IMG/VR virus record: IMGVR_UViG_3300032242_002454 | Coordinates: 62,001-126,000 of that record | DNA: 64,000 nucleotides | Strand: one strand, 5' to 3' | Shown here: positions 1 through 64,000 of the stretch, in pieces | Layout: every line of letters starts with the position of its first letter | How positions within the stretch are numbered: the first letter of the stretch is position 1 | Made by a program: the position numbers and the translations under genes | The notes under the pieces: model-generated | What the model saw: the letters and a program-made list of their open reading frames with translations, nothing else | Told to the model about the DNA's origin: nothing | Database searches by the model: none

Positions 1-1003
1 CAGAACCCAGTTGAGAAATCAAGCAATTAAATCCTAAAGACAGGTTATCACTAAAGGATACATTGATAGCACGAATATTATTAGTAAAAGTCAATACTTT
101 ACCATTATCAGCTTGAGATATGGTATAGCCAGACGAGGATATTGTCTGCAATGATGCTGAGAATCTTGTTAATTCACCATCTCCGAGAGATTGAGTTCCT
201 GTAAAGCTATTCCCTCCATTTAGTTTGGCAAAAATACCGGATGACAGTGTCGATATGTCTCCGAGACCTAAAGTAGTTCGTTGAGCAGAGGCCGATGCGT
301 CATTAATTAGTAATTTGCCAGCATCAGTTATAGATATGGTTCCATATTTATCTACTCCTGTACCACAGATAAGTTTATTTTGAATAATAGAAAGATTGCT
401 GAGTTCACTAAGTCTACTATTATAAGCCTGTACATTTGTACCAATTGTTAGTCCAGTGACTGATATAGTTAAAGTATTCAGATCCTGGTCTGCATAACTT
501 AATTGAAGATTATTTCCGGGTTGTAATAAATTAGCTACCCTATCATCTACTGACTCATTAAAATTATCGATTTCGCTTGAATTGTGATGGTGTCCTAACT
601 GAGAATATTGAGAACTTAAACTATCTGATGAAATACTGATAGTTTTAGTATTAGGAATAAATGAAACAACAGTACCTCCAGCGCCCTCAATATTAAGAGT
701 ATCATTTTCTCGAATAGTAATAGTACCAACATTCAGTTTGGTTAGACCAGTTCCCGGTGGTCCCTGTAAACCCGATGGCCCAATTGGTCCGGCTGGACCG
801 CTTGGACCGATTTCTCCTGGCAAACCGCTTGGTCCAGTTAATCCAGTCAAACCTCTTTCAACATAAACAACGCTTACAGTATTGTCAAAGCCATCTATAA
901 TATTTAAATTTGTAGTAATAATTCCAGTACTATCAGAACCATCAGTAGACTGATTAATTACTAAAACTTTTTGAGATGGTGGTATTATATTAACAGTAGC
1001 CAT
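1..1003 (-). CDS. Collagen-repeat tail fibre/adhesin protein (runs off the window edge)
   Basis: Hand-translated: ATG at 1003, open to base 1 (~334 aa). Contains a Gly-X-Y run (GLTGLTGPSGLPGEIGPSGPAGPIGPSGLQGPPG) plus NFNESVDDRVANLL and ASAQRTTLGLG modules shared with the 24609 and 18766 fibre genes. Confidence 0.8.
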   Translation of the reverse strand, partial: MATVNIIPPSQKVLVINQSTDGSDSTGIITTNLNIIDGFDNTVSVVYVERGLTGLTGPSGLPGEIGPSGPAGPIGPSGLQGPPGTGLTKLNVGTITIRENDTLNIEGAGGTVVSFIPNTKTISISSDSLSSQYSQLGHHHNSSEIDNFNESVDDRVANLLQPGNNLQLSYADQDLNTLTISVTGLTIGTNVQAYNSRLSELSNLSIIQNKLICGTGVDKYGTISITDAGKLLINDASASAQRTTLGLGDISTLSSGIFAKLNGGNSFTGTQSLGDGELTRFSASLQTISSSGYTISQADNGKVLTFTNNIRAINVSFSDNLSLGFNCLISQLGS

Positions 1004-1018
1004 AATTAAATACTATCC

Positions 1019-4000
1019 TTATGGTGAAGTTAAGTTTACTGTTTGTGTATCAAAACCAGTATCATCATATACTTTAAGACTAAAATTACTAGTATTTCTC
1101 CAATCATATCCTATAGAATTAATACCAGATAAAGTAATAGAGAGTCTGTCTGTACTACTGTTATAGTTATCGGTCATATCTTGAATATTTAATTTTCGAG
1201 TAAAGTTACACATATTGCCATTGATTAAGATTTCTGGAGTGTTGCTATAAACAGGTCTTAATCCTCCCTCAATTTCAAAACTAAGACTCCATGCTCCATT
1301 ATTTTTACTAATATTAGGATTAGGCAATATGATCTGAATAGGTTTATTGATAAATAATGGATATTCTACTGTATATTTCTTTGGAGTTAAACTTGTTCCT
1401 GAAAAAGCTGGTAGGTTAGGGTTTTCTAAAGATATCATTTTATAGATATAGTCTTTATATAGTCCAATTGGAGTGCCACTCAAGCTAAATCTCCATTCTC
1501 CTTCTTTATTCGAATAGGCAATATTTCTTATTTGAATTTGATCATAGTAATTTTTTCTCAAATCATAAAAACCAGAAACAAACAATCCGCTCATAAAAGG
1601 ATAATTACTAGGCCCACTAAAAGAAGCAGTCAGCGTTGTACTATTACCACCTACAATAGATAGCTTATAATTAGAGGGTAAAATGCTATTATTTTCAGTA
1701 GATGCAGAACTACCATCTAATATATCAATATAATCTCCAACACTATAAGTAAGATTATTGTGATTGATAGTAACTGTTCCATTGTTAACTGATTGTATAA
1801 CACACTTATCAGATGCTATTACTAACCCCGAAACAGAAAGTCCTTGGCGCTCAAAAGGTAGACTAATTGTATTAGCATATGTATTACTTAATACTATACC
1901 AGTTGAAAAAGATAAATCGCCACTAAAGGTAAGTAAAACGTAATTATTAGAATCAAAACCTGCTGGAAGAGATATATTAATTTTTTGTCCATTAACACCA
2001 CCCAAAAACCCAGAGTGTTGATATGTTCCAATTAATACTTTATCATTAAGTTTTTTCTGTAGTATGCCAGTAAATGACGGAGCATAATCATAAGATCTCC
2101 AAACGGTGTTATTTGGTAATTGATAAAAGGGTACTTTTTGACTTCCTCCACTATATGGAATATAGCCACCTATAGCTCTAATTGAATAACCAGATATTGG
2201 AACTCCACTCAAACAACTAATATTATTCCTAATACCAGTCATAATTATAGGAGGAAAGCTAGTTTGCGTAGGATTATCATCTCTATTTCCTCCTTTATGA
2301 ACCCAAAAATATTCGTTTTCTAAATAAGGAATAGCATTATATTTATAGGTTGGAAATTTTTCAGGCGTATTATTTAAGAAAATTGAAAATACAGTACCAG
2401 AATTAAGAATATTATTAAATTGAATTGGGGTTCCATTGGTGGTACCTGCGGCTATACTGGGAACAGTTCCACTAGCTATAGCTATTCCGGAAACAGCATT
2501 ACTAATTAAATAATTAATAGAAATTGATCTATAATTTGCAGCTAGATCTCTTTCATATGCAGAATTACCATATGAGCAACGACTCAATACTGCATATGGT
2601 TGATTGTTATATGCAAATGGAGCAACATCGAATGATGGTGGAGGAGCAGGAAGTTCTATTGATGGTTTTGGAATTTGCATACCACTTAATCTAATATATC
2701 CTGTCTCCCAACAATTAGATGTTTTGACTGTAAAAACAGAAGGATCAGCAGAATATTGGGGAATAGATGTTATAACTAGACCTGTGAATAATGAATCATT
2801 AGTATTAAAAACACCAGATAATGGTATATTAGCAACAAAAGATGGTTTAATTCTACCGTATAGTCCATATGATGTTGATACTGTATTTCCAAAATTTATT
2901 GGTTTAAAGCTTCCACAACCCATGATTCCGTTAGCAGTGTTTGTGTCTACTGTTCCATTGAATGGCTGTAAATTGCTTGTTCCATAAGAAACCTGACTAG
3001 ACTTAACAAGTCTACCTGTTCCTGTTGTCAAAATATTTCCAGGAATAGTTATATAGCCAGAACCACCAATAGTTTGTACTTTATATCCTTTATTAAGAGA
3101 ATTAGAAGGATTATTATCAAACTCAAAATAAACATCTGATGAAGAACTAATATCTATTCTTGTATTTGTAATATATACTCTAGAATTACCTCCACCACTA
3201 TAGCTAAAAGTAGAGGTCTGACAATTAGAGTGTGGTAAAATACTGGTACAGGTTAGTGATATTGGGTCAGATGGTGGCCAATACGTGCTAATAGAGCCTC
3301 CATCTAGAGCTTTGCTTCCTGATGGTTGTTCTATACCTCCAATATTGTTTGATTTAGGAGTATAGGCTGGTTTTTCATTTTCAAAATAAACAATAATATT
3401 AAGAGGAGATGCGGGGTTTGCTGTGGAAATATCAGTGAATGTTAATTGTTTACTATCTGATTTATTTCTGGCATCATAAACAGTAAATGTAAATTTTTCA
3501 CTATATAGACCACCACTAGCAAAAGTTTGTGGAACTCCATAGACTCTTAATGTTCCGCTAGATAAATTATTCCATGGTGCTGATGGTGATCCTCCAGGAA
3601 AACTAATACTATAGTTTAAACCAGAGGGTAATGATCCACTCACTATCCATCCAGTAATACCAGTAGGTATAGGACAAGCTCCTCTATTTTTGATACCAAA
3701 ATTATAGTATCTATCAATAGCTACATCTCCACACTTAGGATATAGTTGGATAGGATTTTGAGCTTGCTGTAATGGAGCTTCTACGATTTCTGGAGCTGGG
3801 TGGGTTGCTCCAATCGAATCTAAAGTACTATATAATATAGAAGCATATGCTATATCAGAATCCAAATAAATATTTTGTGTAGTATCAGTATCTATTGCTG
3901 TAATACTAAAAGATTTTAAACCACTTATATTACATAGAGGAATACCAACAAAACCAAAATCCCATTTCTTATTAAAATTATCCCATTTTTTGCTAGAAAA

Positions 4001-7000
4001 ACAAGAATTTTGTAACTCTGTGGCAAATTTTGGATCATATCCAGTACAAGGAGAAGGTAGTCCAGAAAATCTTATAGTTGGAGGATAATTAGGATTAGAT
4101 AAACCACCGCTGGTACTAAAAGTTATAGACCATGCAGAACCTTCTGTAGCTCTATAGTAGGGATCTACTACATTAATTATTTGTAAAGGCTCCATAGCAG
4201 AAGATAAAGAAGAAATAGTATTACTATCTAGCTCTATTAAATTTAGTTTTGCAATACCATATAATTTATCTGTAGAGATACCTTTACAGTTCAAAGAAAT
4301 AGAGGATGTTGTAGAATCTCCTAGAGATGTATTTAGGTTACTAATAGATAAATCCACATCCCACTTATCAGTAATAGGACTTCCAGAATAAGCATATTCC
4401 CATAGTTTTAAATTAGAATCATATTTATTATACCATTTAGTTAGATTAATTGTGCTTTCTTTTAATTCTCCAGGAATGCTTACTGATGGAGCACTGGTTT
4501 CACTAGTCGGTTCTTTAACATCTATTAAAGATAAATATGGATTATTAGGAGTACTATAAATAATATTTTTGATATTATCCAAATAAGGAGATCTAGTAAA
4601 TAAAAGTCTAACAGTCTCGTAGTTTGTAGAATAGTCATCCTCTGCATAAATTTTAACTAGATATTCACCAGTAGTTTTACGATATCTACCAAAAGAATCT
4701 TTTTTAGCAAAAGCTATAAAATTCCATTTTTTTTCTATATCATCATATGAAGAAATAAACAAATATTCTAATGGTTGAGTATCATATGATCCTATTGTTG
4801 GTAAATTAGATAATCTAACTCTAGGAGGTTTATCTGGACGAAATGCTCCTATACCATTATCTACTTTAAATTGAATAGCCCATGGTTCTTCAATGTCAAA
4901 TGTTAATGGTTCAATAAGTTGAGTTTTATTAATTTGTAAATTAGTATACAAAGTGAAATTAACAGCTTTATTATAACTATATCTAGTCCAAGTAGTTGAA
5001 CCATCACTTCCGTATGTTGGTTGTGAAATATTTATAGTTATATTTTGAGAGCCATAATACCCAGCAGTTCCATTAACTGTAGCTTTAACTCTATATCTTT
5101 TAGAACTAGTGCTATATTCTATAACAGGAGTAATAGTATAATGACTATTTTGTGCAAATGTTACGACTAAATTTGTATCGCCAGTATTAGTATCTGATGG
5201 TACATAAAAGACAAAAGATTGACTATTTCCAGTAGTAATATTTAAATAGATATCATCATCTAGATTTTGTGGTTGTATGCTATATGGTACTGATGCAGTA
5301 AGAGGAAGAACCGTTATGATTCCACTTTGTGACGATAGAACCTCAGAAGTTGCAAAATCTCTAATAGTAATAGTTGGATGGAAAACTCCAGTAACAGACC
5401 CCGCAGGGCCAGCTAATATCTTAACATTTTCACTATTATCTAGTGTTTCGTTGTATAAATAAGAAGAACTACCGGGATATCCACTAGCAGTTATGGTTAT
5501 TGGTGTGCTAGGTAATTTCTTGATATCATATGGAAGAACCCATTCTGAGCTATTCTGATATGCATATACTGGTATTGGAAATTTTATTTCTGGTATAACT
5601 TTAGAAGTTAAAAATATGTGTGTTGATACTGATCCGGTTTCATCTGTAGCTGTTAAAGTAATATCTTTATGATCAACTATTTGGTTAATATTTTCTATAA
5701 TAGCTACTATTGACCATTTTTTAGTAGTTGTATTATATGTCATATTGGCAGAATCTATATTATATGTACCAACCCCATATATATTGATTCTTGGAGCAGT
5801 TAGTGTCAGGTCGTTGCTCCACTTTCCTGCCCCATCAGAAAGAGTAAATCTTAAATAAATTGTTAATTTATTAGAGGGCAGTGTTAGTGTTTCATTTTCT
5901 CCAATAGTAGAGTATGAAGAACCATTATCAAGTGAATATTCTATCTGAAAAATTTTGATAGTATCTGGAGGAAGAGATATTAGTTGTGATTGATTTATTC
6001 CATTAAAAGTTACGTTATAACCACCAAAAGTATTGATGTTTTTATTAAAGTGAACCAAATGTTTCCATCTCTTTGATCCATTATTGTATGAATTAATGTA
6101 GGAATCTACTAAATTATTAGCTATAGATACTTGTGCTGAAGAGGTGACAAAACTATTGTCTCTATTAGGGGATCTATTTGATTTAATATTAAAGTCGCTA
6201 TCAATTAGATAAACTAGTCCACTTCTACTAAAATAATTCTCATTGTATGGTATATTTATAGTAAAGGTATTAGAATCTATTTTATCTACTACATAGTATG
6301 AACCATTGATTTCTGAACAATCATCAGAAAAATCAAAATATAGTTTTTTATTGATACCTAGTGGTTTAATATATCCTGAAACATTATTTGTTTCAATAAA
6401 ATTAGGTATTGATCCTAAATCATTTCTATCAATAGCATCTGGAATATTATTAAAAACAGCATTACTAAATGGAGTAATTTTAATACATAAAGTACCAGAC
6501 ATGCAATTAGTACTATTAACTCCAATAGAATATATACCAGTCACTGGATTAGGAACTACCTCACCAGAAGGATCCATAGGCCAAGACGCTGTGGATCCAC
6601 CATATGTATGATAATAAATATTATTGCTAAAGGGAATATTACAATATCCTGATACTGATCCTATAAAAGATAGAGTTCCTGTTGTTGGAAGAGTATCTGT
6701 TAATGTAAGACCAAGAGGATTTGTGAATCCATATTTTTTAGGAAATGATAAATTATCTAGGATAATACTATCATTACCATTAATATTAATACCAGAAAAG
6801 GCAGTATTCCTGGAGTTTGAATGAGTAACACGAATACTTTTACTGACCCCAGAACCAAAAGCAGGATTATTGTTATATTGCAGAATAGTGAGTTGGTCAC
6901 CAATATTTAGATAACTCCTAGGAGTAGATAAATTATCTATATAGATGGTATCTCCATTATAAAAATAGTTATTGGAATGTTTTAGACCATAATAACTATT

Positions 7001-10000
7001 TAAACAAGCAATATCTTTTGTGAAAATCTTAGGTAAACCACTAGTTGTAATAGCGTATGTTTTTGTTGCATTTTCACCATAATTTGGAATAGTGCTATCT
7101 AAAATTAAAGAATTGTCTGGTGTTATTCCTGTTGTAGCAATATTGTATAGATCAAAATAACAATAGACTGGATATCTCTCTGTAGTATATACAATTTCAT
7201 TGCTAGAATTTAGAGATGGAACAATGTGTGTGATGCATCCAGAGGTGGCCCTAATTTCTAAAATATCTCTAGGATATGTAGAAGAATTTAGGGTGATAGG
7301 AATTTTCATAGCCAAAGAATATGGTCTTGTGTGGTCTGTTGATAGAGCATATGGGAATGGACTACCAGAAGCTTGAGCATCAGCAGGGTTAATTAAATTA
7401 GCATGTAATATGCTGCTAGTATTAAATAAAATAGTTGTATTAGAAGATGTTCCATTAATAAGCTTAATGGTTGCTTGACTAGGACTGATAGATAATGTTT
7501 CAGAAGCTGATCGTGATGGTCCGCCAACATATGCTGGGGCAAAAGTATATGTTTGTGGATAGCCTCCTATACCACTTACTGTATAAAAATAACAATATCC
7601 GGAAAGACCAATAGATCCTGCACTACATCCCCTAACTATATAATTTTTAGTATAATCTATCCCAGTACCAGGAGTAGAAGAAGTAGCAAAGGTATAAGTC
7701 AAAGCTGGAGATTCTATAGTGTTTTGATCCAAAGCTATTGATTCTAAAGTGTGAGTATTTACTGTATGATTAGCTATTGTAACTCCATTAACTAAAGAGT
7801 TATTAGAGTATAAATTAACACCTGAAAATAATTGAATATTCCATAAAGACGATCCGCAATATCTTAAGATTTTAGATCCTGGAGTAGCTGTAACGTCCAA
7901 TATAAAACCATCGTCTATTCTATCTATAGATATAGGAAGCTTATAGTCTATGTAATAGGGAGATCCATTAGAAATAATACTATTTCTTTTCAGAAATGAT
8001 GTAATATTATTTTTGTCTATGTTAAATATGCGATTAGAATTATGAAATACTGTACCATTAAAATTAAAACCATTAGTTCTATATTCAGCTCTAATAGGTT
8101 GTTCAAAATATTTAGGAGAATTAATTTCACTTAATAGATAATTTTGAGAGTCTTTGACTATAATTTTATTGCCAGTAATATCTATAATATCGAATAAGTT
8201 ATTTTTAGGAGCTCTATTTGTATTACTAAGTATTGGATTGCTAAACTGAATAGGTATCTGATTAATATTACTTGAATCTAGAATTTTAAAACCATGGTTT
8301 CTGTCTAAATTAACTAATACTACTCCAGTTGAATCAAGAGCTATTTCTGGATATAAATGAGTATTATGCACCAAAAAATTATTATTGTTCAAGCCACTAA
8401 TGTTAGTATAAGTGTCATCTAATGGAACAGAACCATAGCTGCTATTGATAAAATTCAAAAATGTACTATGTTCATTATTTTCTAAATATGGATTTTCTGG
8501 TAGTGACAAACTAATTTCACTTTTACCAACATTAGTATAAAAATAAACAATACCAGTCAAATAATATCCAGGAGAAGCTGTATATTCATTAGTTTCTGTA
8601 GAAAAACCATATGTGTGATATTGGGATACTGTGGTTGGACAACGACCAGAAGTTACTGTAGAAGAAAAAATTTGAAGACCAGATGGATAGTAGTTATCAT
8701 TGTGTGGTTTAGCTCCACTGTAAGTAACCATAGCACTTACAATACCACTACCAACAAAGGTATTATTAAGAACAAAACTTCTACCTAAAGTATTGACAGA
8801 TATCCCTACGGGGATAGTTTGTGTACCAGTAAAGGGTAAATTTAAAGTAATAGAATTTGAAGTCAAACTCACAACACGAGACTCAGGATTCCATCCAGAG
8901 AGAGAAGAGTATAATTTCATACCAGAGAACATGGATCCAATAGGAGATGGTGAACAACCACTGATAATATATCCACTATACTGAGTAAAACCACTTATAG
9001 AAACCGGAGCTACAACACCAGAGATTGTAGCATAGGGCAAACCGGTATGTGAAGTTGAAATTGCTAACCCCGTAACCAGAGCATAAGGATCCCCGTAAAG
9101 AGTTGTTGTGGGGTACGCTTGAGAGTAAGAACCACATTCACTAATCACATTACTACCACTAACTAAAACACCATTAAAACTATTAGAAGCAGTACTAAAC
9201 TCTAAATAAGGAGAATAGCCTCCTATAGTAGACAGAGTACCAATAGTTGTACCTATTGGCAGATTTTCTGCTATAGTATTATTTGATAATAATATATTGG
9301 TTAAATTAAAAGAATAGTTTGAAGAATTTAAATGATCATTATCGTCCTGAATAGCAGCACCTGTAATATCTCCAATAGTAATTATAAGTGGTTTTTCTGT
9401 TATTCTATCAGATCTATCAGTGCTTCTTACTCTAATTTTATAAGATGATTTTGTTTCATAATCAAAAGACTGAGCACTTACTAACTTATCATTTTGTATA
9501 CTAAAAGAAGAATTATCATTACTTCCTTCTCCACAAACTAGAGAATAAGTAAATGGGGCAGATGGTAGGTCTATGGGGCCTAGTTCTTTATTAAAAACTG
9601 TGATTCTACTGGTTCCATTAGATGCTTGATATTGTGTATATATTCCTTCATATACATTAAAAGTACTAGCAGATCTATTATATCTTGCTTGATAGTTTCT
9701 TTTTGGAATTAATGTCAAAGTACCAGAATTAGTGCTTGCTGGAGTAGCTATTACCGGGGTTCCACTAAAATTTGAAGTTAATCCAGAAACAAAAATACCT
9801 ATTGTTGGAACACCACAGTAGGTAGTATCTATAACCCCACTAATATTTGATATATTTTGGTATCCATATGTTCCTAAATTAAATTGAAAAGTTTTTGTAG
9901 TATCAAATACATATCTACTATATTTATCTAATTTACAAAATCCAATATTATATATGGAAGATCCTAGATAAGTTCCAGTAAAACTAGGAGAGAAAGTAAT

Positions 10001-13000
10001 AGTATCATTTGTTACAGAGGTTATGATACCAGTTTGTATCAAACTTGCAGGATATTTATCTTGATCTGGTCCAAAAGAAATAAACATACCAGAAGCCAAT
10101 GATCCAATAGGGCTAGTGAATGGATTTGTTAAAGTATTACCATTGGTATAAATATTTCCAGAAATTTTGATTGAATTTAATTCTTCGGTCTCCTGTATTT
10201 TATTAGGATCTAAAACAAATAGGCTATTATTAACCATATAGCCATTCCACGAATGTTCAGATACTGTAAAATTATGTTTATCTATGATATCAATAGCCTT
10301 ATATTTTTTAGATAATGGTCTATAAATATATCCAGATACCATGTTTAAATCTACTAAACAACCAGATACTAATCCGTGATTATAAGATTTTACAAATATT
10401 TTTGTATCAGAAGAATTTTGATAAAACCAACCATCTGAATATGGTTTATTTAAAGTGACTATAACTTTACCATCATTAGTTTTTTCATATGCTCCTCCCA
10501 AAGTTAAATATTCAGGAGTATATTTATATAACACTTCTGTATTTTGTGGAGCAAGTGTGTTTGTTGGTAGAGGTGTTCGGGAAACATCTAAGTTTTGTAT
10601 GGTGTTTGTTTCATCTAAATCCAAGAGATAATGATAATAATGTCTTCTATATTGAGAATCATTGTAAATTTCTTGTTTATTAGGAGACCTAAGAACCCTA
10701 GTAGTATTTCTTAATATAGTAATATCGTTAGGATCTCTATATGTCATATTTTTAACAAGACCACTATTGAAAACAAATAAAGCTGCTCCGGTTCCAGCTG
10801 CCTTGTTTAATAATACTTCTATATTGTATGCAATAGTCTTATTTTTAGGAATAGATATATTGGGTGTCATTGCTACCCAATTACCATTAGTTTGAGAGCC
10901 AGGAAGCCCAAGAGCTATGGTAGAGTATTGTCCCTGAGCTATTGTATTATTAGAATCTGTCTCAGAAAAAGCTCCAAAACTAAATTGATTACTAGCCCAA
11001 GTATAACCATAATTACCAGCAGCTATAGATTTATCTTTAAGAGTTTTAGAACCATAATTTAGAGCAATACTATTATCACCAGATACAATATTATTAGAAC
11101 CAATAGCTAAACTTGAGTCTTGATAGATCTTATTGTTTGATCCAGCAGCTATAGAGTTATTAGATAAGAATGATCCGCTATTTGAATTACCTACATATAA
11201 ATTAGCATCATTATCTATGATAATTGCTGTAGTATCTGCCTTTTGCCTAATAATTGAATTACTGATAGTGCGACTAGGATCGGCTGTTCGACTATCAAAT
11301 CTTGGTATGTAGTCTGCTGTCCCATCTAAATTATCAAACTCGACTTTATTATAGCTAAATAAACCAGTCATATTAGAAGCATCAGTATAGTAAATACCAT
11401 GATTACCATCTAATAGATCTGAATTAAAATTATATACAAGTCCAGTATTACTTCCCACATAAAGAGGAGGAGCTGTTTGTCCAAATGATGGCAATATAGA
11501 AATGTATTCATTAACTGTTATTCTTTTCGCAAAAGTTTTTATGCCACTAACTATCTGATCATTTATTCTGCTCACATAAGAGCTGTCTCCAACACTACGC
11601 AAAAGAACAACGCTAGTATCTCCTGTTATATTACCCATTAGATAAACAGAATCTGCATTACCGCCATCTATATCATCTCTAAATGCATTAGATGAACTAC
11701 CTCCATTAATATTTCCAGTATCACTAGTTATATCAGTAATTAGCCTTAGTTCTTTATTCGATGGATAGTATGCTAATATACCGGTTCTTAGTGTTGCTCC
11801 ACCATACAGAAAACTAAAACCTCTAGGCTCACTAGGTAAAATAATTGAAGAATTTGTTCCAATAGTTGGTAAATTATCTTTTATTAAAAGTTCATCTGCA
11901 TTTAAATTAATATTACCATTAACTTGTAGAGAACCATTTATAGTATCTCCAGTAGTGCTAACTGGGCGATAACCTAAAGCATTAACAATATCAAAATAAT
12001 TATTATCTATTCCATTGACAACGATACCCTTATTATTTACTGTAACTTTAGTAAAAGTACCAGCTGTGGTTTGTATCGGTAATGAATTTGGATTAAGTGT
12101 ACCTGTCTGATTGCCTAAATCAAAAAAAGCAGATGCGTGTAATCCATCTAATAGATCAGCATCTAATCCAGAACCAGAACCATCATTACCAGGATGCCAA
12201 GGAGTATATCCTAGTATACTTAATATATCAGAGGAACTTAAACTACTACCTGAAATTACTCTACCTTTAGAGTCTGTTGTAATCTTACTATAAGTTCCTG
12301 GTGTTCCAGTAGTAGACAAAGATATAGAGGTATTCTCTACTAAAATATCATTAGAACTGCCAATATTAAGAACAACTGAACCAGAAGGCAGATTTACTAA
12401 ACCACCTCCAGTTAGTCCTGATCCAGCAATTATGTCTATTTTTGTTCCGCTTAATACTATACTACCAGTATTTAGAGGAAAAGAAGATATCTTGGATCCA
12501 TCATAATATAATAGCTTATTACTAGTAAAGACTTGATTGTTTGTTCCACCCTTAGCAATAGGAACAATTCCATCTATATTACCTAAACTTAATTCTACTT
12601 TACGAACTATAGTATCATCAACAACGATCTGATTAGTACCATTAATAGAAAGTCCATCTCCAATATTTGCTCCTAAAGTAACTGTGTTTCCTGTGGCACT
12701 TTTGTATAAACCTGATCCATTAATAACACCAGTAATAGCAGCACTACTATTGATAGCATTGAGTAAAGAATCTACTGAGTATGGAGAACTAGATAATTTA
12801 GATCCATCAAAATAAATAATATTTCCACTATTAAATGTAGTATTATTAGTTCCTCCACTATTAATAGGTAATTTATCAAAAACTATTCCATCTTTTCCCG
12901 GTGGACCTTGTGGGCCGGTAAGGCCAGTATCTCCTTGGGCTCCTTTTTCAATAGAAATTAAATTTACTCTACTAAGCCTAGTATCAGAGATTACCACATT

Positions 13001-13090
13001 AGTAGTGATAACACTCTCTGGGTCAGTTGCTTGTGTAATAACCAAATACTTTAATGGTTGTATATCTTCTTCTATTCTAACTATGCTCAT
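1019..13090 (-). CDS. Giant (4023 aa) modular tail fibre/adhesin-like structural protein
   Basis: Short collagen motif; PIxxGGTNN repeats; WHPGNDGSGSGLDADLLDG fibre motif; S(I/L)A(A/I/L)G head-like repeats; cadherin-like repeat (FSIQNDKLVSAQSFDYETKSSYKIRVRSTD); Ig-like repeats (GSLPSGLNY...FTFTVYDA). Lies in the structural block. Confidence 0.75.
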   Translation of the reverse strand: MSIVRIEEDIQPLKYLVITQATDPESVITTNVVISDTRLSRVNLISIEKGAQGDTGLTGPQGPPGKDGIVFDKLPINSGGTNNTTFNSGNIIYFDGSKLSSSPYSVDSLLNAINSSAAITGVINGSGLYKSATGNTVTLGANIGDGLSINGTNQIVVDDTIVRKVELSLGNIDGIVPIAKGGTNNQVFTSNKLLYYDGSKISSFPLNTGSIVLSGTKIDIIAGSGLTGGGLVNLPSGSVVLNIGSSNDILVENTSISLSTTGTPGTYSKITTDSKGRVISGSSLSSSDILSILGYTPWHPGNDGSGSGLDADLLDGLHASAFFDLGNQTGTLNPNSLPIQTTAGTFTKVTVNNKGIVVNGIDNNYFDIVNALGYRPVSTTGDTINGSLQVNGNINLNADELLIKDNLPTIGTNSSIILPSEPRGFSFLYGGATLRTGILAYYPSNKELRLITDITSDTGNINGGSSSNAFRDDIDGGNADSVYLMGNITGDTSVVLLRSVGDSSYVSRINDQIVSGIKTFAKRITVNEYISILPSFGQTAPPLYVGSNTGLVYNFNSDLLDGNHGIYYTDASNMTGLFSYNKVEFDNLDGTADYIPRFDSRTADPSRTISNSIIRQKADTTAIIIDNDANLYVGNSNSGSFLSNNSIAAGSNNKIYQDSSLAIGSNNIVSGDNSIALNYGSKTLKDKSIAAGNYGYTWASNQFSFGAFSETDSNNTIAQGQYSTIALGLPGSQTNGNWVAMTPNISIPKNKTIAYNIEVLLNKAAGTGAALFVFNSGLVKNMTYRDPNDITILRNTTRVLRSPNKQEIYNDSQYRRHYYHYLLDLDETNTIQNLDVSRTPLPTNTLAPQNTEVLYKYTPEYLTLGGAYEKTNDGKVIVTLNKPYSDGWFYQNSSDTKIFVKSYNHGLVSGCLVDLNMVSGYIYRPLSKKYKAIDIIDKHNFTVSEHSWNGYMVNNSLFVLDPNKIQETEELNSIKISGNIYTNGNTLTNPFTSPIGSLASGMFISFGPDQDKYPASLIQTGIITSVTNDTITFSPSFTGTYLGSSIYNIGFCKLDKYSRYVFDTTKTFQFNLGTYGYQNISNISGVIDTTYCGVPTIGIFVSGLTSNFSGTPVIATPASTNSGTLTLIPKRNYQARYNRSASTFNVYEGIYTQYQASNGTSRITVFNKELGPIDLPSAPFTYSLVCGEGSNDNSSFSIQNDKLVSAQSFDYETKSSYKIRVRSTDRSDRITEKPLIITIGDITGAAIQDDNDHLNSSNYSFNLTNILLSNNTIAENLPIGTTIGTLSTIGGYSPYLEFSTASNSFNGVLVSGSNVISECGSYSQAYPTTTLYGDPYALVTGLAISTSHTGLPYATISGVVAPVSISGFTQYSGYIISGCSPSPIGSMFSGMKLYSSLSGWNPESRVVSLTSNSITLNLPFTGTQTIPVGISVNTLGRSFVLNNTFVGSGIVSAMVTYSGAKPHNDNYYPSGLQIFSSTVTSGRCPTTVSQYHTYGFSTETNEYTASPGYYLTGIVYFYTNVGKSEISLSLPENPYLENNEHSTFLNFINSSYGSVPLDDTYTNISGLNNNNFLVHNTHLYPEIALDSTGVVLVNLDRNHGFKILDSSNINQIPIQFSNPILSNTNRAPKNNLFDIIDITGNKIIVKDSQNYLLSEINSPKYFEQPIRAEYRTNGFNFNGTVFHNSNRIFNIDKNNITSFLKRNSIISNGSPYYIDYKLPISIDRIDDGFILDVTATPGSKILRYCGSSLWNIQLFSGVNLYSNNSLVNGVTIANHTVNTHTLESIALDQNTIESPALTYTFATSSTPGTGIDYTKNYIVRGCSAGSIGLSGYCYFYTVSGIGGYPQTYTFAPAYVGGPSRSASETLSISPSQATIKLINGTSSNTTILFNTSSILHANLINPADAQASGSPFPYALSTDHTRPYSLAMKIPITLNSSTYPRDILEIRATSGCITHIVPSLNSSNEIVYTTERYPVYCYFDLYNIATTGITPDNSLILDSTIPNYGENATKTYAITTSGLPKIFTKDIACLNSYYGLKHSNNYFYNGDTIYIDNLSTPRSYLNIGDQLTILQYNNNPAFGSGVSKSIRVTHSNSRNTAFSGININGNDSIILDNLSFPKKYGFTNPLGLTLTDTLPTTGTLSFIGSVSGYCNIPFSNNIYYHTYGGSTASWPMDPSGEVVPNPVTGIYSIGVNSTNCMSGTLCIKITPFSNAVFNNIPDAIDRNDLGSIPNFIETNNVSGYIKPLGINKKLYFDFSDDCSEINGSYYVVDKIDSNTFTINIPYNENYFSRSGLVYLIDSDFNIKSNRSPNRDNSFVTSSAQVSIANNLVDSYINSYNNGSKRWKHLVHFNKNINTFGGYNVTFNGINQSQLISLPPDTIKIFQIEYSLDNGSSYSTIGENETLTLPSNKLTIYLRFTLSDGAGKWSNDLTLTAPRINIYGVGTYNIDSANMTYNTTTKKWSIVAIIENINQIVDHKDITLTATDETGSVSTHIFLTSKVIPEIKFPIPVYAYQNSSEWVLPYDIKKLPSTPITITASGYPGSSSYLYNETLDNSENVKILAGPAGSVTGVFHPTITIRDFATSEVLSSQSGIITVLPLTASVPYSIQPQNLDDDIYLNITTGNSQSFVFYVPSDTNTGDTNLVVTFAQNSHYTITPVIEYSTSSKRYRVKATVNGTAGYYGSQNITINISQPTYGSDGSTTWTRYSYNKAVNFTLYTNLQINKTQLIEPLTFDIEEPWAIQFKVDNGIGAFRPDKPPRVRLSNLPTIGSYDTQPLEYLFISSYDDIEKKWNFIAFAKKDSFGRYRKTTGEYLVKIYAEDDYSTNYETVRLLFTRSPYLDNIKNIIYSTPNNPYLSLIDVKEPTSETSAPSVSIPGELKESTINLTKWYNKYDSNLKLWEYAYSGSPITDKWDVDLSISNLNTSLGDSTTSSISLNCKGISTDKLYGIAKLNLIELDSNTISSLSSAMEPLQIINVVDPYYRATEGSAWSITFSTSGGLSNPNYPPTIRFSGLPSPCTGYDPKFATELQNSCFSSKKWDNFNKKWDFGFVGIPLCNISGLKSFSITAIDTDTTQNIYLDSDIAYASILYSTLDSIGATHPAPEIVEAPLQQAQNPIQLYPKCGDVAIDRYYNFGIKNRGACPIPTGITGWIVSGSLPSGLNYSISFPGGSPSAPWNNLSSGTLRVYGVPQTFASGGLYSEKFTFTVYDARNKSDSKQLTFTDISTANPASPLNIIVYFENEKPAYTPKSNNIGGIEQPSGSKALDGGSISTYWPPSDPISLTCTSILPHSNCQTSTFSYSGGGNSRVYITNTRIDISSSSDVYFEFDNNPSNSLNKGYKVQTIGGSGYITIPGNILTTGTGRLVKSSQVSYGTSNLQPFNGTVDTNTANGIMGCGSFKPINFGNTVSTSYGLYGRIKPSFVANIPLSGVFNTNDSLFTGLVITSIPQYSADPSVFTVKTSNCWETGYIRLSGMQIPKPSIELPAPPPSFDVAPFAYNNQPYAVLSRCSYGNSAYERDLAANYRSISINYLISNAVSGIAIASGTVPSIAAGTTNGTPIQFNNILNSGTVFSIFLNNTPEKFPTYKYNAIPYLENEYFWVHKGGNRDDNPTQTSFPPIIMTGIRNNISCLSGVPISGYSIRAIGGYIPYSGGSQKVPFYQLPNNTVWRSYDYAPSFTGILQKKLNDKVLIGTYQHSGFLGGVNGQKINISLPAGFDSNNYVLLTFSGDLSFSTGIVLSNTYANTISLPFERQGLSVSGLVIASDKCVIQSVNNGTVTINHNNLTYSVGDYIDILDGSSASTENNSILPSNYKLSIVGGNSTTLTASFSGPSNYPFMSGLFVSGFYDLRKNYYDQIQIRNIAYSNKEGEWRFSLSGTPIGLYKDYIYKMISLENPNLPAFSGTSLTPKKYTVEYPLFINKPIQIILPNPNISKNNGAWSLSFEIEGGLRPVYSNTPEILINGNMCNFTRKLNIQDMTDNYNSSTDRLSITLSGINSIGYDWRNTSNFSLKVYDDTGFDTQTVNLTSP

Positions 13091-13527
13091 TGGTTACAGG
13101 TTCCACAATCATTCTGTGTGTTAGTATTACAATCAAATACGTCGTTGTCAGGAACATTTCTTGAAATCAATGACACATTACCCTGTAAAATACGAAATAC
13201 TTTTTTACCTCCACCAGTATACAAATCATTAGGCTCCTGTAGTTCAAAATCATATTTAGCAGAATTAAATGAGTAGTTGGCTGTTGCTGAGGCTGGTATT
13301 TTGAGTATCACCTTCCCCAACAGTGGATCCATTATAAACTCATAGTCTGTAGTACTGGTGTTGGTTATAAAAGTTCTTACTATAGGAGTTGCTTGATCTT
13401 CTATCCAGCGAATACGTGCACACCAATTAGTAATATTAATAGGAATATTAGCATCATCTCTATATTCAAAAGCTATAACAAATGCTGTGCCTTTTTCTAT
13501 AGTGAAATTGTAGTCTGCTGCTGGCAT
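13087..13527 (-). CDS. Small virion structural/fibre-attachment protein, paralogue of 26458-26865
   Basis: MPAADYNFTIEKGTAFVIAFEYRD aligns by eye with MAAGKYDFAIEQGTSFRISFIYKD; both contain ELQxPxxLYxxGG. Confidence 0.6.
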   Translation of the reverse strand: MPAADYNFTIEKGTAFVIAFEYRDDANIPINITNWCARIRWIEDQATPIVRTFITNTSTTDYEFIMDPLLGKVILKIPASATANYSFNSAKYDFELQEPNDLYTGGGKKVFRILQGNVSLISRNVPDNDVFDCNTNTQNDCGTCNQ

Positions 13528-13542
13528 AATAATCTACTCCCA

Positions 13543-14058
13543 TCATGAATAAAAATATCTTGAACGATAAGTGTTGCCCTGCAAGTATCTTGGGTTGAAC
13601 TTGTTGCCAACAAATGGACTAAGTACCGCAGTAACAGCACTAGCATCTCTTACATTCCAATTAAGAACTAGATCTTGATATAGCGCACATGGGCCGGTTT
13701 CTAATAGGAGCTTTAATCCTTCTAAACTACCTTGTACAGTTAAACTTGCTGGTCCAAGAGAAGCTCTGATACCTTCAGTTGCCGATTTGGTTCTGACTGT
13801 ACTTTGATCAATGATACAAGCACTTTTCAAAGCAACTAAACCGATAAATACATCATCGTGATAATCGAGAGGATCGGGAGTTAATGTACCATTAGATACA
13901 TCCACAGTATATTGGTTATCTAGAGTAACCTCAAATTGAACATATTTTGATGCAACAGTTATGACCTGAATCAATCTTTCATCACTATAAACTGGCTGAT
14001 CTGTAAGGTCATTAATTAATGTGCGTACAATAAGTGGTATTTCAATAGACCAGCTCAT
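13543..14058 (-). CDS. Putative head-tail connector/neck protein
   Basis: 171 aa in the structural block. Size and position suggest an adaptor; function is inferred. Confidence 0.45.
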   Translation of the reverse strand: MSWSIEIPLIVRTLINDLTDQPVYSDERLIQVITVASKYVQFEVTLDNQYTVDVSNGTLTPDPLDYHDDVFIGLVALKSACIIDQSTVRTKSATEGIRASLGPASLTVQGSLEGLKLLLETGPCALYQDLVLNWNVRDASAVTAVLSPFVGNKFNPRYLQGNTYRSRYFYS

Positions 14059-14155
14059 AATTTGATCCTTTTATGTGTATTAGGGCTATTCTTTAATACA
14101 CCTTATAGTAGAGACTGTGGTTTTTAAAATTAATTGGCTAATCAACTAGTAAACT

Positions 14156-14359
14156 TTATTGAAGCGATATTTCTGGTACTATATTAATTTTTTGACATTC
14201 AATAAGATATTCATCATAACTTGTTCCTTGCCAATAGATCGTCCATCCATCTCCAACAGTGGTTACTTGATCAACTCCTGTAACACCATCTCCGTAATTT
14301 GTTCCATTAGTGATAATCCAATAAGTGGGATTAGCTGGTTTGACAATCTCTTCACCCAT
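14156..14359 (-). CDS. Hypothetical protein (67 aa)
   Basis: AAGGA RBS and a GGTGTAT motif upstream. Confidence 0.6.
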   Translation of the reverse strand: MGEEIVKPANPTYWIITNGTNYGDGVTGVDQVTTVGDGWTIYWQGTSYDEYLIECQKINIVPEISLQ

Positions 14360-14442
14360 AAATTTTCCTTTATTATAGAGTCATACACCACACAGTGATT
14401 AATAGATCAGGTGTATTATATGATACGGACACAGGATACCAA

Positions 14443-15156
14443 ATGATGATTTCGTATTGTTCTCAGATTAAGAATAGGTTTTATCAATTTCAACAAACTT
14501 TTTATCATAATATAAATCATATCAAGAATAATCCAGATACTGAATGGATCATTGTGGATTGTGATTCAAAGGATGGATTATATGAGCATATGTTGAAGTT
14601 TGGAATCTATGATAGAGTTCATTACCATAGAACATTAAATTATCATAGCTATTCGATTCCAGTTGCTAAAAATTTAGCGGTGAGGTTGAGTGCTGGGGAT
14701 TATGTTTTTAATTTGGATATTGACAACTATATTGGAAATGCCACAAGTCAAATAAAAAGTCTTGGAACAAAAACAGGAGTATGTTGTGATATTTTCAAAC
14801 GCGGAGTTTATGGTAGAATAGGTTGTTCTAGAAAAGTTTTTAATATGGTGGGTGGTTATGATGAATCTTTTTTACCAGCTGGAAAACATGATATGGATTT
14901 TATGGCTAGATGTAAATTAATTAATTATTACTTTAAACATATCCCGTGCCTGATTAATCCTATTTTAAATTCTAAAAGAGAAACAACTCTTAATACTGGT
15001 AGTGATATGGATTGGGAAACTATGAATTCTCTGAATGGAGAAAAAATGAAATATAATCTAGAAAATAAAATTCATTATCCAAATACAAAATTTACAAGCT
15101 GCGATTTAGAGTACAATTTTACTAAAAAAATTACACTATCTGAGGAGATAATATAA
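14443..15156 (+). CDS. Glycosyltransferase family 2-like protein
   Basis: EWIIVDCDS, AKNLAVRLSAGDYVFNLDID (DxD) and GGYDESF motifs. ATG 14443 follows AGGA (track start 14395). Confidence 0.8.
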   Translation: MMISYCSQIKNRFYQFQQTFYHNINHIKNNPDTEWIIVDCDSKDGLYEHMLKFGIYDRVHYHRTLNYHSYSIPVAKNLAVRLSAGDYVFNLDIDNYIGNATSQIKSLGTKTGVCCDIFKRGVYGRIGCSRKVFNMVGGYDESFLPAGKHDMDFMARCKLINYYFKHIPCLINPILNSKRETTLNTGSDMDWETMNSLNGEKMKYNLENKIHYPNTKFTSCDLEYNFTKKITLSEEII

Positions 15157-16268
15157 TGCTATTAACATTAAATAAGAATCGAATGGACCAACTAACTCCT
15201 GACCAAATAGCATTTTATCAAGGACAATGTGGAGATCTTCTCAATGTCTCACTACCAAGTATCACACAAAATCCTGCTGAACTAAAACAAAAAACAGGAG
15301 CTAATAATTTTACAAGTTTAGCTCCATACTATCATCCAGACCCAAACTCTCCAACAGGGTTTCCTTATATTCGAATTGATGGAACTAGAAATCTAGAGTC
15401 TAGAAAAAGTTCTGATAGTCCATATTTAAATTCTTTATTATCTTTAGTTTCTTCAGCATCTACTTTATATTACTATACTAAATCTGAAGATTATGCAATC
15501 AAAGTTATGGAAGCTCTTCAAGTTTTCTTTCTTAATGAAAATACTAAAATGAATCCTAGTATGACGTATAGTGGATTAGTTATTGGAGATAATATGGATG
15601 ATTTGCGTATTAGAGGGGCAATTATTGATAGTAACATACTATCTATATTGCCAGATTTTATTGAACTACTTAAACCTAGTCTACATTGGACAACTGAGCT
15701 AGACAATGGAATGGTTTCATGGTTTGACTCATTAAGCGATTGGTTCAAAACTAATCCTAGAGGAGTCTTGCAAGCTAGCTATAGCCATAATATTAAAACC
15801 TCTTATATGAAACAATTATGTTCTTATCTTTGTGCTTGTGGAAAAGAAGCTGAAGCACGAACTTATTTAGAAAATAATTTAACAGCTTTACTAAGTGCTC
15901 AAATAGATATGGATGGTAAACAGATCTTAGAAATGAACAGAGTAAAAAATAGACATTATAGCAATTTTAATCTTACACTACTGGTTAATTTAGCTACTAT
16001 ATCTAAATCTTTAGGAATTGATGTATGGAACTATGAAGATAGTGAGGGCAAGGGCAGTATTAAGAAGGCTATGAAATATTTAGCCTATTATTATCTCCAT
16101 CCTACAGAATGGACTACTTCTGATGAAACTAATAATTCTGCTATGACAAGAGCATGGTTACAAGCTGGGGTAGAGTTATATGATGATCAGATATTGCAAG
16201 ATGCCTTCAAAGAAGTTAAGATTTATAATTTTACTAGTGTACCAGACTATATTTGTTTACCTAATTAG
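15156..16268 (+). CDS. Alginate lyase-family (alpha/alpha-toroid) polysaccharide lyase-like protein
   Basis: PYYHPDP...PYIRIDG, FFLNENTKMNP and QIDMDGKQILEMNRVKNRHYSNFNL match the alginate lyase family pattern. Confidence 0.75.
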   Translation: MLLTLNKNRMDQLTPDQIAFYQGQCGDLLNVSLPSITQNPAELKQKTGANNFTSLAPYYHPDPNSPTGFPYIRIDGTRNLESRKSSDSPYLNSLLSLVSSASTLYYYTKSEDYAIKVMEALQVFFLNENTKMNPSMTYSGLVIGDNMDDLRIRGAIIDSNILSILPDFIELLKPSLHWTTELDNGMVSWFDSLSDWFKTNPRGVLQASYSHNIKTSYMKQLCSYLCACGKEAEARTYLENNLTALLSAQIDMDGKQILEMNRVKNRHYSNFNLTLLVNLATISKSLGIDVWNYEDSEGKGSIKKAMKYLAYYYLHPTEWTTSDETNNSAMTRAWLQAGVELYDDQILQDAFKEVKIYNFTSVPDYICLPN

Positions 16269-18376
16269 GTAAAATACAGAACAATACCACCAGCAGCACC
16301 ATTTGTTGAAACACTTGTTGATCCAGTACCCTTAAATCCTGCATTTAAACTTGAGCCTGAAAGTGTTACGGCAGCAACTCTACCTTGGAAATCTAACACA
16401 CCACCAGCATTAAATGATCTATTAAAATCTCCGCCTGTACCAGTACTATCAGCAAATATTGCACCTCCAGTACCAGTAATAGTAACTCCTCCATAAGTTA
16501 ATGTTGTATTCCCACCAGCAGTAGCAGAAGCACCAGCATTATCTCCAGCAACACCAAATGCTCCTACCACATAAGTAATTGTAGCTCCACCAGTCACAGA
16601 ATAAGTTTTTACAGCTTCACCTCCATTGCCTCCATCGGATTGAGCGCCACAACCAGATGAATCCTTAGTACCACCACCACCACCACCAATAACCCAAGCT
16701 TTCATACTTGTGGCTCCAGTTGGTACTGTACGACTAGTTCCAGAAGTTATCACATAAGCTACTGGAGAGAATGAGGCTGCTACTGGAGTTACACTACTAC
16801 TATTAGCTGAATAACTACCAGTTCCTGCCGAATTAACAGCAGCAACTCTAAAGATATAAGATGTACTATTGGTTAGTCCTGTTACTGTTATAGAAGCTGT
16901 AGCTGAAGCTGAGTGACTGAATGTTGTCCAACTTGAGCCAGAATTGCTACTGTATTGTACTGTATAATCGCTTATTGCTGCTCCATTATTATAAGTTGGA
17001 GCTGTCCATGTTAAAGAAACTTGAGCATTGCCAGCGGTTCCAGCTACTGAAGTTGGAGCATCCGGAGCCGCAGTTGTTGTTCCTCCATCTGTTATAGTCC
17101 AACCATAAGTTACTAAAGCTGCCCTCGCCGTAGCAGCAGCACTGCTACTTCCATAATAAGTATTAGATCCAAAACTTGGCCTTAGATCAGTTCTATAATT
17201 AGCTTTGTTAGTATTTAAAGCTATATAGAAAGCATTTAGATTCGTTGTTCCAAAAGTAGAATTAGTTGCCAAAAAATTATCAAAACTTGCTGTGGCATTA
17301 AGTCCTCTAATATTCCAAGAACTAATATCTTGACTAAAAGCTGTGGCTCCTTGAAACATACCAGCCATATTTTGAACACCACTAACGCTCCAAGATCCTA
17401 TATTTTGATTAAAAGGAGTTTGGAAAAACATACCAGCCATATTTGTTACAGAGTTAATATTCCAATTAGTAATATTTCCATTAAAAAGCGCTGCTTGATA
17501 AAACATATTGTTCATATTAGTAACTTTACTAACATTCCAAGAATTGAGGTTTTGATTAAATTTAGTAGAAACATAAAACATTTGGCTCATATTTATAGCG
17601 CTACTAACATCCCATTGTCCTATGTCTTGATTAAATCCATTAGTATATACTTGATTAAACATATTACTAAAATTTGTTACTTTACTAACATCCCAAGAGC
17701 CTAGTGGTTGATTAAAACCAGATTGACCGAACATACTATTCATAGCTGTAACTTTTTTAGTATTCCAACTATTCAAAGGTCTATTAAAAATAGACGCTCC
17801 ACTAAAAGTTGAACTCATATCAGTAATATTACTAGTATCCCAATAACATACTGAACTATCATTAAAATTAGTGCAAGATTGGAACATGCTTGTCAATAGA
17901 GTAAATGTTCTTGGAATTTGATTAGGAACATTTTTAAGATTAGAACAACCATTAAATGTGCAAGCTGTTAATTTTGAAAGATTGCCAAAAGATAAACAAC
18001 TTACCAATTTACCTCTTCCTGTCATTGAAGTAAAAGAGATACTACTTAATGTTCCACCAATTTGAACAATATATCGCCCCTTGCTAGAATAGGTGTGGGT
18101 TTTTGTTCCGGTCGTTTTAAAAACTTCTCTAGTTCCATCTCCCCAATCTACAAAAACATCAACCGTAGAACCTAAAGAAAAACTAAAAATATAGTCTGAC
18201 TCTAATGATGTATCAATCAAAAAAACCAAATTGTCATAATTAATACCAACACCTCTATTCTGGGATTGTCCTTGGGGTACTAAAATACTACTAGCAATAT
18301 TAGTAGTAGATAATATACTAGAACTAACAGTAGAATTAGTTTGTAAAGATGTTATATTAAAAAGACCATTATTCAC
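16265..18376 (-). CDS. DUF285/BspA-like repeat, FN3 and Gly-rich domain fibre protein
   Basis: Repeated W(D/N)(V/T)SxVTNMxxMF units; PKD-like VDWGDG; FN3 (APDAPTSV...LTWTAP...YIFRVAAVN). Likely GTG start at 18376 overlapping the upstream stop (track start 18442). Confidence 0.8.
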   Translation of the reverse strand: MNNGLFNITSLQTNSTVSSSILSTTNIASSILVPQGQSQNRGVGINYDNLVFLIDTSLESDYIFSFSLGSTVDVFVDWGDGTREVFKTTGTKTHTYSSKGRYIVQIGGTLSSISFTSMTGRGKLVSCLSFGNLSKLTACTFNGCSNLKNVPNQIPRTFTLLTSMFQSCTNFNDSSVCYWDTSNITDMSSTFSGASIFNRPLNSWNTKKVTAMNSMFGQSGFNQPLGSWDVSKVTNFSNMFNQVYTNGFNQDIGQWDVSSAINMSQMFYVSTKFNQNLNSWNVSKVTNMNNMFYQAALFNGNITNWNINSVTNMAGMFFQTPFNQNIGSWSVSGVQNMAGMFQGATAFSQDISSWNIRGLNATASFDNFLATNSTFGTTNLNAFYIALNTNKANYRTDLRPSFGSNTYYGSSSAAATARAALVTYGWTITDGGTTTAAPDAPTSVAGTAGNAQVSLTWTAPTYNNGAAISDYTVQYSSNSGSSWTTFSHSASATASITVTGLTNSTSYIFRVAAVNSAGTGSYSANSSSVTPVAASFSPVAYVITSGTSRTVPTGATSMKAWVIGGGGGGTKDSSGCGAQSDGGNGGEAVKTYSVTGGATITYVVGAFGVAGDNAGASATAGGNTTLTYGGVTITGTGGAIFADSTGTGGDFNRSFNAGGVLDFQGRVAAVTLSGSSLNAGFKGTGSTSVSTNGAAGGIVLYFT

Positions 18377-18756
18377 AAATCTGCTCCGAGTGCTGTCACA
18401 TGAGTAGTTTGTGCAACACTGGTTGTGACTCTCACAGACCAAGAAGCACTAGGAAGAATTAAGTTTGTATATAATGTACTAACTCTAGACTGTTGGACTG
18501 TTGAGCTACCTGTAGCAGCAGCAACGGTGACTTCATCAAATAACCAGTATGTTGATCCATCATAAAGAAATATTCTAACAATAGCAGCAGCGGATGTTGC
18601 TGCATTTTTAACTACTATTTCATTGATTTTTGTTCCTGTTGAAGCTCCAGTTATTAAAGTGCCCACGTTTGTAGGTGCTGTATAACTAGAATCAGCAGTA
18701 GCAATTGAAACTGCTGCAACTCTTGGTGTAACTGCGAAAACTGGACTAGCTGCCAT
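18373..18756 (-). CDS. Small fibre-associated structural protein
   Basis: 127 aa, beta-rich, translationally coupled between fibre genes. Confidence 0.6.
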   Translation of the reverse strand: MAASPVFAVTPRVAAVSIATADSSYTAPTNVGTLITGASTGTKINEIVVKNAATSAAAIVRIFLYDGSTYWLFDEVTVAAATGSSTVQQSRVSTLYTNLILPSASWSVRVTTSVAQTTHVTALGADL

Positions 18757-18765
18757 GATAAACTC

Positions 18766-20457
18766 CTATCTGAAAGATGACCATAAGTAAAGATTTGCAC
18801 TATTAGTAACATTAGTAGGTATACTACTACTACCAGTAGCATTAAGAGTGTATGTTCCAGAAGTGGCGGATATGGTCACACCTGATCCTGCTACTATATT
18901 TAGTACTGGTAATAATCCACTAACACTACTATTAAAATCAGTTATATTAGATGAAGTATGAGTATGGCTAGCAGCAGCATAATCGGTACCAGCAATAGCA
19001 ATGCTTGGAGCTCCTGTGCTAGTTGTATTCTTAATAAGACCAGTACTAAGCCCTGCTAATAAAACACCATTAATTTTTGTTACTGTCGCATTTAATGAAC
19101 TAGAGCTTCCAGATGCTGTAACATCACCACTGATGCTAATTGTTTGATCGCCAGTGTTGGTTCCACTACTAGTCCCACTAAAAGTTCCATTTTGTGTTGC
19201 CAAAGTACCCAAACCTAAAGAAGTTCTCTGAGCAGCAGCATCGGCTCCAGTTAATAATGCTCTTCCAGCAGTTGTACTATCGCTAATTTGACTAGAGGTG
19301 TGGGTATGTCCTACAAGACTAACTCCTGTACTATTTACCTGTAAACTTTGAGTAAAATTACCGCTTGGAGAAGATATCGAACCAGTGAATGTTGCACCAG
19401 TCAGGGCTGCTCTGGTTGTATCTGTTGGGTGTATATGATCTGCCCTGGCGTACCTAGTAGAAGTTCCTATTGTGGCAGTTCCGTCTATCAAAGGAGTAGA
19501 TGATGAAGCTTGTCCCAAAACAAATGCTGTACTAGCAATTTGAGTAGTATTAGTGTCTACTGCTGCTGTTGGAGAAAGAGGAGTTCCTGTTAAAGTTGGG
19601 CTATTTAATAAAGCATAATTACTAACTAATCCGCTAACCGAAGAATTAAAATCGGTAATATTTGATGAAGTATGAGTATGAGAAAGAGCAGCTTTATTAT
19701 CAAGAGCTGTTTGAGTAGCACTACTTATTGGTTTACTAGTATCACTAGTATTATCTACATTCCCCAGACCGACCATACTTTTAGTAATACCATTGACAGT
19801 TCCAGTAAAAGTAGGACTAGCAAGTGGTGCATATACCCCATTAACTAATCCACTTACAGAAGTATTGAAATCTGTAATCTGTGAAGATGTATGAGTATGA
19901 GAGCTAGCAGCATAGCTTCCAGAAGCTTGTTTACCATCCAAAGCACTTTGTAACCCAGTAACATCTCCAATTATATGATTATGTCCACTAACACTAACAT
20001 TAACACTATTCACCTTTAAAGAACTAGAGAATGATCCACTTGGTGCAGTTAGTGTTGCTCCATCAAATGTTAGATTAGTTTGGGCGTTAATTCCTGTAGA
20101 AGTATTGTCTGATAATAATACTCTATTAGATCCATAATTTGATACTGATGTAGATGAGCCTCCAGTAGCAGTAGAATTGATAGTATATGTTCCACTAGTT
20201 GAACTTATGGTTACATTACTTCCGGCCACAATATTCTTTACCGGGAAAAGCCCACTTACTGAACTATTAAAATCACTAATATTTGAGACAGTATGATTAT
20301 GGTTGGATAGGCTATTCCAAGCAGTAACTCCATCTCCTATTTTAAGAATTAGATTAGTTAAGTCATAACCCGGTTCTCCGCTAGCCAATACTGGGTTAGC
20401 CGAATTCCACTGAGAGGCTGTGCCTTTACGCAAAATTATTAGATTATTTACAGCCAT
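18766..20457 (-). CDS. Tail fibre protein with Mtd_N-like N-terminal anchor
   Basis: ILRKGTASQWNSANPVLASGEPGYD...KIGDG; repeated HTHTSSxITDFNxSVSGL. Confidence 0.75.
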   Translation of the reverse strand: MAVNNLIILRKGTASQWNSANPVLASGEPGYDLTNLILKIGDGVTAWNSLSNHNHTVSNISDFNSSVSGLFPVKNIVAGSNVTISSTSGTYTINSTATGGSSTSVSNYGSNRVLLSDNTSTGINAQTNLTFDGATLTAPSGSFSSSLKVNSVNVSVSGHNHIIGDVTGLQSALDGKQASGSYAASSHTHTSSQITDFNTSVSGLVNGVYAPLASPTFTGTVNGITKSMVGLGNVDNTSDTSKPISSATQTALDNKAALSHTHTSSNITDFNSSVSGLVSNYALLNSPTLTGTPLSPTAAVDTNTTQIASTAFVLGQASSSTPLIDGTATIGTSTRYARADHIHPTDTTRAALTGATFTGSISSPSGNFTQSLQVNSTGVSLVGHTHTSSQISDSTTAGRALLTGADAAAQRTSLGLGTLATQNGTFSGTSSGTNTGDQTISISGDVTASGSSSSLNATVTKINGVLLAGLSTGLIKNTTSTGAPSIAIAGTDYAAASHTHTSSNITDFNSSVSGLLPVLNIVAGSGVTISATSGTYTLNATGSSSIPTNVTNSANLYLWSSFR

Positions 20458-20538
20458 CTTGAAATATAGTCCTATTATAGAGTAGTATATAGGTTATCTT
20501 AATTATTAATACACCCGCTAGCCAGATAAGTAATGGTC

Positions 20539-21406
20539 TTATAATTGGCTATTTTTACCAAGCATTCTTTTTTTGGCTCTATTTAATATATTGTCCAAGC
20601 TCTCTTCTGATATTCTGGTCTTAAAATAATTATAAGCATCAACCACCATATAGTGATTAGGATCTTGACTAATTTCTAACCACCCCACAAAGTAGTTCCA
20701 GATCCTATCTTCTAATATTAAAGGATATTTAATTCCATTGGGACGATTAAATCTATGAAGCCACTTGAGTTGAGGAATACATATTGCTTTCCCCCCATTT
20801 CGTCTAAATTTTTCATGAATATAACCCTCTTCTGCACCAAAGCCTTTAAAGTAAGGATTAAATCCTGGCCAATTTTTAGTCTCACAGGAAAATAAGCCCA
20901 ATCCCATCATTTGTATTTCAAAAGGCAAACCAGACTCATAACCTTCTCTATTGGTATGCCAAGTTCCATACATATCTCCACGCCATTCTGGAACAAACTC
21001 TGTAGAATAGCTTTCTAAGTCGTCATGTACTAATGGTCCTTGAATTATATCTTTGCAATTTTCATTTTGATTATAATATTCTAATAGTTTTTCTAATCCT
21101 CCACTAGCTATCAATACGTGACAATCCATTGAAATGGTGTATTTGCCACTAGCATTAGAGAATATTTCGTTTCTAACTGCTGTGCTGGTTCGATCTTTAT
21201 ATGGAATATATTTGCCTCTACCTTTAGTCCACCCAGTTAATAGATCTTTGACAGCTTGTCCGTGAGGACCGTCTGGATTATTATCAATTACTATTAGTTC
21301 ATAATCAATAGATTGAAGGACTGGTTGATACATTCTTAATGCTTGGAGACTAAAATATACTCCATCATAATCATCATATGTTGCCATGCCTATGGTAAGA
21401 AGTTTA

Positions 21407-21417
<11 letters not shown>
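20539..21417 (-). CDS. Glycosyltransferase (GT-A fold, family 2-like)
   Basis: LTIGMATYDD, ELIVIDNNP, YTISMDCH and GFGAEEGYIHEKFR motifs. Confidence 0.8.
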
Positions 21418-22387
<970 letters not shown>

Positions 22388-22399
22388 TATAAAACTTAA

Positions 22400-23866
22400 T
22401 TAGGTAAAATATAGAACAATTCCACCAGGACCTCCTGTTCCATTGCCGTTGCCAAAACCAAAACCATAACTCCAAGTTCCTTTATATGCGCTTAAAGAAT
22501 ATCCAGCACAGGGAGTAAAGCCATCAAAAACACCTGATGGAATATACTGATTAAGTCCTAAAAATCCAGTACTATTATAGTCTCCTCCAGATCCTGAGCC
22601 ATCAGTACCATTATATATGTAGTTTGCCTGTCCGGCCAATGAGCTGGCTGGTGATCCTCCTCCAGCTGATATTGTTGCTCCATTATAAGTTATAGAAGAA
22701 CTTCCCCCAGCAGTAGGAGCTGGTCCACCATAATATCCTCCTAATCCAGAAGTGCCAATAGTATAAGATACAGAATTACCATATGATACAGAGTATGTCT
22801 TGATTGATCCTCCACCATCTCCTCCGTCTCCGCCTAATTCACAACTATTTTGGGTATTGTATCCTCCACCTCCTCCTCCATAAACAATTGCTATCATACT
22901 AGATGCTCCATTAGGAACACTATAACTACCAGCTCCTGGACTAGCAGAACAAAATCTTGTGGGAGTAAAAGATGGTGGGGCTGTAGTTGTGGTAGTAGTT
23001 GTTGAACCGCTAATAGCAATATCTATAGCTCCCTCTAATCCAGAAGGGTCAGAAAGTACTGGTAAAATACCAGAGTATGTAGCATCCCAATCTCCAATAT
23101 TAGCATTATCTCCTTCTCCATTTTCTCCAAGATTTTGTAAATTATCAAAAATATTACTGTTTTGAGTAAAGTTTTCTGTTGCAATTGTTAAGAAACTGGC
23201 CTCATTTTCTGATAATATTAATTCTTCTGATACTGCTTGAATACTAATACCAGTTTCAAAACTACTTCTAGTTAAACCATAAGGAGCTAATGCTTTTCCA
23301 AAACCATCCCATAATGCTCCGTCTCCACCATTCCATAAAGTTCCGTTGCTACTAGCTACTCTTTTAAGTATAGGAACTATAGCGCCACCAAGTTTAACTA
23401 CGTTATTAATATCAGACCAGCTAATTTCAAAATTAAGATAAGCATTATTTCCAGATCCAATTTTTAAGATTTTTATATTCACTGGCCCAGAAGTAAATTT
23501 AATTGTATCATTATATGTTGTAGAAGTGCCGTTATAAATCACTCTAACATTACTAACAACTTTAGCAGTGCCGTAGGCTTTATTTGTATAAAGAACTTTT
23601 ATAGTATTTGTTGAAGTTTGTAAATCTAATAGGATAAGTTCATTATTTCCTGCGGTTCCTGGTTTATTATCTCCCCATTGTGCTATAGTTTTAGTAATTA
23701 CTCTATTTTTAGAATCTAAAGAACTAGTAGTAATATACATATGAGGATCTCCCCACCCTCCTACCGTCATTGACGACAAGGTTGATAGCGGAGGAGATAT
23801 CGGTTGCGGGGGCTTTGTCTTGGGTCGCCCATTAACTATAAAAAATTTACCGTTTTTCATTAACAA
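22400..23866 (-). CDS. Fibre/adhesin-like protein with Thr linker and Gly-rich C-terminal domain
   Basis: WGDPHM motif; C-terminal domain similar to that of 16265-18376 (both end GGIVLYFT). Confidence 0.65.
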   Translation of the reverse strand: MLMKNGKFFIVNGRPKTKPPQPISPPLSTLSSMTVGGWGDPHMYITTSSLDSKNRVITKTIAQWGDNKPGTAGNNELILLDLQTSTNTIKVLYTNKAYGTAKVVSNVRVIYNGTSTTYNDTIKFTSGPVNIKILKIGSGNNAYLNFEISWSDINNVVKLGGAIVPILKRVASSNGTLWNGGDGALWDGFGKALAPYGLTRSSFETGISIQAVSEELILSENEASFLTIATENFTQNSNIFDNLQNLGENGEGDNANIGDWDATYSGILPVLSDPSGLEGAIDIAISGSTTTTTTTAPPSFTPTRFCSASPGAGSYSVPNGASSMIAIVYGGGGGGYNTQNSCELGGDGGDGGGSIKTYSVSYGNSVSYTIGTSGLGGYYGGPAPTAGGSSSITYNGATISAGGGSPASSLAGQANYIYNGTDGSGSGGDYNSTGFLGLNQYIPSGVFDGFTPCAGYSLSAYKGTWSYGFGFGNGNGTGGPGGIVLYFT

Positions 23867-23872
23867 CCTTAA

Positions 23873-24589
23873 TTATGGGGTTCCACCATCTATAGTAAAG
23901 TATTTTAATGTTGTTGTTGGCGTTGTATTTAATGAACCAAATAACTCATTACTTGATGCATTAAATTTGAGATTATTATTGACACTTGGTTTAAGATTGC
24001 CATCTGTGCCATTAACAAATACAAGACTATTTACATTACTTGTACTAAGATCTACTTCAATATTATTAGCATTGGTAGCAGTACCAGTCAAGTTACCAAC
24101 AAACGATGTGCTACTAACACTACTTAGTCCTGATATCGAGGTAATACTTCCACCAAGACTAACTGGTGTTAAACCAATAGTAACAGAACTATTAACTAAT
24201 TTAGAATTATCAATACCACTAGTATTTAAAGAAATAGTATAATTGCCACTATTCTGGCTAAGAGAGATACCACTTCCTGCTGTTAAAACACTACTAATAG
24301 TAAGAGTATTTGTTCCACTACTATATACGATATCGACTCCGCTACCACCAACAATACTTGCACTAACAGCATTATCAATAAGAGCATTAACACCACTAGC
24401 AAAATTAGTAATATTTGAAGTTAATAGATTAATACTACTTAAACTTGACCAAGTCGTAGATCCATCACCTATCTTTAAACTTTTATTTGTAATATCATAT
24501 CCTGGCTCTCCACTAGCTAATACTGGATTAGCAGAAGTCCACTCTGTTGATGTTCCTTTTCTAATCTGTATATTAGTAATTCTACTCAT
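23873..24589 (-). CDS. Fibre protein with Mtd_N-like anchor
   Basis: IQIRKGTSTEWTSANPVLASGEPGYD...KIGDG; ends IDGGTP. Confidence 0.7.
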   Translation of the reverse strand: MSRITNIQIRKGTSTEWTSANPVLASGEPGYDITNKSLKIGDGSTTWSSLSSINLLTSNITNFASGVNALIDNAVSASIVGGSGVDIVYSSGTNTLTISSVLTAGSGISLSQNSGNYTISLNTSGIDNSKLVNSSVTIGLTPVSLGGSITSISGLSSVSSTSFVGNLTGTATNANNIEVDLSTSNVNSLVFVNGTDGNLKPSVNNNLKFNASSNELFGSLNTTPTTTLKYFTIDGGTP

Positions 24590-24608
24590 TAAATAATCCT
24601 AAATAAAA

Positions 24609-26174
24609 TCAGGGAGTTCCACCGTCAATTGATGATATGGTAATATTTGCTGTACCATCAAAACTAGTCCCGTTGATGGTACGAGCAGTCTGGAGTGCTG
24701 TTGCACTACTAGCATTACCTGTTAATGCCCCATTAAAAGATGTACTAGTCACAGAAGATAATCCAGCTAGTGTAGTAGCCGATGAACCTAAAGAAATAGA
24801 TGTTGATCCAACAGTAACTGAACTATTAGCTAGTTGAGCATTATCTACACCAGCAGTTTTAATTGTTACATTGCCGCTAGTAACTAGAAAATCACCAACA
24901 TCAAAAGTCGCAATACCTTTAGTAGATGATGTAGCATCAACAACGCTTATTGATCCACTAACTACTCCTGTTACTCGTCCATAAGCATCCACCGAAACAC
25001 TTTGAATAACAGAAGAACCAGAACCGCTAGAATTACTTTGGGAAACTGTTGCAAGATCAATACTGTCTGCATTAACTACAATTCTGCTTGAACTAGCTGT
25101 ACCAATATCTATAGTATTGCCAGTTTTGGTAAGACCAGAACCAGCAGTAATTTGGCCAGCGCCACTAAATTGAGAAAATGTTAAAGATGTTGTTCCTAAA
25201 ACAATAGAATCATTAGTTGTTAGTACCCATCCAGAATCTGAGTTGGTTGTTCCTTCAGCAACAAAGGTAAACATACCAGCGGTAATTTTAGAACTAGCAT
25301 CTGCATCAGTATCTCGTGACCATGTACTAGCTGCTACGACATAAATACCATTAAAACTCGCTATTGTTTGATCTTTAACCAAAACTCTATCTCCAATAGA
25401 TAATGCAACACCATCTATGGTTTGGGTGCCACTTAAAGTGATATTAGCAGTTGTAGCTGCTCTAACACTTTGTTTAACGTCCAATCCTTGCTTTAGAGCA
25501 TCTACATATGCTTTTGTAGCAGCATCGGTGTCGCTTGTTGGGGTAGCAAGATTAGTAATTTTTTGACTATTTAAAGAAACAGAAGAGGTTGGAGCAGCTA
25601 GTTGATCGAGTGTGTTGGTTCTTACTGCTGTATTAAAATCCGTAATATTAGATGCTGTATGAGTATGTCCAGGCAAACTAACTCCAGTAACAGCAACTGA
25701 TAAAGAATTACCAGAGTCATTATATGTTAATTGAATATTTGATCCCGCGGATAATAAAGCTGCCACTCTATCATCAACTGCTTCACTAAAGTCTGTAACC
25801 AAGGTAGAATCAATAGTAGGATTACTAACGCTAATAGTATAAGTACCACTGCTATAACCTAAAACAATACCACTACCAGCACTTAAAGGACTTGACAATG
25901 TAAGAGTATTAGCAGCGTCATTATATAACTTAACAATACCAGTACCAGCAACTACTAGAGCATCTACCCTATCATCAATACTCTCATTTAATTCTGAAGG
26001 AAGAACAGCAGCATAGGGTAAGGATGACCATATTGTTGATCCATCACCCACCTTGAATTTTCCTGTATCAGTTTCATAACCAATTTCTCCGGCATATAGA
26101 ACTTGGCTGGTCCATTGATAAGACCCCACTCCTGCAGTACCTCTTCTGAGTTGTATTCTAGTTAGTGCTGGCAT
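24609..26174 (-). CDS. Tail fibre protein with Mtd_N-like anchor
   Basis: IQLRRGTA...GEIGYETDTGKFKVGDG; KITNLATPTSDTDAATKAYVD; QTIDGVALSIGDRVLVKDQT; ends IDGGTP. Confidence 0.75.
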   Translation of the reverse strand: MPALTRIQLRRGTAGVGSYQWTSQVLYAGEIGYETDTGKFKVGDGSTIWSSLPYAAVLPSELNESIDDRVDALVVAGTGIVKLYNDAANTLTLSSPLSAGSGIVLGYSSGTYTISVSNPTIDSTLVTDFSEAVDDRVAALLSAGSNIQLTYNDSGNSLSVAVTGVSLPGHTHTASNITDFNTAVRTNTLDQLAAPTSSVSLNSQKITNLATPTSDTDAATKAYVDALKQGLDVKQSVRAATTANITLSGTQTIDGVALSIGDRVLVKDQTIASFNGIYVVAASTWSRDTDADASSKITAGMFTFVAEGTTNSDSGWVLTTNDSIVLGTTSLTFSQFSGAGQITAGSGLTKTGNTIDIGTASSSRIVVNADSIDLATVSQSNSSGSGSSVIQSVSVDAYGRVTGVVSGSISVVDATSSTKGIATFDVGDFLVTSGNVTIKTAGVDNAQLANSSVTVGSTSISLGSSATTLAGLSSVTSTSFNGALTGNASSATALQTARTINGTSFDGTANITISSIDGGTP

Positions 26175-26197
26175 GTTTATAGACCTTAATTTAAAAG

Positions 26198-26470
26198 TTA
26201 TGGAGTACCACAGTCAAAAGTATAATGGTTTAAATAATCGTTAAGTCCAGAAATTCTATACACTGATAAATCACCAATAATTTTATTCATAGGATATGTA
26301 TCTGGTAAGTCACTTGGTAGTATCTTTTCAGTATTAATAATATCTACATTATAAATTTCATATCTTTCAATATCAATATTATTTATATTGTCTATATAGC
26401 TAGTTTCAATTTCAATAATACTAGTATCTGTATCTGTAATTTCAACTATAAAATCACTCATATTTGACAA
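26198..26470 (-). CDS. Hypothetical acidic structural protein
   Basis: Coupled to 26458-26865; ends FDCGTP. Confidence 0.55.
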   Translation of the reverse strand: MSNMSDFIVEITDTDTSIIEIETSYIDNINNIDIERYEIYNVDIINTEKILPSDLPDTYPMNKIIGDLSVYRISGLNDYLNHYTFDCGTP

Positions 26471-26865
26471 TCCAATATGTTAGATGATTGACTAAATCGT
26501 TTAACAACAGTAATTGTTCCAAAAAGAATACGAGTTAAATATTTACCTCCTCCATTAGCATATAATTCATCAGGAGATTGTAGTTCTACATCATATTTAG
26601 CCGTATTAAAATTAAATCCATTGGTGGTGGTGGCTGGTATCAGTATAGTTAATTTACCATTTGGTTCATCTATTGTAAATTTATATAGACTATAATCGGT
26701 ATTATGTGAGCTAAAGGTCTGTATTGTACTAAGATTAGTTTTCCATATTAATCTAGCACACCATCCAGTAAGATTGATAGGATTACCATTAGAATCTTTA
26801 TAGATAAAAGATATCCTAAAAGAGGTTCCTTGTTCTATAGCAAAGTCGTATTTACCTGCTGCCAT
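26458..26865 (-). CDS. Small virion structural protein, paralogue of 13087-13527
   Basis: Sequence similarity as noted for 13087-13527; first gene after the capsid terminator. Confidence 0.6.
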   Translation of the reverse strand: MAAGKYDFAIEQGTSFRISFIYKDSNGNPINLTGWCARLIWKTNLSTIQTFSSHNTDYSLYKFTIDEPNGKLTILIPATTTNGFNFNTAKYDVELQSPDELYANGGGKYLTRILFGTITVVKRFSQSSNILDCQI

Positions 26866-26951
26866 GTTTTAGGCCCTTAAGATTTATGGTTGGCCAACTA
26901 TAATTAAGTCTGGAATACCTATCATATAGATACACCTTAACACTAAGATAT

Positions 26952-26991
26952 AAAAAAAGAAGGGCCAGTAACTTTAATTACTGGACCCTTC
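26952..26991 (-). terminator. Intrinsic terminator after the major capsid gene
   Basis: Minus strand GAAGGGTCCAGTAA-ttaaag-TTACTGGCCCTTC followed by T7. Confidence 0.85.
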
Positions 26992-27019
26992 AGATTTTAA
27001 TGTAATCTAATTAATTAGA

Positions 27020-28030
27020 TCAGACAGCGCCTAGGATAACTCTGCGGTTGTCTAGAACAGCAAAGCCTTGCTCGGCCCAGCCGTAGAAGCCAGCTCTCTT
27101 TTGACGATGTAGTGTATCGTCTTCAAAGACCTGTACTTGCTCACGAACTGGCATTATGAAACTGTCTCTCTTGCGTAGATCGAGACCAACAACAATTTCA
27201 TTCTTGCCACTTGGTAGACTACCACTAAGAGTACTGCTATAGAATAGCTGGTATTCTTGGCCTTCGCCTAGTTCGTCAAGATCATGAAGATTAATACTGA
27301 AAACACGGTTTAGTGTGCCATCAGCAGCTGTGTAGATCTCTCTACGAGTCACTTCGTCAACTTGATCGATACCCCAACTGCGGATATCTTCCATTGACTC
27401 TGGTGAAACATAAAGATCAGTTAGCAAGCCACGATTGTTAGAAGCACTGTTACCACCGCCGTTGCGACGCATAACTGTCTTCATTAGACTTACTAGACGC
27501 TTTGTGAAAAGACCACTTGAGGCATCGCTGTCATAAACAACGATGTTGCGGTCAACACCAGCGGCTAGCAATGTGTGCCAACCATCGTCATTCATCTTCT
27601 TGACGAATGAACCTTCTAGTACTTCCATTGCACGACCAACAACGTCCCAACGAGCATCACGAGCATACTTTAGGAGGTAGTCGATTGAAGCGCCAATGTC
27701 ATAGGTTGGAACCATGACGTAATCGCCTTCAACGTGACGCTCTGGAATATAGCCGTGGTTAGGAACAGTGTAGGCCACAAAGTCTTTTTCCGTGCCAGGA
27801 GCAAGGAAATCGAGTGGAAATTCTGGAGTGGCACTTTGAGCAAGTTGAATTGGCTCGAAAATACCATCAAGAATATCACCACTCAAGAGACCTTGTCTTA
27901 GTGGTAACTCTAGAGCCTTTGCAAACTCTGAGTTAGCAGCTAAGGCTACTTCTCTATTTGGTGAACCGGAACGAACGAGAAGATCTGTTAGTTCTGGTGT
28001 TGGTTTAAATGCTTTTGTGTTAACTGACAT
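27020..28030 (-). CDS. Major capsid protein (HK97 fold inferred)
   Basis: 336 aa; follows portal, protease/scaffold and decoration genes; has its own strong terminator. Confidence 0.75.
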   Translation of the reverse strand: MSVNTKAFKPTPELTDLLVRSGSPNREVALAANSEFAKALELPLRQGLLSGDILDGIFEPIQLAQSATPEFPLDFLAPGTEKDFVAYTVPNHGYIPERHVEGDYVMVPTYDIGASIDYLLKYARDARWDVVGRAMEVLEGSFVKKMNDDGWHTLLAAGVDRNIVVYDSDASSGLFTKRLVSLMKTVMRRNGGGNSASNNRGLLTDLYVSPESMEDIRSWGIDQVDEVTRREIYTAADGTLNRVFSINLHDLDELGEGQEYQLFYSSTLSGSLPSGKNEIVVGLDLRKRDSFIMPVREQVQVFEDDTLHRQKRAGFYGWAEQGFAVLDNRRVILGAV

Positions 28031-28051
28031 TTTTTTCTCCCTTGTTAAAGC

Positions 28052-28507
28052 TTAAGCAATGTTAACTGATAATTTGACATAACCATCAGAATCTTTTGAC
28101 CCCAAGAAGGTGCCAATTTTCACACTATTAGTACTTGATGTGCCAATGAGGCCACTAGCACCAACATAGGCATCGACACCAGCAGCAGGAGTAATAGCAG
28201 CAACTAACATATTAGTTGTTACTTGACCCTGACGAAGTAGGGAGACCTTGCCACCCAATTGTACTTCATCTTTGTGCCAGTTGATGTGCTGTCTTGTTAG
28301 ATCAAGATTCACAACGTCATTGAGTAGGATACCGAGAGGCTTTGAACCACTTACTGTGGCAGCATAAGCAGCAACAGCATTAGCGTCATCCATAGCAACG
28401 CCGGAACCACTTGTTACAGCAGAAGCTACGCCGCCTCTTTCACTAACTGCGTTAGAGAAAAAAGAAATATCTGTTAAGAGTTCGATACGATCTGGTTTAA
28501 GAGCCAT
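28052..28507 (-). CDS. Capsid decoration/cement protein
   Basis: 151 aa, small-residue rich, between scaffold and MCP. Confidence 0.6.
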   Translation of the reverse strand: MALKPDRIELLTDISFFSNAVSERGGVASAVTSGSGVAMDDANAVAAYAATVSGSKPLGILLNDVVNLDLTRQHINWHKDEVQLGGKVSLLRQGQVTTNMLVAAITPAAGVDAYVGASGLIGTSSTNSVKIGTFLGSKDSDGYVKLSVNIA

Positions 28508-28508
28508 G

Positions 28509-30152
28509 TTATTCTCCCTTGTTAAGTTTTTTACCTAGTCTAGCACAAACAAATTCAATTAATTCAGCACGAGTGGTGTCAACTGGTGATGTTTCACTAC
28601 TAACACTGAGATTTACAGTCTCTTCAACTTCAACTGTGTCAAGAGCAGATGCATCTACTGTATCTTCGGAAGCTTTCTTCTTTTCCTTGGTATCAGTATC
28701 TTCATCTTCTTTTTTGTCTTTTGAAGTTTTATCATCTTTTTTAATCTTTTCCAACCATGGTGGCATTTTGCCAGCAAATAAACTAGTCATGGCTTCAAAA
28801 GCATCATCATTAAGATTATCAAATTTTTCAACTGTAGCTTCTGCTGATTCAGCATCAAAACCACAATCTAGTAGAGAGGCCTTTCTTTTCATCTTCTTTT
28901 CTTTCTTAGCCATCTCTTCTTCTTTCATCTTATAGCCAGCAATAACTTCGTTGGCTGCTTCTAAAGCTGCCTTAAGATTCTTATTCTCTTCATCTTTAGC
29001 GTCTTCGTCTTCTTTGACTTTGAGCTTCTTGGCTGCTTCTGTCTCTTCGTCTTCTTCTTCTTTTGCTTTCATCTTCTTAGCCATAGCTTCATTCATAGCC
29101 TTGAGGGCTTCGACTTCAGCTGTAAGAGAAGCAATTAGCTCATCTGTTGCACTAGATGTTTCAGGTTCTGTTGTTGTATTTTCTGTTGAAGCTTCTACTG
29201 TGGCCTTTGGAGCAGATTCTGTGGCCTTTGGAGCAGATTCTGTGGCCTTTGGAGCAGATTCTGTGGCGACAACAGCTTCTGTTGCTGTTTCGACCTTTTC
29301 GATTGTTTCTGCTACTTTATTGTCTGAACTCATAATATTATTCTCCACTTTAGAGGTTAACTGATTGTTAGATACACCTGCTATTGATAAATCGTTACTT
29401 TTTTTAGTAAACAAGTCATCAATTATATTTTTATTAAAAATAATACTTTCTGGATTAGCTGGTTTTTCAACATATCCTTTACCAGAAAATGTAATATTTC
29501 TTAATACTCTACCTATCTTATAATTGTCATGTTCTCCTAATCCACCATAAGCTCTTAAGTATTTTGTTAAATATGCAGTGTTTTCATTACGAGCTAAAGT
29601 TTTATATGTTCCAGTAGACTTATCTAGTAGACCATAATCAAAACCCTTAAAGAAACACTCCATGCTAACAAACATATCACCAGACTCTATTTCTGCAATA
29701 AGCTTATCAGATCTTTCTTTTAATTCTGGACTAGTAAAAGCTCTATAAATTACTGATCCAGTTAAAATATGGTACTTTTCTGGAAGGTTCTCAATAGGAG
29801 TATCTTCAGAAATAAGAATACCGTCTTCAGTGATTGGCCAATTGCTAGTAATATGGCCAATAATTAAATTCTCATCATGTTCTAGGTTTGTTGGTTTATC
29901 TTCTGGAGTATTTCTGGCCATCCATATTTCATCTTTATCAAAAATATCGTCATTTTTATTCCATGAAGAAGTAACTAGAATAGATTGAACATAATATAAA
30001 TCAGAATCTTCAACGGATGCTAAACTCTTAAATTTTCTGATTTGAGACTTGTTTGGGTGGCATGGCTCTGCTACGGAAGCATAAGAAATTGATGCAGATG
30101 AGGATATTTTAGCCTCTAAACCATCTTCGCGTTCTGCTGTAAATATTTGCAT
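28509..30152 (-). CDS. Prohead protease-scaffold fusion
   Basis: N-terminal NLEHD...IGH, VSMEC and GYVEKPANPES protease-like motifs; charged coiled-coil C-terminal half. Confidence 0.7.
   Translation of the reverse strand: MQIFTAEREDGLEAKISSSASISYASVAEPCHPNKSQIRKFKSLASVEDSDLYYVQSILVTSSWNKNDDIFDKDEIWMARNTPEDKPTNLEHDENLIIGHITSNWPITEDGILISEDTPIENLPEKYHILTGSVIYRAFTSPELKERSDKLIAEIESGDMFVSMECFFKGFDYGLLDKSTGTYKTLARNENTAYLTKYLRAYGGLGEHDNYKIGRVLRNITFSGKGYVEKPANPESIIFNKNIIDDLFTKKSNDLSIAGVSNNQLTSKVENNIMSSDNKVAETIEKVETATEAVVATESAPKATESAPKATESAPKATVEASTENTTTEPETSSATDELIASLTAEVEALKAMNEAMAKKMKAKEEEDEETEAAKKLKVKEDEDAKDEENKNLKAALEAANEVIAGYKMKEEEMAKKEKKMKRKASLLDCGFDAESAEATVEKFDNLNDDAFEAMTSLFAGKMPPWLEKIKKDDKTSKDKKEDEDTDTKEKKKASEDTVDASALDTVEVEETVNLSVSSETSPVDTTRAELIEFVCARLGKKLNKGE
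29198..29267. repeat. 21-bp tandem repeat, 3.3 copies (ATESAPK)
   Basis: CTGTGGCCTTTGGAGCAGATT x3 plus a partial copy. Confidence 0.9.
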
Positions 30153-30155
30153 TAT

Positions 30156-32360
30156 TTATACCTCTTTTTCTATAGAAGAATACACCATAGAATAAAACGA
30201 AGCTTTGGCCTGTTTGTGTTCATCAACAGATAGATCTTTATTGAGATCAGCTTTCAGTTCTTTAAGCCATACACTATAGGCTAATATTGTTTCATTTTTG
30301 TCAAATTGACTAAGATTACCTAGTATGTCGATAATTTTATCTGAAGCTATAGTTGATAGTGGATCTAAAGTAAATAGAATTTTAGTCTTGATTAGATCTA
30401 CTTCTTTTGTTTCGTCGCTAGATAAACTTCTGAGATTTTTTTTGTTATAGAACTCTAGCATTATAGGGTTAATAATTTGACTAATCTTATCTTGAGCTTC
30501 TGATGCCCATAGTAAAAGTTTGGCGCCGGTTTGTGGTTTAAAAACTTTTGTTTTACGTTTTTCAGTATCTTTGGAAGTTTTAGGTCTGCCTTGTCCGGGC
30601 AATCCTGGCAAAGATTCAGGAGAATCTTTTGCCAACTTCGTTGAGGGTGCAGTGGCAGGGGGTTGCTTCATTTCCAATGCAGTTTTCTCACCACTCTTCT
30701 TCTTCTCAAGCTCAAGTCCAACTTGACTAGGAGCTACTGAACCACCCTGTAACGCAATTTTCTTAAGAGCATTCTCAACTTGTGGATCAAACCAAGGACC
30801 AGCTTTTTTAACCATTCTACTACTATTTCTATCTCTAGCCTCTTTATTAAGTCTACTTTTTTCCATATCAGGATCAAGACCAAATCTAGTTTGTATAAGT
30901 TCATCAGAAACTAAGTTTCTATCTGCTAGCTGAACTAATAAAGATTTCTCAGTGTCTTCATTACTAAGATCCATTCTATCAAATTCTATTTTAGCTGGAT
31001 ATCTAAATCCCATGGCTTTTTGTACCAATGCAATTTCTTGTTCCCAAAAATCTATTAACACATCTCTGCCATATTGGAGTCTTTGCGTTAAGGTCTTTAA
31101 TGAAATAAAGTTATTAGTAGTTCCCGCTGCTCCAAAGGTTCCGGTAAGAGTTGGAGGAATACCAAGACCAGCATAAACACTATTCATATGAGGAATGTAT
31201 TTGCCTTCACCTAAGAATTGATGAACTGCTGTCTTAGATTCTAATAGTTCAATATCTGGACCCCAAACAAGATCCATTGTTCCACCACCAACATTATTAC
31301 CTAAGATTTGTGCTAGTTTAGCTGTTGCTGCTTTAGTAGGAGCAATCTTATGTTCTAGACTACCTAGTTTGAAAATACGAATATTAGAGATAGCACCATC
31401 AAGAGCAGCAAGGTCTGCTAGCTTTAATTTTTCAATAACATTGATATCATCCATAATAGCATATACCATAGGAAATGCCCATGATTGCCAATCGTCTTTC
31501 TTATAGTGAAATACAAGTGTCTTATTGGTATCTAGTGGATAAGGTAGTCTACTTTTTGCTGCTGCTATAATTTGAGGAGGAAGTCCTGCAACAACTTGTT
31601 TCTCTGCATCTGTCTTTGGATTATTAATTAATTTTCTTAACTCTGGTGGCAACTGTAGTTCATAAGCTTTACTCGATGTAAATGAGGATAATGCTCCAGC
31701 TGCAATATCTACTAAAAAAGGATCAATAAAAGTATATACCCAAGGAATTTCTCTTTTCTCTAGTTGTACTTCAGACAAATCCTGTACTTGCAAATCTGGA
31801 GAAGCTATTGAGTTATATAGTTTATCTGCAACCTTAAGACTTAGTTTGCCAGTTTGTCTATTAATAACAACATTACCGCTCTTATATAGGTTGTTTAAAA
31901 ATCTTTCGCTACGATCCTTGCCTCGAATCTTTTTGAACCATTGTCTATAGAATCTTTCTATTCTTTTGTTTTTATGAACTAGTCTGATACCTTGACTAGC
32001 AAAGTCACCCATAAGATCAATAACATTTTTTACTAAACCAACTCTTTGATAAATATCTTCTGCTCGTCTGATAATCATTTTGATTTCACGAGGTACTGCT
32101 TCGTCTGGACGAAAGTAATCGTAATCAGATCTTGTTAATCCTGGTCGACCAGAAGTATTTTTATCTAAATTAGAATAGTCTAATCCATAACGTCTCATAC
32201 CACTAGCTTTTTGAACTAGGGTATATTCTGACATAGATTCAGAAGACTGCTTAAGAGCTTCTTGTTTACTGGCTAAATCGTCTCCCCAAGCAACATAAGC
32301 CTGTTCGCCAGTAACTTGAGCATCATTGATAGCATCACTTTTTGGATATTTTTTAGCCAT
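30156..32360 (-). CDS. Portal protein
   Basis: 734 aa directly after the terminase; helical, with LGIPPTL and IEFDRMDL portal-like segments. Confidence 0.75.
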   Translation of the reverse strand: MAKKYPKSDAINDAQVTGEQAYVAWGDDLASKQEALKQSSESMSEYTLVQKASGMRRYGLDYSNLDKNTSGRPGLTRSDYDYFRPDEAVPREIKMIIRRAEDIYQRVGLVKNVIDLMGDFASQGIRLVHKNKRIERFYRQWFKKIRGKDRSERFLNNLYKSGNVVINRQTGKLSLKVADKLYNSIASPDLQVQDLSEVQLEKREIPWVYTFIDPFLVDIAAGALSSFTSSKAYELQLPPELRKLINNPKTDAEKQVVAGLPPQIIAAAKSRLPYPLDTNKTLVFHYKKDDWQSWAFPMVYAIMDDINVIEKLKLADLAALDGAISNIRIFKLGSLEHKIAPTKAATAKLAQILGNNVGGGTMDLVWGPDIELLESKTAVHQFLGEGKYIPHMNSVYAGLGIPPTLTGTFGAAGTTNNFISLKTLTQRLQYGRDVLIDFWEQEIALVQKAMGFRYPAKIEFDRMDLSNEDTEKSLLVQLADRNLVSDELIQTRFGLDPDMEKSRLNKEARDRNSSRMVKKAGPWFDPQVENALKKIALQGGSVAPSQVGLELEKKKSGEKTALEMKQPPATAPSTKLAKDSPESLPGLPGQGRPKTSKDTEKRKTKVFKPQTGAKLLLWASEAQDKISQIINPIMLEFYNKKNLRSLSSDETKEVDLIKTKILFTLDPLSTIASDKIIDILGNLSQFDKNETILAYSVWLKELKADLNKDLSVDEHKQAKASFYSMVYSSIEKEV

Positions 32361-32416
32361 ATTTTTCTAATACTATTGTAATTTAATTGTAATTCAATTA
32401 GTGTTTTTATACACTG

Positions 32417-34453
32417 TTATCTATAAATACCAGTATAAATATCATCATCATTTGCCGAGGATGTAAACCATTCTGGGCCTTTGTACATATTTCCTTGTTG
32501 TCCAACTACATCTCTTGCATTTCCACCAATAACTTCATACTTTACAGCCTGTAAAGTTCTATTCATTTGTCTAGCGATCATATTAGCAATAACTAAAGCA
32601 CTATATCGGTCTTTTCTTAATCGACCTCTTTTACCATTTGGTAACTTAACCTCTGGAGTATCCCATCGGTCTCGTCCTCCAGAACCGGTACTTGTTTGTG
32701 TCATAACAATTGTGGTCAATTCGCTTTTTAGATCTTCAATTTCTAATATGCATTCACTAAGGCTATCATAGATAGGATTGAGATCGGCACCTAGAATATC
32801 TTTTCCTTCTTTATCTAAAGCTAAACCCAGTGTTAAAGAATCAAATCTAGGAAACAACAATACTTTATCTTCTAAATCTTTTCTTAAACCGTGATTAGCT
32901 TGTGCTGTCCAATCTGCTTTAGCAAATTGTACTAATTCTAACATGTGTAAGCCAGCTTGGTTGTCTGTATCTTTTGGCTTATTATAATCAATGACTGGCC
33001 ATATCAGATGCTCGCCATCTTCTAGTTTGCTAGGATCATGTAAAGCTTCTTCAATAGCCACACCACCACCCTGTGCATCCATGCCTATTCTAGCACAAGG
33101 AAAAGTTTTCATAAGATTACGAATTTTTCTTGCACAGAATCCATAGAAATCATATTCTTTTACTAATCCTGTTTTTTGTCTTTCTTTAAAATTACTTCTA
33201 TTAGTAGTCCATACATATACAATTCGTGAATGATCAGGATGAACCTCTAGTACAACAATACTAAAATTATCTTGTTCGGATGCTGGATCGATACCATAAA
33301 CATATTGGAGAGATGTATTACCAGTAACAATAGGATCAAATAAAATAGGTTTATTATTAATCATGATTGGACTAGAATCATTAACAACACAATTTTCAAT
33401 TAGGCTGCGCTTAAAGAATCCATCACTATCTGCTGTAAAACATGCAGCATATTCCATATTATAGATACCAGTATGGATAGTAGCTCTGGCTCTACTCACC
33501 TGTTTATCATCCATGAATCCTTTAGGAATTAATTCATATGGAATACGAATAATTGAATAGTCTTTCCAATTAAAATTACTGGGTACTTCTCCTTTGAAAA
33601 GATCTTCTAGTTTTCTAGTATCTCCTTGGCTTTCGATAATAGCTTTATATCTTTTCCAGTAACTAGCAAAATGCTTAAAAGAATAATCTGCTGTTCCTGA
33701 TATAATAGCTTGATTACCCATCTTAGTATCTAAAGCTTCTAATTCTTCATTCCATAATCCAGCTTCACTCATTGCTGCTTTTTTAGCATGTTCTTTAACA
33801 TTCTGAATAGGACTAGCAGATACGGCAGCAAACCCTGATACTACTGTTTCATAAATATCAGGACTAATAGATGCAAATTCGTCAGCGATAATGATGTGTG
33901 CTCTTAAACCTCTAATCTTACTACCATCACCCATTGGCACAGCAATGGTCCAGCTATCACCTAAACGAATAGTACATCGGTCAACGTCTCTTCTTGGACC
34001 ATCATCATTACCATTAAAAATACTTCTTAGAATAGGACTACCTCTCCAGATAGTTTCCATGTATTCGAAAATAATTTTACTCTGTCTAAATGCAGCACCC
34101 ACAATAACAATCTTAGTTCCTGGATAAAACATACATCGCAATACAGAATACAAAGCTAGAAGGAAGGATTTGCCCCAACCACGAGAAGCTATATACATAG
34201 GGAAAGGTCTATTCCAAAATTCTCTAAGGATAGCAATCTGAATAGGATGAAGCTCTATATTAAATAATAGTTTACAAGTAGATCCTAAGTATTTAGGGTT
34301 TCTTAAAAGTCTAAGAAGATGCAAGTCAGGATTTTCTATGTCCTTCTTGATTCTATGTATCATGGGATTACTTGGAAGAATAAGCTCGGAGACATCTCCA
34401 AGATTTAACCAAGCATCTTCAAATATTTTCTTTTGGTTTTGGTTGTCCTTCAA
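32417..34453 (-). CDS. terL: Terminase large subunit
   Basis: ASRGWGKS Walker A, IIADE Walker B, YGIDPA nuclease start, KDRYSAL C-terminal Asp motif. Confidence 0.9.
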   Translation of the reverse strand: MKDNQNQKKIFEDAWLNLGDVSELILPSNPMIHRIKKDIENPDLHLLRLLRNPKYLGSTCKLLFNIELHPIQIAILREFWNRPFPMYIASRGWGKSFLLALYSVLRCMFYPGTKIVIVGAAFRQSKIIFEYMETIWRGSPILRSIFNGNDDGPRRDVDRCTIRLGDSWTIAVPMGDGSKIRGLRAHIIIADEFASISPDIYETVVSGFAAVSASPIQNVKEHAKKAAMSEAGLWNEELEALDTKMGNQAIISGTADYSFKHFASYWKRYKAIIESQGDTRKLEDLFKGEVPSNFNWKDYSIIRIPYELIPKGFMDDKQVSRARATIHTGIYNMEYAACFTADSDGFFKRSLIENCVVNDSSPIMINNKPILFDPIVTGNTSLQYVYGIDPASEQDNFSIVVLEVHPDHSRIVYVWTTNRSNFKERQKTGLVKEYDFYGFCARKIRNLMKTFPCARIGMDAQGGGVAIEEALHDPSKLEDGEHLIWPVIDYNKPKDTDNQAGLHMLELVQFAKADWTAQANHGLRKDLEDKVLLFPRFDSLTLGLALDKEGKDILGADLNPIYDSLSECILEIEDLKSELTTIVMTQTSTGSGGRDRWDTPEVKLPNGKRGRLRKDRYSALVIANMIARQMNRTLQAVKYEVIGGNARDVVGQQGNMYKGPEWFTSSANDDDIYTGIYR

Positions 34454-34904
34454 TTTCGTAAACCTTTTTCATAATGGATAAAGCCATTCTTTCAGCATTA
34501 GATGGACAGCCGCAGAAAAGGACTTTGATATTAAAAAACACTTGTAGTTCTACTAGATGCTTAATTATAAAGTTAGGAGAGATCTTGATTTTGTCCCACA
34601 TTTTCTTTGGAACATTTGAACCAACTGGGTAAATTAGGATATCTTCTAAATCAAATTCAAGTAATAAAAATGAATATTTATATTGAGTCATGCGACCCAC
34701 AACATCCTTGAATCTTTTTTCTGTGATATTGTTTGCTATTTCGCTAACACTCTTTTTTCTCTCAATACATAATATCTCCTCAAGCCCCCTTACAGAATAA
34801 TCTCCTGTATCAAGTTTTTCTGAAGATACTAAATGATGATCAAAGGTCCAGGGCTGTTGTTCTCTGGTATCTATGATAATTTGAAAATTATTGTAGTCTA
34901 TCAT
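34419..34904 (-). CDS. ERCC4 (XPF/Mus81-type) nuclease domain protein
   Basis: IIIDTREQ, LDTGDYS and CIERKK signature motifs. Confidence 0.85.
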   Translation of the reverse strand: MIDYNNFQIIIDTREQQPWTFDHHLVSSEKLDTGDYSVRGLEEILCIERKKSVSEIANNITEKRFKDVVGRMTQYKYSFLLLEFDLEDILIYPVGSNVPKKMWDKIKISPNFIIKHLVELQVFFNIKVLFCGCPSNAERMALSIMKKVYEIEGQPKPKENI

Positions 34905-35157
34905 TAGCTAAAATCTTTAAAAATGTAGGAGCATAGATATCTTCCATACCTTTAATAAGGTCATGATGATATTTACACAATGTTATACCATTACTAACTT
35001 CAAACCTTAAACCAGGAAATTTGGCCCAAGTCATTATATGATGAGCATTAAGTTTACGTTTTAGAGTACACCCTGGCCATCTACAATGATGTTTATCTCT
35101 TTTATATACGCTTAGTCTCCATTTCTTATATTGAGGATCTTTATAATTTCTAAACAT
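34888..35157 (-). CDS. Small HNH endonuclease (possibly packaging-associated)
   Basis: RD..HCRWPGC...AHHI...NGITLCKYHH; 89 aa near the terminase. Confidence 0.85.
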   Translation of the reverse strand: MFRNYKDPQYKKWRLSVYKRDKHHCRWPGCTLKRKLNAHHIMTWAKFPGLRFEVSNGITLCKYHHDLIKGMEDIYAPTFLKILANDRLQ

Positions 35158-36130
35158 TCTTAATATCGTATTGAAGCATATCCATAACTAATTCATCAAA
35201 AGAAATTTCTGGTACCCAACCTAGTTTATTTTTTGCTTTAGTAGCATCACCTTTCAAAAATTCTACTTCGGCTGGTCTGAATAAATCAGAATCGATCTCT
35301 ACATGATTTTTATAGTCTAGATTTGCTAGTCTAAATGCTGTTTCCACAAATTCTTTTACCGAACGAGTTTTCCCCGTAGCAATTACAAAATCTTCTGGAG
35401 AGTCTTGTTGTAACATCATATACATAGCTTTAACATAATCTTTAGCATGACCCCAGTCTCGTTGGGCATCTAGATTACCAAGTTTGAGAGGTTCTTTAAC
35501 TAATCCCTTAACTAACTTTCCAATATATCTAGTCACTTTTCGAGTTAAAAAATTCTCGCCACGTCTGGGACTCTCATGATTAAAAAGAATTCCCGAACAA
35601 CCGAATAATCCATATGAGGATCGATAAATTTCCACCATATGATAACTAGCTAGCTTGGCAACTCCGTATGGACTTTGAGGAAGCATCAGTGTAGTTTCAT
35701 TTTGATACTTTCCACCGAATTCTCCAATAGTAAAGTTTCGCCCAAACATTTCGCTGGTGCTAGCTTGATAGAATTTAGTAGATGGAGAAAGATTACGAAT
35801 ACTTTCTAAGATATTAACAACTCCCACAGTATTAATTTCAAAGGTTGTAGTTGGTTGCTTAAAGCTGGTTCCCACATGACTTTGAGCACCCAGATTATAA
35901 AACTCTTGTGGTTGGTATTGATCTATGATTCGGTTAATTCCCGAAGGATCTGTAAGATCAAATTCTTCTAATAGAAAATTATCTCTGCCTACCACATGTT
36001 TGATTCTTTCAAAATTATTGGTACTAGATCTTCGATGAAGACCCACAACCTTATAGTTTTTTTCTAATAATAGTTCAACTAAATAAGATCCATCTTGTCC
36101 AGTAATTCCCGTTACTAATGCTGTCTTCAT
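35150..36130 (-). CDS. gmd: GDP-mannose 4,6-dehydratase
   Basis: ALVTGITGQDGSYL, YNLGAQSHV, YQASTSEMFG, PQSPYGVAK, LFNHESPRRG, RDWGHAKDYV. Confidence 0.95.
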   Translation of the reverse strand: MKTALVTGITGQDGSYLVELLLEKNYKVVGLHRRSSTNNFERIKHVVGRDNFLLEEFDLTDPSGINRIIDQYQPQEFYNLGAQSHVGTSFKQPTTTFEINTVGVVNILESIRNLSPSTKFYQASTSEMFGRNFTIGEFGGKYQNETTLMLPQSPYGVAKLASYHMVEIYRSSYGLFGCSGILFNHESPRRGENFLTRKVTRYIGKLVKGLVKEPLKLGNLDAQRDWGHAKDYVKAMYMMLQQDSPEDFVIATGKTRSVKEFVETAFRLANLDYKNHVEIDSDLFRPAEVEFLKGDATKAKNKLGWVPEISFDELVMDMLQYDIKNV

Positions 36131-36966
36131 TATTTATCCTCTTTCTCTATAACACTTTCTGCTGTTAAAAATGGACTATCAATTCCACCGTCGGCATATT
36201 GATGATAACCTTCTAAGGTAAGCATTACCTTGTCAGTTGCCATACTAATAATTTCCATCTCACGACCCTCACGCTCACGAATTTCTTCGTCTTCTAACAT
36301 TCGGATCAATCCCACCCAAGAACTCTTTCCGTCTTCGATTCTTTTAATTCTTTGTTCTCTTGTGGCTTTAAGATCCTTGCTAATCTTTTGTTGTTCATTG
36401 AGAAGCTTAGTATATTCATTTGTGTAGTTGGCAATACTATTACGAGCAAAACTTAACTGGGTTTCCATATTAACAAGCTTGGGGATGTCTCTTTCAATTT
36501 CTGGTTTATCATATTCCTTGTCAACTTGCTTTTGAAGTTTTTCAGTTTCGCTTATGTGACGTTTGCGTTCTTTCATACTTCTATTGATAAGAATATCGAT
36601 AGTGATGAATTGTTTAATCTGAAGTTCTTCGGCAGGAAGAACGTCTTCACGAAACTGTCTAATTAAATTAATCCACAAACTTTCAAAGTATTCTAGTTCC
36701 CCACTATCCTCATCAAACTGTCTTTTGATTTCTATCCAGAAGTTTTTCCCGTGCAGCTTCTGTCTTAAAATCCGATCATCAGTAGCTTCTTCAGGATCTT
36801 GATTCAACTTGGCTTCTTCAATATATCTTTGGACAGGAGCGGTTGACCGATTAAGATTTTCCGCAATAGTTTCAATAGACAATAACGCTATATTGTCGCG
36901 GATATATTTTTCTTCGTCTAATCCTAATTGACCTCTTTTTTTTGGTCCTTTAGTACTCATATCCAT
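36130..36966 (-). CDS. HTH + coiled-coil protein (possible terminase small subunit)
   Basis: N-terminal SIETIAENLNRSTAPVQRY HTH-like segment and a long coiled coil; upstream of the packaging genes. Confidence 0.45.
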   Translation of the reverse strand: MDMSTKGPKKRGQLGLDEEKYIRDNIALLSIETIAENLNRSTAPVQRYIEEAKLNQDPEEATDDRILRQKLHGKNFWIEIKRQFDEDSGELEYFESLWINLIRQFREDVLPAEELQIKQFITIDILINRSMKERKRHISETEKLQKQVDKEYDKPEIERDIPKLVNMETQLSFARNSIANYTNEYTKLLNEQQKISKDLKATREQRIKRIEDGKSSWVGLIRMLEDEEIREREGREMEIISMATDKVMLTLEGYHQYADGGIDSPFLTAESVIEKEDK

Positions 36967-37606
36967 GTTCCTCTAGTATCTGTTGAATAATGGTCTGGAG
37001 TTTTTTAAGGTCATTCTTATAGATCTTTTCTCCATATTTTAGTCTTAAATAGGTTTCTCTATATTGAGCAGGTAAATGTTTGTCTAGTAGGTCTATTATT
37101 TGGTGGTTAAAGACCATTTCGGGAATATTATCTGATTTATGATTGCGGGGGCAACTATCTTGAAGGTCATCTATGCCTACGGGTTTCATAATATTCTTTT
37201 TGGATGAATTGCGGGTTTCCCAGGCCATGAATAGTTCGCAGTCTGTTTTATTTTCAAACTCTAAACAGCCACTCATGCTTTTTTTACAGTGGGCATCGTA
37301 TAAGGGGCAACTTAAACAGGGTTTATCGGGTCTTTGATAATTATCTCTTTTATAATTGAAGAGGCGATTACGAACGTGGGTCCAAAGGAAATTTTCAAGA
37401 GGTCTTTTATTATCATACTTTTGAAGTCCTTCCAAGGCAAATATAGCAGCTTGTTGCTTCATGTCATCGAAACTATGATAGCCGAATTTAAATTTGTGGC
37501 CTAATCTTTTGCTAATATTGTCAAGTACATCTAAAAATTGTTCTTGGGTAACACCATTGGGCAGATTAGTTGAGGGGGCTTTCGGTTTGGTGGTTTTCTT
37601 GGTCAT
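36950..37606 (-). CDS. Phage sigma-70-family factor-like protein
   Basis: Region 2-like FDDMKQQAAIFALEGLQKYD...FLWTHVRNRLFNYKR; region 4-like LLDKHLPAQYRETYLRLKYG. Confidence 0.7.
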   Translation of the reverse strand: MTKKTTKPKAPSTNLPNGVTQEQFLDVLDNISKRLGHKFKFGYHSFDDMKQQAAIFALEGLQKYDNKRPLENFLWTHVRNRLFNYKRDNYQRPDKPCLSCPLYDAHCKKSMSGCLEFENKTDCELFMAWETRNSSKKNIMKPVGIDDLQDSCPRNHKSDNIPEMVFNHQIIDLLDKHLPAQYRETYLRLKYGEKIYKNDLKKLQTIIQQILEEHGYEY

Positions 37607-37727
37607 ATAATAGTTGAGCTATACTCTTTCCTTGAGGAAGTGATAGATCTTGGTCGATATTGAGGTCAGTACCAGAGGCTTTAACGGTCAATATGGAATC
37701 GACAATATTAAATTCAGGATTAGTCAT
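37566..37727 (-). CDS. Hypothetical protein
   Basis: ATG 37727 after an AAGGAG RBS (track start 37754). Confidence 0.5.
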   Translation of the reverse strand: MTNPEFNIVDSILTVKASGTDLNIDQDLSLPQGKSIAQLLYDQENHQTESPLN

Positions 37728-37811
37728 AATTTCTCCTTGCGCTAAACTTGTCAACTACTAGTATAATAGAGTTCTTACACTTTTAGTCAACTTTATTCAA
37801 GAAAGTAAAAA

Positions 37812-38039
37812 ATGGCAACATATAAAAAGTGGTCATCTAGTGAAACAGAGTTTATTCAGAATAATCATACATTGTTGTGTGATGAGGTTTTGGGGGTCAA
37901 ATTGAGTCAAATGACTGGTCAAAATATTACAACATCAATGGTTCGTCGTCAGAGACGCAAGCTGGCATTAAAGAAGCCAAGAGGTCGTCCTAGTAAGAAT
38001 AAGGTAGTATCAAGTCCTGATTCTTCAGTAACAAGTTGA
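37812..38039 (+). CDS. Small DNA-binding protein with HTH-like core and AT-hook
   Basis: KKWSSSE...ITTSMVRRQRRKL followed by KPRGRPSK. Confidence 0.6.
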   Translation: MATYKKWSSSETEFIQNNHTLLCDEVLGVKLSQMTGQNITTSMVRRQRRKLALKKPRGRPSKNKVVSSPDSSVTS

Positions 38040-38049
38040 AAGGATTAAA

Positions 38050-38352
38050 ATGAGAAATTTATTGTGGGCCTTATTAATTGTTGGAGTTTTGGGGACAACT
38101 GGATATTCTCAGGAATACTTTCAGTATGTTTATCCTCAGTATGGATATCAAGTTTTTCAACAGCCTGTTACGGTTTTTCAGCCAGTGGTAGTTCAACCAG
38201 CCCCAGTGGTAGTTTATCGTCCGGTAACGGTGATGCAGAATGTGGTGGCACCAGTTTATTACTATAATCAACCAGTAGTGGTTGAAGAAAGAAGGAGTCC
38301 TTGTTGGAAACATTGGAACTATGGTCCAATGAACCGGTTGTACTCTTATTAG
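38050..38352 (+). CDS. Secreted low-complexity Y/Q/V/P-rich protein
   Basis: Signal peptide-like MRNLLWALLIVGVLGTTGYS, then QPVVV/YYY repeats. Confidence 0.6.
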   Translation: MRNLLWALLIVGVLGTTGYSQEYFQYVYPQYGYQVFQQPVTVFQPVVVQPAPVVVYRPVTVMQNVVAPVYYYNQPVVVEERRSPCWKHWNYGPMNRLYSY

Positions 38353-38377
38353 AAAGTTTCTGGTAAGTTTGATTAAG

Positions 38378-38410
38378 AAAGCCTCTGGTAGAAATGCCGG
38401 GGGCTTTTTT
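38378..38410 (+). terminator. Intrinsic terminator
   Basis: AAAGCCTCTGGTA-GAAA-TGCCGGGGGCTTT followed by a T run. Confidence 0.85.
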
Positions 38411-38541
38411 ATTAAAGGTGGGGAATACTGGCTAATAAACTGGCCAATTATATATGGTGGTGCCTACTATTTTTGGACCACCCGGCCTTTTTCGAGGATT
38501 TCCTCTGGTTCTAAAATGAAACGAAAAAACCCCCTCAGCCA

Positions 38542-38619
38542 TAAGAGTATATAAATAAAGGACTTATGATCATCTCTATCCGCCAAATTTGTCATAAGTA
38601 CTTATGCTATAATGGTTTA
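38542..38619 (+). repeat. Double-palindrome element E1 (degenerate)
   Basis: taagagtat-N7-aaggactta / 28 nt / taagtactt-N7-aatggttta. Confidence 0.75.
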
Positions 38620-38752
38620 CGTCAAAAATAGAAATATATTGTGTTTGGCATGAAATTATATTTCAAAAATTCCAAAGATTTCTCTTGAAAGCGTCGATAA
38701 ATACTGTATAATGAAAGCACAAGAGAACAAGAGACAACAAAAGGACAAGAAA

Positions 38753-38989
38753 ATGATCACCATCAACAACCGCAACGAACTGAACAGCTTCCTTTATGAG
38801 GGTGATGAGGTTGATACCCTTGTGGGTGTCGCGAACATTGGTGGTGAGTTGCTCGCTGAGGCTTTGACCATGCCCAGCATGGACGGAAATAGCTTCTACA
38901 TTACTTGTTTCTTTCCCTACGGTGATGAGGGTGAGGAAATTGTGGTTGACGCTAACGGCGACGTGTTGAGCGATTCGATCTATTATTGA
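38753..38989 (+). CDS. Hypothetical early protein
   Basis: Promoter at 38685 and AAGGA RBS; track start 38711 lies inside the -10 box. Confidence 0.7.
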   Translation: MITINNRNELNSFLYEGDEVDTLVGVANIGGELLAEALTMPSMDGNSFYITCFFPYGDEGEEIVVDANGDVLSDSIYY

Positions 38990-39060
38990 AAAATCTTTTC
39001 TAAGGTATTGACAAAGCCCTAGCCGATAAGCTATAATAGAATCAACACAAGGGAAAAGAA

Positions 39061-39210
39061 ATGACCATTCAAGTACAAAACACCATTCGCCGCCTAGTTG
39101 CTCGCCACGGTTATTCTGCTACGTTTGTTCAGCACATGGGCGAAGGTATAAGCTTGTACAGTATTGGTGGTATCATGTATCGTATTCGTGGTGATGGTAC
39201 GATTCTCTAA
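39061..39210 (+). CDS. Hypothetical 49-aa protein (not in track)
   Basis: MTIQVQNTIRRLVARHGY...; own promoter (39008) and a purine-rich RBS. Confidence 0.7.
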   Translation: MTIQVQNTIRRLVARHGYSATFVQHMGEGISLYSIGGIMYRIRGDGTIL

Positions 39211-39302
39211 GACTTGATATAAACCCTTCTCATATTCTACTATTGACAACACCATAACCGATAAGCTATAATAGAACCAACACAAGAAAGAAAAGGGATA
39301 AG

Positions 39303-39521
39303 ATGCTTTTTGAAACTGGTTACAAAGTCATGATGAACAACCTTGACAAGATTTTTTCTGCTATGCGAGCTGGCAAGTATCACTGTGTGATTGACCCAAA
39401 GGGCAATGCTCATGTGGGCCTGATCAATGGTATCATGCGTGAAGATGGTAGTGGAAAGAATTGGATCGTGACGGTGACTAACCGTACAGTAAGTGAACAA
39501 GTGTTCATTCACGCATCTTGA
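39303..39521 (+). CDS. Hypothetical early protein
   Basis: Own promoter (39243); stop 5 nt before E2. Confidence 0.7.
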   Translation: MLFETGYKVMMNNLDKIFSAMRAGKYHCVIDPKGNAHVGLINGIMREDGSGKNWIVTVTNRTVSEQVFIHAS

Positions 39522-39525
39522 GACG

Positions 39526-39603
39526 TAAAGCCTTGACCGTAAAGGACTTACGGCGAGGCGGGCGGCCCCGGTTTGATGTAAGTGCTTGTGGGGTAACGAC
39601 TTA
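39526..39603 (+). repeat. Double-palindrome element E2
   Basis: taaagcctt-N7-aaggactta / 28 / taagtgctt-N7-aacgactta. Confidence 0.9.
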
Positions 39604-39610
39604 CGTCAAT

Positions 39611-39626
39611 TGGCACAGTATTTGCA
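39611..39626 (+). promoter_or_regulatory. Sigma-54 (-24/-12) consensus site
   Basis: TGGCACAGTATTTGCA (GG-N10-GC). Confidence 0.75.
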
Positions 39627-39731
39627 TTGCGAACCTTACGAAAATGTAAGGAAACTTTTCTCTTGCAAGCTAAAGAATACTCTGTATAATGTCGATATAA
39701 CAAGTAAGAGAGAAGAAAAGAGGATAAGAAA

Positions 39732-39917
39732 ATGGAAAATCTGAATTACGATCTGGTTTCTGATTGCTGTGGTGCTGGTTGTGCTTTCGAGACCGGTGAA
39801 GGTAAGGATAAGATCGGGATTTGCATGGATTGCAAGGAATGGTGTGGTGTGGTCGAGGACATTCCGGAAGATGAGGCCGACTACATTCCGGGCCTTGACG
39901 ATGGGGAGGGTATCTGA
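39732..39917 (+). CDS. Small Cys-rich protein with acidic tail
   Basis: SDCCGAGC...CMDCKEWC zinc-ribbon-like. Confidence 0.7.
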   Translation: MENLNYDLVSDCCGAGCAFETGEGKDKIGICMDCKEWCGVVEDIPEDEADYIPGLDDGEGI

Positions 39918-40001
39918 ACCTTACGACATTGCAAGGTTCAAGAGTTGACAAGCACCTAACCGATACTGTATAATAGACAAACAAGAAAGAGAGACTCCTA
40001 A

Positions 40002-40133
40002 ATGATTACGCCTATCGAATACGTTCAGCTGTTTGCCCTGATTGGTTTTGCTGGTTTCATTTCCTATACCGTTGGACAAGTGGGTAACGCTATCCACTGC
40101 ATCCTGCACGAAAACGACAACTACAACTACTGA
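40002..40133 (+). CDS. 43-aa single-TM peptide (not in track)
   Basis: MITPIEYVQLFALIGFAGFISYTVG...; promoter at 39945. Confidence 0.6.
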   Translation: MITPIEYVQLFALIGFAGFISYTVGQVGNAIHCILHENDNYNY

Positions 40134-40144
40134 AAGGTTCTCAG

Positions 40145-40462
40145 ATGACACACTTTGAAGCTATCAAGATGGTTCACGGCAAGACCAAGAAAAACTCTCG
40201 TAAGGTGGGCAACAACACCTATGCGGAAATTCTTCCTGATGGTAGCGTGGGGATCATGCTGCATAGCACCTATGTGGTGAAGATTCATCCCGACAATAGT
40301 GCTACCCTCAATAGTGGGGGTTGGCATACTCCTACGACTAAGGATAGAATCAATCAGTATTCGCCTGTACGGGTGTACCAACGCAAGGGACAGTGGTACC
40401 TCGAAAGTGGGGATGAGTACGAGGATGGGGTGGTGGTGGCCGATAACAACCTTATTTACTAG
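40145..40462 (+). CDS. Hypothetical early protein
   Basis: 105 aa; AAAGG RBS; stop 4 nt before E3. Confidence 0.75.
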   Translation: MTHFEAIKMVHGKTKKNSRKVGNNTYAEILPDGSVGIMLHSTYVVKIHPDNSATLNSGGWHTPTTKDRINQYSPVRVYQRKGQWYLESGDEYEDGVVVADNNLIY

Positions 40463-40465
40463 ACG

Positions 40466-40543
40466 TAAGTCCTTGTCCCTAAAGCACTTAGGGCAAGGCG
40501 GGCGGGCCGGGATCGACATAAGTGCTTACAAGGTAAGGGGTTA
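40466..40543 (+). repeat. Double-palindrome element E3
   Basis: taagtcctt-N7-aagcactta / 28 / taagtgctt-N7-aaggggtta. Confidence 0.9.
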
Positions 40544-40550
40544 TGGCAAT

Positions 40551-40566
40551 TGGCACGGTATTTGCT
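40551..40566 (+). promoter_or_regulatory. Sigma-54 (-24/-12) consensus site
   Basis: TGGCACGGTATTTGCT. Confidence 0.75.
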
Positions 40567-40681
40567 ATAGAAAGCTTACGAAATTATAAGGAAGATTTTC
40601 TGTTGTAGGCCATTGACAATGGACGATAATATGTGTAGAATAATCCAAGTTCAGCAACAACAACCACTCAGAGAGTATCTC

Positions 40682-40873
40682 ATGCGATCCTACTACGACC
40701 TGACCATCGACACCATCATCGTCACCGCTTGCTGCGGTGCTTACGCCATCACGCAGAATGGCAGGCAACGCAGTCGCCCGTCGCAACTCGTTCCGGGTGA
40801 GACCCTCACCTGTGAGGGGTGTGGTGGAGAACACCCGGTATTCGTTGAAGAAGATGTGGCTTGGGAGAATTGA
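40682..40873 (+). CDS. Small zinc-ribbon-like protein
   Basis: ACCG...CEGCG; follows promoter 40613. Confidence 0.65.
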   Translation: MRSYYDLTIDTIIVTACCGAYAITQNGRQRSRPSQLVPGETLTCEGCGGEHPVFVEEDVAWEN

Positions 40874-40962
40874 TCCGTAAAAGGAGACGTTTGTATACTA
40901 TGCTCTAACTGCTATGTGGCCCGGAGTTCCCGGATAGCTATCCCTAAAACCACGGGTGTTTA

Positions 40963-41040
40963 TAAGCCGTTATCCAGTAAGGACTTAGGATAACTTGGGC
41001 GGGCCGGGCTTGACGTAAGTCCTTTGCTCATAAGACTTTA
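40963..41040 (+). repeat. Double-palindrome element E4
   Basis: taagccgtt-N7-aaggactta / 28 / taagtcctt-N7-aagacttta. Confidence 0.9.
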
Positions 41041-41144
41041 CGACAACCTTACGGTATTGTAAGGAAACTTTCCTCTTGCAGGCTCAAGATGAGTATGGTA
41101 TAATGTCGATATAAGAGATAGAGAAGAAAGAAAGAGAGAAAAAG

Positions 41145-41327
41145 ATGTTTGAAATTGGTGACACAGTATCGTTCATGTGGGGAAAAGAGAAAAAAGTTGG
41201 TAAGATTGTTGGTTGGGAATATGACGAGGGTAATGTGTGGGAAGTGACCGTGACCCAGAGTATGAACGCATATTTTTCGGATGATAAACTGACTCCCGCG
41301 ACCGATACATGCGAGGTGTCAAAATGA
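41145..41327 (+). CDS. Small SH3/KOW-like beta protein
   Basis: FEIGDTVSF...GKIVG...VWEV pattern. Confidence 0.65.
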   Translation: MFEIGDTVSFMWGKEKKVGKIVGWEYDEGNVWEVTVTQSMNAYFSDDKLTPATDTCEVSK

Positions 41328-41521
41328 GCGTTTTCACTTTTCATCGAATTGATACTCACGAATATGTGGGAATGTTTTCTGGTAAGGATTGGATGGAGGC
41401 CAGACGTAAGGCTAGTATAAAAAGTGGAATACCAGTGGATGATATTCTACCTTGGGCTTTCAATACTGAAACCTTTCCCCTACCTGAGAGGGATGAGACT
41501 CCCCACTACCCCTATGACTGA
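41324..41521 (+). CDS. Hypothetical early protein
   Basis: GAGG RBS; coupled to the previous ORF. Confidence 0.6.
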   Translation: MSVFTFHRIDTHEYVGMFSGKDWMEARRKASIKSGIPVDDILPWAFNTETFPLPERDETPHYPYD

Positions 41522-41608
41522 ACCTTACGAAATTGTAAGGTTGACAGCATAAAATCAGTTTGGTATAATGCACACACAAGAGAACGATAGGCCTAAGAAA
41601 GAAAAGAA

Positions 41609-41794
41609 ATGAATCGGTTTTTCAAAGCAATCGGTGAAGATGGTGAGGTGCTGGGTATGGTCATTGCAGACAACGAGAGTCGGGCGGAAGTCCAGTTTCT
41701 GTTTCAGCCGTGGTGCAGTGTTTTCACGAAGTTCACGGTAATCGAATGCAGTCGGCAAGAGTTTTTCGACAAAGAGTTTGCATCCAAAAAGTAG
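41609..41794 (+). CDS. Hypothetical early protein
   Basis: Follows promoter 41541. Confidence 0.65.
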   Translation: MNRFFKAIGEDGEVLGMVIADNESRAEVQFLFQPWCSVFTKFTVIECSRQEFFDKEFASKK

Positions 41795-41813
41795 AGAAAG
41801 AAAGAGAAAGAAA

Positions 41814-42140
41814 ATGAAAACCAAGTTTCCCATCATTCAAGCTGCCAAGCGTCAAGCCCGTCTGTGCTTTCTTGGTATGGCGATTCCAACTGAAGTGAAA
41901 GACATTGATGGTGAGATGATTCAAGTGGAAAAGGTTCTGAAGTTCAATCGAACTGCCTTGAAGAATATGGGCAAGAGCAAGATGGAAAAGGTTGACCCGC
42001 GGATGATCGGTAGCGAGGATACTATGATCGTGCCAGTGGGCAAGCCGGGTAGCCGTGAACGTGTCGAGGAATTGACCAAGCAATATGGTGTTGTTGCTCA
42101 CCTTGAAATCAGCCCGTTCAGCTTCAAGGGGGAGGAATGA
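41814..42140 (+). CDS. Hypothetical early protein
   Basis: AG-rich leader; MKTKFPIIQAAKRQARLCF. Confidence 0.7.
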   Translation: MKTKFPIIQAAKRQARLCFLGMAIPTEVKDIDGEMIQVEKVLKFNRTALKNMGKSKMEKVDPRMIGSEDTMIVPVGKPGSRERVEELTKQYGVVAHLEISPFSFKGEE

Positions 42141-42188
42141 ACGACTGTACACTAGTAAACAGATATACAGTAAACGCAAAACTTGACG

Positions 42189-42266
42189 TAAACCCTTGCT
42201 ACTAAAGGACTTAGGGCAAGGCGGGCCGCCCCGGCTCGACGTAAGTGCTTATGCAACAATGACTTA
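42189..42266 (+). repeat. Double-palindrome element E5
   Basis: taaaccctt-N7-aaggactta / 28 / taagtgctt-N7-aatgactta. Confidence 0.9.
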
Positions 42267-42275
42267 CGACGACAT

Positions 42276-42291
42276 AGCAAATGCTGTGCCA
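42276..42291 (-). promoter_or_regulatory. Sigma-54 consensus site, reverse orientation
   Basis: Minus strand TGGCACAGCATTTGCT. Confidence 0.75.
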
Positions 42292-42398
42292 AATCATGTT
42301 AGAAATACCTTACAGCATTGCAAGGAAACTTTTTCTGGTCTACCCTATTGACATTTGACGATAATACTTGTATAATGATGAGACAAGAAAGAGAAGGA

Positions 42399-42623
42399 AT
42401 GAAAATGAGAAAGCCTCCGAAAAGTTCGACTGTCAAGGGTAAAATCAATGCCTACGCTTACAAGTGTGGGTTTACGTTTCATCCGAAAGAGGATGGATCG
42501 TTTGCTCTGTTCGACATTCACATGGGATACTACGTCTGCCGTGGTTCGCATGATCGTGTTGTCCAGTTCGTGATCGATGAATTGTGGGCGAAGTATTATC
42601 GGTCGCATCCGACCCCCGTATAG
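42399..42623 (+). CDS. Hypothetical early protein
   Basis: Promoter 42348; AAGGA RBS. Confidence 0.65.
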   Translation: MKMRKPPKSSTVKGKINAYAYKCGFTFHPKEDGSFALFDIHMGYYVCRGSHDRVVQFVIDELWAKYYRSHPTPV

Positions 42624-42683
42624 TGGGGGTTGACGATCATCTGCCAAATCACTACAATACAAACACAAGAAAGAGAGAATGGA

Positions 42684-42923
42684 ATGATTCAGATTGGTGA
42701 CAGGGTTCAAATTGGTTCTAGAATTGGTGCTGATCTTGCGTGGGCTGTTGTGGTGGACATTATCCCAGCCAATGACTATAGAGAAGCTATGTATCGTGTC
42801 CGGTTCGATGTTCCTGTGAACCGTGATGGACGCAGATCAGAAATCGTAACGATCACACCTAATCCTAATGAGTGCTGGGTGGATGATGGTATTGTGTTTG
42901 GTCCGTTTCTTGAGCAAAACTGA
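42684..42923 (+). CDS. Small SH3/KOW-like beta protein
   Basis: IQIGDRVQI...AVVVDI...MYRVRFD; promoter 42630. Confidence 0.65.
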   Translation: MIQIGDRVQIGSRIGADLAWAVVVDIIPANDYREAMYRVRFDVPVNRDGRRSEIVTITPNPNECWVDDGIVFGPFLEQN

Positions 42924-42935
42924 AAGGCTGAACAA

Positions 42936-43121
42936 ATGTTCTCACCGATGGAAAAGATTTGGATGGGCCTTGGATTGCAAGGCGCTCTGGAAATGATGGA
43001 TGCGTCATGCTCCCTGTGTGAAAGACTCACGGAAGAATGTGTGACCAATCCCCCAGTGAAAGATGCTTTGATTCAAAGCATTGCTGCTGAAATTATAGGC
43101 AATCGCCAGAGTAACTCCTAA
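42936..43121 (+). CDS. Hypothetical early protein
   Basis: Its TAA stop is the first 3 nt of E6. Confidence 0.6.
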   Translation: MFSPMEKIWMGLGLQGALEMMDASCSLCERLTEECVTNPPVKDALIQSIAAEIIGNRQSNS

Positions 43122-43196
43122 GTGCTTACCGCATAAGGACTTACGACACGGCGGGCGGGCCGCGTTTGACGTAAGTTCTTATGAGATAACGACTTA
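43119..43196 (+). repeat. Double-palindrome element E6
   Basis: taagtgctt-N7-aaggactta / 28 / taagttctt-N7-aacgactta. Confidence 0.9.
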
Positions 43197-43205
43197 CAAC
43201 AACAT

Positions 43206-43221
43206 AGCAAATGCTGTGCCA
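43206..43221 (-). promoter_or_regulatory. Sigma-54 consensus site, reverse orientation
   Basis: Minus strand TGGCACAGCATTTGCT, identical to 42276. Confidence 0.75.
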
Positions 43222-43325
43222 AAGTTTCTATCCAAACCTTACGACATTGTAAGGAAAGTTTTTCTGGTCTAAGCTATTGACAAACGACGATAATAATGGT
43301 AGAATGATAAGACAAGAAAGAGAGA

Positions 43326-43508
43326 ATGAAAATGGAAGAATTTTCCACTAGGGTTTTGCAAGATAATCTGTGGCTTGAGCAAGTCCGGCTCACTAGAGAT
43401 ACTGATCCTGAAATGATCGAACTGAGAAAACAGCATATTTCCTATCTTGCCACAGAATTGCTCCGTCGGTATCGTGCGGAGTCTTTGTCTCTGGCTAGTT
43501 CCAGCTAA
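43326..43508 (+). CDS. Hypothetical early protein
   Basis: Promoter 43277. Confidence 0.65.
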   Translation: MKMEEFSTRVLQDNLWLEQVRLTRDTDPEMIELRKQHISYLATELLRRYRAESLSLASSS

Positions 43509-43645
43509 CCCTGTCGGGTTGAAACGTGGCCTAGTCAGACTAGTCAGCGAACCCTGTGGGCCTTGTAAGGTTGACAACTAAAGTTTTGCAGTGTAGAATG
43601 TCGATAATAGATATAGGAAAGATGACCAGTAACCAAGAGGAATGT

Positions 43646-43843
43646 ATGATAGACTATATCAAGCGGTATGATTGGGTGGAGTTTGATTATAAGGGTGAGA
43701 ACTATCGTGGTGAAGTTCGTAGGGTTTTGGATAAGCCCAAGGGAAAGATGATGATTGTGAAAATCGGCCTGACCGAATATCGTTCGTGCTATCTTGACCA
43801 GTGCGAAAACATGATCCATGTTGCTAACACGGTGGAGGCTTGA
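43646..43843 (+). CDS. WYL/SH3-like small protein
   Basis: VEFDYKGENYRGEV...EYRSCYLDQC resembles WYL-type folds (inference); GAGG RBS. Confidence 0.55.
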   Translation: MIDYIKRYDWVEFDYKGENYRGEVRRVLDKPKGKMMIVKIGLTEYRSCYLDQCENMIHVANTVEA

Positions 43844-44034
43844 ACATGAATGGTTTTATTCTGGTGTGGGTTTGGATGGGGGCTATGCTTTTTGTTTTGG
43901 GTTTTGTATATTTCCTTTCTATTGTAAGGGAAGTCTGGCAGAGACTTGCCGAATATGAGAGAATGAAGTCTAGGGGCTTTACTCTTATGAAAGATGAAAA
44001 TGGTGATGAGTTCTGGGTAGGATATGGGGATTGA
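43840..44034 (+). CDS. Single-TM small protein
   Basis: FILVWVWMGAMLFVLGFVYFLSIV hydrophobic segment. Confidence 0.65.
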   Translation: MNMNGFILVWVWMGAMLFVLGFVYFLSIVREVWQRLAEYERMKSRGFTLMKDENGDEFWVGYGD

Positions 44035-44215
44035 CCCAATAACACTGGAGATACAGGGATGTATCAATTTGATTTTATTAGTGTTGCTTTTGGTTATATT
44101 GTCGGTATCTTACTCTCTGCTAGTATGTCACATATCATGTATATGGAGGAAAATGATGAAATCGAGTGACTACATCTTATGGGGGGTATGTTTTACCCTT
44201 GGCTGCATTATGACG

Positions 44216-44293
44216 TATCTCCTTCACCAGTAAGGACTTACGACCAGCCCGGCCCGCCCCGCGAAGCGTAAGTGCTTATGCTGCAACACTTTA
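44216..44293 (+). repeat. Double-palindrome element E7
   Basis: tatctcctt-N7-aaggactta / 28 / taagtgctt-N7-aacacttta. Confidence 0.85.
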
Positions 44294-44423
44294 CGTCAAC
44301 AAAAAGATTTTTCATGTTTGGCATGAAATTATATTTTGGAATTTTCCAAGTTCCTGCTTGACACTAGCCGATAATAAGTGTAGAATCACAACACACGAAC
44401 GGTAACCACTAAGGAACAGAATC

Positions 44424-44597
44424 ATGCTGAACTTCGACGAGATCAACGACATTCTGAACGACATGGCCGAAGCGGGGATTGTTGAGCCGATGGTCGAGCC
44501 TATCGACGATCCTAGTGTGGAAGTGAATTTTTGGGATTGGGCAGACGTTGTGGGTGCTGTTGACGATTTCATTCCAGAGGAGTATATTGATGCTTAG
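44424..44597 (+). CDS. 57-aa acidic protein (not in track)
   Basis: MLNFDEINDILNDMAEAG...; 17 D/E and no K/R; promoter 44358, AAGGA RBS. Confidence 0.75.
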   Translation: MLNFDEINDILNDMAEAGIVEPMVEPIDDPSVEVNFWDWADVVGAVDDFIPEEYIDA

Positions 44598-44663
44598 TGC
44601 GATTGCTTTTGTTGTGAGCTATATTGGTTTGTTTTACACTATCACCATCGTGAGGGATTGACC

Positions 44664-44939
44664 ATGAGCTACGAATATGACGACCTTGAAGATTTTTATG
44701 GTATCGACGCTGATGATCGTACTAATGATTATTGGGCTGGAAATGATGATCTGGAGAATGATTCTGATGATTCGTTTGATGACAGTATGGATGGTGATGC
44801 TGAGTCTGCGTTGGCTTCCGCTGGATGGGGAACCGACGAGGACTATGGTTACTATGGTGACGATGGAGTAGAAGATTTCCATGCCGATGAGGCTGTGGGA
44901 TTCGTAGACTATAATGAGGATGGCCCATACGACGATTGA
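44664..44939 (+). CDS. Extremely acidic protein (DNA-mimic candidate)
   Basis: About 34 D/E in 91 aa, one R, no K, many Y/F/W. Confidence 0.7.
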   Translation: MSYEYDDLEDFYGIDADDRTNDYWAGNDDLENDSDDSFDDSMDGDAESALASAGWGTDEDYGYYGDDGVEDFHADEAVGFVDYNEDGPYDD

Positions 44940-44949
44940 AAATTCGCCG

Positions 44950-45027
44950 TAAACCCTTTGTGTATAAGCACTTAGGGCTTGCGCGGCCCGCCCGATTTGC
45001 TCTAAGTTCTTATTCTGCAACACTTTA
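44950..45027 (+). repeat. Double-palindrome element E8
   Basis: taaaccctt-N7-aagcactta / 28 / taagttctt-N7-aacacttta. Confidence 0.9.
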
Positions 45028-45122
45028 TGTCAACCTTGCGATATTGTAAGAAAACTATCTGCTTGACACCTAAAGTTTCTATGCTATACTTGTCGATATA
45101 AGAGATAGAGAAAGAGAGTGAC

Positions 45123-45296
45123 ATGATGAAAGTTTTGCAGTTGGTGTTGAACGGTGAGCCTCTGTCGTTTACGGTGGGAGCTACGGATTGGGCAGATGCT
45201 TGTGAAAAGTTTTCTGCTACCTACAGTTGGTTTGACGATTTGATGAAGTGTCAGTACGTTAGGATTTCTTTTCAAGAGGTTATGGGAAATGAGTAG
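45123..45296 (+). CDS. Hypothetical 57-aa protein (not in track)
   Basis: MMKVLQLVLNGEPLSF...; promoter 45063. Confidence 0.65.
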   Translation: MMKVLQLVLNGEPLSFTVGATDWADACEKFSATYSWFDDLMKCQYVRISFQEVMGNE

Positions 45297-45477
45297 GTAT
45301 TACGAAGGTCGTTTTAATCCGTACAATCGTCATGATACGGGAATGTATGTGGTCTATCGCAAGAGTGACAACAAGCATCTTGGAACGGTTGTGGATTGTC
45401 GTAGTGAGAGCGAAGCCAAGCGTAAGGCTAGCTACCAGTTTGATTGTGAGTGCTATGTTAGTGAGATTGAGGAATAA
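45289..45477 (+). CDS. Hypothetical early protein
   Basis: Coupled; GAGG RBS. Confidence 0.65.
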   Translation: MSRYYEGRFNPYNRHDTGMYVVYRKSDNKHLGTVVDCRSESEAKRKASYQFDCECYVSEIEE

Positions 45478-45478
45478 A

Positions 45479-45622
45479 ATGAAAACAAAAAAGAAAGAGT
45501 TGACAGCACACGAAAAAGCTGTTATACTCATGAATCGTGAAGCTGGTCGTGCAGTAAGTCGAGTTAAGTTGTTGGAACAGTTGTATTTTGAAACCATGAA
45601 AGCAAAGGAATTGGCAAAATGA
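45479..45622 (+). CDS. Hypothetical early protein
   Basis: GAGGA RBS before ATG 45479. Confidence 0.55.
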   Translation: MKTKKKELTAHEKAVILMNREAGRAVSRVKLLEQLYFETMKAKELAK

Positions 45623-45849
45623 AGTGCGTTGTGACTCATACGGATACGTTTGGTGGCGAAGCTAACTATGGCTGGGTGAATCGTTACGAGTTTATCCCCA
45701 AGAAGAATGCTAGCCAGCGTAGTGTTGTTCGTAAGGCTAAGGCTCTGGCTGGTATGACTGCGGTCAAGGCCGATACATGCGATTACGGCGACGGATATAC
45801 CGTCAAGCCTCGCGGTTATGCTCAGATCATCTTTGTTGATTTTGAGTAA
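45619..45849 (+). CDS. Hypothetical early protein
   Basis: ATGA-coupled; THTDTFGGEANYGWVNR. Confidence 0.7.
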   Translation: MKCVVTHTDTFGGEANYGWVNRYEFIPKKNASQRSVVRKAKALAGMTAVKADTCDYGDGYTVKPRGYAQIIFVDFE

Positions 45850-45867
45850 AAAAATAATCTCTCGTCG

Positions 45868-45945
45868 TAAACCCTTTGTGTTCAAGCACTTAGGGCCGAC
45901 GGGGGCGGCCGGATTTGCCGTAAGTCCTTATGCGTCAACACTTTA
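45868..45945 (+). repeat. Double-palindrome element E9
   Basis: taaaccctt-N7-aagcactta / 28 / taagtcctt-N7-aacacttta. Confidence 0.9.
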
Positions 45946-46043
45946 CGTCAATCCTTACAATCTCGTAAGATTCAAGTTTACCCCTTGCAATAGACGATAA
46001 TAGATAGTAGAATACGATATAGAAGAAAGGCAAGGGTGAGAGC

Positions 46044-46235
46044 ATGAGTCCTGACGGAAGCTATAATGGTTACGCAAACTATCAGACGTGGAATGTTTGT
46101 TTGTGGCTGAGTAATGATGAACTTCTGTGTAGTCTGGCTAAACAGTGTACCTCTTACGATCATTTCAAGATTTTGATTCGTGAGATTTTCGAGAAGGATA
46201 ATCTGAGGTTTGAGACTCCTGATGGTGTGGCTTGA
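46044..46235 (+). CDS. Hypothetical early protein
   Basis: YNGYANYQTWNVCLWLSND; promoter 45985. Confidence 0.7.
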   Translation: MSPDGSYNGYANYQTWNVCLWLSNDELLCSLAKQCTSYDHFKILIREIFEKDNLRFETPDGVA

Positions 46236-46377
46236 AATGACAGCGGCATCAATATTGCTGAAATGGTGGAGTATTGGGAAGAAAATTTTTCTAAAGTTCC
46301 CGCTTGACAAATGTCGATAATTAGTGTAGACTTGTGGCATGGATGTTTGATTGGTTTTCAATTTTGAAAGGGTTTCT

Positions 46378-46782
46378 ATGAGTGATACGATTTTGTTTGG
46401 TTCGATTCTTTCGGCTGTTGCCGTTGCTGTTGTGGGTTTCGTCTTCTATTCGGTCTATGGTGGATCGAAGGCTAGCTTGGCGAATGCCCAAGAGGGTCAG
46501 GTTTTCAACTTTGTTTATGAGCAGCCGTTGCATGGAACGCATGAGCGTTTTCTTGCTAAGGTGATTGGTAAGCAGACGTTGACTGTGGATCAGATTGCTA
46601 GACTCAATCGTAAGAGTCGTTATCGTGCTGGTGATCCTGAGTTCATCCGTACCAGTAATCTGGTAACGTGTCGAACCGCTGACGGCAAGGTGCGTAATTT
46701 CTATGCAGAGCGAGTGAGCAATTGCCGAAAGCCTCTTCTGGCCGGTGCTTTGTTCAAGAGTGGATTTGCTAACCTGTTCTAA
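46378..46782 (+). CDS. Membrane-anchored hypothetical protein
   Basis: N-terminal TM, then a WYL-like CRTADGKVRNFYAERV segment; promoter 46304. Confidence 0.7.
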   Translation: MSDTILFGSILSAVAVAVVGFVFYSVYGGSKASLANAQEGQVFNFVYEQPLHGTHERFLAKVIGKQTLTVDQIARLNRKSRYRAGDPEFIRTSNLVTCRTADGKVRNFYAERVSNCRKPLLAGALFKSGFANLF

Positions 46783-46818
46783 AAACTAGCAGTCTCTGCA
46801 CACTAACTGACCAACCCC

Positions 46819-46896
46819 TAACCCTTTGACACCAAAGGACTTAGGGCGAGGTCGGCCCGCCCGGCAAGTCGTAAGTCTTTATCTGACAACACTTTA
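46819..46896 (+). repeat. Double-palindrome element E10
   Basis: taacccttt-N7-aaggactta / 28 / taagtcttt-N7-aacacttta. Confidence 0.9.
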
Positions 46897-46980
46897 CGAC
46901 AATCTTTTTTGTTCAAGTTTTTCCTCTTGACAGGCCGATAATAGTAGTGTACAATACGAGGAACCTAAAGGAGAAAAAAG

Positions 46981-47256
46981 ATGCTGTTTACGCCATATGC
47001 TTTGACAAATCGGACAACGCGAACGATCACGACTGTGGACGGTGTGGATATGATTGAGTTCAGTGGGCTGTCCACTGGAGGTCGTGAGTTTTCCATCACT
47101 ACTCGACTTGACGATGCCCAGCGTTGGGTCAACGGAGAGTTGATTCAAGTTGCTTTTCCGTATCTCAATGCTGATGATCGTGAGATTCTCAAAACGGGAA
47201 TTGATGCTCAGGAGTGGGAAACGATGTTCGCAGGAACACAAGAGGAGGATGAATGA
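46981..47256 (+). CDS. Hypothetical early protein
   Basis: AAGGAG RBS; GELIQVAFPYLNADDREILKTGI. Confidence 0.75.
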   Translation: MLFTPYALTNRTTRTITTVDGVDMIEFSGLSTGGREFSITTRLDDAQRWVNGELIQVAFPYLNADDREILKTGIDAQEWETMFAGTQEEDE

Positions 47257-47402
47257 GTACCGATACCTATATGGTCATGAAGGGCAGCAAGATTGTTGGG
47301 TATGTTCAAGCGTACAGTACCTACCATGCTTTGCGTCAGGCTGAGAAACTTTATGGAAATAATTTGCTCATTGAGCGAATCTCTAAAGTTTGTCCTGCCT
47401 AA
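47253..47402 (+). CDS. Hypothetical 49-aa protein (not in track)
   Basis: GAGGAGG RBS; MSTDTYMVMKGSKIVGYV... Confidence 0.65.
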   Translation: MSTDTYMVMKGSKIVGYVQAYSTYHALRQAEKLYGNNLLIERISKVCPA

Positions 47403-47439
47403 TCCTACGGATTTGGGCTGTGTGGGTATAGTCAGCCAG
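47400..47439 (+). repeat. 40-bp family B repeat (TAATCC-N3-GGATTTGG...AGTCAGC)
   Basis: taatcctacggatttgggctgtgtgggtatagtcagccag. Confidence 0.75.
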
Positions 47440-47498
47440 TAGTCGGGACTTGACAAAGAGTCTTTGATAGAGTATATTGAGCAGAAAGGGAGAGGATT

Positions 47499-47702
47499 AT
47501 GTTGACAAGTGACGAAAGAGACGCTGTTTGTGGGTGTGTGGCTGATTTTGCTACTCGTTTGCTTACCGCTGCTACTATTGATGAGAAGTCTATGCACCAA
47601 GAACTGGATATTTTCTTTGAGTTCTTTTGTGAGGCTCTTGAGATTGCCAGAAGGGATGGGGTGGTTAGGGTTCGTGAGTCTATTGGTGCTAGTAATAACT
47701 AA
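47499..47702 (+). CDS. Hypothetical early protein
   Basis: Promoter 47450, GAGGA RBS; stop 4 nt before E11. Confidence 0.65.
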   Translation: MLTSDERDAVCGCVADFATRLLTAATIDEKSMHQELDIFFEFFCEALEIARRDGVVRVRESIGASNN

Positions 47703-47705
47703 TCG

Positions 47706-47783
47706 TAAGTCCTTATCCTTAAAGTACTTAGGGTAAGGCGGGGCGGCCGAATTTGACGTAAGTGCTTGTGTATCATAGGGTTA
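47706..47783 (+). repeat. Double-palindrome element E11
   Basis: taagtcctt-N7-aagtactta / 28 / taagtgctt-N7-atagggtta. Confidence 0.9.
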
Positions 47784-47859
47784 CATCAACTCTAAAAAAT
47801 TTTTGAAATTCCTATAGATAGGTGTTGACAACGGACGATAATAGATGTATACTTAGCAC

Positions 47860-48370
47860 ATAAGCAGATGAGGGCCTCTGGCAGAATGATATCAAAGAAG
47901 CCACGGTTAAATGCAAGGCCGAGTATGGCATAACCCAATCTGTTTATTTTACAATACAAAACTCGTGGGTCCATGCCTTGGACTAGGTTGGGATAGCCTA
48001 TTTCGATAAACACTGCGGCTGTAATGCAGCGTAGGGTTGCCAACGGGGCTATACGTTGGATAGAAGTACCAATCTATGGGGGATCGCGTCCTCACCACGT
48101 TATAATACAAGATGGCCGATGATAAAAAGACGCATAAGTCTGATCCTGTGTAGTGGATATAAAGGCATATTAAGCCACATACTACACCGGCCATCCCAAT
48201 ACAATCAGTAATCGTTCCCAAGAGCCAGACAGATTGCTTCATGAACAATCTCAGGGAGGTTTCCGTGGACGGTTTCCACTAGTGTTTACCTGGCCCAAGG
48301 GTTAAAAATATCGGGTATTAGTGGAGTATAGAACCGGAGTCGTAAATGGTTCGCTGGTTACAATACAAAG
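47860..48370 (+). ncRNA. Candidate large structured ncRNA (~510 nt, four domains joined by AAUACAA)
   Basis: Starts at the predicted +1 of promoter 47825-47853; no plausible plus-strand ORF; about 15 complementary stems found by eye; AATACAA at 47953, 48104, 48198, 48362. Confidence 0.65.
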
Positions 48371-48380
48371 GAGAAAGATA

Positions 48381-48590
48381 ATGATTGCTACAAAAGAATT
48401 GATTGCTGAAGCGAAACAACTTGCCAAAGACAACTATGAGAGTTGGGGCCAATACATAGTAGAGTGCTATGAAGATAGTGAGTTAGCCGAAAGCCTTAAA
48501 GATTTTGACAGCCTAGATGAATGGGTTGAAGTTAGAATCTCAATAGCAAACATATACGAGGAAAGAGAAGCTTTCTATGAGCAAGGATGA
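48381..48590 (+). CDS. Hypothetical protein
   Basis: AAGGAG RBS at the end of the structured region. Confidence 0.7.
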   Translation: MIATKELIAEAKQLAKDNYESWGQYIVECYEDSELAESLKDFDSLDEWVEVRISIANIYEEREAFYEQG

Positions 48591-48740
48591 AGCGATTATT
48601 AAGATTCTGAAAGTTTTGAAAAGCGCCATGATGGTGATGTGCAAGCCTAATAGGGATGAGGCATTGACTTTAGCAGAGGAGCATGGTATAACTGCTAAGG
48701 ATTTGATCGAGGTGTGGGAAAAGATAACGCTGAGGATATA

Positions 48741-48866
48741 ATGATCTACTTAAATATTAACGAGATCGAACGGTTGGCTGAAATTGTGGCTGAACTGGTT
48801 AAGTTGGATATGACTGTGATTGCTGAGTTGAAGGGGACTAAGTGGAGTATTGAGGTGACTAAATAA
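48741..48866 (+). CDS. Hypothetical 41-aa protein (not in track)
   Basis: GAGGA RBS; coupled to 48866. Confidence 0.55.
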   Translation: MIYLNINEIERLAEIVAELVKLDMTVIAELKGTKWSIEVTK

Positions 48867-49120
48867 TGGAATGGATTAGTTTTCACGGCCCTCGCCGCCC
48901 TATTAATGGTCAAAAGATAATCTATTATGGTGAGCCTATTGGTGTGTGGCGTGGAACATATAGGATAAATTATAATGATCCTTTTTGTATTCACAATATT
49001 GATTGTGGTGAAGCTCCCGGTAACGTAGACTATATGGATGCTCCGTGGTGGATGCCAGATGAGGGACAAGACAAGCCAGCACCGCCCAAAGAACATTATC
49101 CAAAAGATTATCCTAGTTGA
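48866..49120 (+). CDS. Hypothetical protein
   Basis: GAGG RBS; stop 3 nt before E12. Confidence 0.65.
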   Translation: MEWISFHGPRRPINGQKIIYYGEPIGVWRGTYRINYNDPFCIHNIDCGEAPGNVDYMDAPWWMPDEGQDKPAPPKEHYPKDYPS

Positions 49121-49122
49121 CA

Positions 49123-49200
49123 TAAGTCCTTGCTGCTAAAAGACTTAGCTCAAGGGCGCCCGGCCGGTTTCGTCGTAAGTCCTTGCTACTAAAGACTTTA
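49123..49200 (+). repeat. Double-palindrome element E12
   Basis: taagtcctt-N7-aaagactta / 28 / taagtcctt-N7-aagacttta. Confidence 0.9.
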
Positions 49201-49282
49201 CGATTAGCAATATTTCTTCAAGATTTCCTCTTGACTTGTCGATAATAGTAGTGTAAGATACTAGCAACACACGAAAGGGAAT

Positions 49283-49525
49283 ATGATGACTGTTGCTGAA
49301 CTGATCGAAGAATTGAACAAACTGCCACAAGATATGCTCGTGATGGTTCCGGGCTATGAGTGTGGATATGATAATGTTGAAGTTAGGCCTAATACTGCTG
49401 TTCGTCTAAATGATAATTGGGATGGACAAGAGAAGATTAATTGGTGGGATGGCAGACATTCTATGTCTTTCGGCCCTACTGAAGATGAGATTACGCATTG
49501 TGTTGTTCTTTGGAGAGGAAAATGA
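49283..49525 (+). CDS. Hypothetical protein
   Basis: MTVAELIEELNKLPQDMLVMV; promoter 49231. Confidence 0.7.
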   Translation: MMTVAELIEELNKLPQDMLVMVPGYECGYDNVEVRPNTAVRLNDNWDGQEKINWWDGRHSMSFGPTEDEITHCVVLWRGK

Positions 49526-50031
49526 AACAAGTAGAACTCCATGCCGAAGTGCGATTTCATCTGCTAAACGGGCCTAATTATAAAAAATGGCAAGTAAATA
49601 TTATGCAAGGTAAGAAAAGGGTTGACCAATTTTATGTAGACCCTACAGAATACCAGTTAGAGATGCGTGGTTGCAAACTGGTAAATAAGGTAGCTAGGGC
49701 AAAATGGGTCAATAAGAAACAAAAAAAGAATGTTAGTGGTTGGGTACAGTGCGAGGAGGTTATGCTTCGCAAGGATTTTTATCCCTCTTTGCCTATTGAC
49801 AATCTTGAAAAGTTGTATTACAATCCGATAAAAGATATCCATTGGCGACGAGAGAGTGATTGTGGTGAACATGTGTGGGATGATAGTGAGTATGACACCT
49901 TAGTTACCGATGGGCGACAGGTACATATTCTGGAAGAACGTGACGGAAATTTTGACGGCATTTACGAGATAGACCCTAAGTATACAGAAAGTTTTGGAAT
50001 TTATGATCAAGATCGAACTGAGCGTCCGTGA
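49522..50031 (+). CDS. Hypothetical protein
   Basis: GAGGA RBS; ATGA-coupled. Confidence 0.7.
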   Translation: MKQVELHAEVRFHLLNGPNYKKWQVNIMQGKKRVDQFYVDPTEYQLEMRGCKLVNKVARAKWVNKKQKKNVSGWVQCEEVMLRKDFYPSLPIDNLEKLYYNPIKDIHWRRESDCGEHVWDDSEYDTLVTDGRQVHILEERDGNFDGIYEIDPKYTESFGIYDQDRTERP

Positions 50032-50377
50032 GTCGTTGAACATGATTGCAAACGGTTGCAGTCTGGATATGTTCGACAAGATTGTGTGTGCGTTGGAGGT
50101 GGCGTTGGGTGTGAACCAGCGTCGTACCGTGACCATCACGGGTGGTATGACTCTCGACAATCGCATCCATTGCATCAAGGCAATTCGACTCCACACCGGA
50201 TGGGGTTTGAAGGAAGCCAAGGATTGGAGTGACTATCTGGTTGGTGGCTGGAAGTACGACAAGTGGTATCCAGCACCGGCAGGCGTTAAGCACAGCATGA
50301 CTCTGAAAACGCCCGAAGCGGCAGAGGCACTGCTGCGTGAATTGACTACCTTGGGTTGCGAGGGTTTTCTCTCTTGA
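50003..50377 (+). CDS. Ribosomal protein bL12 (L7/L12) C-terminal-domain-like protein
   Basis: NRIHCIKAIRLHTGWGLKEAKDWSD matches the bL12 CTD pattern K(I/V)xVIKxVRxxTGLGLKEAK. Confidence 0.7.
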   Translation: MIKIELSVRESLNMIANGCSLDMFDKIVCALEVALGVNQRRTVTITGGMTLDNRIHCIKAIRLHTGWGLKEAKDWSDYLVGGWKYDKWYPAPAGVKHSMTLKTPEAAEALLRELTTLGCEGFLS

Positions 50378-50379
50378 CC

Positions 50380-50457
50380 TAAAGCCTTGTCCCTAAAGAA
50401 CTTAGGGCGAGGCGGGGCGGCCGAATTTGATGTAAGTCCTTATCTGGAAAGAACTTA
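50380..50457 (+). repeat. Double-palindrome element E13
   Basis: taaagcctt-N7-aagaactta / 28 / taagtcctt-N7-aagaactta. Confidence 0.9.
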
Positions 50458-50661
50458 GGACAAAATCAAAAATCTTTGAGGCTCACTCAAGTTCATGGTT
50501 GACAATGACGATACTATACTGTAGAATGAGAGTATCACGAGACAAGACTCCGCGATGATGCCAACAACAGAAACCATCACGACGGACTTGACAAGTGGGT
50601 AACAGTAGCGTATACTGATACTAGAACGATTGGTAACTGTAACACTTTTGGAGAAGATAAG

Positions 50662-50916
50662 ATGAAGAAGTTTAGTTTTACTGTTGATGTGGTGTCTGAA
50701 GACTTGGATCGTGAGGCTACTGCCCAGACTCTTAATTTGTGTCTGACCGATTCCCTCCCCGAAGATGCTCATGCTCATGTAAAGATTGGCGAGGTTAAGG
50801 CGTTTTCTGAACAAGGTTGGAAGGTATTCCGTGCTAGGGTTATGGGTATTACGGCGAAGCAGGCTGGCGATGCCCACAATGGTAAGGTAGAGAATGAGGT
50901 TGAGACGGTTGCGTGA
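50662..50916 (+). CDS. Hypothetical protein
   Basis: Promoter 50590; GGAG RBS. Confidence 0.7.
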   Translation: MKKFSFTVDVVSEDLDREATAQTLNLCLTDSLPEDAHAHVKIGEVKAFSEQGWKVFRARVMGITAKQAGDAHNGKVENEVETVA

Positions 50917-50981
50917 CCAACTCTAAGGAGTTATAATGACTGTGAGCCTTCACGGGACGCCGTGGGGGCTTGCAGTATTAC

Positions 50982-51054
50982 GCCCCTGTAGCTCAGTAGA
51001 TAGAGCGGCGAGCTTCTACCTCGCGGGTCGGGAGTGCAACTCTCTCCAGGGGTA
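50982..51054 (+). tRNA. tRNA-Arg(TCT)
   Basis: Acceptor GCCCCTG/CAGGGGT; anticodon arm GCGAG-CTTCTAC-CTCGC; T-loop TGCAACT. Confidence 0.9.
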
Positions 51055-51540
51055 CTATATATGTGTCCATTGTTTATTAGAAACGATTCTTTTGATATGC
51101 TGATAAGAAACATTATATATTCTTCCTAAGTCAGCTAATGTATATTTATCAGTACTATATAGTATTCTAATCTCTTTAATATTCTCTTCTGAGAGTTTTG
51201 CTCTGCCATGATCGATGCCTAGTCTAGGTTTTGTTTTGTGAGATTTAGCAGTATTTGATGATCTTTCTAACCATTGTAGATTATCTATATGGTTATTAGA
51301 CATATCTCCATCAATATGGTCTATGGTGGGATGGATCATATCATTAGGTTTAGGCTCGCCCCAAACGTCCATAACTAATTGATAGATTTTTCTTCTATAT
51401 CCATTGCCAGTGTTAATAGTTAGGTAACCATCTTTGTCTTTAAATCCGATAAACTTTTGATACCTAAGACCAAAAATACGGCCATCTTTATAAACTAGAT
51501 AATTAGTATAAATTGGGTGTGTTTTTGCTTCGTTGTTCAT
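51055..51540 (-). CDS. HNH homing endonuclease with C-terminal DNA-binding domain
   Basis: TIDHIDGDMSNNHIDNLQWL; HGRAKLSE...TLADLGRIYNVS. GGAGG RBS before ATG 51540 (track start 51552). The only real minus-strand gene seen in the early region. Confidence 0.85.
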   Translation of the reverse strand: MNNEAKTHPIYTNYLVYKDGRIFGLRYQKFIGFKDKDGYLTINTGNGYRRKIYQLVMDVWGEPKPNDMIHPTIDHIDGDMSNNHIDNLQWLERSSNTAKSHKTKPRLGIDHGRAKLSEENIKEIRILYSTDKYTLADLGRIYNVSYQHIKRIVSNKQWTHI

Positions 51541-51568
51541 AATTTCCTCCATACCTTATAATACACCA

Positions 51569-51646
51569 CAAGTCCTTATTTGGCAAGTACTTAGGAGAAA
51601 TGCGGCGGGCCGGGTTTGACGTAAGTCGTTCTCGCATAAGGACTTA
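51569..51646 (+). repeat. Double-palindrome element E14
   Basis: caagtcctt-N7-aagtactta / 28 / taagtcgtt-N7-aaggactta. Confidence 0.9.
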
Positions 51647-51728
51647 GAGCAAAATATTTTTCACTAAAGAATATCTCTTGACTTAGCCGATTATTAGGTT
51701 ATACTTGATAGACACGAAAGGGAAAAGT

Positions 51729-52433
51729 ATGAAATACGCTATTGGTAATGACAAGTTGGGTAAGAATTGCTTGGTCGTGAGTCGTCCGGTTGGCGATACT
51801 TGCCCGCCCGATTGCGACTATCTTGGGAACGGATGCTATGCCGAAGCTACTGAAAATCAGTATAAAAATGCTCGCACTGCTGGATTCTCCAATATCATTA
51901 CGGAAAAGAATAAAATCCGTGCGATGATTCTGGAAGCAAAACGTACCCAAAAAAGTATTCGCTGGCAAGAACGTGGCGATTGGTTTCTCAATGGTGAACT
52001 TGACCTAGACTATGTTGCTAATGTAACGTGGGCTTGTGAGAGTATTCTTGCCGATGGTAACACTTTGCCCGATATGTGGTTTTATACTCATATCTACGAT
52101 GCTCGGCTTGTTAGTCTGGAAAAGTATATGAATGTATATGCTAGTGTGCATGACGATAATGATATGGGCGAAGCGTTGGCACAAGGTTTCAAGTTGTTTG
52201 CATGGTGTGATAGTGACATGAAGATTGCTCCCAAGCGTCCTAAGAGCAAAGTCAAGGCCGAAGCATGGCGACAAGCACTGCCCAAGCTGGTTGTTCTCAA
52301 CGCTACAAAGTTTGTGGTTTGTCCAGAAATCCGTCGTGGTCGTTCGGAAATCACTTGCACTGGCACTAAAGATAGTATATCATGTGACTTGTGTGTTCGT
52401 GGTTTGGCTAATGTCTTGTTTCCAGCCCATTGA
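51729..52433 (+). CDS. Gp88-like Cys-rich phage protein
   Basis: NDKL...TCPPDC...GCYA, RWQERGDW and C-terminal CPE...C...CDLC. Confidence 0.65.
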   Translation: MKYAIGNDKLGKNCLVVSRPVGDTCPPDCDYLGNGCYAEATENQYKNARTAGFSNIITEKNKIRAMILEAKRTQKSIRWQERGDWFLNGELDLDYVANVTWACESILADGNTLPDMWFYTHIYDARLVSLEKYMNVYASVHDDNDMGEALAQGFKLFAWCDSDMKIAPKRPKSKVKAEAWRQALPKLVVLNATKFVVCPEIRRGRSEITCTGTKDSISCDLCVRGLANVLFPAH

Positions 52434-52444
52434 AAGGAATAAAA

Positions 52445-53023
52445 ATGAGCTACGTTGGATTGTATGATGATGCAGGGAGTAAGAACGCTTTCTATATTAT
52501 CAAGGATAAAAAGATTGGCCGGAAGCGTGTGGGCTTCAAAGAGTTTGAGAATGAGCAGGAAGCTAAGTTTGCCCATCGGGTTCAAAAGCATCTGGCTCAG
52601 TTTGATTTGGCCCCTATGGTATATGGAGATGTTGGTTTTATTCGTAAACATGATGGCGAAATGACTTTTTATGGTTATTTGACCGAAGTTGCTCGGCCTA
52701 TGCCAGAGTGTAATGATGAAGATTGTTCTGGTGATTGTTTTCAGTGGTGTGAATGTAAAAATGGTACTGCTATCTCTGAAGTAGTTTGTTATTTGGGTGA
52801 ACACGGATTAGACTATAATGATGCCCATAGTGGTAATTTTGGTTATGTTCGACGCAAGGGAAAATGGATAGCGGTTGTTATCGACCTTGGAATTGAGAGC
52901 TTTACTGAATGGGATGAAGATATTTATGGGAAGTTTGATTACGATGCTGATGATGCTGTCGAGTTTGATGACTACGGCCGATGCAATTGTGTTCTATGTA
53001 AAAAGTTTCGAGAGGAACAATAA
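52445..53023 (+). CDS. Protein kinase-like (APH/Ser-Thr kinase fold) protein
   Basis: VGFK Lys motif, LAPMVYG, catalytic loop DAHSGN, DLG as the DFG equivalent. Confidence 0.75.
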   Translation: MSYVGLYDDAGSKNAFYIIKDKKIGRKRVGFKEFENEQEAKFAHRVQKHLAQFDLAPMVYGDVGFIRKHDGEMTFYGYLTEVARPMPECNDEDCSGDCFQWCECKNGTAISEVVCYLGEHGLDYNDAHSGNFGYVRRKGKWIAVVIDLGIESFTEWDEDIYGKFDYDADDAVEFDDYGRCNCVLCKKFREEQ

Positions 53024-53253
53024 TGAGCAAATACTATATCAAGTGTGGAACTCTAGAAATAATTTATTCCTGCAACAAATGCCCACGGGATGCTGCTATG
53101 GATGCTATCTGGGAAACAAATGAAAATGATACACTAGATGAGTATATCTATCTTGATGAACGTGGATATAGAGACTATAAAAATGCTGATGGTAAAACTT
53201 GTGTGTTGCATACTTCTCATATTCTCAAAGATGCTGGCTGGACATTAGAATAA
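53023..53253 (+). CDS. Hypothetical protein
   Basis: GAGG RBS; coupled. Confidence 0.65.
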   Translation: MSKYYIKCGTLEIIYSCNKCPRDAAMDAIWETNENDTLDEYIYLDERGYRDYKNADGKTCVLHTSHILKDAGWTLE

Positions 53254-53278
53254 ACATATAAAACAAAGGAGATATTTA

Positions 53279-53554
53279 ATGGAAAAGAAAGACGTACTAA
53301 ATAAGATGATTCCGGCCGATGATTTGCATTGGGTTGCTGATGAGGGTTTTGTGCTATTGAGTCTTGAAGAAGTAGAAGAGATTATTCAGACTGGGAAGGC
53401 TCAAGATATGTCTGAAGATGATATTATAAAGACCGTAAGATGGTGTGAGAGCATTAGAACCGGACAAGTATTATGGAAAAATATTCTAGCGGGAGGTATC
53501 CGTATTCATCACTTTGAAAATGACGAACCTATCTTTACGAAAGGCGTAGCGTAA
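53279..53554 (+). CDS. Hypothetical protein
   Basis: AAGGAG RBS. Confidence 0.7.
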   Translation: MEKKDVLNKMIPADDLHWVADEGFVLLSLEEVEEIIQTGKAQDMSEDDIIKTVRWCESIRTGQVLWKNILAGGIRIHHFENDEPIFTKGVA

Positions 53555-53562
53555 TCTTACCG

Positions 53563-53640
53563 CAAACCCTTGGTGCGTAAGCACTTAGGGCAAGCGGGGC
53601 CGCCCGGCTTTGACGTAAGTCCTTATCCGTCAACACTTTA
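53563..53640 (+). repeat. Double-palindrome element E15
   Basis: caaaccctt-N7-aagcactta / 28 / taagtcctt-N7-aacacttta. Confidence 0.9.
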
Positions 53641-53696
53641 GAGCAAATCTAAAAATCTTTTAAAGTTTCTCTACTAGACTGGTCGATAATATTGGT

Positions 53697-54092
53697 ATGG
53701 AAACGAAGCAAGAAATCAAAAGGAATGGACAGATGATCCAGTGGGTTGGGATTGTGATTACGATTTTGGGTTTGGCGTATACGGGAATCAAAGATTATCA
53801 AAAAGGTGATATAAAATTCCCTCCCATGCCTCAGAAACCGGCCTTGACAAAGATAGTTTATCCGGTACAATACTGTCTGATGGCTTACGACCCTAATGTT
53901 GACAAAGTTTTTTATCTACACGAAAACGGACAATGGCATGATTACGCTCCACAACAACGACGATACCAGACCACGCCGCAACCATATCAAGATCAAGGTC
54001 AGGCCGCAGTGGCAAGTTCCTACGGGTCACAAGGAACACCGCAATACTATTATGGACAATCGCCCCAAGCGTCTGCGAACCCGATCCGCTGA
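53697..54092 (+). CDS. Membrane-anchored protein with Q/Y-rich tail
   Basis: TM WVGIVITILGLAY; low-complexity C-terminus. Confidence 0.6.
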   Translation: METKQEIKRNGQMIQWVGIVITILGLAYTGIKDYQKGDIKFPPMPQKPALTKIVYPVQYCLMAYDPNVDKVFYLHENGQWHDYAPQQRRYQTTPQPYQDQGQAAVASSYGSQGTPQYYYGQSPQASANPIR

Positions 54093-54142
54093 AAAGCGTA
54101 GAGCTTGCGAGAGTGAGGATTATTGAGTATAATTAGTAGTAT

Positions 54143-54215
54143 GCCAGTGTAGCTCAGTCAGCAGAGCGTCAAATTTGTAATTTGAATGTCGCGGGTGCAA
54201 CTCCTGCCACTGGCT
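54143..54215 (+). tRNA. tRNA-Thr(TGT)
   Basis: GCCAGTG/CACTGGC; TCAAA-TTTGTAA-TTTGA; T-loop TGCAACT. Confidence 0.9.
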
Positions 54216-54281
54216 TTATGAGTCGAAAGAAAAAACGTATGTAAACGCTCTATCTGGTGTATATATTCGTATCCAGAGGAG

Positions 54282-54809
54282 ATGTCTATGATTGTAAAAT
54301 GTAGTTGCTGTAATAAAGAGTTTAATAAGCAGAAGTACGAGGTAATTAAGTCAAAAAATAATTACTGCTCACGTTCCTGTGCAGCAAAAATAAACAATAG
54401 GCTATTTAAAAAGAGAAGAAAAAAAGTTAGGCATTGTACGAACTGTAAGATTGAAATTATTGGCAAGGGAAAACTTTATTGTAGTATTAAATGTCAAAAT
54501 GTTTTTCAGTCAGAAATAAAGATAAAGTCATGGCAGCTAGGAATGGACGATGGATACGAAACTAATGGAACAGTAAGGAGGTATATAAAAAAATTCTTAC
54601 TGGAAAAAAGAGGTCAGAAATGTGAGGAGTGCGGTTGGAATAAAATCAATCCAAATACCAATAAGTGTCCATTGGAAATACATCATAGGGATGGAAATTA
54701 TAAAAATAATATAGAAGAGAACTTACAAATACTATGTCCGAATTGCCATTCATTGACAGATACATATAAGAATATGAACAAAGGTAATGGTAGAGAATGT
54801 AGAAGATGA
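54282..54809 (+). CDS. HNH endonuclease with N-terminal zinc-finger repeats
   Basis: CSCC...YCSRSC, CTNC...YCSIKC, CEECG...LEIHHRDGNYKNNIEENLQILCPNCH. Confidence 0.85.
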   Translation: MSMIVKCSCCNKEFNKQKYEVIKSKNNYCSRSCAAKINNRLFKKRRKKVRHCTNCKIEIIGKGKLYCSIKCQNVFQSEIKIKSWQLGMDDGYETNGTVRRYIKKFLLEKRGQKCEECGWNKINPNTNKCPLEIHHRDGNYKNNIEENLQILCPNCHSLTDTYKNMNKGNGRECRR

Positions 54810-54880
54810 TCCGGGATGGTGAAATGGTATCACAGCAGACTTTGGATCTGCGTTTCTACGTTCAAGTCGTAGTCCCGGAA
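54810..54880 (+). tRNA. tRNA-Gln(TTG)
   Basis: TCCGGGA/TCCCGGA; GCAGA-CTTTGGA-TCTGC. Confidence 0.9.
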
Positions 54881-54884
54881 TTAT

Positions 54885-54956
54885 TGGCGAGTAGCACAAC
54901 GGTTGTGCAAGCGGCTGTTAACCGCTAGGTTACAGGTTCGAATCCTGTCTCGCCAG
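54885..54956 (+). tRNA. tRNA-Asn(GTT)
   Basis: TGGCGAG/CTCGCCA; AGCGG-CTGTTAA-CCGCT. Confidence 0.9.
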
Positions 54957-54961
54957 CTTGA

Positions 54962-55048
54962 GGAAGAATGGCAGAGCGGTCTAATGCATCTGATTACTAA
55001 TCAGAAGAAGTGTAAAAACTTCCGTGGGTTCGAATCCTACTTCTTCCG
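54962..55048 (+). tRNA. tRNA-Ser with unusual ACT anticodon
   Basis: GGAAGAA/TTCTTCC; TCTGA-TTACTAA-TCAGA; long variable arm; canonical TTCGAAT T-loop. Confidence 0.85.
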
Positions 55049-55078
55049 TTCGGAGGCTGATGTTTGAGTTACGAAAAC

Positions 55079-55149
55079 ATTGGAGTAGTTCAACGGTAGA
55101 ATGACGGTCTCCAAAACCGTAGATGAGGGTTCGATTCCCTCCTCCTTTG
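55079..55149 (+). tRNA. tRNA-Trp(CCA), imperfect acceptor stem
   Basis: ACGGT-CTCCAAA-ACCGT; T-arm GAGGG-TTCGATT-CCCTC; acceptor ATTGGAG/CTCCTTT has two U-U mismatches. Confidence 0.65.
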
Positions 55150-55152
55150 CTT

Positions 55153-55224
55153 GGCCCCATAGTATAGTAGTTAGTACGCTGGCCTTTCACGCCGGAGACC
55201 TGGGAGCGTAACCCAGTGGGGTCA
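55153..55224 (+). tRNA. tRNA-Glu(TTC)
   Basis: GGCCCCA/TGGGGTC; CTGGC-CTTTCAC-GCCGG; atypical T-loop AGCGTAA. Confidence 0.85.
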
Positions 55225-55235
55225 TTTGTTTCTGC

Positions 55236-55275
55236 TAATCCTGCGGATTTGGAAGCTGTGGGAATAGTCAGCGAG
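55236..55275 (+). repeat. 40-bp family B repeat
   Basis: taatcctgcggatttggaagctgtgggaatagtcagcgag. Confidence 0.75.
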
Positions 55276-55346
55276 AATCCTAAAGTTTTGGGTGTTGACA
55301 GACCGATATTGGTATGGTAGACTGTTGGAACAAGAAAGGAAACTGT

Positions 55347-55520
55347 ATGAAGAATCTTCGTATCTACGACATTGTGACCGAGGATGGTAAAACTCTGGCA
55401 GATATTCAACTATCCATGCAAGAGGATTTTGAATGGTCGGATGTTTTTGATAAGCTCTATGATTTTACAACCGAGAGCGTCCAAAGTTATTCTTACGAGG
55501 AAATTACCGTAACCGAATAA
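55347..55520 (+). CDS. Small acidic hypothetical protein
   Basis: Promoter 55295; AAGGA RBS. Confidence 0.65.
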   Translation: MKNLRIYDIVTEDGKTLADIQLSMQEDFEWSDVFDKLYDFTTESVQSYSYEEITVTE

Positions 55521-55526
55521 TAAGGC

Positions 55527-55599
55527 GGGGCTTTAGCTCAGTTGGTAGAGCAAGGGTCTTTTAAACCTTTGGTCGTGGGTTCAAGTCCCACAGGCCCCA
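55527..55599 (+). tRNA. tRNA-Lys(TTT)
   Basis: GGGGCTT/AGGCCCC; AGGGT-CTTTTAA-ACCTT; TTCAAGT T-loop. Confidence 0.9.
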
Positions 55600-55651
55600 C
55601 TTGACAGTTGTTGATTGTTGGTGTAGAATAGAGGTAAGAAAGGGAGTAATT

Positions 55652-55828
55652 ATGAGATATGAAGATCACTATGATGGCTACAATTATGACTACGATGAAT
55701 TGGTAGAAAATACCGAGGATCTTGGTCTAGACGAAGAACCTTGGATGGATGGGTATGAGGAAGAAGATGACGAGGTTCCTTCATATGGTAAGAATTACTA
55801 TCCTAGTATTGAGGATGATCAGGACTGA
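55652..55828 (+). CDS. Highly acidic Tyr-rich small protein
   Basis: 23 D/E and 9 Y in 58 aa; promoter 55601, GGAG RBS. Confidence 0.7.
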   Translation: MRYEDHYDGYNYDYDELVENTEDLGLDEEPWMDGYEEEDDEVPSYGKNYYPSIEDDQD

Positions 55829-55890
55829 TTTTTGTGTGTGCTTCTAGGTGGGACTAGACCCTATTCTTTATTCCTTTCTTCTTCTCGGGA

Positions 55891-56418
55891 TTGTCGGTTC
55901 AAATCCGGCCACACACTTTTATGAACGCTTTCCAGCAAGAGCTTGATGATTTTCGACGTACCCCAGACGGTAAGATCATTCAAGGGGCTGCTCATACTAG
56001 CCGAGTATTAAATCACAAATATCGGAATGGTGTGATTATCAAGGCTGTCTGTTCTCTGCGTAAGATTGAGAATGATTTTGACAGTATTGCTTGTTGTGGC
56101 GTAAGTGGTTTGATGGTAGTGCCACAGATTGCGGAGATTCTCAATAAGAATATTATCGTTGTTCGTAAGGATGAAAGACGGTATAGTCAATTTTATATCG
56201 AAGGAGTATCTCCGTCTCGGTATGTTATTGTGGATGATTTGATTTGCTCTGGTGATACAATTAAGCATATTATTGGCAGTATTCATTTTGATACTCCGCG
56301 AGCAAAATGTATTGGTGCATATTTCTACATGGGTGAAGAGTGTGCCTACAATGCTTCTAATTCTAAACTTTTTGAGAAGCAGTTCGGGACGGTTATTCTA
56401 AACCCTTACGCTGATTAG
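55891..56418 (+). CDS. Type I phosphoribosyltransferase-like protein
   Basis: PRPP-binding motif YVIVDDLICSGDT; IACCGVSG; start may be ATG 55921. Confidence 0.8.
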   Translation: MSVQIRPHTFMNAFQQELDDFRRTPDGKIIQGAAHTSRVLNHKYRNGVIIKAVCSLRKIENDFDSIACCGVSGLMVVPQIAEILNKNIIVVRKDERRYSQFYIEGVSPSRYVIVDDLICSGDTIKHIIGSIHFDTPRAKCIGAYFYMGEECAYNASNSKLFEKQFGTVILNPYAD

Positions 56419-56476
56419 ACTTAGGACGAAACCGGGCGCCCCGGCGAGCCGTAAGTCCTTATCTATCAACCACTTA
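56399..56476 (+). repeat. Double-palindrome element E16 (overlaps the PRTase stop)
   Basis: taaaccctt-N7-ttagactta / 28 / taagtcctt-N7-aaccactta. Confidence 0.85.
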
Positions 56477-56578
56477 CGACGAAAAGAATTTTTCCAAAGT
56501 TTTCGCTTGACACTGCCGATAATATAGTGTAGAATCAGTGGACAAGAACGATTGAACAGCAACACGAAAGGGATGATT

Positions 56579-57532
56579 ATGGCTCATGCAGTTGAACAGA
56601 TGATGTTTGTTGGTGCGACCCCGTGGCACGGTCTGGGCAATAAGCTCGACGAAGCTCCCACGGTTTCGGAAGCGATGACCGCTGCCGGTCTGGATTGGGA
56701 AGTTGGTCTGAGAGATTTGATCACGCTGGAAACGAATCAACCCGTTCCAGCCCGTGCGACTTATCGCAAGACTGATGACAGCATCTTGGGCGTTGTCGGC
56801 CCGCGATACACTCCGCTGCAAAACAGCGAAGCGTTCGATTGGTTCCAGCCGTTTCTGGACGCTGGCGAGTGTGCATTGCATACTGCCGGTTCGCTCCACA
56901 GCGGTCAGAAGGTTTGGGTTCTCGCCCAACTGAACCGCGACAATAGCGAGATCGTGAAGGGTGACGAGGTTGGGAAGTTCATTCTTCTCAGCAACTCGCA
57001 CGATGGCACGACTGCTATTCGGGTTGGCTATACGCCGATCCGCGTTGTTTGTGCTAACACTATGGCAATGGCCCATAGCAAGAGCAGTGGTTCCAAGCTG
57101 ATCCGTATTCGTCACACCCGTTCCAGCAAGACCAATCTGGAAAACGTGCGAGACATTATGGACAACATCAACATGGAGTTTGAGGCGACTGCGGAACAGT
57201 TCAAGTTCCTCGCGTCCAAGAACTTCAATCAGGCCGACATTCGTCGCTATGTCAAGGTGATGCTTGACATTGACGGTACGCCGGACGATCAGATCAAGAC
57301 TCGTACCAGAAACATCATGGACGAGATTCTGAATCTGGTCGAAGGCCCGAAGCAGAGTGCGACGGGTGTTCGTGGAACTTGGTGGGCCGCGTACAACGGC
57401 TACAACGAGTACCTGAATTACAACAAGGGTCGCACGGAAGATAACCGTCTCGACAGCCTGTGGTTCGGACTCAACGCCAACGATAACACGAAAGCGTTGG
57501 AAAGGGCTATGGAGTTCGCTCAGGCACTCTAA
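56579..57532 (+). CDS. DUF932-family (TIGR03299-like phage/plasmid) protein
   Basis: MAHAVE...PWHGLG, LLSNSHDGTTA, TPIRVVCANT, RLDSLWFG; start may be 56573. Confidence 0.85.
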   Translation: MAHAVEQMMFVGATPWHGLGNKLDEAPTVSEAMTAAGLDWEVGLRDLITLETNQPVPARATYRKTDDSILGVVGPRYTPLQNSEAFDWFQPFLDAGECALHTAGSLHSGQKVWVLAQLNRDNSEIVKGDEVGKFILLSNSHDGTTAIRVGYTPIRVVCANTMAMAHSKSSGSKLIRIRHTRSSKTNLENVRDIMDNINMEFEATAEQFKFLASKNFNQADIRRYVKVMLDIDGTPDDQIKTRTRNIMDEILNLVEGPKQSATGVRGTWWAAYNGYNEYLNYNKGRTEDNRLDSLWFGLNANDNTKALERAMEFAQAL

Positions 57533-57557
57533 TCCCTCTCAATGGGGGTTGACACGG

Positions 57558-57593
57558 GAGCCGCCACTCAGCAATGGGTGGCGGTTCTTTTTT
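57558..57593 (+). terminator. Intrinsic terminator after DUF932
   Basis: GAGCCGCCACTCA-GCAA-TGGGTGGCGGTTC followed by a T run. Confidence 0.85.
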
Positions 57594-57612
57594 GTCTATA
57601 GGCAACTTGACA

Positions 57613-57690
57613 TAAACCCTTGTCAATAAAGGACTTAGGGCGGGCCGGGGCGGCCGAATTTTATCTAAGTTATTTGATACCAACGACTTA
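57613..57690 (+). repeat. Double-palindrome element E17
   Basis: taaaccctt-N7-aaggactta / 28 / taagttatt-N7-aacgactta; degenerate single palindromes follow at 57715, 57766, 57918 and 58469. Confidence 0.9.
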
Positions 57691-57844
57691 CGTCAAATTA
57701 GTCAAAGAAACTCATAAGCTTAGTGTTGGCAACGGGTTACGATGACGATATACTGTATGTGGACGTAAGGCGTGTGGTGGCAAGGGTTTAGGATAAAAAG
57801 ATAATGAATAATGTAAAGATAGGATCATATTCATTTGTCTCGCC

Positions 57845-57884
57845 TAATCCAGCGGATTTGCTGACGTTGCTGGTAGTCAGCCAG
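57845..57884 (+). repeat. 40-bp family B repeat
   Basis: taatccagcggatttgctgacgttgctggtagtcagccag. Confidence 0.7.
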
Positions 57885-58109
57885 AATTGTGGCTATAGTA
57901 ACATGATTCACTGTTCCTAAGTTCTTATGTTTCAACCACTTGCAGCCGATACTACAGTATGGTATACTAGACAGTGTAACAACGATAGTAACAATCGCTC
58001 TGCTTGTTGAGACTAATTCTCAATAGATAAAGATGATTAGATATTGTTGTCTAATCTTATAGTCAGGCAAAAAATGGGAGCCCTTGTGATGCAGAAGGAA
58101 AAAATTATT

Positions 58110-58292
58110 ATGACTGATAAAAATAGAGAGAAAATAACTGATCTCTATTGCAACAGACTATTGGACGATATGGACTTTAGCACACTGTACTGTTTTGCTT
58201 TTGATATGTTGAAGGATAGTAAGAGTGGGTTGACTAATAAGATGTTGGAAGATCAAATTGCTGATTATTACCCTGACATTCTGGAGAACTAA
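58110..58292 (+). CDS. Hypothetical protein, distant paralogue of 59133-59387
   Basis: NR..Y...LD.MDF...LEDQI...PDIL versus NR...Y..IL.ELDF...LEAEI...PEVL. Confidence 0.6.
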   Translation: MTDKNREKITDLYCNRLLDDMDFSTLYCFAFDMLKDSKSGLTNKMLEDQIADYYPDILEN

Positions 58293-58439
58293 ATGGAAAT
58301 AGATATTACTAAACAAGAAGCTTGGAAACTAATAGATGCTATTCAAGCCTACATGAAAGATTATACTGTTACGGGGCCAGTTCATAAAACATTTGATGCT
58401 ATTACTAAAAAGTTAAAGGGGGTTGTGCAGGAGAAATAA
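58293..58439 (+). CDS. Hypothetical 48-aa protein (not in track)
   Basis: GGAG RBS; MEIDITKQEAWKLIDAI. Confidence 0.55.
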   Translation: MEIDITKQEAWKLIDAIQAYMKDYTVTGPVHKTFDAITKKLKGVVQEK

Positions 58440-59132
58440 TAAGTTACTAACTGGGTGAGTTTGGTTTGTAAGTTGTTTGTTCTCAAGGGTTTGCGTCAAC
58501 AGTGCCGATATGGTATACTAAGGCTGCGGTGGATAGTGGTCAACCCTAACTTCTAACTAATTGGACAATATCATTTTTATTATCCTTGTTCTTATGATCT
58601 TCTTCGTGGAATAAAATGTGTGTAAATTGCGGTGGATGGGAGAGAGTATTACTAGATACTATAGATTCTAAGAATCTCTTATTTGTATTCTAGCTTATTG
58701 TAAGTTCTATAACTCTTATTCACTTCCCCCTGCATAATACATATCCTAAATCAGAAACCCTGTCAAGTAAAAAAACTTTTTAAGTGAAATCTTATGGCTG
58801 AAATTGAGATAGGTTATTGTATCGTTGGACTAATTTCTTTAGTATCATTGATTGGAATGATATCCATTATCAGTGATATGATCTTTAATAGAGAAATAAA
58901 AAATGTAACTATAAAACGAAAGGAACCTCGCATTGATTGGGCCGAATTCGTTAAGGACTAGTCAGCAATTTTAAGGGAGTCAGTTAATAAATAACATTTG
59001 TCTCCTCCTCCCCTCTCTGGTATAATACACTAGTCAACGAGGCCAATAGTCAGACATCATGGTGAGATGATGAAGGACTTACGGAATCATGGGCAAAGAG
59101 TTGTTTTTAACTTTTAAACCATGAGGTGTACT

Positions 59133-59387
59133 ATGCGTACTCGATATGTTAGTGAGATTAATCGTAAGGAAGTTCAAAGAAAGTATATTGATGTTATCTT
59201 GGGCGAATTAGACTTCATGCAAATCAAAGATAGATTAAGAGACTATCTTGAGCATGAAAAAGATAAAGAATCTAATTATGCCTTAGAAGCAGAGATACGA
59301 AAAGAAGCACCAGAAGTATTGGTGGAAAATTGGGAAGATTTTAATGGGCCTGCTACTCTAACACAAGAGGAGCATTATCATGCCTAA
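59133..59387 (+). CDS. Hypothetical protein
   Basis: GAGG RBS before ATG 59133. Confidence 0.65.
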   Translation: MRTRYVSEINRKEVQRKYIDVILGELDFMQIKDRLRDYLEHEKDKESNYALEAEIRKEAPEVLVENWEDFNGPATLTQEEHYHA

Positions 59388-59631
59388 GAAATTTCATAGG
59401 ATAATTTCTTTTGAAGTAGAAGGTGAAATTTATGATCACCTAGCATCTCCAGAAGATATTCTAAAAAGCTATGAGTGGAAGTTTAAAGGTTTTCACGACA
59501 ATCATGAGGATAAATGTTTCTTAGAATCATCTCATGATGATAGTCGCGGACGCATTACTAAAATAGTGCGAAAGAATAAAATCGGTAAGACCGATAAAGC
59601 AGATACAGAAACTTTTACAATTAACCAATGA
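59380..59631 (+). CDS. Hypothetical protein
   Basis: GAGGAG RBS; overlaps the previous stop. Confidence 0.65.
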   Translation: MPKKFHRIISFEVEGEIYDHLASPEDILKSYEWKFKGFHDNHEDKCFLESSHDDSRGRITKIVRKNKIGKTDKADTETFTINQ

Positions 59632-59787
59632 GGTGATTTATGAATTATCAATTATTGTATTGGGGTCTTGGTGGAGTTATAGCACTGGTAGCATTAGTAT
59701 CGTTATACTATTACTCATGTCATTGTTCTCCTCCATCAATCAAATAGTAATTTGATGTTAACTTAATCCGGTGAGGTTAGTCCCAGC

Positions 59788-59827
59788 TAATCTCCCGGAT
59801 TTGGTTTTAGTGGTAATAGTCAGCGAC
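59788..59827 (+). repeat. 40-bp family B repeat
   Basis: taatctcccggatttggttttagtggtaatagtcagcgac. Confidence 0.7.
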
Positions 59828-59947
59828 ATTGTGGAGTCAGTAGGATTGATTAAGAAAAACAAACTTGACCGTATATCTCCGATGTCTATTATAGAACATC
59901 AACAGTCGCAAGGAAGCGACATCACTTTCCCAAGGAGATATTTTATT

Positions 59948-60163
59948 ATGATGAAGTTTATTCTAGTTGTTGCTCTTATGGTATTTGGTTCATCTGTCTA
60001 TGCTGGTGAATGTGCTAATGGTAATTGTACACTCCGTAGCAGGACTGTCAATGTTACAAGAGAACTAATTTCAGTTCCAGTAACAGTAACACGCCGAACT
60101 GTTGAGGCTACTCGTAATGTTGGTCGCAGGACTGTGGCTCGCGTTCGCAGCGTTGTTCGTTAA
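59948..60163 (+). CDS. Small secreted protein with CxxxC and Arg/Val/Thr-rich tail
   Basis: Signal peptide MMKFILVVALMVFGSSVYA, then GECANGNC; AAGGAG RBS (track start 59771 rejected). Confidence 0.75.
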   Translation: MMKFILVVALMVFGSSVYAGECANGNCTLRSRTVNVTRELISVPVTVTRRTVEATRNVGRRTVARVRSVVR

Positions 60164-60221
60164 TATTCTGGTTGATAGTTTGAAGGATCATGAAAGATTT
60201 GTCAGACTATAGATCACACGG

Positions 60222-60253
60222 AAAATTCCCCTGAAGAAATTCGGGGGTTTTTT
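60222..60253 (+). terminator. Intrinsic terminator
   Basis: AAAATTCCCCTGAA-GAAA-TTCGGGGGTTTTTT. Confidence 0.8.
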
Positions 60254-60271
60254 CTTTATATTTGTATCAGC

Positions 60272-60311
60272 TAATATAAAAGGGTTGGATTTTATGGATA
60301 CAGTCAGCGAG
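60272..60311 (+). repeat. 40-bp family B repeat (degenerate)
   Basis: taatataaaagggttggattttatggatacagtcagcgag. Confidence 0.6.
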
Positions 60312-60318
60312 AACTCTT

Positions 60319-60507
60319 ATGATTGTTAGTATTAAAATACAGAATGAAATGAACTGTGAATATATTTGCCAAAAGATTCAAGAAGCTATTAGTAGATATC
60401 AACAACAAAATAATATGCCAGACCTAACAGACTCTCTACTCATTATTGATATCAAGAAACCCAATGAGGATACTGAACTTATTCCAAAATTAGAATTTAA
60501 AACTTGA
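60319..60507 (+). CDS. Hypothetical protein
   Basis: 62 aa directly after a family B repeat. Confidence 0.55.
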   Translation: MIVSIKIQNEMNCEYICQKIQEAISRYQQQNNMPDLTDSLLIIDIKKPNEDTELIPKLEFKT

Positions 60508-60564
60508 TAGATCATCCTGCATCATGTATAATACTATTGGGATAATATGTACTTTTGTCCCACC

Positions 60565-60604
60565 TAAAATTCCGGGTTTGGAATTTATGGAAACAGTCAG
60601 CGAG
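60565..60604 (+). repeat. 40-bp family B repeat
   Basis: taaaattccgggtttggaatttatggaaacagtcagcgag. Confidence 0.65.
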
Positions 60605-61082
60605 AATTAGTCATGGCAAAAAAGAAGTGTTGCAAGAATAAATGCTGTGGGGAAAAACCAGTAGAAAATATTGACCCGGCCCCTGAACCTAAACTTCTTC
60701 CTAAAACAAATTTCTTCCTAGAACTAATTAAGAAAAACTTCCGATCATGAAAGATGGATTAGAAGTGTTGGGATTTGTTGCTGGGTTGTTTGTATTTGTG
60801 GAAATTTTAATTCCCCTATTATCATACTACTGGAATAGCTATGTTAATCAATCAGATTCTAATAAGCGTAGCGACTAAGTTCCCAGTTCCAGTATTGATC
60901 CATGATGATCCTACTAGAATATTCATTTCCCTAATAGGACTATTAATCCTGTCAGCAATCCTCTATAGGGTTATGAGGTATTATGGTGGAAAATAATAAT
61001 CTTATTATATATGGCCCACATATCATTTTCTCCTGCATCATCATTCGATCAGCTTTGATCTGGTATTTAGAGCATTTTTTAT

Positions 61083-61274
61083 ATGAGGACTATAATGAGT
61101 AAGGTTTCAAAAAAAGAAGAATTTCATATCCCTTTTATTAAGGAACTAGTATTTGTGGGGCTAGTTACTATAGTTTCTATGCTTTCTGTGCGATTTTTTG
61201 TAACTTCTTTTATGTCACCAACCCTTAATCCCCCCAATATTATCTATACAGATTCCCAGATTACTGAAAAGTAG
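61083..61274 (+). CDS. Single-TM hypothetical protein
   Basis: LVFVGLVTIVSMLSVRFFV. Confidence 0.5.
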   Translation: MRTIMSKVSKKEEFHIPFIKELVFVGLVTIVSMLSVRFFVTSFMSPTLNPPNIIYTDSQITEK

Positions 61275-61488
61275 GGTTTTGTTAGGTAATATCGTCTATT
61301 ATGTGGCTAATTCAATATTAATTCACTTATTAGCTTATCCCGTGGTGAAAATTGGGTTAAAGGACTAAAGGAATTGTAGCATATCGGCCTAAAGTTGTCA
61401 AGCCTCATCTGCCGATACTTGACAGATAGGATGACCTGTGGTATACTGCTACTAATAGGGTTGGAAATGTTAATAAAGTAGGGGAAAA

Positions 61489-61656
61489 ATGTATAAAAAC
61501 GTATTATTGACCGATAAAGAAATCGCCCTCCTCAAGCGTGTTGTAGGAGATCATTTGCATGAAAAATTGACTCCAGAACGTCAAAACTTGACCATTATTT
61601 ATAATCGTCTCAGGGACATCAAACCCACAAAAAAATACAATCAAAGTATCAATTAG
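61489..61656 (+). CDS. 55-aa protein (not in track)
   Basis: MYKNVLLTDKEIALLKRVV; promoter TTGACA...TATACT near 61419-61447. Confidence 0.6.
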   Translation: MYKNVLLTDKEIALLKRVVGDHLHEKLTPERQNLTIIYNRLRDIKPTKKYNQSIN

Positions 61657-61688
61657 GGTCATAATCCCACAAATCAAAAAGAAATCAA

Positions 61689-61913
61689 ATGAAATCAGAA
61701 TATCTCAATTTGACAATAGATTTGGTCGAATTGTTGTACAATCCTAACTTGTCAAAGCGTAACTATATGCTCAGGATTAAGAATGATATTTATCAGAAAT
61801 ATGAGACAGTATTAAGGAGAGATGAACTAAAGGTGTTAGCCGATTTTATTAATGAGTTTTTGGATGACACTAATGGTAACAACTATGTGGAACTTTTTGA
61901 GGGAGATGAATAA
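61689..61913 (+). CDS. Hypothetical protein, paralogue of 61913-62098
   Basis: RRDELKVLADFINEF versus TKDEIVGLANFLNQF. Confidence 0.65.
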   Translation: MKSEYLNLTIDLVELLYNPNLSKRNYMLRIKNDIYQKYETVLRRDELKVLADFINEFLDDTNGNNYVELFEGDE

Positions 61914-62098
61914 TGAGTATTGTGACTAAGGATTCTTATAAGGCTGATGTTTTTAATTTTGAAATGGAGAAGTTTGGGTCTATTTTTAATTTGACCATAA
62001 ACAATGTTATTAGTTGGGATTGGCAAAAACTTAAACTTACCAAAGATGAGATTGTGGGGCTGGCTAATTTTCTTAATCAGTTTGTGGAGGAAAACTAA
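61913..62098 (+). CDS. Hypothetical protein
   Basis: TAATG-coupled; GGAG RBS. Confidence 0.65.
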   Translation: MSIVTKDSYKADVFNFEMEKFGSIFNLTINNVISWDWQKLKLTKDEIVGLANFLNQFVEEN

Positions 62099-62276
62099 TG
62101 GTAATTCAAAAAACTTGGACAGACCTTTTGGGAAAGCCTCAAGGTAATGAAAGTGTTGATGGGAAAGATATTGTGAGGGAAGTTAGTCCTCATCAATTTA
62201 GAATACTGTGGTCATGCTGCACTAATAAAGAAGCTAATTGGATTTATACCTATTGGACAACTATGGAGAATAGCTA

Positions 62277-62504
62277 ATGAAATGGAACATAGAACTTGTC
62301 AAAGCAAAACACAGGTTTGAGACAGACCATTCATTAAACCAGCTATCATATTATGATACTATGTCAGATTGTTTGGTTCCTATGCTTGACGAGCCTTTGT
62401 CTCCTAAATTAATTTTGCAAATGGAAGAATTTTCACAATCGGACAAGGGAATTGTATTCATGGATTATAAAACTCACAAAATAGGCTTAATAATTAATAA
62501 CTGA
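62277..62504 (+). CDS. Hypothetical protein
   Basis: GGAG RBS. Confidence 0.6.
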   Translation: MKWNIELVKAKHRFETDHSLNQLSYYDTMSDCLVPMLDEPLSPKLILQMEEFSQSDKGIVFMDYKTHKIGLIINN

Positions 62505-62525
62505 AAAGATATACGGAGAAAACTA

Positions 62526-62705
62526 ATGACTAGATTAAATTTGGATTTGACAACTAAACAGATCAATATTCTATTTAAGGCTTTGGAAAGTCTTGAGAAG
62601 AATAATACTGTAGGAGATACTGAACTTAGTAGAGATATTGTTAAGTTGACAAGATATTTGGATAGTGTGGTGTTTGTTGAGAAATGGTATGTGGAGAATA
62701 AATAA
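62526..62705 (+). CDS. 59-aa protein (not in track)
   Basis: GGAG RBS; MTRLNLDLTTKQINILFKAL. Confidence 0.6.
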   Translation: MTRLNLDLTTKQINILFKALESLEKNNTVGDTELSRDIVKLTRYLDSVVFVEKWYVENK

Positions 62706-62911
62706 TGACCTATAGTATAGTCTATGAATACGGAGAAGATCCAAATACTTCAATAAAATATATTAGAAATGAATATGGACTATTTTGCTCCAATGGTCGT
62801 TTTTTAAGCAAATGGAGTAACCAAAATGGTTGGCTAGACATTACCACATTTATTGATTATACTCCTATTGAGCAAGTTGAGAGTATTACTAGAAAAATGT
62901 TTGGAGAATAA
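62705..62911 (+). CDS. Hypothetical protein
   Basis: GGAG RBS; TAATG-coupled. Confidence 0.6.
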   Translation: MTYSIVYEYGEDPNTSIKYIRNEYGLFCSNGRFLSKWSNQNGWLDITTFIDYTPIEQVESITRKMFGE

Positions 62912-62973
62912 ATAATGGCTGGACTAGTATTGTTCGGTATATTAGGATATATGGCTTGTATACGAATTTATGA

Positions 62974-63255
62974 TTGGTGGAATGGATATGGGGATTTATT
63001 TTAATGACTAAATCTGAATATAAGGCTTACCACTTTAAAGTTATCCAGTACATTTATGCAGAATATAGGGATTTTCATTTTAATAAGATGAAAAATGGAT
63101 CATTATTGATTCAATTAAATCCAATCGATAAACACCTATTTCATTTACTAATTAAAAATCTATACAATCCTAAAGATAGTATTAATAATATTGCTGGTAA
63201 TGTAATGGAAGAGATGTATCAACATTTATGGGGAATTTCTAAGATAAGGTCTTGA
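62974..63255 (+). CDS. Hypothetical protein
   Basis: Track ORF; start may be ATG 63004. Confidence 0.5.
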   Translation: MVEWIWGFILMTKSEYKAYHFKVIQYIYAEYRDFHFNKMKNGSLLIQLNPIDKHLFHLLIKNLYNPKDSINNIAGNVMEEMYQHLWGISKIRS

Positions 63256-63300
63256 CAACATCCGATAAGAATGGTATGCTTACTGGCAAAGAGATAACTA

Positions 63301-63489
63301 ATGACTCTGCTAAGAACTCTGAATCTTGAATATGATACTATCGAGATTCATTATAATGAGCTTTTGAAAAATAAACCTTACTTGGTGAGGGTTTTCTCAT
63401 ATAATAATACTGATCCCAGCGAACTACGTCTGGACGAAAAAGAAGTAAAAAATCTATATCAAACCCTTAAAGAACATGAGCTATTATGA
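63301..63489 (+). CDS. Hypothetical protein
   Basis: Follows promoter TTGACA-acatccgataagaatgg-TATGCT (63253). Confidence 0.6.
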   Translation: MTLLRTLNLEYDTIEIHYNELLKNKPYLVRVFSYNNTDPSELRLDEKEVKNLYQTLKEHELL

Positions 63490-63824
63490 AACCCATAATT
63501 CTAACGGATGAACAAGTGGCATCAATGCTGACTAGGGCATTTTACGAGGGTTTTAACTTCACTTGTGAAGGATTTAACGGAGAATGTGCATTTGACCATT
63601 TAGCCCCAGATGGATTGACGCTTGAGGAAAAGTCAGCTATTACCGTCAGAGAGATACTGTCAGATCATGATGCTAAACTAATGACTAAACCCATAATTTT
63701 AACGGATAAGGAAATTGAAGCAATTAAATGGTGTGTGGAGCAGTGGACGGGTATTAAACGAGCCGAAACTCTCCGTAATCTATTAGAAAGAATAAAGGAT
63801 AATGAAAACTTTAGTAGTAATTGA
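63486..63824 (+). CDS. Hypothetical protein with internal repeat
   Basis: KPIILTDEQ and KPIILTDKE both present. Confidence 0.6.
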   Translation: MKPIILTDEQVASMLTRAFYEGFNFTCEGFNGECAFDHLAPDGLTLEEKSAITVREILSDHDAKLMTKPIILTDKEIEAIKWCVEQWTGIKRAETLRNLLERIKDNENFSSN

Positions 63825-64000
63825 AGTTGAAAACGAAATCGGCAACCCTTCTGCTCAAGATATAGAATTTTTTGTTAAACAAATCATAGAAAAAGGACTT
63901 GTTGGGAATTTTGACATACACAAGTATTGCCCAATGAGTGGTATATCGCTAAGAGTTTTAATAGCACTTCAAGCTGATAAAGATAGACTAAAGGGTCTTG
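63802..64000 (+). CDS. Hypothetical protein (runs off the window edge)
   Basis: AAGGA RBS; ATG 63802 open to the end. Confidence 0.55.
   Translation, partial: MKTLVVIEVENEIGNPSAQDIEFFVKQIIEKGLVGNFDIHKYCPMSGISLRVLIALQADKDRLKGL

What the first reader, a model, noticed from the sequence alone, without database searches (positions are those of the whole stretch)
44424..55828. Several very acidic, aromatic-rich small early proteins: DNA-mimic candidates
44424-44597 (17 D/E in 57 aa, no K/R), 44664-44939 (about 34 D/E in 91 aa) and 55652-55828 (23 D/E, 9 Y in 58 aa) each lie behind strong early promoters. Known DNA mimics and inhibitors (T7 Ocr, ArdA, AcrIIA4, UGI) are small and acidic. Anti-restriction, anti-CRISPR or RNAP-inhibitor roles are inferred only.
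Basis: inference. Interest (0 to 1): 0.6.

Follow-up and report, generated by a model that had tools for sequence, protein, structure and literature searches.

The report
Acidic disordered early phage proteins
Three tiny, extremely acidic proteins of an uncultured freshwater jumbo phage are real, conserved genes, and one carries a 25-residue motif kept almost unchanged in over a thousand phage protein families; none resembles a known folded DNA mimic and their target is still unknown.

Summary
The three ORFs (here AcP57, AcP91, AcP58) have exactly the stated composition. They are the three most acidic ORFs of the 204.6-kb phage genome. They sit in a GC-rich block packed with near-consensus sigma-70 promoters, and they evolve under purifying selection (median dN/dS 0.12-0.24).

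The DNA-mimic reading is only partly supported. No sequence or fold relation to any solved protein was found. AcP91 is predicted fully disordered (pLDDT 55). AcP57 gives a small non-compact model with no structural neighbour.

New findings:
- An AcP57 homologue lies directly upstream in every fetched locus whose motif protein is all-acidic.
- AcP91's core (residues 38-62) is a 25-residue module with no indels. It occurs in 1,234 clusters of small, mostly phage proteins, usually at the C-terminus behind unrelated N-terminal domains (HTH-like, zinc-ribbon-like, acidic). It matches only phrog_36991, of unknown function.

Best reading, by inference: these are flexible polyanionic decoys that dock through conserved acidic and aromatic linear motifs onto a highly conserved host protein. 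The closest analogue is the disordered acidic region of SPO1 Gp44, not Ocr or ArdA. The target is unknown.

The parts
44216..44299 (+). Copy of an ~84-nt intergenic repeat (invariant ACTTA...TAAGT arms around a GC-rich centre) that closes the preceding cassette
   Evidence: 16 copies in window 39.5-57.7 kb; no Rfam family; conserved in sequence, no covariation
44358..44386 (+). Sigma-70-type promoter TTGACA-17-TAGAAT of the AcP57 operon
   Evidence: 11 of 12 consensus match; sequence read
44424..44597 (+). AcP57: 57 aa, net -17, no K/R; conserved core with a W-D-W aromatic cluster
   Evidence: Composition; 249 homologues; invariant and near-invariant columns; dN/dS 0.24; AF2 pLDDT 82.5, pTM 0.44, helix 4-16 and helix 36-43
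44590..44661 (+). Conserved 23-aa hydrophobic micro-ORF (one membrane-span length). Its ATG overlaps the end of AcP57 and its stop lies 2 nt before the AcP91 ATG
   Evidence: Intact in 22 distinct DNA variants with many synonymous changes, pN/pS 0.27; a hydrophobic micro-ORF occurs in 26 of 39 distinct spacers
44664..44939 (+). AcP91: 91 aa, net -33; variable acidic N-terminus, 25-aa core motif, extra conserved acidic/aromatic C-terminal tail
   Evidence: Composition; 2289 homologues; alignment A1; dN/dS 0.13; AF2 pLDDT 55 with no secondary structure
44775..44849 (+). Core motif, residues 38-62 of AcP91 (consensus y-D-D-S-M-D-G-D-h-x-S-A-l-a-S-a-G-w-G-T-D-E-D-Y-G)
   Evidence: 1234 clusters at E<=1e-3, matched over profile positions ~29-71; same 25-aa length in 149 of 150 representatives, 14 positions at least 95% identical; 54 of 60 relatives hit phrog_36991
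44950..45033 (+). Next copy of the 84-nt repeat, ending the operon; followed by a small hairpin and the next promoter (45063-45090)
55527..55600 (+). tRNA-Lys (UUU), last of a cluster of 8 tRNAs, abutting the AcP58 promoter
55601..55629 (+). Sigma-70-type promoter TTGACA-17-TAGAAT of AcP58
55652..55828 (+). AcP58: 58 aa, net -21, 9 Y; conserved Tyr-rich N-terminal motif and a P-S-Y-G-K-N-Y-Y-P block
   Evidence: Composition; 89 homologues; 31 IMG/VR loci, all in the same ~200-kb phage clade; invariant columns; dN/dS 0.12; disordered side of the charge-hydropathy plot

Best explanation
The three ORFs are genuine genes of the phage's host-RNA-polymerase-read (presumably early) region. They encode polyanionic proteins that are largely disordered (AcP91, AcP58) or only minimally structured (AcP57). 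I read them as decoys that bind protein, not as enzymes or rigid scaffolds. Conserved short linear motifs, made of invariant Gly, Asp and Glu residues plus aromatic residues, would dock onto a basic, probably nucleic-acid-binding surface of a very conserved host protein, and the surrounding acidic chain would add charge competition with DNA or RNA. AcP57, a 23-aa membrane-length micro-protein and AcP91 are made from one promoter as a conserved three-cistron unit and probably act together. AcP91's 25-residue core is a portable module that many unrelated phages attach to the C-terminus of other small domains. Shown here: that the genes are real, their composition, promoters, operon layout, conservation, motif distribution and predicted disorder. 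Inferred: early timing, binding to a host protein, nucleic-acid mimicry, and any anti-defence or shut-off role.
For: Extreme acidity and outlier status. Purifying selection in the sense frame only. Near-consensus promoters concentrated in this block. AcP91 predicted without structure, and AcP91/AcP58 far on the disordered side. Even so, the motif is almost invariant and free of indels across 149 of 150 representatives of clusters at 50% identity, on viral contigs of 6-244 kb whose fetched flanks have GC 35-64%. That argues for a target more conserved than phage proteins themselves. The motif sits behind HTH-like (sigma region 4 / LuxR-like) or zinc-ribbon-like N-domains, one of which hits Lar restriction alleviation. 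This is the same layout as SPO1 Gp44, where a DNA-binding N-domain is joined to a disordered acidic region that binds RNAP beta and beta' (PMC8208478). An AcP57 homologue lies directly upstream in all 49 fetched loci whose motif protein is all-acidic, although the neighbouring genes are shuffled. Short contigs from lake metatranscriptome libraries cover relatives of AcP57, the micro-ORF and AcP91. This is consistent with transcription but is not proof.
Against: No binding partner was identified and no homology to any characterised inhibitor was found. Five invariant glycines and zero indels suggest a precise bound or metal-bound conformation rather than a fuzzy polyanion. The hydrophobic micro-ORF inside the operon hints at a membrane-associated role that a simple cytoplasmic DNA-mimic model does not explain. 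Early expression was not measured, and the RNA-library contigs could derive from contaminating DNA. The host is unknown.
Confidence: 0.4

Rival explanations
1. Classical rigid DNA mimics (Ocr/ArdA/AcrIIA4/UGI-like): each protein folds, perhaps as a dimer, into a scaffold whose carboxylates copy the B-DNA backbone and which blocks R-M, CRISPR, RecBCD or UDG.
For: Small size, pI about 4, 30-40% D/E and an early-type promoter. AcP57 gives a fairly confident model (pLDDT 82.5).
Against: No sequence match to any PDB chain, which includes the solved mimics. The AcP57 model is not compact (pTM 0.44) and has no structural neighbour. AcP91 has no predicted secondary structure. AcP91 and AcP58 fall far into the disordered region of the charge-hydropathy plot.
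Confidence: 0.1
2. Cargo-and-tag model: the 25-residue motif is an address label, not an inhibitor. It would deliver the variable N-terminal domains to a common machine such as a chaperone, protease adaptor, membrane complex or virion-packaging site. AcP91 would then be an almost cargo-less version, working with AcP57 and the membrane micro-protein.
For: A constant C-terminal module behind very diverse N-terminal domains, typically 6 residues from the C-terminus. A membrane-length micro-ORF sits in the same operon, and in one database protein a similar hydrophobic stretch is read in frame with the acidic protein.
Against: No secretion, packaging or degradation partner was seen nearby. The genomic contexts in other phages are heterogeneous. 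The motif occurs in phages too diverse to share one phage-encoded receptor. The genes sit in the promoter-dense early-type block, not among structural genes.
Confidence: 0.15
3. Metal-binding mini-motif: the D-x-S-x-D-G-D and G-x-G-T-D-E-D segments chelate Ca2+ or Mg2+ (EF-hand, DxDxDG or RTX-like turns) and fold only with metal. The proteins would buffer or sense divalent cations, or present a metal to a target active site.
For: Invariant Asp and Gly spacing with no indels, which resembles known Ca2+-binding loops (my own knowledge). Predicted disorder without ligand.
Against: The canonical EF-hand position-12 Glu is a Leu or Met here, and the RTX register is off by one (read). No Pfam calcium-binding family is hit. 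Free Ca2+ in bacterial cytoplasm is low.
Confidence: 0.1
4. Acidic effector tail of small phage transcription factors: the motif contacts RNA polymerase or a sigma factor to redirect transcription. The stand-alone AcP91 would titrate the same site.
For: Many family members carry an N-terminal HTH that resembles sigma region 4 or LuxR-type domains. Gp44 is a precedent. This is a more specific version of the best explanation.
Against: No RNAP interaction was tested. Many family members have zinc-ribbon-like or unrelated N-termini. AcP57 and AcP91 have no DNA-binding domain.
Confidence: 0.15
5. Spurious ORFs or low-complexity DNA that encodes no functional protein.
For: Biased composition; long open antisense frames.
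Against: dN/dS 0.12-0.24, sense frame intact in all 22-38 distinct variants, other sense frames always closed. Ribosome-binding sites and promoters are present. Hundreds to thousands of homologues with position-specific conservation.
Confidence: 0.02

Closest known systems
SPO1 Gp44 (host-takeover protein of a Bacillus phage; PMC8208478)
   Same: An early phage protein whose active part is an intrinsically disordered, extremely acidic segment proposed to mimic flexible single-stranded DNA and to bind RNAP beta and beta'. An HTH-like N-terminal domain precedes the acidic part, as in many carriers of the AcP91 motif.
   Different: No sequence similarity. Gp44 is 237 aa with 57% D/E in its acidic region; AcP91 has 37% D/E and a sharply conserved 25-residue core rather than loose acidic repeats. 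AcP57, AcP91 and AcP58 themselves lack a DNA-binding domain. RNAP binding was not tested here.
T7 Ocr and ArdA (rigid dsDNA mimics; PMC2806950, PMC3439906, PMC2731889)
   Same: Small, very acidic, early or leading-region proteins of mobile elements that act by occupying DNA-binding grooves.
   Different: Ocr and ArdA are stably folded dimers whose carboxylates copy bent B-DNA. AcP91 is predicted to have no structure, AcP57 has no related fold, and there is no sequence match.
Small acidic binders of nucleoid protein HU (Neisseria DMP12, PMC3643605; E. coli MsyB, bioRxiv 10.1101/2025.02.25.640118)
   Same: Small acidic proteins that target a basic, conserved DNA-binding protein.
   Different: These are folded proteins with no homology to the three studied here; HU binding was not tested.
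Acidic C-terminal tails with a terminal aromatic residue (bacterial SSB-Ct D-D-D-I-P-F; tails of T7 gp2.5 and gp4; my own knowledge, SSB-Ct also in PMC7913777)
   Same: A disordered acidic peptide with an aromatic anchor used as a protein-docking handle. 45% of motif proteins end in Y, F or W, and AcP57 has a D-D-F-I-P-E-E segment near its end.
   Different: The conserved core is longer, lies internal to the tail and is unlike SSB-Ct. The AcP57 segment is not at the C-terminus, which SSB-Ct recognition requires.
phrog_36991 (PHROGs v4, unknown function)
   Same: 54 of 60 motif proteins match it; AcP91 itself matches weakly (E 0.031).
   Different: The family carries no annotation, so membership explains nothing about function.

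Membership tests
DNA mimic proteins of the Ocr/ArdA/UGI/AcrIIA4 kind | Small protein with a high D/E content and low pI | tested here: met
   30-40% D/E, computed pI about 4.05, net -17 to -33
DNA mimic proteins of the Ocr/ArdA/UGI/AcrIIA4 kind | Stable compact fold that displays carboxylates in the geometry of the DNA phosphate backbone | tested here: not met
   AcP91: pLDDT 55, pTM 0.10, no secondary structure. AcP58: disordered by charge-hydropathy only, not folded here. AcP57: inconclusive, pLDDT 82.5 but pTM 0.44 and an extended middle. This rests on prediction only.
DNA mimic proteins of the Ocr/ArdA/UGI/AcrIIA4 kind | Sequence or fold relation to a solved mimic | tested here: not met
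   Profile searches against all PDB sequences found nothing real. Foldseek PDB, VIA-align wide (best Z 2.4), BFVD and Atlas found nothing for AcP57
DNA mimic proteins of the Ocr/ArdA/UGI/AcrIIA4 kind | Competitive binding to the DNA site of a DNA-binding protein | not testable with these tools
   Needs pull-down, EMSA competition or protection assays
Flexible acidic mimic of the SPO1 Gp44 kind | Intrinsically disordered segment dominated by D/E and nearly free of K/R/H | tested here: met
   AcP91 has 1 R and 1 H in 91 aa; AcP58 has 1 K, 1 R and 1 H; AcP57 has none; predicted disorder
Flexible acidic mimic of the SPO1 Gp44 kind | Attached DNA-binding domain and binding to RNAP beta/beta' | tested here: inconclusive
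   There is no such domain in the three window proteins. HTH-like N-domains occur in many motif relatives. RNAP binding cannot be tested here
phrog_36991 / 25-residue M-D-G-D...G-T-D-E-D-Y-G motif family | Presence of the indel-free 25-residue core | tested here: met
   AcP91 residues 38-62; 54 of 60 relatives hit phrog_36991. AcP57 and AcP58 lack the motif
SSB C-terminal tail mimics | Acidic stretch ending in a hydrophobic residue, Pro, then Phe at the very C-terminus | tested here: not met
   The AcP57 D-D-F-I-P segment is followed by six more residues; AcP91 and AcP58 end in D. A few distant motif proteins do end in A-P-F or E-P-F
EF-hand / DxDxDG calcium loops | 12-residue loop with Asp/Asn/Ser at positions 1, 3 and 5, Gly at 6 and Glu at 12 | tested here: not met
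   Positions 1, 3, 5 and 6 fit (D39, S41, D43, G44) but position 12 is Leu or Met. No Pfam calcium-binding family is hit
Anti-CRISPR or anti-restriction families | Homology to a characterised Acr or Ard family | tested here: inconclusive
   No Pfam, PHROG or PDB match for the three proteins. One distant motif protein has a Lar-like N-domain. No dedicated anti-defence library was available

The most novel reading that the evidence does not exclude
The 25-residue core of AcP91 is a so far undescribed, portable host-docking module of environmental phages. In this reading it is a nearly invariant peptide that over a thousand phage protein families append to different small domains in order to reach one invariant site on a core bacterial machine such as RNA polymerase. 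In its stand-alone all-acidic form it works as an obligate unit with AcP57 and, in this clade, a 23-residue membrane micro-protein.
Probability: 0.25. Interest if true: 0.8.

Novelty: new variant of a known kind. Interest (0 to 1): 0.6.

Why it matters
Small acidic early proteins are where phages keep their inhibitors of host defence and host gene expression, and most are orphans. One of them here turns out to belong to a very large family with no functional annotation, defined by a peptide conserved far better than the phages that carry it. That makes the question testable: a single synthetic 25-residue peptide with point-mutant controls could be used to fish out the target from model bacteria. 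If the target is a core machine, the motif would be a compact, transferable inhibitor or handle, and a marker for annotating over a thousand uncharacterised protein clusters, most of them from phage contigs. The conserved operon of acidic protein, membrane micro-protein and acidic protein is also an unexplained arrangement worth testing.

Tried and rejected
- Megablast of both loci against 50,697 deposited phage records found no match. The major capsid protein only reaches Bacillus phage G at 21% identity, so no annotated relative could be used.
- tblastn of two motif proteins against deposited phages found nothing usable. BLAST's low-complexity filter probably masks the motif.
- Pfam and PHROGs gave nothing for the three proteins except a weak phrog_36991 hit for AcP91.
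- ESM Atlas search by features gave no hit for AcP57. For AcP91 it returned only unnamed viral clusters.
- Fold searches of the AcP57 model in PDB (Foldseek and VIA-align wide), BFVD and the Atlas found nothing above noise.
- Rosetta-stone idea, that AcP57 equals the N-terminal HTH-like domain of fused motif proteins: hhalign gave probability 0.6%, so it was rejected.
- Complex prediction of AcP57 with AcP91 gave no verdict (score 0.00). This is evidence neither for nor against binding.
- A full-text search for the motif strings found no relevant paper. The S-M-D-G-D hits are topoisomerase papers. I noticed from memory a superficial likeness to a short GyrA/ParC segment and to the RNAP D-F-D-G-D loop, and I treat both as coincidence.
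Its disorder rests on composition only.
- The 84-nt repeat has no Rfam family and no covarying structure.

Full report
NAMES
AcP57 is window 44424-44597, AcP91 is 44664-44939 and AcP58 is 55652-55828. Alignment ids do not follow these names: A1 is the AcP91 family, A2 the AcP57 family, A3 the AcP58 family, A4 diverse carriers of the AcP91 motif, and A5 the motif carriers with an HTH-like N-terminus.

SETTING
The window is bases 62001-126000 of a single 204,625-bp contig.
- It encodes a large terminase subunit, a distant HK97-type major head protein (21% identity to that of Bacillus phage G), Mtd-type tail fibres and a DUF285/fn3 protein. It is therefore a jumbo tailed phage without a close deposited relative.
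- DNA nearly identical to the region occurs in many freshwater metagenomes from 16 studies.
- Window 38-58 kb stands out. Its GC is 0.41-0.47 against 0.30-0.36 elsewhere. It consists of small ORFs and most of the window's 8 tRNA genes, nearly all on the + strand. It holds 21 sigma-70-type promoters matching at least 11 of 12 consensus positions, all on the + strand.
- In the whole genome, 21 of 45 such + strand sites lie in these 20 kb.
- I take this as the region read by unmodified host RNA polymerase, that is the early region. This is an inference from promoter type, not a measurement.

THE OBSERVATION
- Net charge per residue is -0.30, -0.36 and -0.36. A crude gene set of the genome has mean 0.00 and sd 0.07, and its next most acidic ORF scores -0.27.
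- All 6 aromatic residues of AcP57, 13 of 15 in AcP91 and 7 of 10 in AcP58 have an acidic residue within two positions.
- The genes are real. Each has a ribosome-binding site and an ATG. They have 249, 2289 and 89 database homologues.
- In 38, 24 and 22 distinct DNA variants taken from related contigs, the sense frame is always intact and the two shifted sense frames are never open. Median pairwise dN/dS is 0.24, 0.13 and 0.12.
- The long antisense ORFs listed over them stay open only because the complements of GAx codons contain no stops.

PROMOTERS AND OPERON
- AcP57 and AcP58 each follow a TTGACA-17-TAGAAT promoter. The AcP58 promoter starts at the base after tRNA-Lys.
- AcP91 has no consensus promoter of its own. 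It lies 66 nt behind AcP57.
- That spacer holds a 23-codon hydrophobic ORF (44590-44661). Its ATG overlaps the last codons of AcP57 and its stop lies 2 nt before the AcP91 ATG.
- This micro-ORF is intact in 22 distinct DNA variants that differ by many synonymous changes (pN/pS 0.27). A hydrophobic micro-ORF of some kind occurs in 26 of 39 distinct spacers between an AcP57 homologue and the motif gene.
- The unit is therefore promoter, AcP57, membrane-length micro-protein, AcP91, then an 84-nt repeat.
- One short contig from a lake RNA library spans the 3' part of AcP57, the micro-ORF and the start of AcP91, and another covers most of an AcP91 relative. These are assembled contigs, so they show presence in RNA libraries but prove neither a transcript nor its timing.

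CONSERVATION
- AcP58 is confined to the same clade of roughly 200-kb phage contigs (31 IMG/VR loci).
- AcP57 is broader. In every fetched locus where the neighbouring motif protein is of the all-acidic type, an AcP57 homologue lies directly upstream on the same strand. That is 49 loci, with AcP57 identity down to 38%. It is absent where the motif protein has a folded-looking N-terminal domain.
- The pairing holds although the flanking cassettes are reordered between relatives.

THE AcP91 MOTIF
A profile of the AcP91 family found 1,234 clusters at E<=1e-3 among 1.84 billion cluster representatives at 50% identity.
- The shared part is only residues 38-62 of AcP91.
- In 149 of the 150 best representatives this 25-residue core has the same length, and 14 positions are at least 95% identical. 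These include one Met, five Gly, five Asp, one Glu, one Ser and one Tyr.
- The core sits a median of 6 residues from the C-terminus. AcP91 is unusual in carrying a further conserved 29-residue acidic and aromatic tail.
- The parts in front of the core are unrelated to each other. Some are a three-helix HTH-like domain with weak resemblance to sigma region 4, LuxR-type and transposase HTH domains. Some are zinc-ribbon-like CxxC pairs, one of which matches the Lar restriction-alleviation family. Some are all-acidic N-termini such as that of AcP91 or an M-S-H-P-D-P-L-F-D type.
The 80 loci fetched lie on contigs of 5-244 kb, and their flanks have GC 35-64%.
- Among about 186,000 species genomes there are only 20 loci, all in metagenome-assembled genomes.
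- The only library family that matches is phrog_36991, of unknown function (54 of 60 members). Pfam has none. No paper in the library contains the motif.

STRUCTURE
- AcP57, predicted with its alignment, gives a helix at 4-16, an extended stretch, and a short helix at 36-43. Confidence is pLDDT 82.5 but pTM only 0.44. No structural neighbour was found in PDB, BFVD or the ESM Atlas.
- AcP91 gives pLDDT 55, pTM 0.10 and no secondary structure.
- By the charge-hydropathy criterion, AcP91 and AcP58 are deep in the disordered region and AcP57 is borderline.
- Profile searches of all three families against every PDB sequence found nothing real. The hits for AcP57 were designed armadillo repeats with no significant stretch.

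INTERPRETATION
The specific comparison with Ocr, ArdA, AcrIIA4 and UGI does not survive. Those are rigid folds (PMC2806950, PMC2731889), whereas at least two of the three proteins here are predicted to be disordered.

The closest described case is SPO1 Gp44. Its disordered, 57% acidic middle region is proposed to mimic flexible single-stranded DNA and binds RNAP beta and beta', and it follows an HTH-like DNA-binding domain (PMC8208478). This is the same architecture as the HTH-plus-motif members of the AcP91 family.

The motif is far better conserved than the phages that carry it, and it occurs across fetched loci of GC 35-64%. I take this to mean that its partner is a very conserved host protein. 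The invariant glycines and the absence of indels suggest a defined bound conformation, or a metal-bound one.

Against a simple cytoplasmic mimic stands the membrane-length micro-protein in the operon. No model I have explains it. The rival readings (rigid mimic, address tag, metal-binding loop, RNAP-directed effector tail, artefact) are given with their tests in the Rival explanations section.

One co-folding job of AcP57 with AcP91 returned no verdict and is not used as evidence.

NOVELTY
Acidic early phage inhibitors are a known kind, so the three proteins as such are not a new category. Three things appear to be undescribed:
- the size and sharpness of the motif family;
- its modular use behind unrelated domains;
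- the conserved operon of AcP57, micro-protein and AcP91.

I rate the finding as a new variant of a known kind, with interest 0.6.

Noticed in passing
window 39526-57696 (16 copies, e.g. 42189-42272, 44216-44299, 44950-45033): An ~84-nt intergenic repeat with invariant ACTTA...TAAGT arms around a GC-rich centre. It is often followed by a small CCTTAC...GTAAGG hairpin with a T-run and then a consensus promoter, so that most cassettes of one to a few genes are bracketed. It has no Rfam family, and it is conserved in sequence without covariation. It resembles the promoter-terminator cassettes (PeSLs) that mediate gene shuffling in T4-type phages (PMC2839356, PMC4122927).
   Followed up: partly
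window 38000-58000 (genome 100-120 kb): A compositional island. GC is 0.41-0.47 against 0.30-0.36 in the rest of the phage genome, with strong positive GC skew, and it holds about half of the genome's near-consensus sigma-70 promoters. Why the early region is 10 GC points richer is unexplained.
   Followed up: partly
window 43326-43508 compared with L001 10425-10601 and L002 3122-3298: Gene order in the early block is shuffled between relatives. A 58-60-aa gene that lies upstream of AcP57 here lies downstream of the AcP91 homologue in a relative with 62% AcP91 identity, while the AcP57-AcP91 pair stays together.
   Followed up: partly
window 1019-13090 (-): A single 4023-aa ORF next to the structural genes has no Pfam match at all.
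   Followed up: partly
window 49994-50377 (+): An early-region 127-aa protein with a just sub-threshold match to the C-terminal domain of ribosomal protein L7/L12 (E 2e-5, 25.3 bits against a cut-off of 25.9). The same weak hit is on record for a relative's gene.
   Followed up: no
window 50982-55600, plus 51055-51552 (-) and 54282-54809 (+): Eight tRNA genes (Arg, Thr, Gln, Asn, Ser, Trp, Glu, Lys) lie among the early cassettes. Two ORFs among them show HNH-like Cys/His motifs by eye. Pfam gave no hit for 54282-54809, and the other ORF was not scanned.
   Followed up: no
window 55885-55915 (+): Just downstream of AcP58 there is a sequence that looks like a tRNA T-arm (a stem with a TTCAAAT loop). 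ARAGORN and Rfam call no full tRNA there, so it may be a tRNA remnant.
   Followed up: no
window 55891-56418 (+) and 56552-57532 (+): A weak phosphoribosyltransferase-like protein (Pribosyltran / PRTase-CE, both below cut-off) and a clear DUF932 protein (E 6e-49) close the early block.
   Followed up: no
window 14395-16268 (+), 35150-36130 (-): Carbohydrate genes inside the phage: a glycosyltransferase, an alginate lyase (E 3e-48) and a GDP-mannose 4,6-dehydratase (E 2e-118).
   Followed up: no
window 38753-38989, 48381-48590, 55347-55520 (+); genome 153324-153572: Further acidic small ORFs (net charge per residue -0.17 to -0.27), less extreme than the three studied. They come from a crude ORF call and were not examined.
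   Followed up: no
L079 1984 and 4010 (IMGVR_UViG_3300021962_008382): One unrelated 159-kb viral contig carries two different HTH-plus-motif genes about 2 kb apart, both ending in A-P-F, which resembles the tip of the bacterial SSB tail.
   Followed up: no

What the first reader, a model, noticed from the sequence alone, without database searches (positions are those of the whole stretch)
47860..48370. Candidate ornate ~510-nt ncRNA with four multistem domains joined by AAUACAA linkers
It begins at the predicted +1 of promoter TTGACA(47825)-17-TATACT and has no credible plus-strand ORF. Domain 1: AAGCAGAT 47862/ATCTGTTT 47938, TGGC/GCCA, GGTT..ATGC/GCAT-AACC, with loop AGGCC (47916) able to pair with GGCCT (47873) as a pseudoknot. 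Domain 2: closed by CGTGG 47964/CCACG 48095, with six hairpins (GTCCA/TGGAC, TAGGTT/AGCCTA, GCTG/CAGC, CCAACG/CGTTGG, ATAGA/TCTAT, GGGGA/TCCTC). Domain 3: GATGGCCG 48111/CGGCCATC 48188, AGAC/GTCT, GTGTAGT/ACTACAC, GGC/GCC. Domain 4: GCCAG/CTGGC, AGATTG/CAATCT, GTGGA/TCCAC, GAACC/GGTTC. AATACAA recurs at the domain boundaries (47953, 48104, 48198, 48362); the last copy runs into the RBS of 48381. Phages are known to carry large ornate RNAs (GOLLD, ROOL), often near tRNAs; I cannot match this one to them by eye. The repeated linker could be a protein-binding or processing site.
Basis: partly seen in the sequence, partly recalled or inferred. Interest (0 to 1): 0.85.

Follow-up and report, generated by a model that had tools for sequence, protein, structure and literature searches.

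The report
Phage array of small structured RNAs
The 510-base stretch is not one large RNA: it is a string of four separately folding small RNAs joined by a fixed AAUACAA spacer, part of a mix-and-match set of undescribed structured RNAs made early in infection by large uncultured freshwater phages.

Summary
The observation largely holds. A consensus promoter (47825-47853) leads into about 520 non-coding bases, which fall into four folded domains separated by AATACAA at 47953, 48104, 48198 and 48362. The last copy abuts the ribosome-binding site of the 48381 gene.

Three domains are real RNA structures by comparative evidence:
- M1: 44 distinct sequences counted (62 found), 95% of cells paired, 20 of 28 pairs with double changes.
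- M2: 90 distinct sequences, 97% paired, 23 of 41 pairs, including a pseudoknot.
- M4: 24-96 sequences, 96% paired.

M3 has one near-identical relative, so it rests only on folding energy (z = -5.1).

These include the M1 pseudoknot, two M2 hairpins and two M4 helices.

The "single ornate RNA" reading is not supported. In about 170 related phage contigs the domains, and at least 10 other module types including tRNA-like elements, are inserted, duplicated, lost or moved, with break points at the spacer. No Rfam family matches.

My best reading is a punctuated precursor of independent small stable RNAs, cut in the spacer as in tRNA operons and acting in trans. Their function is unknown. M1 carries a loop palindrome that stays palindromic through compensating changes, which suggests a kissing-loop dimer.

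The parts
47701..47799 (+). Copy of a dispersed, partly palindromic ~90-bp intergenic repeat that precedes early promoters, followed by an A/T tract
   Evidence: nhmmer finds at least 14 copies between 39.5 and 57.7 kb in the window, many of them matching on both strands. The same element is repeated in related loci.
47825..47853 (+). Sigma-70-type early promoter TTGACA-17-TATACT; predicted start near 47860
   Evidence: The promoter scan gives 11 of 12 consensus matches. It is one of about 30 near-consensus promoters between 38.6 and 62.8 kb. The start site itself is inferred, not mapped.
47862..47945 (+). Module M1. The outer helix pairs 47862-47869 with 47938-47945 and extends as 47871-47874 with 47934-47937. 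The second helix pairs 47875-47882 with 47900-47906. Its 17-nt loop holds the palindrome UGAUAUCA at 47887-47894. The 3' sub-domain is nearly invariant and its fold is unresolved.
   Evidence: The covariance model scores 106.3 bits at 47859-47949. Over 44 distinct sequences 95.0% of cells are paired, against 23-42% when partners are slid, and 20 of 28 pairs carry double changes. The loop palindrome is perfect in all 62 distinct copies, in three sequence versions. The window copy has one G-to-T mismatch in the second helix, at 47877.
47951..47959 (+). Punctuation 1, ACAATACAA
   Evidence: It is unpaired in the minimum-free-energy fold of the whole region.
47964..48099 (+). Module M2. Helices: P1 47964-68/48095-99; P2 47969-73/47979-83; P3 47984-91/48069-76; P6 47999-48004/48063-68; variable hairpin P7 about 48011-48037; P5 48040-45/48054-59; pseudoknot P4 47993-98/48047-52, whose 3' strand lies in the P5 loop; P8 48079-48092.
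   Evidence: The covariance model scores 156.6 bits, and this is the only copy in the window. Over 90 distinct sequences 97.0% of cells are paired, against 35-40% slid, and 23 of 41 pairs carry double changes. The pseudoknot covaries although it was not part of the model. An independent MAFFT alignment gives 97.4% paired. G-U pairs fit the + strand.
48102..48110 (+). Punctuation 2, ATAATACAA
48111..48195 (+). Module M3. The closing stem pairs 48111-18 with 48188-95, enclosing two hairpins, and is followed by CCA.
Evidence: The only relative is L126:2187-2283. It is identical except for a 2-nt deletion in a predicted loop, and it sits between a different M2 and M4. No covariation test is possible.
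48196..48204 (+). Punctuation 3, CCAATACAA
48205..48357 (+). Module M4. Helix a pairs 48205-08 with 48354-57. Long-range helix b pairs 48210-14 with 48270-74. A variable hairpin pairs 48231-36 with 48246-51. Helix e pairs 48276-84 with 48316-24. Helix f pairs 48331-35 with 48348-52 and closes a conserved loop, GGRNCGUAAAW.
   Evidence: Over 24 sequences 95.9% of cells are paired, against 22-48% slid, and 8 of 23 pairs carry double changes. Over 96 distinct copies helix f covaries strongly and helix b shows the series C-G, U-G, U-A. Peripheral domains vary or are absent, for example in L038.
48360..48368 (+). Punctuation 4, ACAATACAA, overlapping the start of the ribosome-binding site AAGGAG (48368-48373)
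48381..48590 (+). First downstream gene (69 aa, no known family), apparently co-transcribed with the array
   Evidence: It is conserved at 78-100% in relatives. No credible terminator lies between the array and the gene; the one scan hit falls inside M4.

Best explanation
A strong early promoter transcribes a punctuated precursor that carries four independent small structured RNAs: M1 (~85 nt), M2 (~136 nt, pseudoknotted three-way junction), M3 (~85 nt) and M4 (~153 nt). Each is closed by its own terminal helix. Each is separated from the next by the single-stranded motif (A/Y)CA-AUACAA.

Shown here: the promoter motif, the folds of M1, M2 and M4 by covariation, the strand, the conservation of the linker, and the modular gain, loss, duplication and relocation of units at the linker in about 170 related phage contigs.

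Inferred: the linker is read by a sequence-specific endonuclease, either a host RNase E-like enzyme or a phage enzyme. The ends are then trimmed back to the closing helices, as in tRNA operons, where these modules sometimes sit. The released stable RNAs act in trans on host or phage macromolecules during early infection. M1 probably pairs with a second M1 through its palindromic loop. The short conserved linker also serves as the homology at which units are exchanged between phages.
For: Structure:
- M2 is 97.0% paired with 23 of 41 pairs showing double changes, including a pseudoknot that was outside the model.
- M1 is 95.0% paired with 20 of 28 pairs showing double changes.
- M4 is 95.9% paired with 8 of 23 pairs showing double changes.
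- M3 has z = -5.07.

Independence of the units:
- Array architectures differ by whole units.
- M2-M4 junctions with and without E, G, M3 or F+M2'+E share the same linker.
- M1 lies 1-2 kb from M2 in several loci and abuts a tRNA in L032.
- Each module is single-copy in the window.
- In L004, L006 and L007 the array ends in the intergenic repeat plus a new promoter, so there it is a stand-alone unit.

Linker:
- AATACAA occurs 146 times forward and 24 times reverse in 153 kb of array regions, with consensus A-C/T-A-ATACAA.
- ATACAA lies within 8 nt downstream of M2 in 64 of 90 distinct copies, while the adjoining helices vary.
- The linkers are unpaired in the minimum-free-energy fold.

tRNA-operon likeness:
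- tRNA-like elements and tRNAs lie inside or next to arrays.
- 46% of M2 copies end in helix + NCCA, and M3 ends in helix + CCA.

Early expression: there are about 30 consensus promoters in this region.

M1 dimer: an 8-nt loop palindrome is kept in 62 of 62 copies through UA-to-CG and G/C-to-A/U double changes.
Against: - There are no transcript data, so cleavage at the linker, the stability of the pieces and even the start site are all inferred.
- In the window the array runs straight into a ribosome-binding site, which also fits a leader role.
- Part of the linker (ACAA) is also the start of primary transcripts and of mRNA leaders in this phage. It may therefore be a 5' tail of each module rather than a cleavage signal.
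- Linkers are degenerate at some junctions.
- NCCA is absent from the window's own M2.
- M3 has no comparative support.
- The palindrome changes come from few lineages, two or three events.
- The host and any partner molecule are unknown.
Confidence: 0.55

Rival explanations
1. This is the reader's view: a single large multi-domain ornate RNA (GOLLD/ROOL-like) whose four domains work together, with the linkers acting as hinges.
For: All four domains share one promoter with no terminator between them. Phage ornate RNAs occur near tRNAs (my own knowledge). The M1 loop palindrome hints at RNA-RNA assembly.
Against: Domains occur in many different combinations, orders and copy numbers, and M1 also occurs alone elsewhere. 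M3 is present in only two contigs. There is no Rfam hit. No inter-domain pairing turned up in the analyses, although none was searched for systematically. The whole-region z-score is only -1.5.
Confidence: 0.1
2. The region is a cis-acting 5' leader of the 48381 operon. It would be a structured stabiliser or a tandem sensor controlling translation or decay of the downstream early mRNA.
For: The last linker overlaps the ribosome-binding site, and there is no terminator before 48381. The same junction is kept in L001, L002, L003 and L005.
Against: In L004, L006 and L007 the array is followed by the intergenic repeat and a fresh promoter before the next gene. Modules also sit in tRNA clusters and other positions. 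No expression platform links M4 to the ribosome-binding site. The other roughly 30 early genes have short ACAAGAAAGAG-type leaders.
Confidence: 0.12
3. The transcript is an unprocessed sponge. It would display repeated single-stranded AAUACAA sites between structured spacers to titrate a host RNA-binding protein, as CsrB/RsmZ do for CsrA and CrcZ does for Hfq.
For: The short single-stranded motif is repeated and conserved in sequence, and expression is probably high and early.
Against: Simple spacers would not need pseudoknots, invariant loops or covarying long-range helices. Modules keep their sequence when they occur singly. Three or four sites is a small number for a sponge.
Confidence: 0.1
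4. The units are DNA-level elements: recombination cassettes, protein-binding sites, an origin, or MITE-like mobile units with inverted ends inserted at an AATACAA target.
For: The units have inverted termini and are flanked by a repeated 7-mer that looks like a target duplication. The M1 loop palindrome could be a dimeric protein's DNA site.
Against: The helices contain many G-U pairs that would be A-C on the other strand. Internal long-range helices and pseudoknots covary. The linker is strongly strand-biased, 146 to 24. Each unit is single-copy rather than dispersed. No transposase or integrase was seen in the neighbourhood examined.
Confidence: 0.05

Closest known systems
Small stable RNAs of phage tRNA regions (T4 RNAC and RNAD)
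   Same: They are phage-encoded small RNAs transcribed with or next to tRNA genes, are presumably cut out of a precursor, and have no known role. [quoted passage not shown] Here modules lie beside tRNAs and tRNA-like elements.
   Different: No homology is claimed. Rfam holds no matching family and I did not compare sequences directly. T4 has two such RNAs, whereas this clade has 15 or more module types in variable arrays with a fixed AAUACAA punctuation.
GOLLD, ROOL and OLE large ornate RNAs
   Same: They are complex conserved folds, GOLLD and ROOL are often in phages near tRNAs, and their function is unknown. They self-assemble through RNA-RNA contacts (preprint 10.1101/2024.12.08.627333, listed), which the M1 palindrome may echo.
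   Different: Those are single RNAs of hundreds of nucleotides. Here the domains are independent 85-155-nt units, and there is no covariance-model match.
Type III antitoxin arrays (ToxI) and CRISPR arrays: tandem RNA units cut at a fixed short site
   Same: Both are tandem units released by an endonuclease that reads a short repeated signal (my own knowledge).
   Different: ToxI units are identical 36-nt repeats placed next to their toxin gene. CRISPR repeats are 25-40 nt. Here the units are all different, large and individually structured, the repeat is only 7-9 nt, and no nuclease gene is adjacent.
Bacterial tRNA operons processed by RNase E, RNase P and exonucleases
   Same: Structured units are closed by a terminal helix, often followed by NCCA and an A/U-rich single-stranded trailer. 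Real tRNAs are interleaved with the modules in relatives.
   Different: Apart from module J in relatives, the units are not tRNAs: ARAGORN and Rfam are negative in the region. The trailer is sequence-conserved.
Kissing-loop dimerisation sites such as the HIV-1 DIS
   Same: A self-complementary stretch in a purine-flanked hairpin loop stays self-complementary through paired changes. The comparison itself rests on my own knowledge.
   Different: The M1 palindrome is 8 nt in a 17-nt loop. Dimerisation has not been tested.

Membership tests
GOLLD / ROOL / OLE and any other Rfam 15 family | Match to the family covariance model at or near its gathering score | tested here: not met
   At gathering thresholds the window shows only tRNAs, at 54143-55600. 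With E up to 10 over 47650-48450 there are only chance-level hits: JA03 at 23 bits against a threshold of 44 and on the minus strand, and snoRNA models at E about 1. Across 41 related loci only tRNA and Pistol match.
tRNA | Cloverleaf with an anticodon loop, detected by ARAGORN or RF00005 | tested here: not met
   There is no tRNA call in 47860-48370. tRNA-like elements occur in other modules of relatives, not in the window array.
C/D box RNA (raised by the weak Rfam hits on M3) | A C box RUGAUGA and a D box CUGA placed next to the terminal stem | tested here: not met
   The hits score 18-21 bits against thresholds of 36-52. AUGAUAA is a 6-of-7 match to the C box, but CUGA lies mid-molecule, not beside the 3' strand of the stem.
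Type III antitoxin (ToxI-like) array | Tandem near-identical short repeats next to an endoribonuclease toxin gene | tested here: not met
   The four units are unrelated in sequence. The neighbouring ORFs are 50-90 aa and match no family.
Cis-regulatory riboswitch or leader | Fixed position upstream of one gene family, with an expression platform | tested here: not met
   Modules occur ahead of different genes, ahead of a promoter, and inside tRNA clusters.
Phage small stable RNA co-transcribed with tRNAs (T4 RNAC/RNAD kind) | Discrete stable RNA species excised from a precursor | not testable with these tools
   This needs transcript data. Only the genomic arrangement is consistent with it.
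Structured non-coding RNA (general) | Base pairs kept by compensatory changes, strand-specific G-U pairs, and no coding signal | tested here: met
   Met for M1, M2 and M4. For M3 the test is inconclusive, since it has only a z-score of -5.07 and one near-identical relative.
Self-cleaving ribozyme | Site-specific self-scission, or a match to a known ribozyme model | tested here: inconclusive
   No ribozyme model matches in the array, although Pistol ribozymes occur elsewhere in relatives. Catalysis cannot be tested in silico.

The most novel reading that the evidence does not exclude
The arrays could be a phage 'RNA cassette' system: a fast-exchanging repertoire of aptamer-like and tRNA-like RNAs made at the very start of infection, each of which neutralises or hijacks a different host factor, for example defence nucleases or RNA-processing proteins. 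The AAUACAA punctuation would serve both as the RNA processing signal and as the micro-homology for swapping cassettes between phages. M1 would act as a kissing-loop dimer. Precedents for RNA-based counter-defence exist: RNA anti-CRISPRs (PMC10651486) and a viral tRNA that neutralises PARIS (PMC11464382), both listed.
Probability: 0.2. Interest if true: 0.9.

Novelty: new variant of a known kind. Interest (0 to 1): 0.72.

Why it matters
- It adds at least three covariation-supported structured RNA classes (M1, M2, M4) that are absent from Rfam 15, and points to a dozen or more others.
- All sit in one kind of locus in abundant, uncultured ~150-240-kb freshwater phages.
- A combinatorial, punctuated arrangement of unrelated structured RNAs has, to my knowledge, not been described.
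- It offers a tractable entry to the old question of what the non-tRNA small RNAs of phage tRNA regions do.
- M2 is compact, pseudoknotted and has a dispensable peripheral hairpin, and M1 may dimerise. Both are good targets for structure determination.
- If the units prove to be decoys or inhibitors of host factors, this would be an RNA counterpart of the protein anti-defence gene clusters found in phage early regions.

Tried and rejected
- Rfam at gathering and at permissive thresholds, on the window and 41 related loci, gave nothing but tRNA and Pistol.
- The GenBank phage collection has no DNA relative of the region. The only hits to the surrounding 8 kb are tRNA-Arg genes of mycobacteriophages.
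- The large terminase is only 24% identical to siphoviruses of Bacillus and Microcystis, so the host stays unknown.
- A genome-collection scan gave one real hit: a 17.7-kb phage-like contig binned in a Ca. Planktophila MAG. This is weak host evidence. The other two hits are chance.
- My first pattern for M3 had the wrong spacing, so that scan was wasted. The corrected scan found only chance hits plus the window's own contig.
- Linkers as promoters, since TACAAT resembles a -10 box: rejected, because there is no -35 box at the right spacing upstream of M2 (my reading) and no room between the -10 box and the module.
- Hidden coding: rejected.
- Pfam and PHROGs on 30 ORFs of the window found no RNA-processing enzyme, Ro60 or RNA ligase.
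- Literature searches found no description of such arrays or of the motif.
- The fold of the M1 3' sub-domain (47907-47933) stays unresolved because it is almost invariant.

Full report
**What is there.** Window 47703-48380 is an ORF-poor gap between two small + strand genes, 47499-47702 and 48381-48590. A near-consensus sigma-70-type promoter, TTGACA-17-TATACT, lies at 47825-47853. It is one of about 30 such promoters between 38.6 and 62.8 kb, a layout typical of a phage early region made of many short transcription units. The window comes from a 204-kb IMG/VR contig. It has a large terminase, tail-fibre genes and eight tRNAs but no close cultured relative. A 7-mer recurring that often arose in 29 of 5000 dinucleotide shuffles. 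The last copy overlaps the ribosome-binding site of 48381.

**Known families.** Rfam 15 gives no hit in the region at gathering thresholds and only chance-level hits up to E = 10. ARAGORN finds no tRNA there. The full 511 nt folds only slightly better than shuffles, with z = -1.5 on the + strand and -2.05 on the minus strand.

**Relatives and modularity.**
- The downstream 69-aa protein retrieved seven IMG/VR loci.
- A conserved M2 core pattern retrieved 50 more loci.
- Splitting the intergenic regions at the linker shows the region is a chain of units that differ between otherwise collinear phages.
- Seed searches give these architectures: M1-M2-M3-M4 in the window; M1-M2-M4-J, the commonest; M1-M2-E-M4-J; M1-M2-F-M2'-E-M4-J; M1-M2-M2'-G-M4; H-M1-K-M2-F-M4; K-M2-M4; and M2-M4 with M1 1-2 kb downstream.
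- The slot between M2 and M4 holds nothing, E, G, M3, or several units, and the junctions always fall at the linker.
- Segments bounded by exact linkers fall into about 38 clusters, of which I judge at least 15 to be distinct structured types.
- In L004, L006 and L007 the array is followed by the dispersed intergenic repeat and a new promoter, so there it is a stand-alone non-coding unit.
- In L032, M1 directly abuts a tRNA cluster.
- Each of M1-M4 is single-copy in the window.

**M2 (47964-48099).**
- On a MAFFT alignment of 35 distinct copies my structure gave 97.4% paired cells against 31-42% for slid partners, with 16 of 41 pairs showing double changes.
- A covariance model found one copy in the window, at 156.6 bits, and 101 copies in the metagenome loci.
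- On 90 distinct sequences 97.0% of cells pair, and 23 of 41 pairs show double changes.
- P3 covaries. It could not be tested in the first set because that set was ascertained on its 3' strand.
- The pseudoknot P4, whose 3' strand lies in the P5 loop, also covaries although it was not part of the model.
- The fold is P1 enclosing hairpin P2, then a P3-P6 stack leading to a three-way junction with P7 and P5, then hairpin P8.
- P7 varies in length and sequence and is missing in mini-variants of about 121 nt.
- About 46% of distinct copies carry NCCA immediately after P1. The window's copy does not.

**M1 (47862-47945).**
- The first 18 sequences were 84% identical and settled only the outer helix.
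- A covariance model found 62 distinct copies, including divergent ones.
- With these, the outer helix shows double changes at 11 of 12 pairs and the second helix at 7 of 7. Overall 95.0% of cells pair against 23-42% when slid.
- The 17-nt loop of the second helix contains a perfect 8-nt palindrome in all 62 copies: UGAUAUCA in 58, UGACGUCA in 2 and UAACGUUA in 2.
- A palindrome with no room for a loop cannot fold on itself. The simplest reading is pairing between two M1 molecules. This rests on few independent changes.
- The 3' sub-domain is nearly invariant and its fold is open.

**M4 (48205-48357).**
- On 24 sequences 95.9% of cells pair against 22-48% when slid, with 8 of 23 pairs showing double changes.
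- On 96 distinct copies helix f covaries at four positions, and the long-range helix b shows the series C-G, U-G, U-A.
- Two peripheral domains come in several unrelated versions or are absent.
- One-sided changes in those helices are left uncompensated. The bases of TCCAC instead pair downstream in helix e, which does covary.

**M3 (48111-48195).**
- The only relative, L126:2187-2283, is identical apart from a 2-nt deletion in a predicted loop. It lies between a different M2 and M4.
- Structure therefore rests on thermodynamics alone: z = -5.07, with no shuffle out of 200 as stable.
- Its 8-bp closing stem is followed by CCA and then the linker.

**Strand and coding.** G-U pairs are frequent in the helices (for example 19 of 85 at one P3 position), which fits the + strand. 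Homologue lengths fall in all classes modulo 3, and no frame stays open across the M2 or M4 homologues. The minus-strand frame that is stop-free in all 18 M1 copies is not supported by the substitution pattern. The window's 83-aa and 99-aa minus-strand ORFs are therefore spurious.

**The linker.**
- Across array regions AATACAA occurs 146 times forward and 24 times reverse. The wider consensus is A-(C/T)-A-ATACAA.
- Next to M2, ATACAA lies within 8 nt downstream in 64 of 90 distinct copies and upstream in 43 of 90. ACAA(A) lies upstream in 74 of 90.
- The sequence is kept while the adjacent helices change by covariation. That points to a reader of sequence rather than a mere spacer; this is inference.
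- A caveat: where M2 is the first unit after a promoter, the transcript should begin around ACAAAC, and the phage's mRNA leaders begin ACAAGAAAGAG. Part of the motif may therefore be a common 5' tail.

**Mechanism.** I commit to a punctuated precursor of independent small RNAs, cut in the linker and trimmed to the closing helices as in tRNA operons, with the products acting in trans early in infection. The folds, the modularity, the conserved linker and the association with tRNAs and tRNA-like elements are shown. Cleavage, stability and targets are inferred. The rivals are a single ornate RNA, a cis-acting leader, a protein sponge and DNA-level elements. They are weighed in the structured fields, and each conflicts with at least one observation above.

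**Comparison and novelty.** The nearest known things are the small RNAs of the T4 tRNA region, whose roles are still unknown (PMC3014915). By analogy only, other comparisons are tRNA operons, ToxI or CRISPR-type processed arrays, and ornate phage RNAs. None of their defining features that I could test is met, except the general definition of a structured non-coding RNA. Literature searches found no description of such arrays or of the motif. I rate it a new variant of a known kind, namely phage small stable RNAs. It brings several new RNA classes and an unusual cassette-like organisation.

Noticed in passing
window 39523-57698 (at least 14 copies, e.g. 47701-47799, 40463-40549, 50379-50445): A dispersed ~90-bp, partly palindromic intergenic repeat sits just upstream of many early promoters. 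It contains CGTAAGT/ACTTACG-type half sites around a GC-rich core (GGCGGGCGGCCG). It could be a terminator or a regulator-binding site.
   Followed up: partly
window 38685-62835: About 30 near-consensus sigma-70 promoters (TTGACA-N17-TAnAAT) are present. Many share the spacer GACGATAATA and a leader that begins ACAAGAAAGAG. Almost every small early ORF has its own promoter.
   Followed up: partly
L003:4882-4953, L026:4173-4245, L046:10347-10421, L022:6011-6086, L025:12484-12560: Module J of relatives embeds a tRNA-like element. It has an acceptor stem, a D arm and a T arm, but the anticodon arm ends in a GNRA-like or other odd loop. It sits inside a larger conserved RNA closed by GATACCGG/CCGGTATAC. 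L005 has a degenerate copy.
   Followed up: partly
L007:1782-1880, L031:5309-5408, L045:788-886: A ~99-nt tRNA-like gene (module K) scores 32-35 bits on RF00005 and carries a long insertion or variable region. ARAGORN does not call it.
   Followed up: no
L006:8237-8299, L016:3945-4007, L024:3402-3464, L093:802-865, L125:9687-9749, L130:5339-5401: Pistol self-cleaving ribozymes (50-56 bits) lie about 150-200 nt upstream of a tRNA gene in relatives. None was found in the window.
   Followed up: no
L058 (JBJTKU010000149.1, 17.7 kb): A contig binned in a Candidatus Planktophila MAG is clearly a relative of this phage. It carries a mini-M2 without P7 and several very short hairpin modules between linkers. 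It is either a binning artefact or a hint to the host.
   Followed up: partly
window 1019-13090 (-) and 18766-26174 (-): There is a 4023-aa ORF, and three paralogous tail-fibre-like ORFs that each begin with an Mtd_N domain, the kind of target used by diversity-generating retroelements. GC content rises from about 31-37% in the structural half to about 41-45% in the early half.
   Followed up: no
window 54962-55048: ARAGORN reports a tRNA-Ser with the unusual anticodon ACT inside the tRNA cluster.
   Followed up: no
window 51055-51552 (-): An HNH endonuclease gene lies immediately next to tRNA-Arg(TCT) at 50982-51055.
   Followed up: no
window 47877: The window's M1 has T where 17 of 18 relatives have G. 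This breaks a G-C pair of the covarying second helix, so this copy may be slightly weakened.
   Followed up: partly
M2, window 47972-47975 and 48085-48088: The near-invariant AUGC in the P2 loop is complementary to GCRU in the P8 loop or stem. This could be a tertiary loop-loop contact, but both sides are almost invariant, so it cannot be tested.
   Followed up: no

Follow-up and report, generated by a model that had tools for sequence, protein, structure and literature searches.

Results

A tRNA-Ser with anticodon ACU in a freshwater jumbo phage

The window analysed here is a stretch of 64,000 nucleotides, bases 62001-126000 of a 204,625-bp (204.6 kb) IMG/VR virus record (IMGVR_UViG_3300032242_002454) that has direct terminal repeats and a GC content of 34.5%. 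Genes for a large terminase and for head and tail proteins are present in the genome, together with several giant ORFs. Its TerL shares only ~24% identity with any cultured phage, and the runs that hold its sequence are freshwater or lake metagenomes from 16 studies; the source is a freshwater jumbo phage without a cultured relative. ARAGORN predicts eight tRNAs in the window and ten genome-wide (Arg-TCT, Thr-TGT, Gln-TTG, Asn-GTT, Ser-ACT, Trp-CCA, Glu-TTC, Lys-TTT, Ile-TAT and Leu-TAA), with Ser-ACT as the sole serine tRNA of the phage. The features that matter for this analysis are as follows.

54962..55048, + strand: tRNA-Ser(ACU), class II, 87 nt, no encoded CCA (ARAGORN, Rfam RF00005, cloverleaf reading, covariation)
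54996..54998, + strand: anticodon ACT, with A34 at 54996, U33 at 54995 and A37 at 54999 (sequence)
54143..55600, + strand: cluster of seven tRNAs, Thr(TGT), Gln(TTG), Asn(GTT), Ser(ACT), Trp(CCA), Glu(TTC) and Lys(TTT) (ARAGORN)
50982..51055, + strand: tRNA-Arg(TCT), the reader of the remaining AGN-box codons, AGA/AGG (ARAGORN)

The gene at 54962-55048 (+) is called by ARAGORN as tRNA-Ser with anticodon (act), and the same interval matches Rfam RF00005 with 57.3 bits (E 1.1e-10, gathering score 29) over the full model, positions 1-71, the variable arm appearing as a 16-nt insertion. Reading the sequence as a cloverleaf gives a 7-bp acceptor stem (GGAAGAA/TTCTTCC), a 3-bp D stem (GCA/TGC), an anticodon stem TCTGA/TCAGA closing the 7-nt loop TT-ACT-AA, a 5-bp variable-arm stem (GAAGT/ACTTC), the T stem GTGGG/CCTAC and a discriminator G. 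The original prediction had described a clean class II tRNA-Ser with the loop UU-ACU-AA; ARAGORN, Rfam and our own reading agree, and the gene is confirmed as a clean class II tRNA with A34.

The anticodon ACU is complementary to the serine codon AGU and lies outside the standard serine anticodons (NGA or GCU). Given that SerRS does not read the anticodon, this is no argument against serine identity. The SerRS identity set of E. coli consists of G73, G1-C72, G2-C71, A3-U70 and C11-G24. All five elements are present in tRNA-Ser(ACU) and appear unchanged in an alignment of 31 homologues, in which G1, G2, A3 and C11 were set by the search pattern, so that their invariance there is no independent evidence. 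We also considered whether an offset reading of the loop would give a CUA amber suppressor. This was rejected, as the loop has seven nucleotides with U33 before ACU and A37 after it, and the genome reads well in the standard code, with 81% of it under ORFs of ≥100 aa.

The other nine tRNAs of the phage read AGA, ACA, CAA, AAY, UGG, GAA, AAA, AUA and UUA and, tRNA-Trp aside, the set is a supplement for A/U-ending codons that the phage uses heavily. It includes the tRNA-Arg(UCU) already ascribed to this phage, which ARAGORN recovers. The order of the cluster in the window recurs in related viral contigs, for example L005, L016, L028, L030 and L167 (ARAGORN). Among the genes adjacent to the cluster none has a tRNA-related function: they encode a DUF932 protein, an HNH endonuclease, a weak PRTase match and proteins of no assigned function.

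A34 is authentic and conserved

We looked for the two things that would speak against the anticodon call, a read error and relatives that all carry GCT. The relatives carry ACT, and a contig from the probable source run is identical to the window over 54672-55728. A contig from an independent freshwater (lake) run covers 54961-55166 with 2 differences, and among the read-mapping matches listed none differs at 54996.

Pattern searches of viral contigs extended this result. A pattern with N at position 34 matched 21 viral contigs, 19 of which hold a near-identical tRNA with A34. When the pattern was confined to the T arm and 3' acceptor and the anticodon left free, the 29 NCT hits comprised 27 ACT and 2 GCT copies, and this 27:2 ratio is the unbiased evidence for A34. 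Three types of anticodon stem occur among the ACT copies found in this way, TCTGA/TCAGA, CCGGT/ACCGG and GCATT/AGTGC, and in every one the changes are compensated in full. A search in which the acceptor was set to GGAAGAN found the loop TTACTAA in exactly 50 viral contigs, and a pattern built from a D-arm motif and the T loop placed Ser(ACT), in near-identical or diverged copies, in at least 118 other IMG/VR viral contigs. The pooled scans contain at least 106 distinct Ser(ACT) sequences with at least 33 acceptor stems, each retaining at least 6 of 7 acceptor pairs.

In an alignment of 31 distinct A34 tRNAs, 98.5% of the cells are paired and 14 of 25 pairs have changes on both sides; 0 of 500 shuffles were as high, and no slid register comes near the observed pairing. 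Covariation extends to every pair of the anticodon stem and of the variable arm, five in each. That the loop, acceptor and T loop do not vary in this alignment follows from the search patterns. On a tRNA tree of 129 sequences built with position 34 masked, the identity of that position requires 11 changes, as against ~31 for shuffled labels. Counting independent origins of A34 from this tree was abandoned, since ~88 nt is too short and the resolution is weak.

Sequencing or assembly error can be rejected: the source contig is identical and A34 is found in many independent assemblies. That dozens of these carry A34 is the strongest evidence that it is not an error. Ser(ACU) is a large, conserved phage tRNA family.

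A34 stands in for G34 in phages

We were interested in how A34 relates to the common G34 form of this tRNA. In a scan that accepted A or G at position 34, A34 was present in 21 of 80 cases among the matches listed, and all 74 loci new to that scan had G34; among the matches listed, roughly one in four phage tRNA-Ser(NCU) genes that fit the pattern thus has A34. ARAGORN analysis of 339 fetched viral loci yielded 2,806 tRNAs. Ser-act and Ser-gct occurred together in one locus in only 3 of 152 cases, and five complete relatives (175-238 kb, CheckV 100%) carry ACT without GCT. In phages, A34 stands in for G34 rather than beside it.

Other two-fold boxes in the 339 loci are nearly devoid of A34: it is absent from Asn (0 of 149), Asp (0 of 104) and Ile-AAT (0 of 140) and rare in Tyr (2 of 85), His (3 of 83), Phe (1 of 52) and Cys (1 of 70). 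This near-absence indicates that A34 is peculiar to the Ser AGY box rather than a product of general mutational drift. As a separate observation, four-fold boxes in these loci do contain A34, with 22 Thr(AGT) versus 18 Thr(GGT) and 12 Leu(AAG) versus 15 Leu(GAG); these are the two anticodons also kept by a few Firmicutes and Mollicutes.

Judged by tRNA order, at least two phage lineages carry Ser(ACT), one with the arrangement of the window, Thr-Gln-Asn-Ser(ACT)-Glu-Lys, and one with Ser(ACT)-Gly-Thr...Trp-Cys. Six A34 queries gave no match above ~83% identity in 50,697 cultured-phage records. The cultured-phage matches whose anticodon was read, a minority and not an exhaustive census, had GCT or TGA and no ACT.

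A34 tRNA-Ser in cellular genomes

A census of GtRNAdb found non-ACG A34 tRNAs to be rare in cells; those of split boxes turned up sporadically and in every case together with their G34 counterpart (bioRxiv 10.64898/2026.05.15.725136). We scanned one genome per species, 185,579 prokaryote species in all (GTDB), with the GGAAGAN-acceptor pattern and obtained 41 G34 and 4 A34 matches. The two surveys bear out the view, taken in the original prediction, that A34 outside tRNA-Arg(ACG) is rare in cells.

Two of the four A34 matches, L167 (a Ca. Planktophila MAG contig of 17.7 kb) and L159 (a Pirellulales MAG contig of 11.5 kb), carry phage-type tRNA arrays. Because these arrays match viral contigs in order, both are probably misbinned phage DNA, and the Ca. 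Planktophila and Pirellulales bins could be weak hints at hosts. The other two look chromosomal: L156:1455-1542 (Patescibacteria) and L173:926-1013 (a 'bacterium', 184-kb contig). In both, tRNA-Ser(ACT) adjoins recQ and transporter genes, with a tRNA-Ser(GCT) 3-4 kb away, and the genomes behind them measure about 0.8 and 1.0 Mb, respectively. The presence of a GCU copy beside the cellular Ser(ACT) in L156 and L173 fits a supplementary role.

Among 301 sampled genomes of the GTDB class of L156, four (that of L156 included) have a class II tRNA with the loop TTACTAA, one of them on a contig of >442 kb. L214-L216 belong to this class and carry such a tRNA; the genomes of the carriers, L156 and L173 included, span 0.6-1.0 Mb.

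Codon usage of carrier phages

Codons were counted in 167 ORFs of ≥100 aa (55,424 codons). AGT (1373) is 3.2 times as frequent as AGC (424) and makes up 30% of the serine codons of the phage, with AGA and AGG present 1234 and 191 times. In the serine-rich minus-strand structural block, AGT reaches 30.7 per mil, compared with 19.7 elsewhere. A match to AGU-rich late genes, one of the roles proposed for this tRNA at the outset, fits these figures. The bias extends to other amino acids: AGA accounts for 61% of Arg, CAA for 75% of Gln, GAA for 78% of Glu, AAA for 71% of Lys and TTA for 41% of Leu codons. TCT (1551) and TCA (907) are also common serine codons, and the phage has no tRNA for either.

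Across the viral loci, AGT represents 31% of serine codons in A34 loci versus 17% in G34 loci (Mann-Whitney p = 7e-13, uncorrected for relatedness). The ratio AGT/(AGT+AGC), calculated for A34 and G34 phage loci that are not phylogenetically independent, is 0.66 versus 0.60 and does not differ significantly (p = 0.17). The two groups of loci differ in overall AGT/AGY use only. The A34 loci showed no avoidance of AGA or AGG, which is compatible with a tRNA free of misreading at Arg codons. We also asked whether tRNA-Arg(UCU) could be a dedicated partner that protects AGA; this was not supported, Arg-tct being present in 35% of Ser-act loci and 41% of Ser-gct loci.

Modification state and decoding capacity

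The only gene with a deaminase fold in the phage encodes a dCMP deaminase (phrog_174, E 5.5e-32, with a ComEB match too), and no TadA-like gene was found in the phage genome. A phage-encoded tRNA deaminase was accordingly dismissed, its sole candidate matching dCMP deaminase/ComEB and not TadA. The loop of a TadA substrate, U33-A34-C35-G36-A37-A38, is not reproduced here, where it reads U32-U33-A34-C35-U36-A37-A38. In one metatranscriptome run (contigs), the tRNA-Trp and tRNA-Lys regions were covered and tRNA-Ser(ACU) was uncovered.

Published measurements with the same anticodon point to narrow decoding. An orthogonal tRNA with the ACU anticodon reads AGU at 9.4% and AGG at 0.36% in E. coli, whereas its reading of AGC and AGA falls below detection (PMC11066159). 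These values contradict, for ACU, the earlier suggestion that an unmodified A34 could wobble broadly. In the same study inosine was detected in 3 of 15 A34 anticodons in E. coli, ACU being without detectable inosine; ACG and AUG were named as the highly modified pair and AAG was also discussed, and on other substrates TadA was blocked by loop changes at 32, 37 or 38 (PMC11066159). When a native-backbone Ser-tRNA(ACU) was overexpressed, E. coli grew better in at least two media; mistranslation by Ser-tRNA(ACU) was ranked as unlikely, and Phe-tRNA(AAA) became I34 in E. coli (bioRxiv 10.64898/2026.05.15.725136). All these data come from E. coli and may not transfer to the host of the phage.

Discussion

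A proposed supplementary tRNA that would read AGU

The reading we favour, and consider moderately probable, is that Ser(ACU) is a functional supplementary phage tRNA whose A34 is unmodified and which reads AGU and essentially nothing else. Host SerRS would recognise it for charging by its long variable arm, by G73 and by pairs of the acceptor and D stems; A34 would stay unmodified, and AGU would be read through a Watson-Crick A:U pair. AGC and the remaining serine decoding would be left to the host tRNA-Ser(GCU) and UCN tRNAs, the phage adding a putative specialist for AGU, a codon that it uses most heavily in its serine-rich structural genes. We infer that Ser(ACU) is charged with serine, keeps A34 unmodified, decodes AGU alone and confers a fitness benefit.

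Such a division of labour would explain why phages often have A34 and cells seldom do. A cell must cover AGU and AGC with one tRNA and would keep G34 for this reason, whereas a phage tRNA is an add-on and could afford to specialise. A tRNA specialised for AGU would also account for the near-exclusion of ACT and GCT in phages and for the co-presence of GCT in the Patescibacteria copies, for the heavy AGU use of the carriers, and for the confinement of A34 to a single split box, the one in which laboratory data show it to be both specific and harmless.

Several other explanations were weighed against this one. Host TadA, or another deaminase, might convert A34 to inosine, in which case Ser(ICU) would read AGU and AGC with some risk at AGA. 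Bacterial tRNA-Arg(ACG) always has its A34 deaminated, and the loop of Ser(ACU) has U33, A34, C35, A37 and A38 in common with that TadA substrate. E. coli also edits Phe-AAA (bioRxiv 10.64898/2026.05.15.725136), His-AUG and Leu-AAG (PMC11066159). However, position 36 is U rather than G and position 32 is U, the ACU tRNA of E. coli has no detectable inosine and does not read AGC (PMC11066159), and the phage, with its dCMP deaminase, has no TadA-like gene. I34 would moreover read AGA, the codon for most of the arginines of this phage, and the A34 phages do not avoid it. Deamination to inosine, which the original prediction had raised, is unlikely on this evidence. The same prediction had offered A34 as an escape from an anticodon nuclease that targets tRNA-Ser(GCU); more broadly, the escape might be from any host defence against that tRNA, with AGY decoding preserved during infection. 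The substitution of A34 for G34, without addition to it, and its specificity to the Ser AGY box would suit such an escape, although we know of no nuclease that targets tRNA-Ser(GCU). Phage tRNAs with altered anticodon loops have indeed been proposed to evade anticodon nucleases, but Ser(gct) is explicitly listed as not targeted (PMC10264068), and a tRNA with A34 could not make good a loss of AGC decoding (PMC11066159). Outside the anticodon the loop has the usual form, UU-NNN-AA, and searches of the phage genome for RNA ligase and RtcB repair genes found none, the PF09511 profile being uninformative as its control matched nowhere. We found no support for nuclease evasion and regard it as quite improbable.

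It could also be argued that A34 arose by a G-to-A change that is neutral or mildly deleterious, or that it marks a pseudogene or an assembly error. ACT and GCT are separated by a single transition, AT-rich genomes are biased towards G-to-A, and genomic tRNA_ANN alleles have little effect on fitness in E. coli (bioRxiv 10.64898/2026.05.15.725136). Set against this are the recurrence of A34 in at least 118 independent contigs and at least 106 distinct sequences, with stems kept by compensatory changes, the identity of the source contig, and the near-total lack of A34 in tRNAs for the other two-fold boxes of these loci. A neutral or non-functional A34 is very improbable, and is largely refuted by the conservation data. 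We give roughly an even chance to the proposition that Ser(ACU), with a truly unmodified A34, is a widespread specialist decoder, mainly of phages, and would be the first natural split-box A34 family shown to be under long-term purifying selection.

Comparison with known A34 and phage tRNAs

The closest cultured-phage matches, at ~75% identity, are tRNA-Ser(GCU) genes, for instance those of Synechococcus phages S-PM2, S-SKS1 and S-CREM1, which are also class II with a 3-bp D stem, a long variable arm and G73, share the loop UU-NCU-AA and likewise sit inside a phage tRNA cluster. They differ in having G34, which reads AGC and AGU, where Ser(ACU) has A34. The near-universal bacterial A34 tRNA, tRNA-Arg(ACG), the partner of TadA, resembles Ser(ACU) in its gene-encoded A34 and in U33, C35, A37 and A38. 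Unlike that tRNA, Ser(ACU) has U36 for G36 and serves a split two-fold box rather than a four-fold one, and inosine in its anticodon would misread Arg AGA. Mollicutes Thr(AGU) and Lactobacillales Leu(AAG), natural A34 tRNAs that are unmodified or lineage-specific, are parallels in another respect, with A34 replacing G34 in AT-rich genomes and being retained over long periods (bioRxiv 10.64898/2026.05.15.725136); those tRNAs serve four-fold boxes, in which broad reading is harmless, whereas the box of Ser(ACU) is split with Arg.

Two engineered tRNAs share the anticodon: the M. jannaschii orthogonal tRNA(ACU), a construct that is AGU-specific and without detectable inosine in E. coli (PMC11066159), and the native-backbone Ser-tRNA(ACU) of E. 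coli. Both are laboratory constructs, whereas Ser(ACU) occurs naturally, as a family that phages conserve and that has a backbone of its own. That phage tRNAs match phage codon usage is well known, and Ser(ACU) resembles such codon-compensation tRNAs in sitting in a cluster that matches heavily used A/U-ending codons. The usual phage sets have ordinary cellular anticodons; the anticodon of Ser(ACU) is almost never encoded by cells.

What is new is a conserved, widespread split-box A34 tRNA that is concentrated in phages. Subscription journals and supplementary tables aside, we found no published description of Ser(ACU) or A34 tRNAs in phages. The near-absence of unmodified A34 from life was described as a 'sharpened paradox' in a 2026 preprint, and the Ser(ACU) family speaks to why this is so; nature, it would seem, has already run the experiment. 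The family offers a natural system for studying whether A34 can stay unmodified in a split box, how specifically an A:U pair is read in vivo, and whether the reading of U- and C-ending codons by one gene is what bars A34 from cells. In practical terms, annotation pipelines should not flag Ser(ACT) in phages as an error, and Ser(ACU) backbones are candidate AGU-specific tRNAs for codon reassignment.

Further observations on the phage and its relatives

At 51055-51552 (-) of the window, an ORF whose product has an HNH endonuclease domain (PF13392, E 5.7e-7) adjoins tRNA-Arg(TCT), an arrangement that fits a spread of tRNA genes between phages driven by homing endonucleases. tRNA-Trp(CCA), at 55079-55150 (+) of the window, has two non-canonical acceptor pairs, 2-3/70-71, in the Rfam alignment, and in read mapping its conserved core attracts contigs from many other organisms. 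Upstream, a 127-aa ORF at 49994-50377 (+) of the window has a weak match to the C-terminal domain of ribosomal protein L7/L12 (E 2e-5), its score of 25.3 bits falling just below the 25.9-bit cut-off. The giant ORFs of the minus-strand structural block encode 4023, 5022, 2674 and 1868 aa and lie, all on the (-) strand, at 1019-13090 of the window and at G000:C1:37321-52389, 17642-25666 and 25675-31281 of the record.

The genome of the window phage contains no tmRNA. tmRNA genes were seen at L003:6628-6976, L007:4967-5315, L012:3539-3887, L017:2911-3259, L018:4159-4507, L013:4139-4489 and L093:1312-1686. In five viral contigs the tmRNA lies ~35 nt from tRNA-Ser(ACT) and has the tag GETRFALAA; those of L013 and L093 lie 1.3-4 kb from tRNA-Ser(ACT) and have other tags, GTNSYAMAA and ANNNYAPEMALAA. 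The short tags that begin with GE presumably resemble those of Bacteroidota, a possible hint at the host.

The phage also encodes a tRNA-Ile(TAT), outside the window at G000:C1:141752-141825, which is found in many relatives as well, L028, L030 and L038 among them. A reader of AUA with U34 is uncommon in bacteria, where the usual one is a lysidine-modified CAU. The 339 viral loci contain 57 Ile-tat versus 83 Ile-gat genes.
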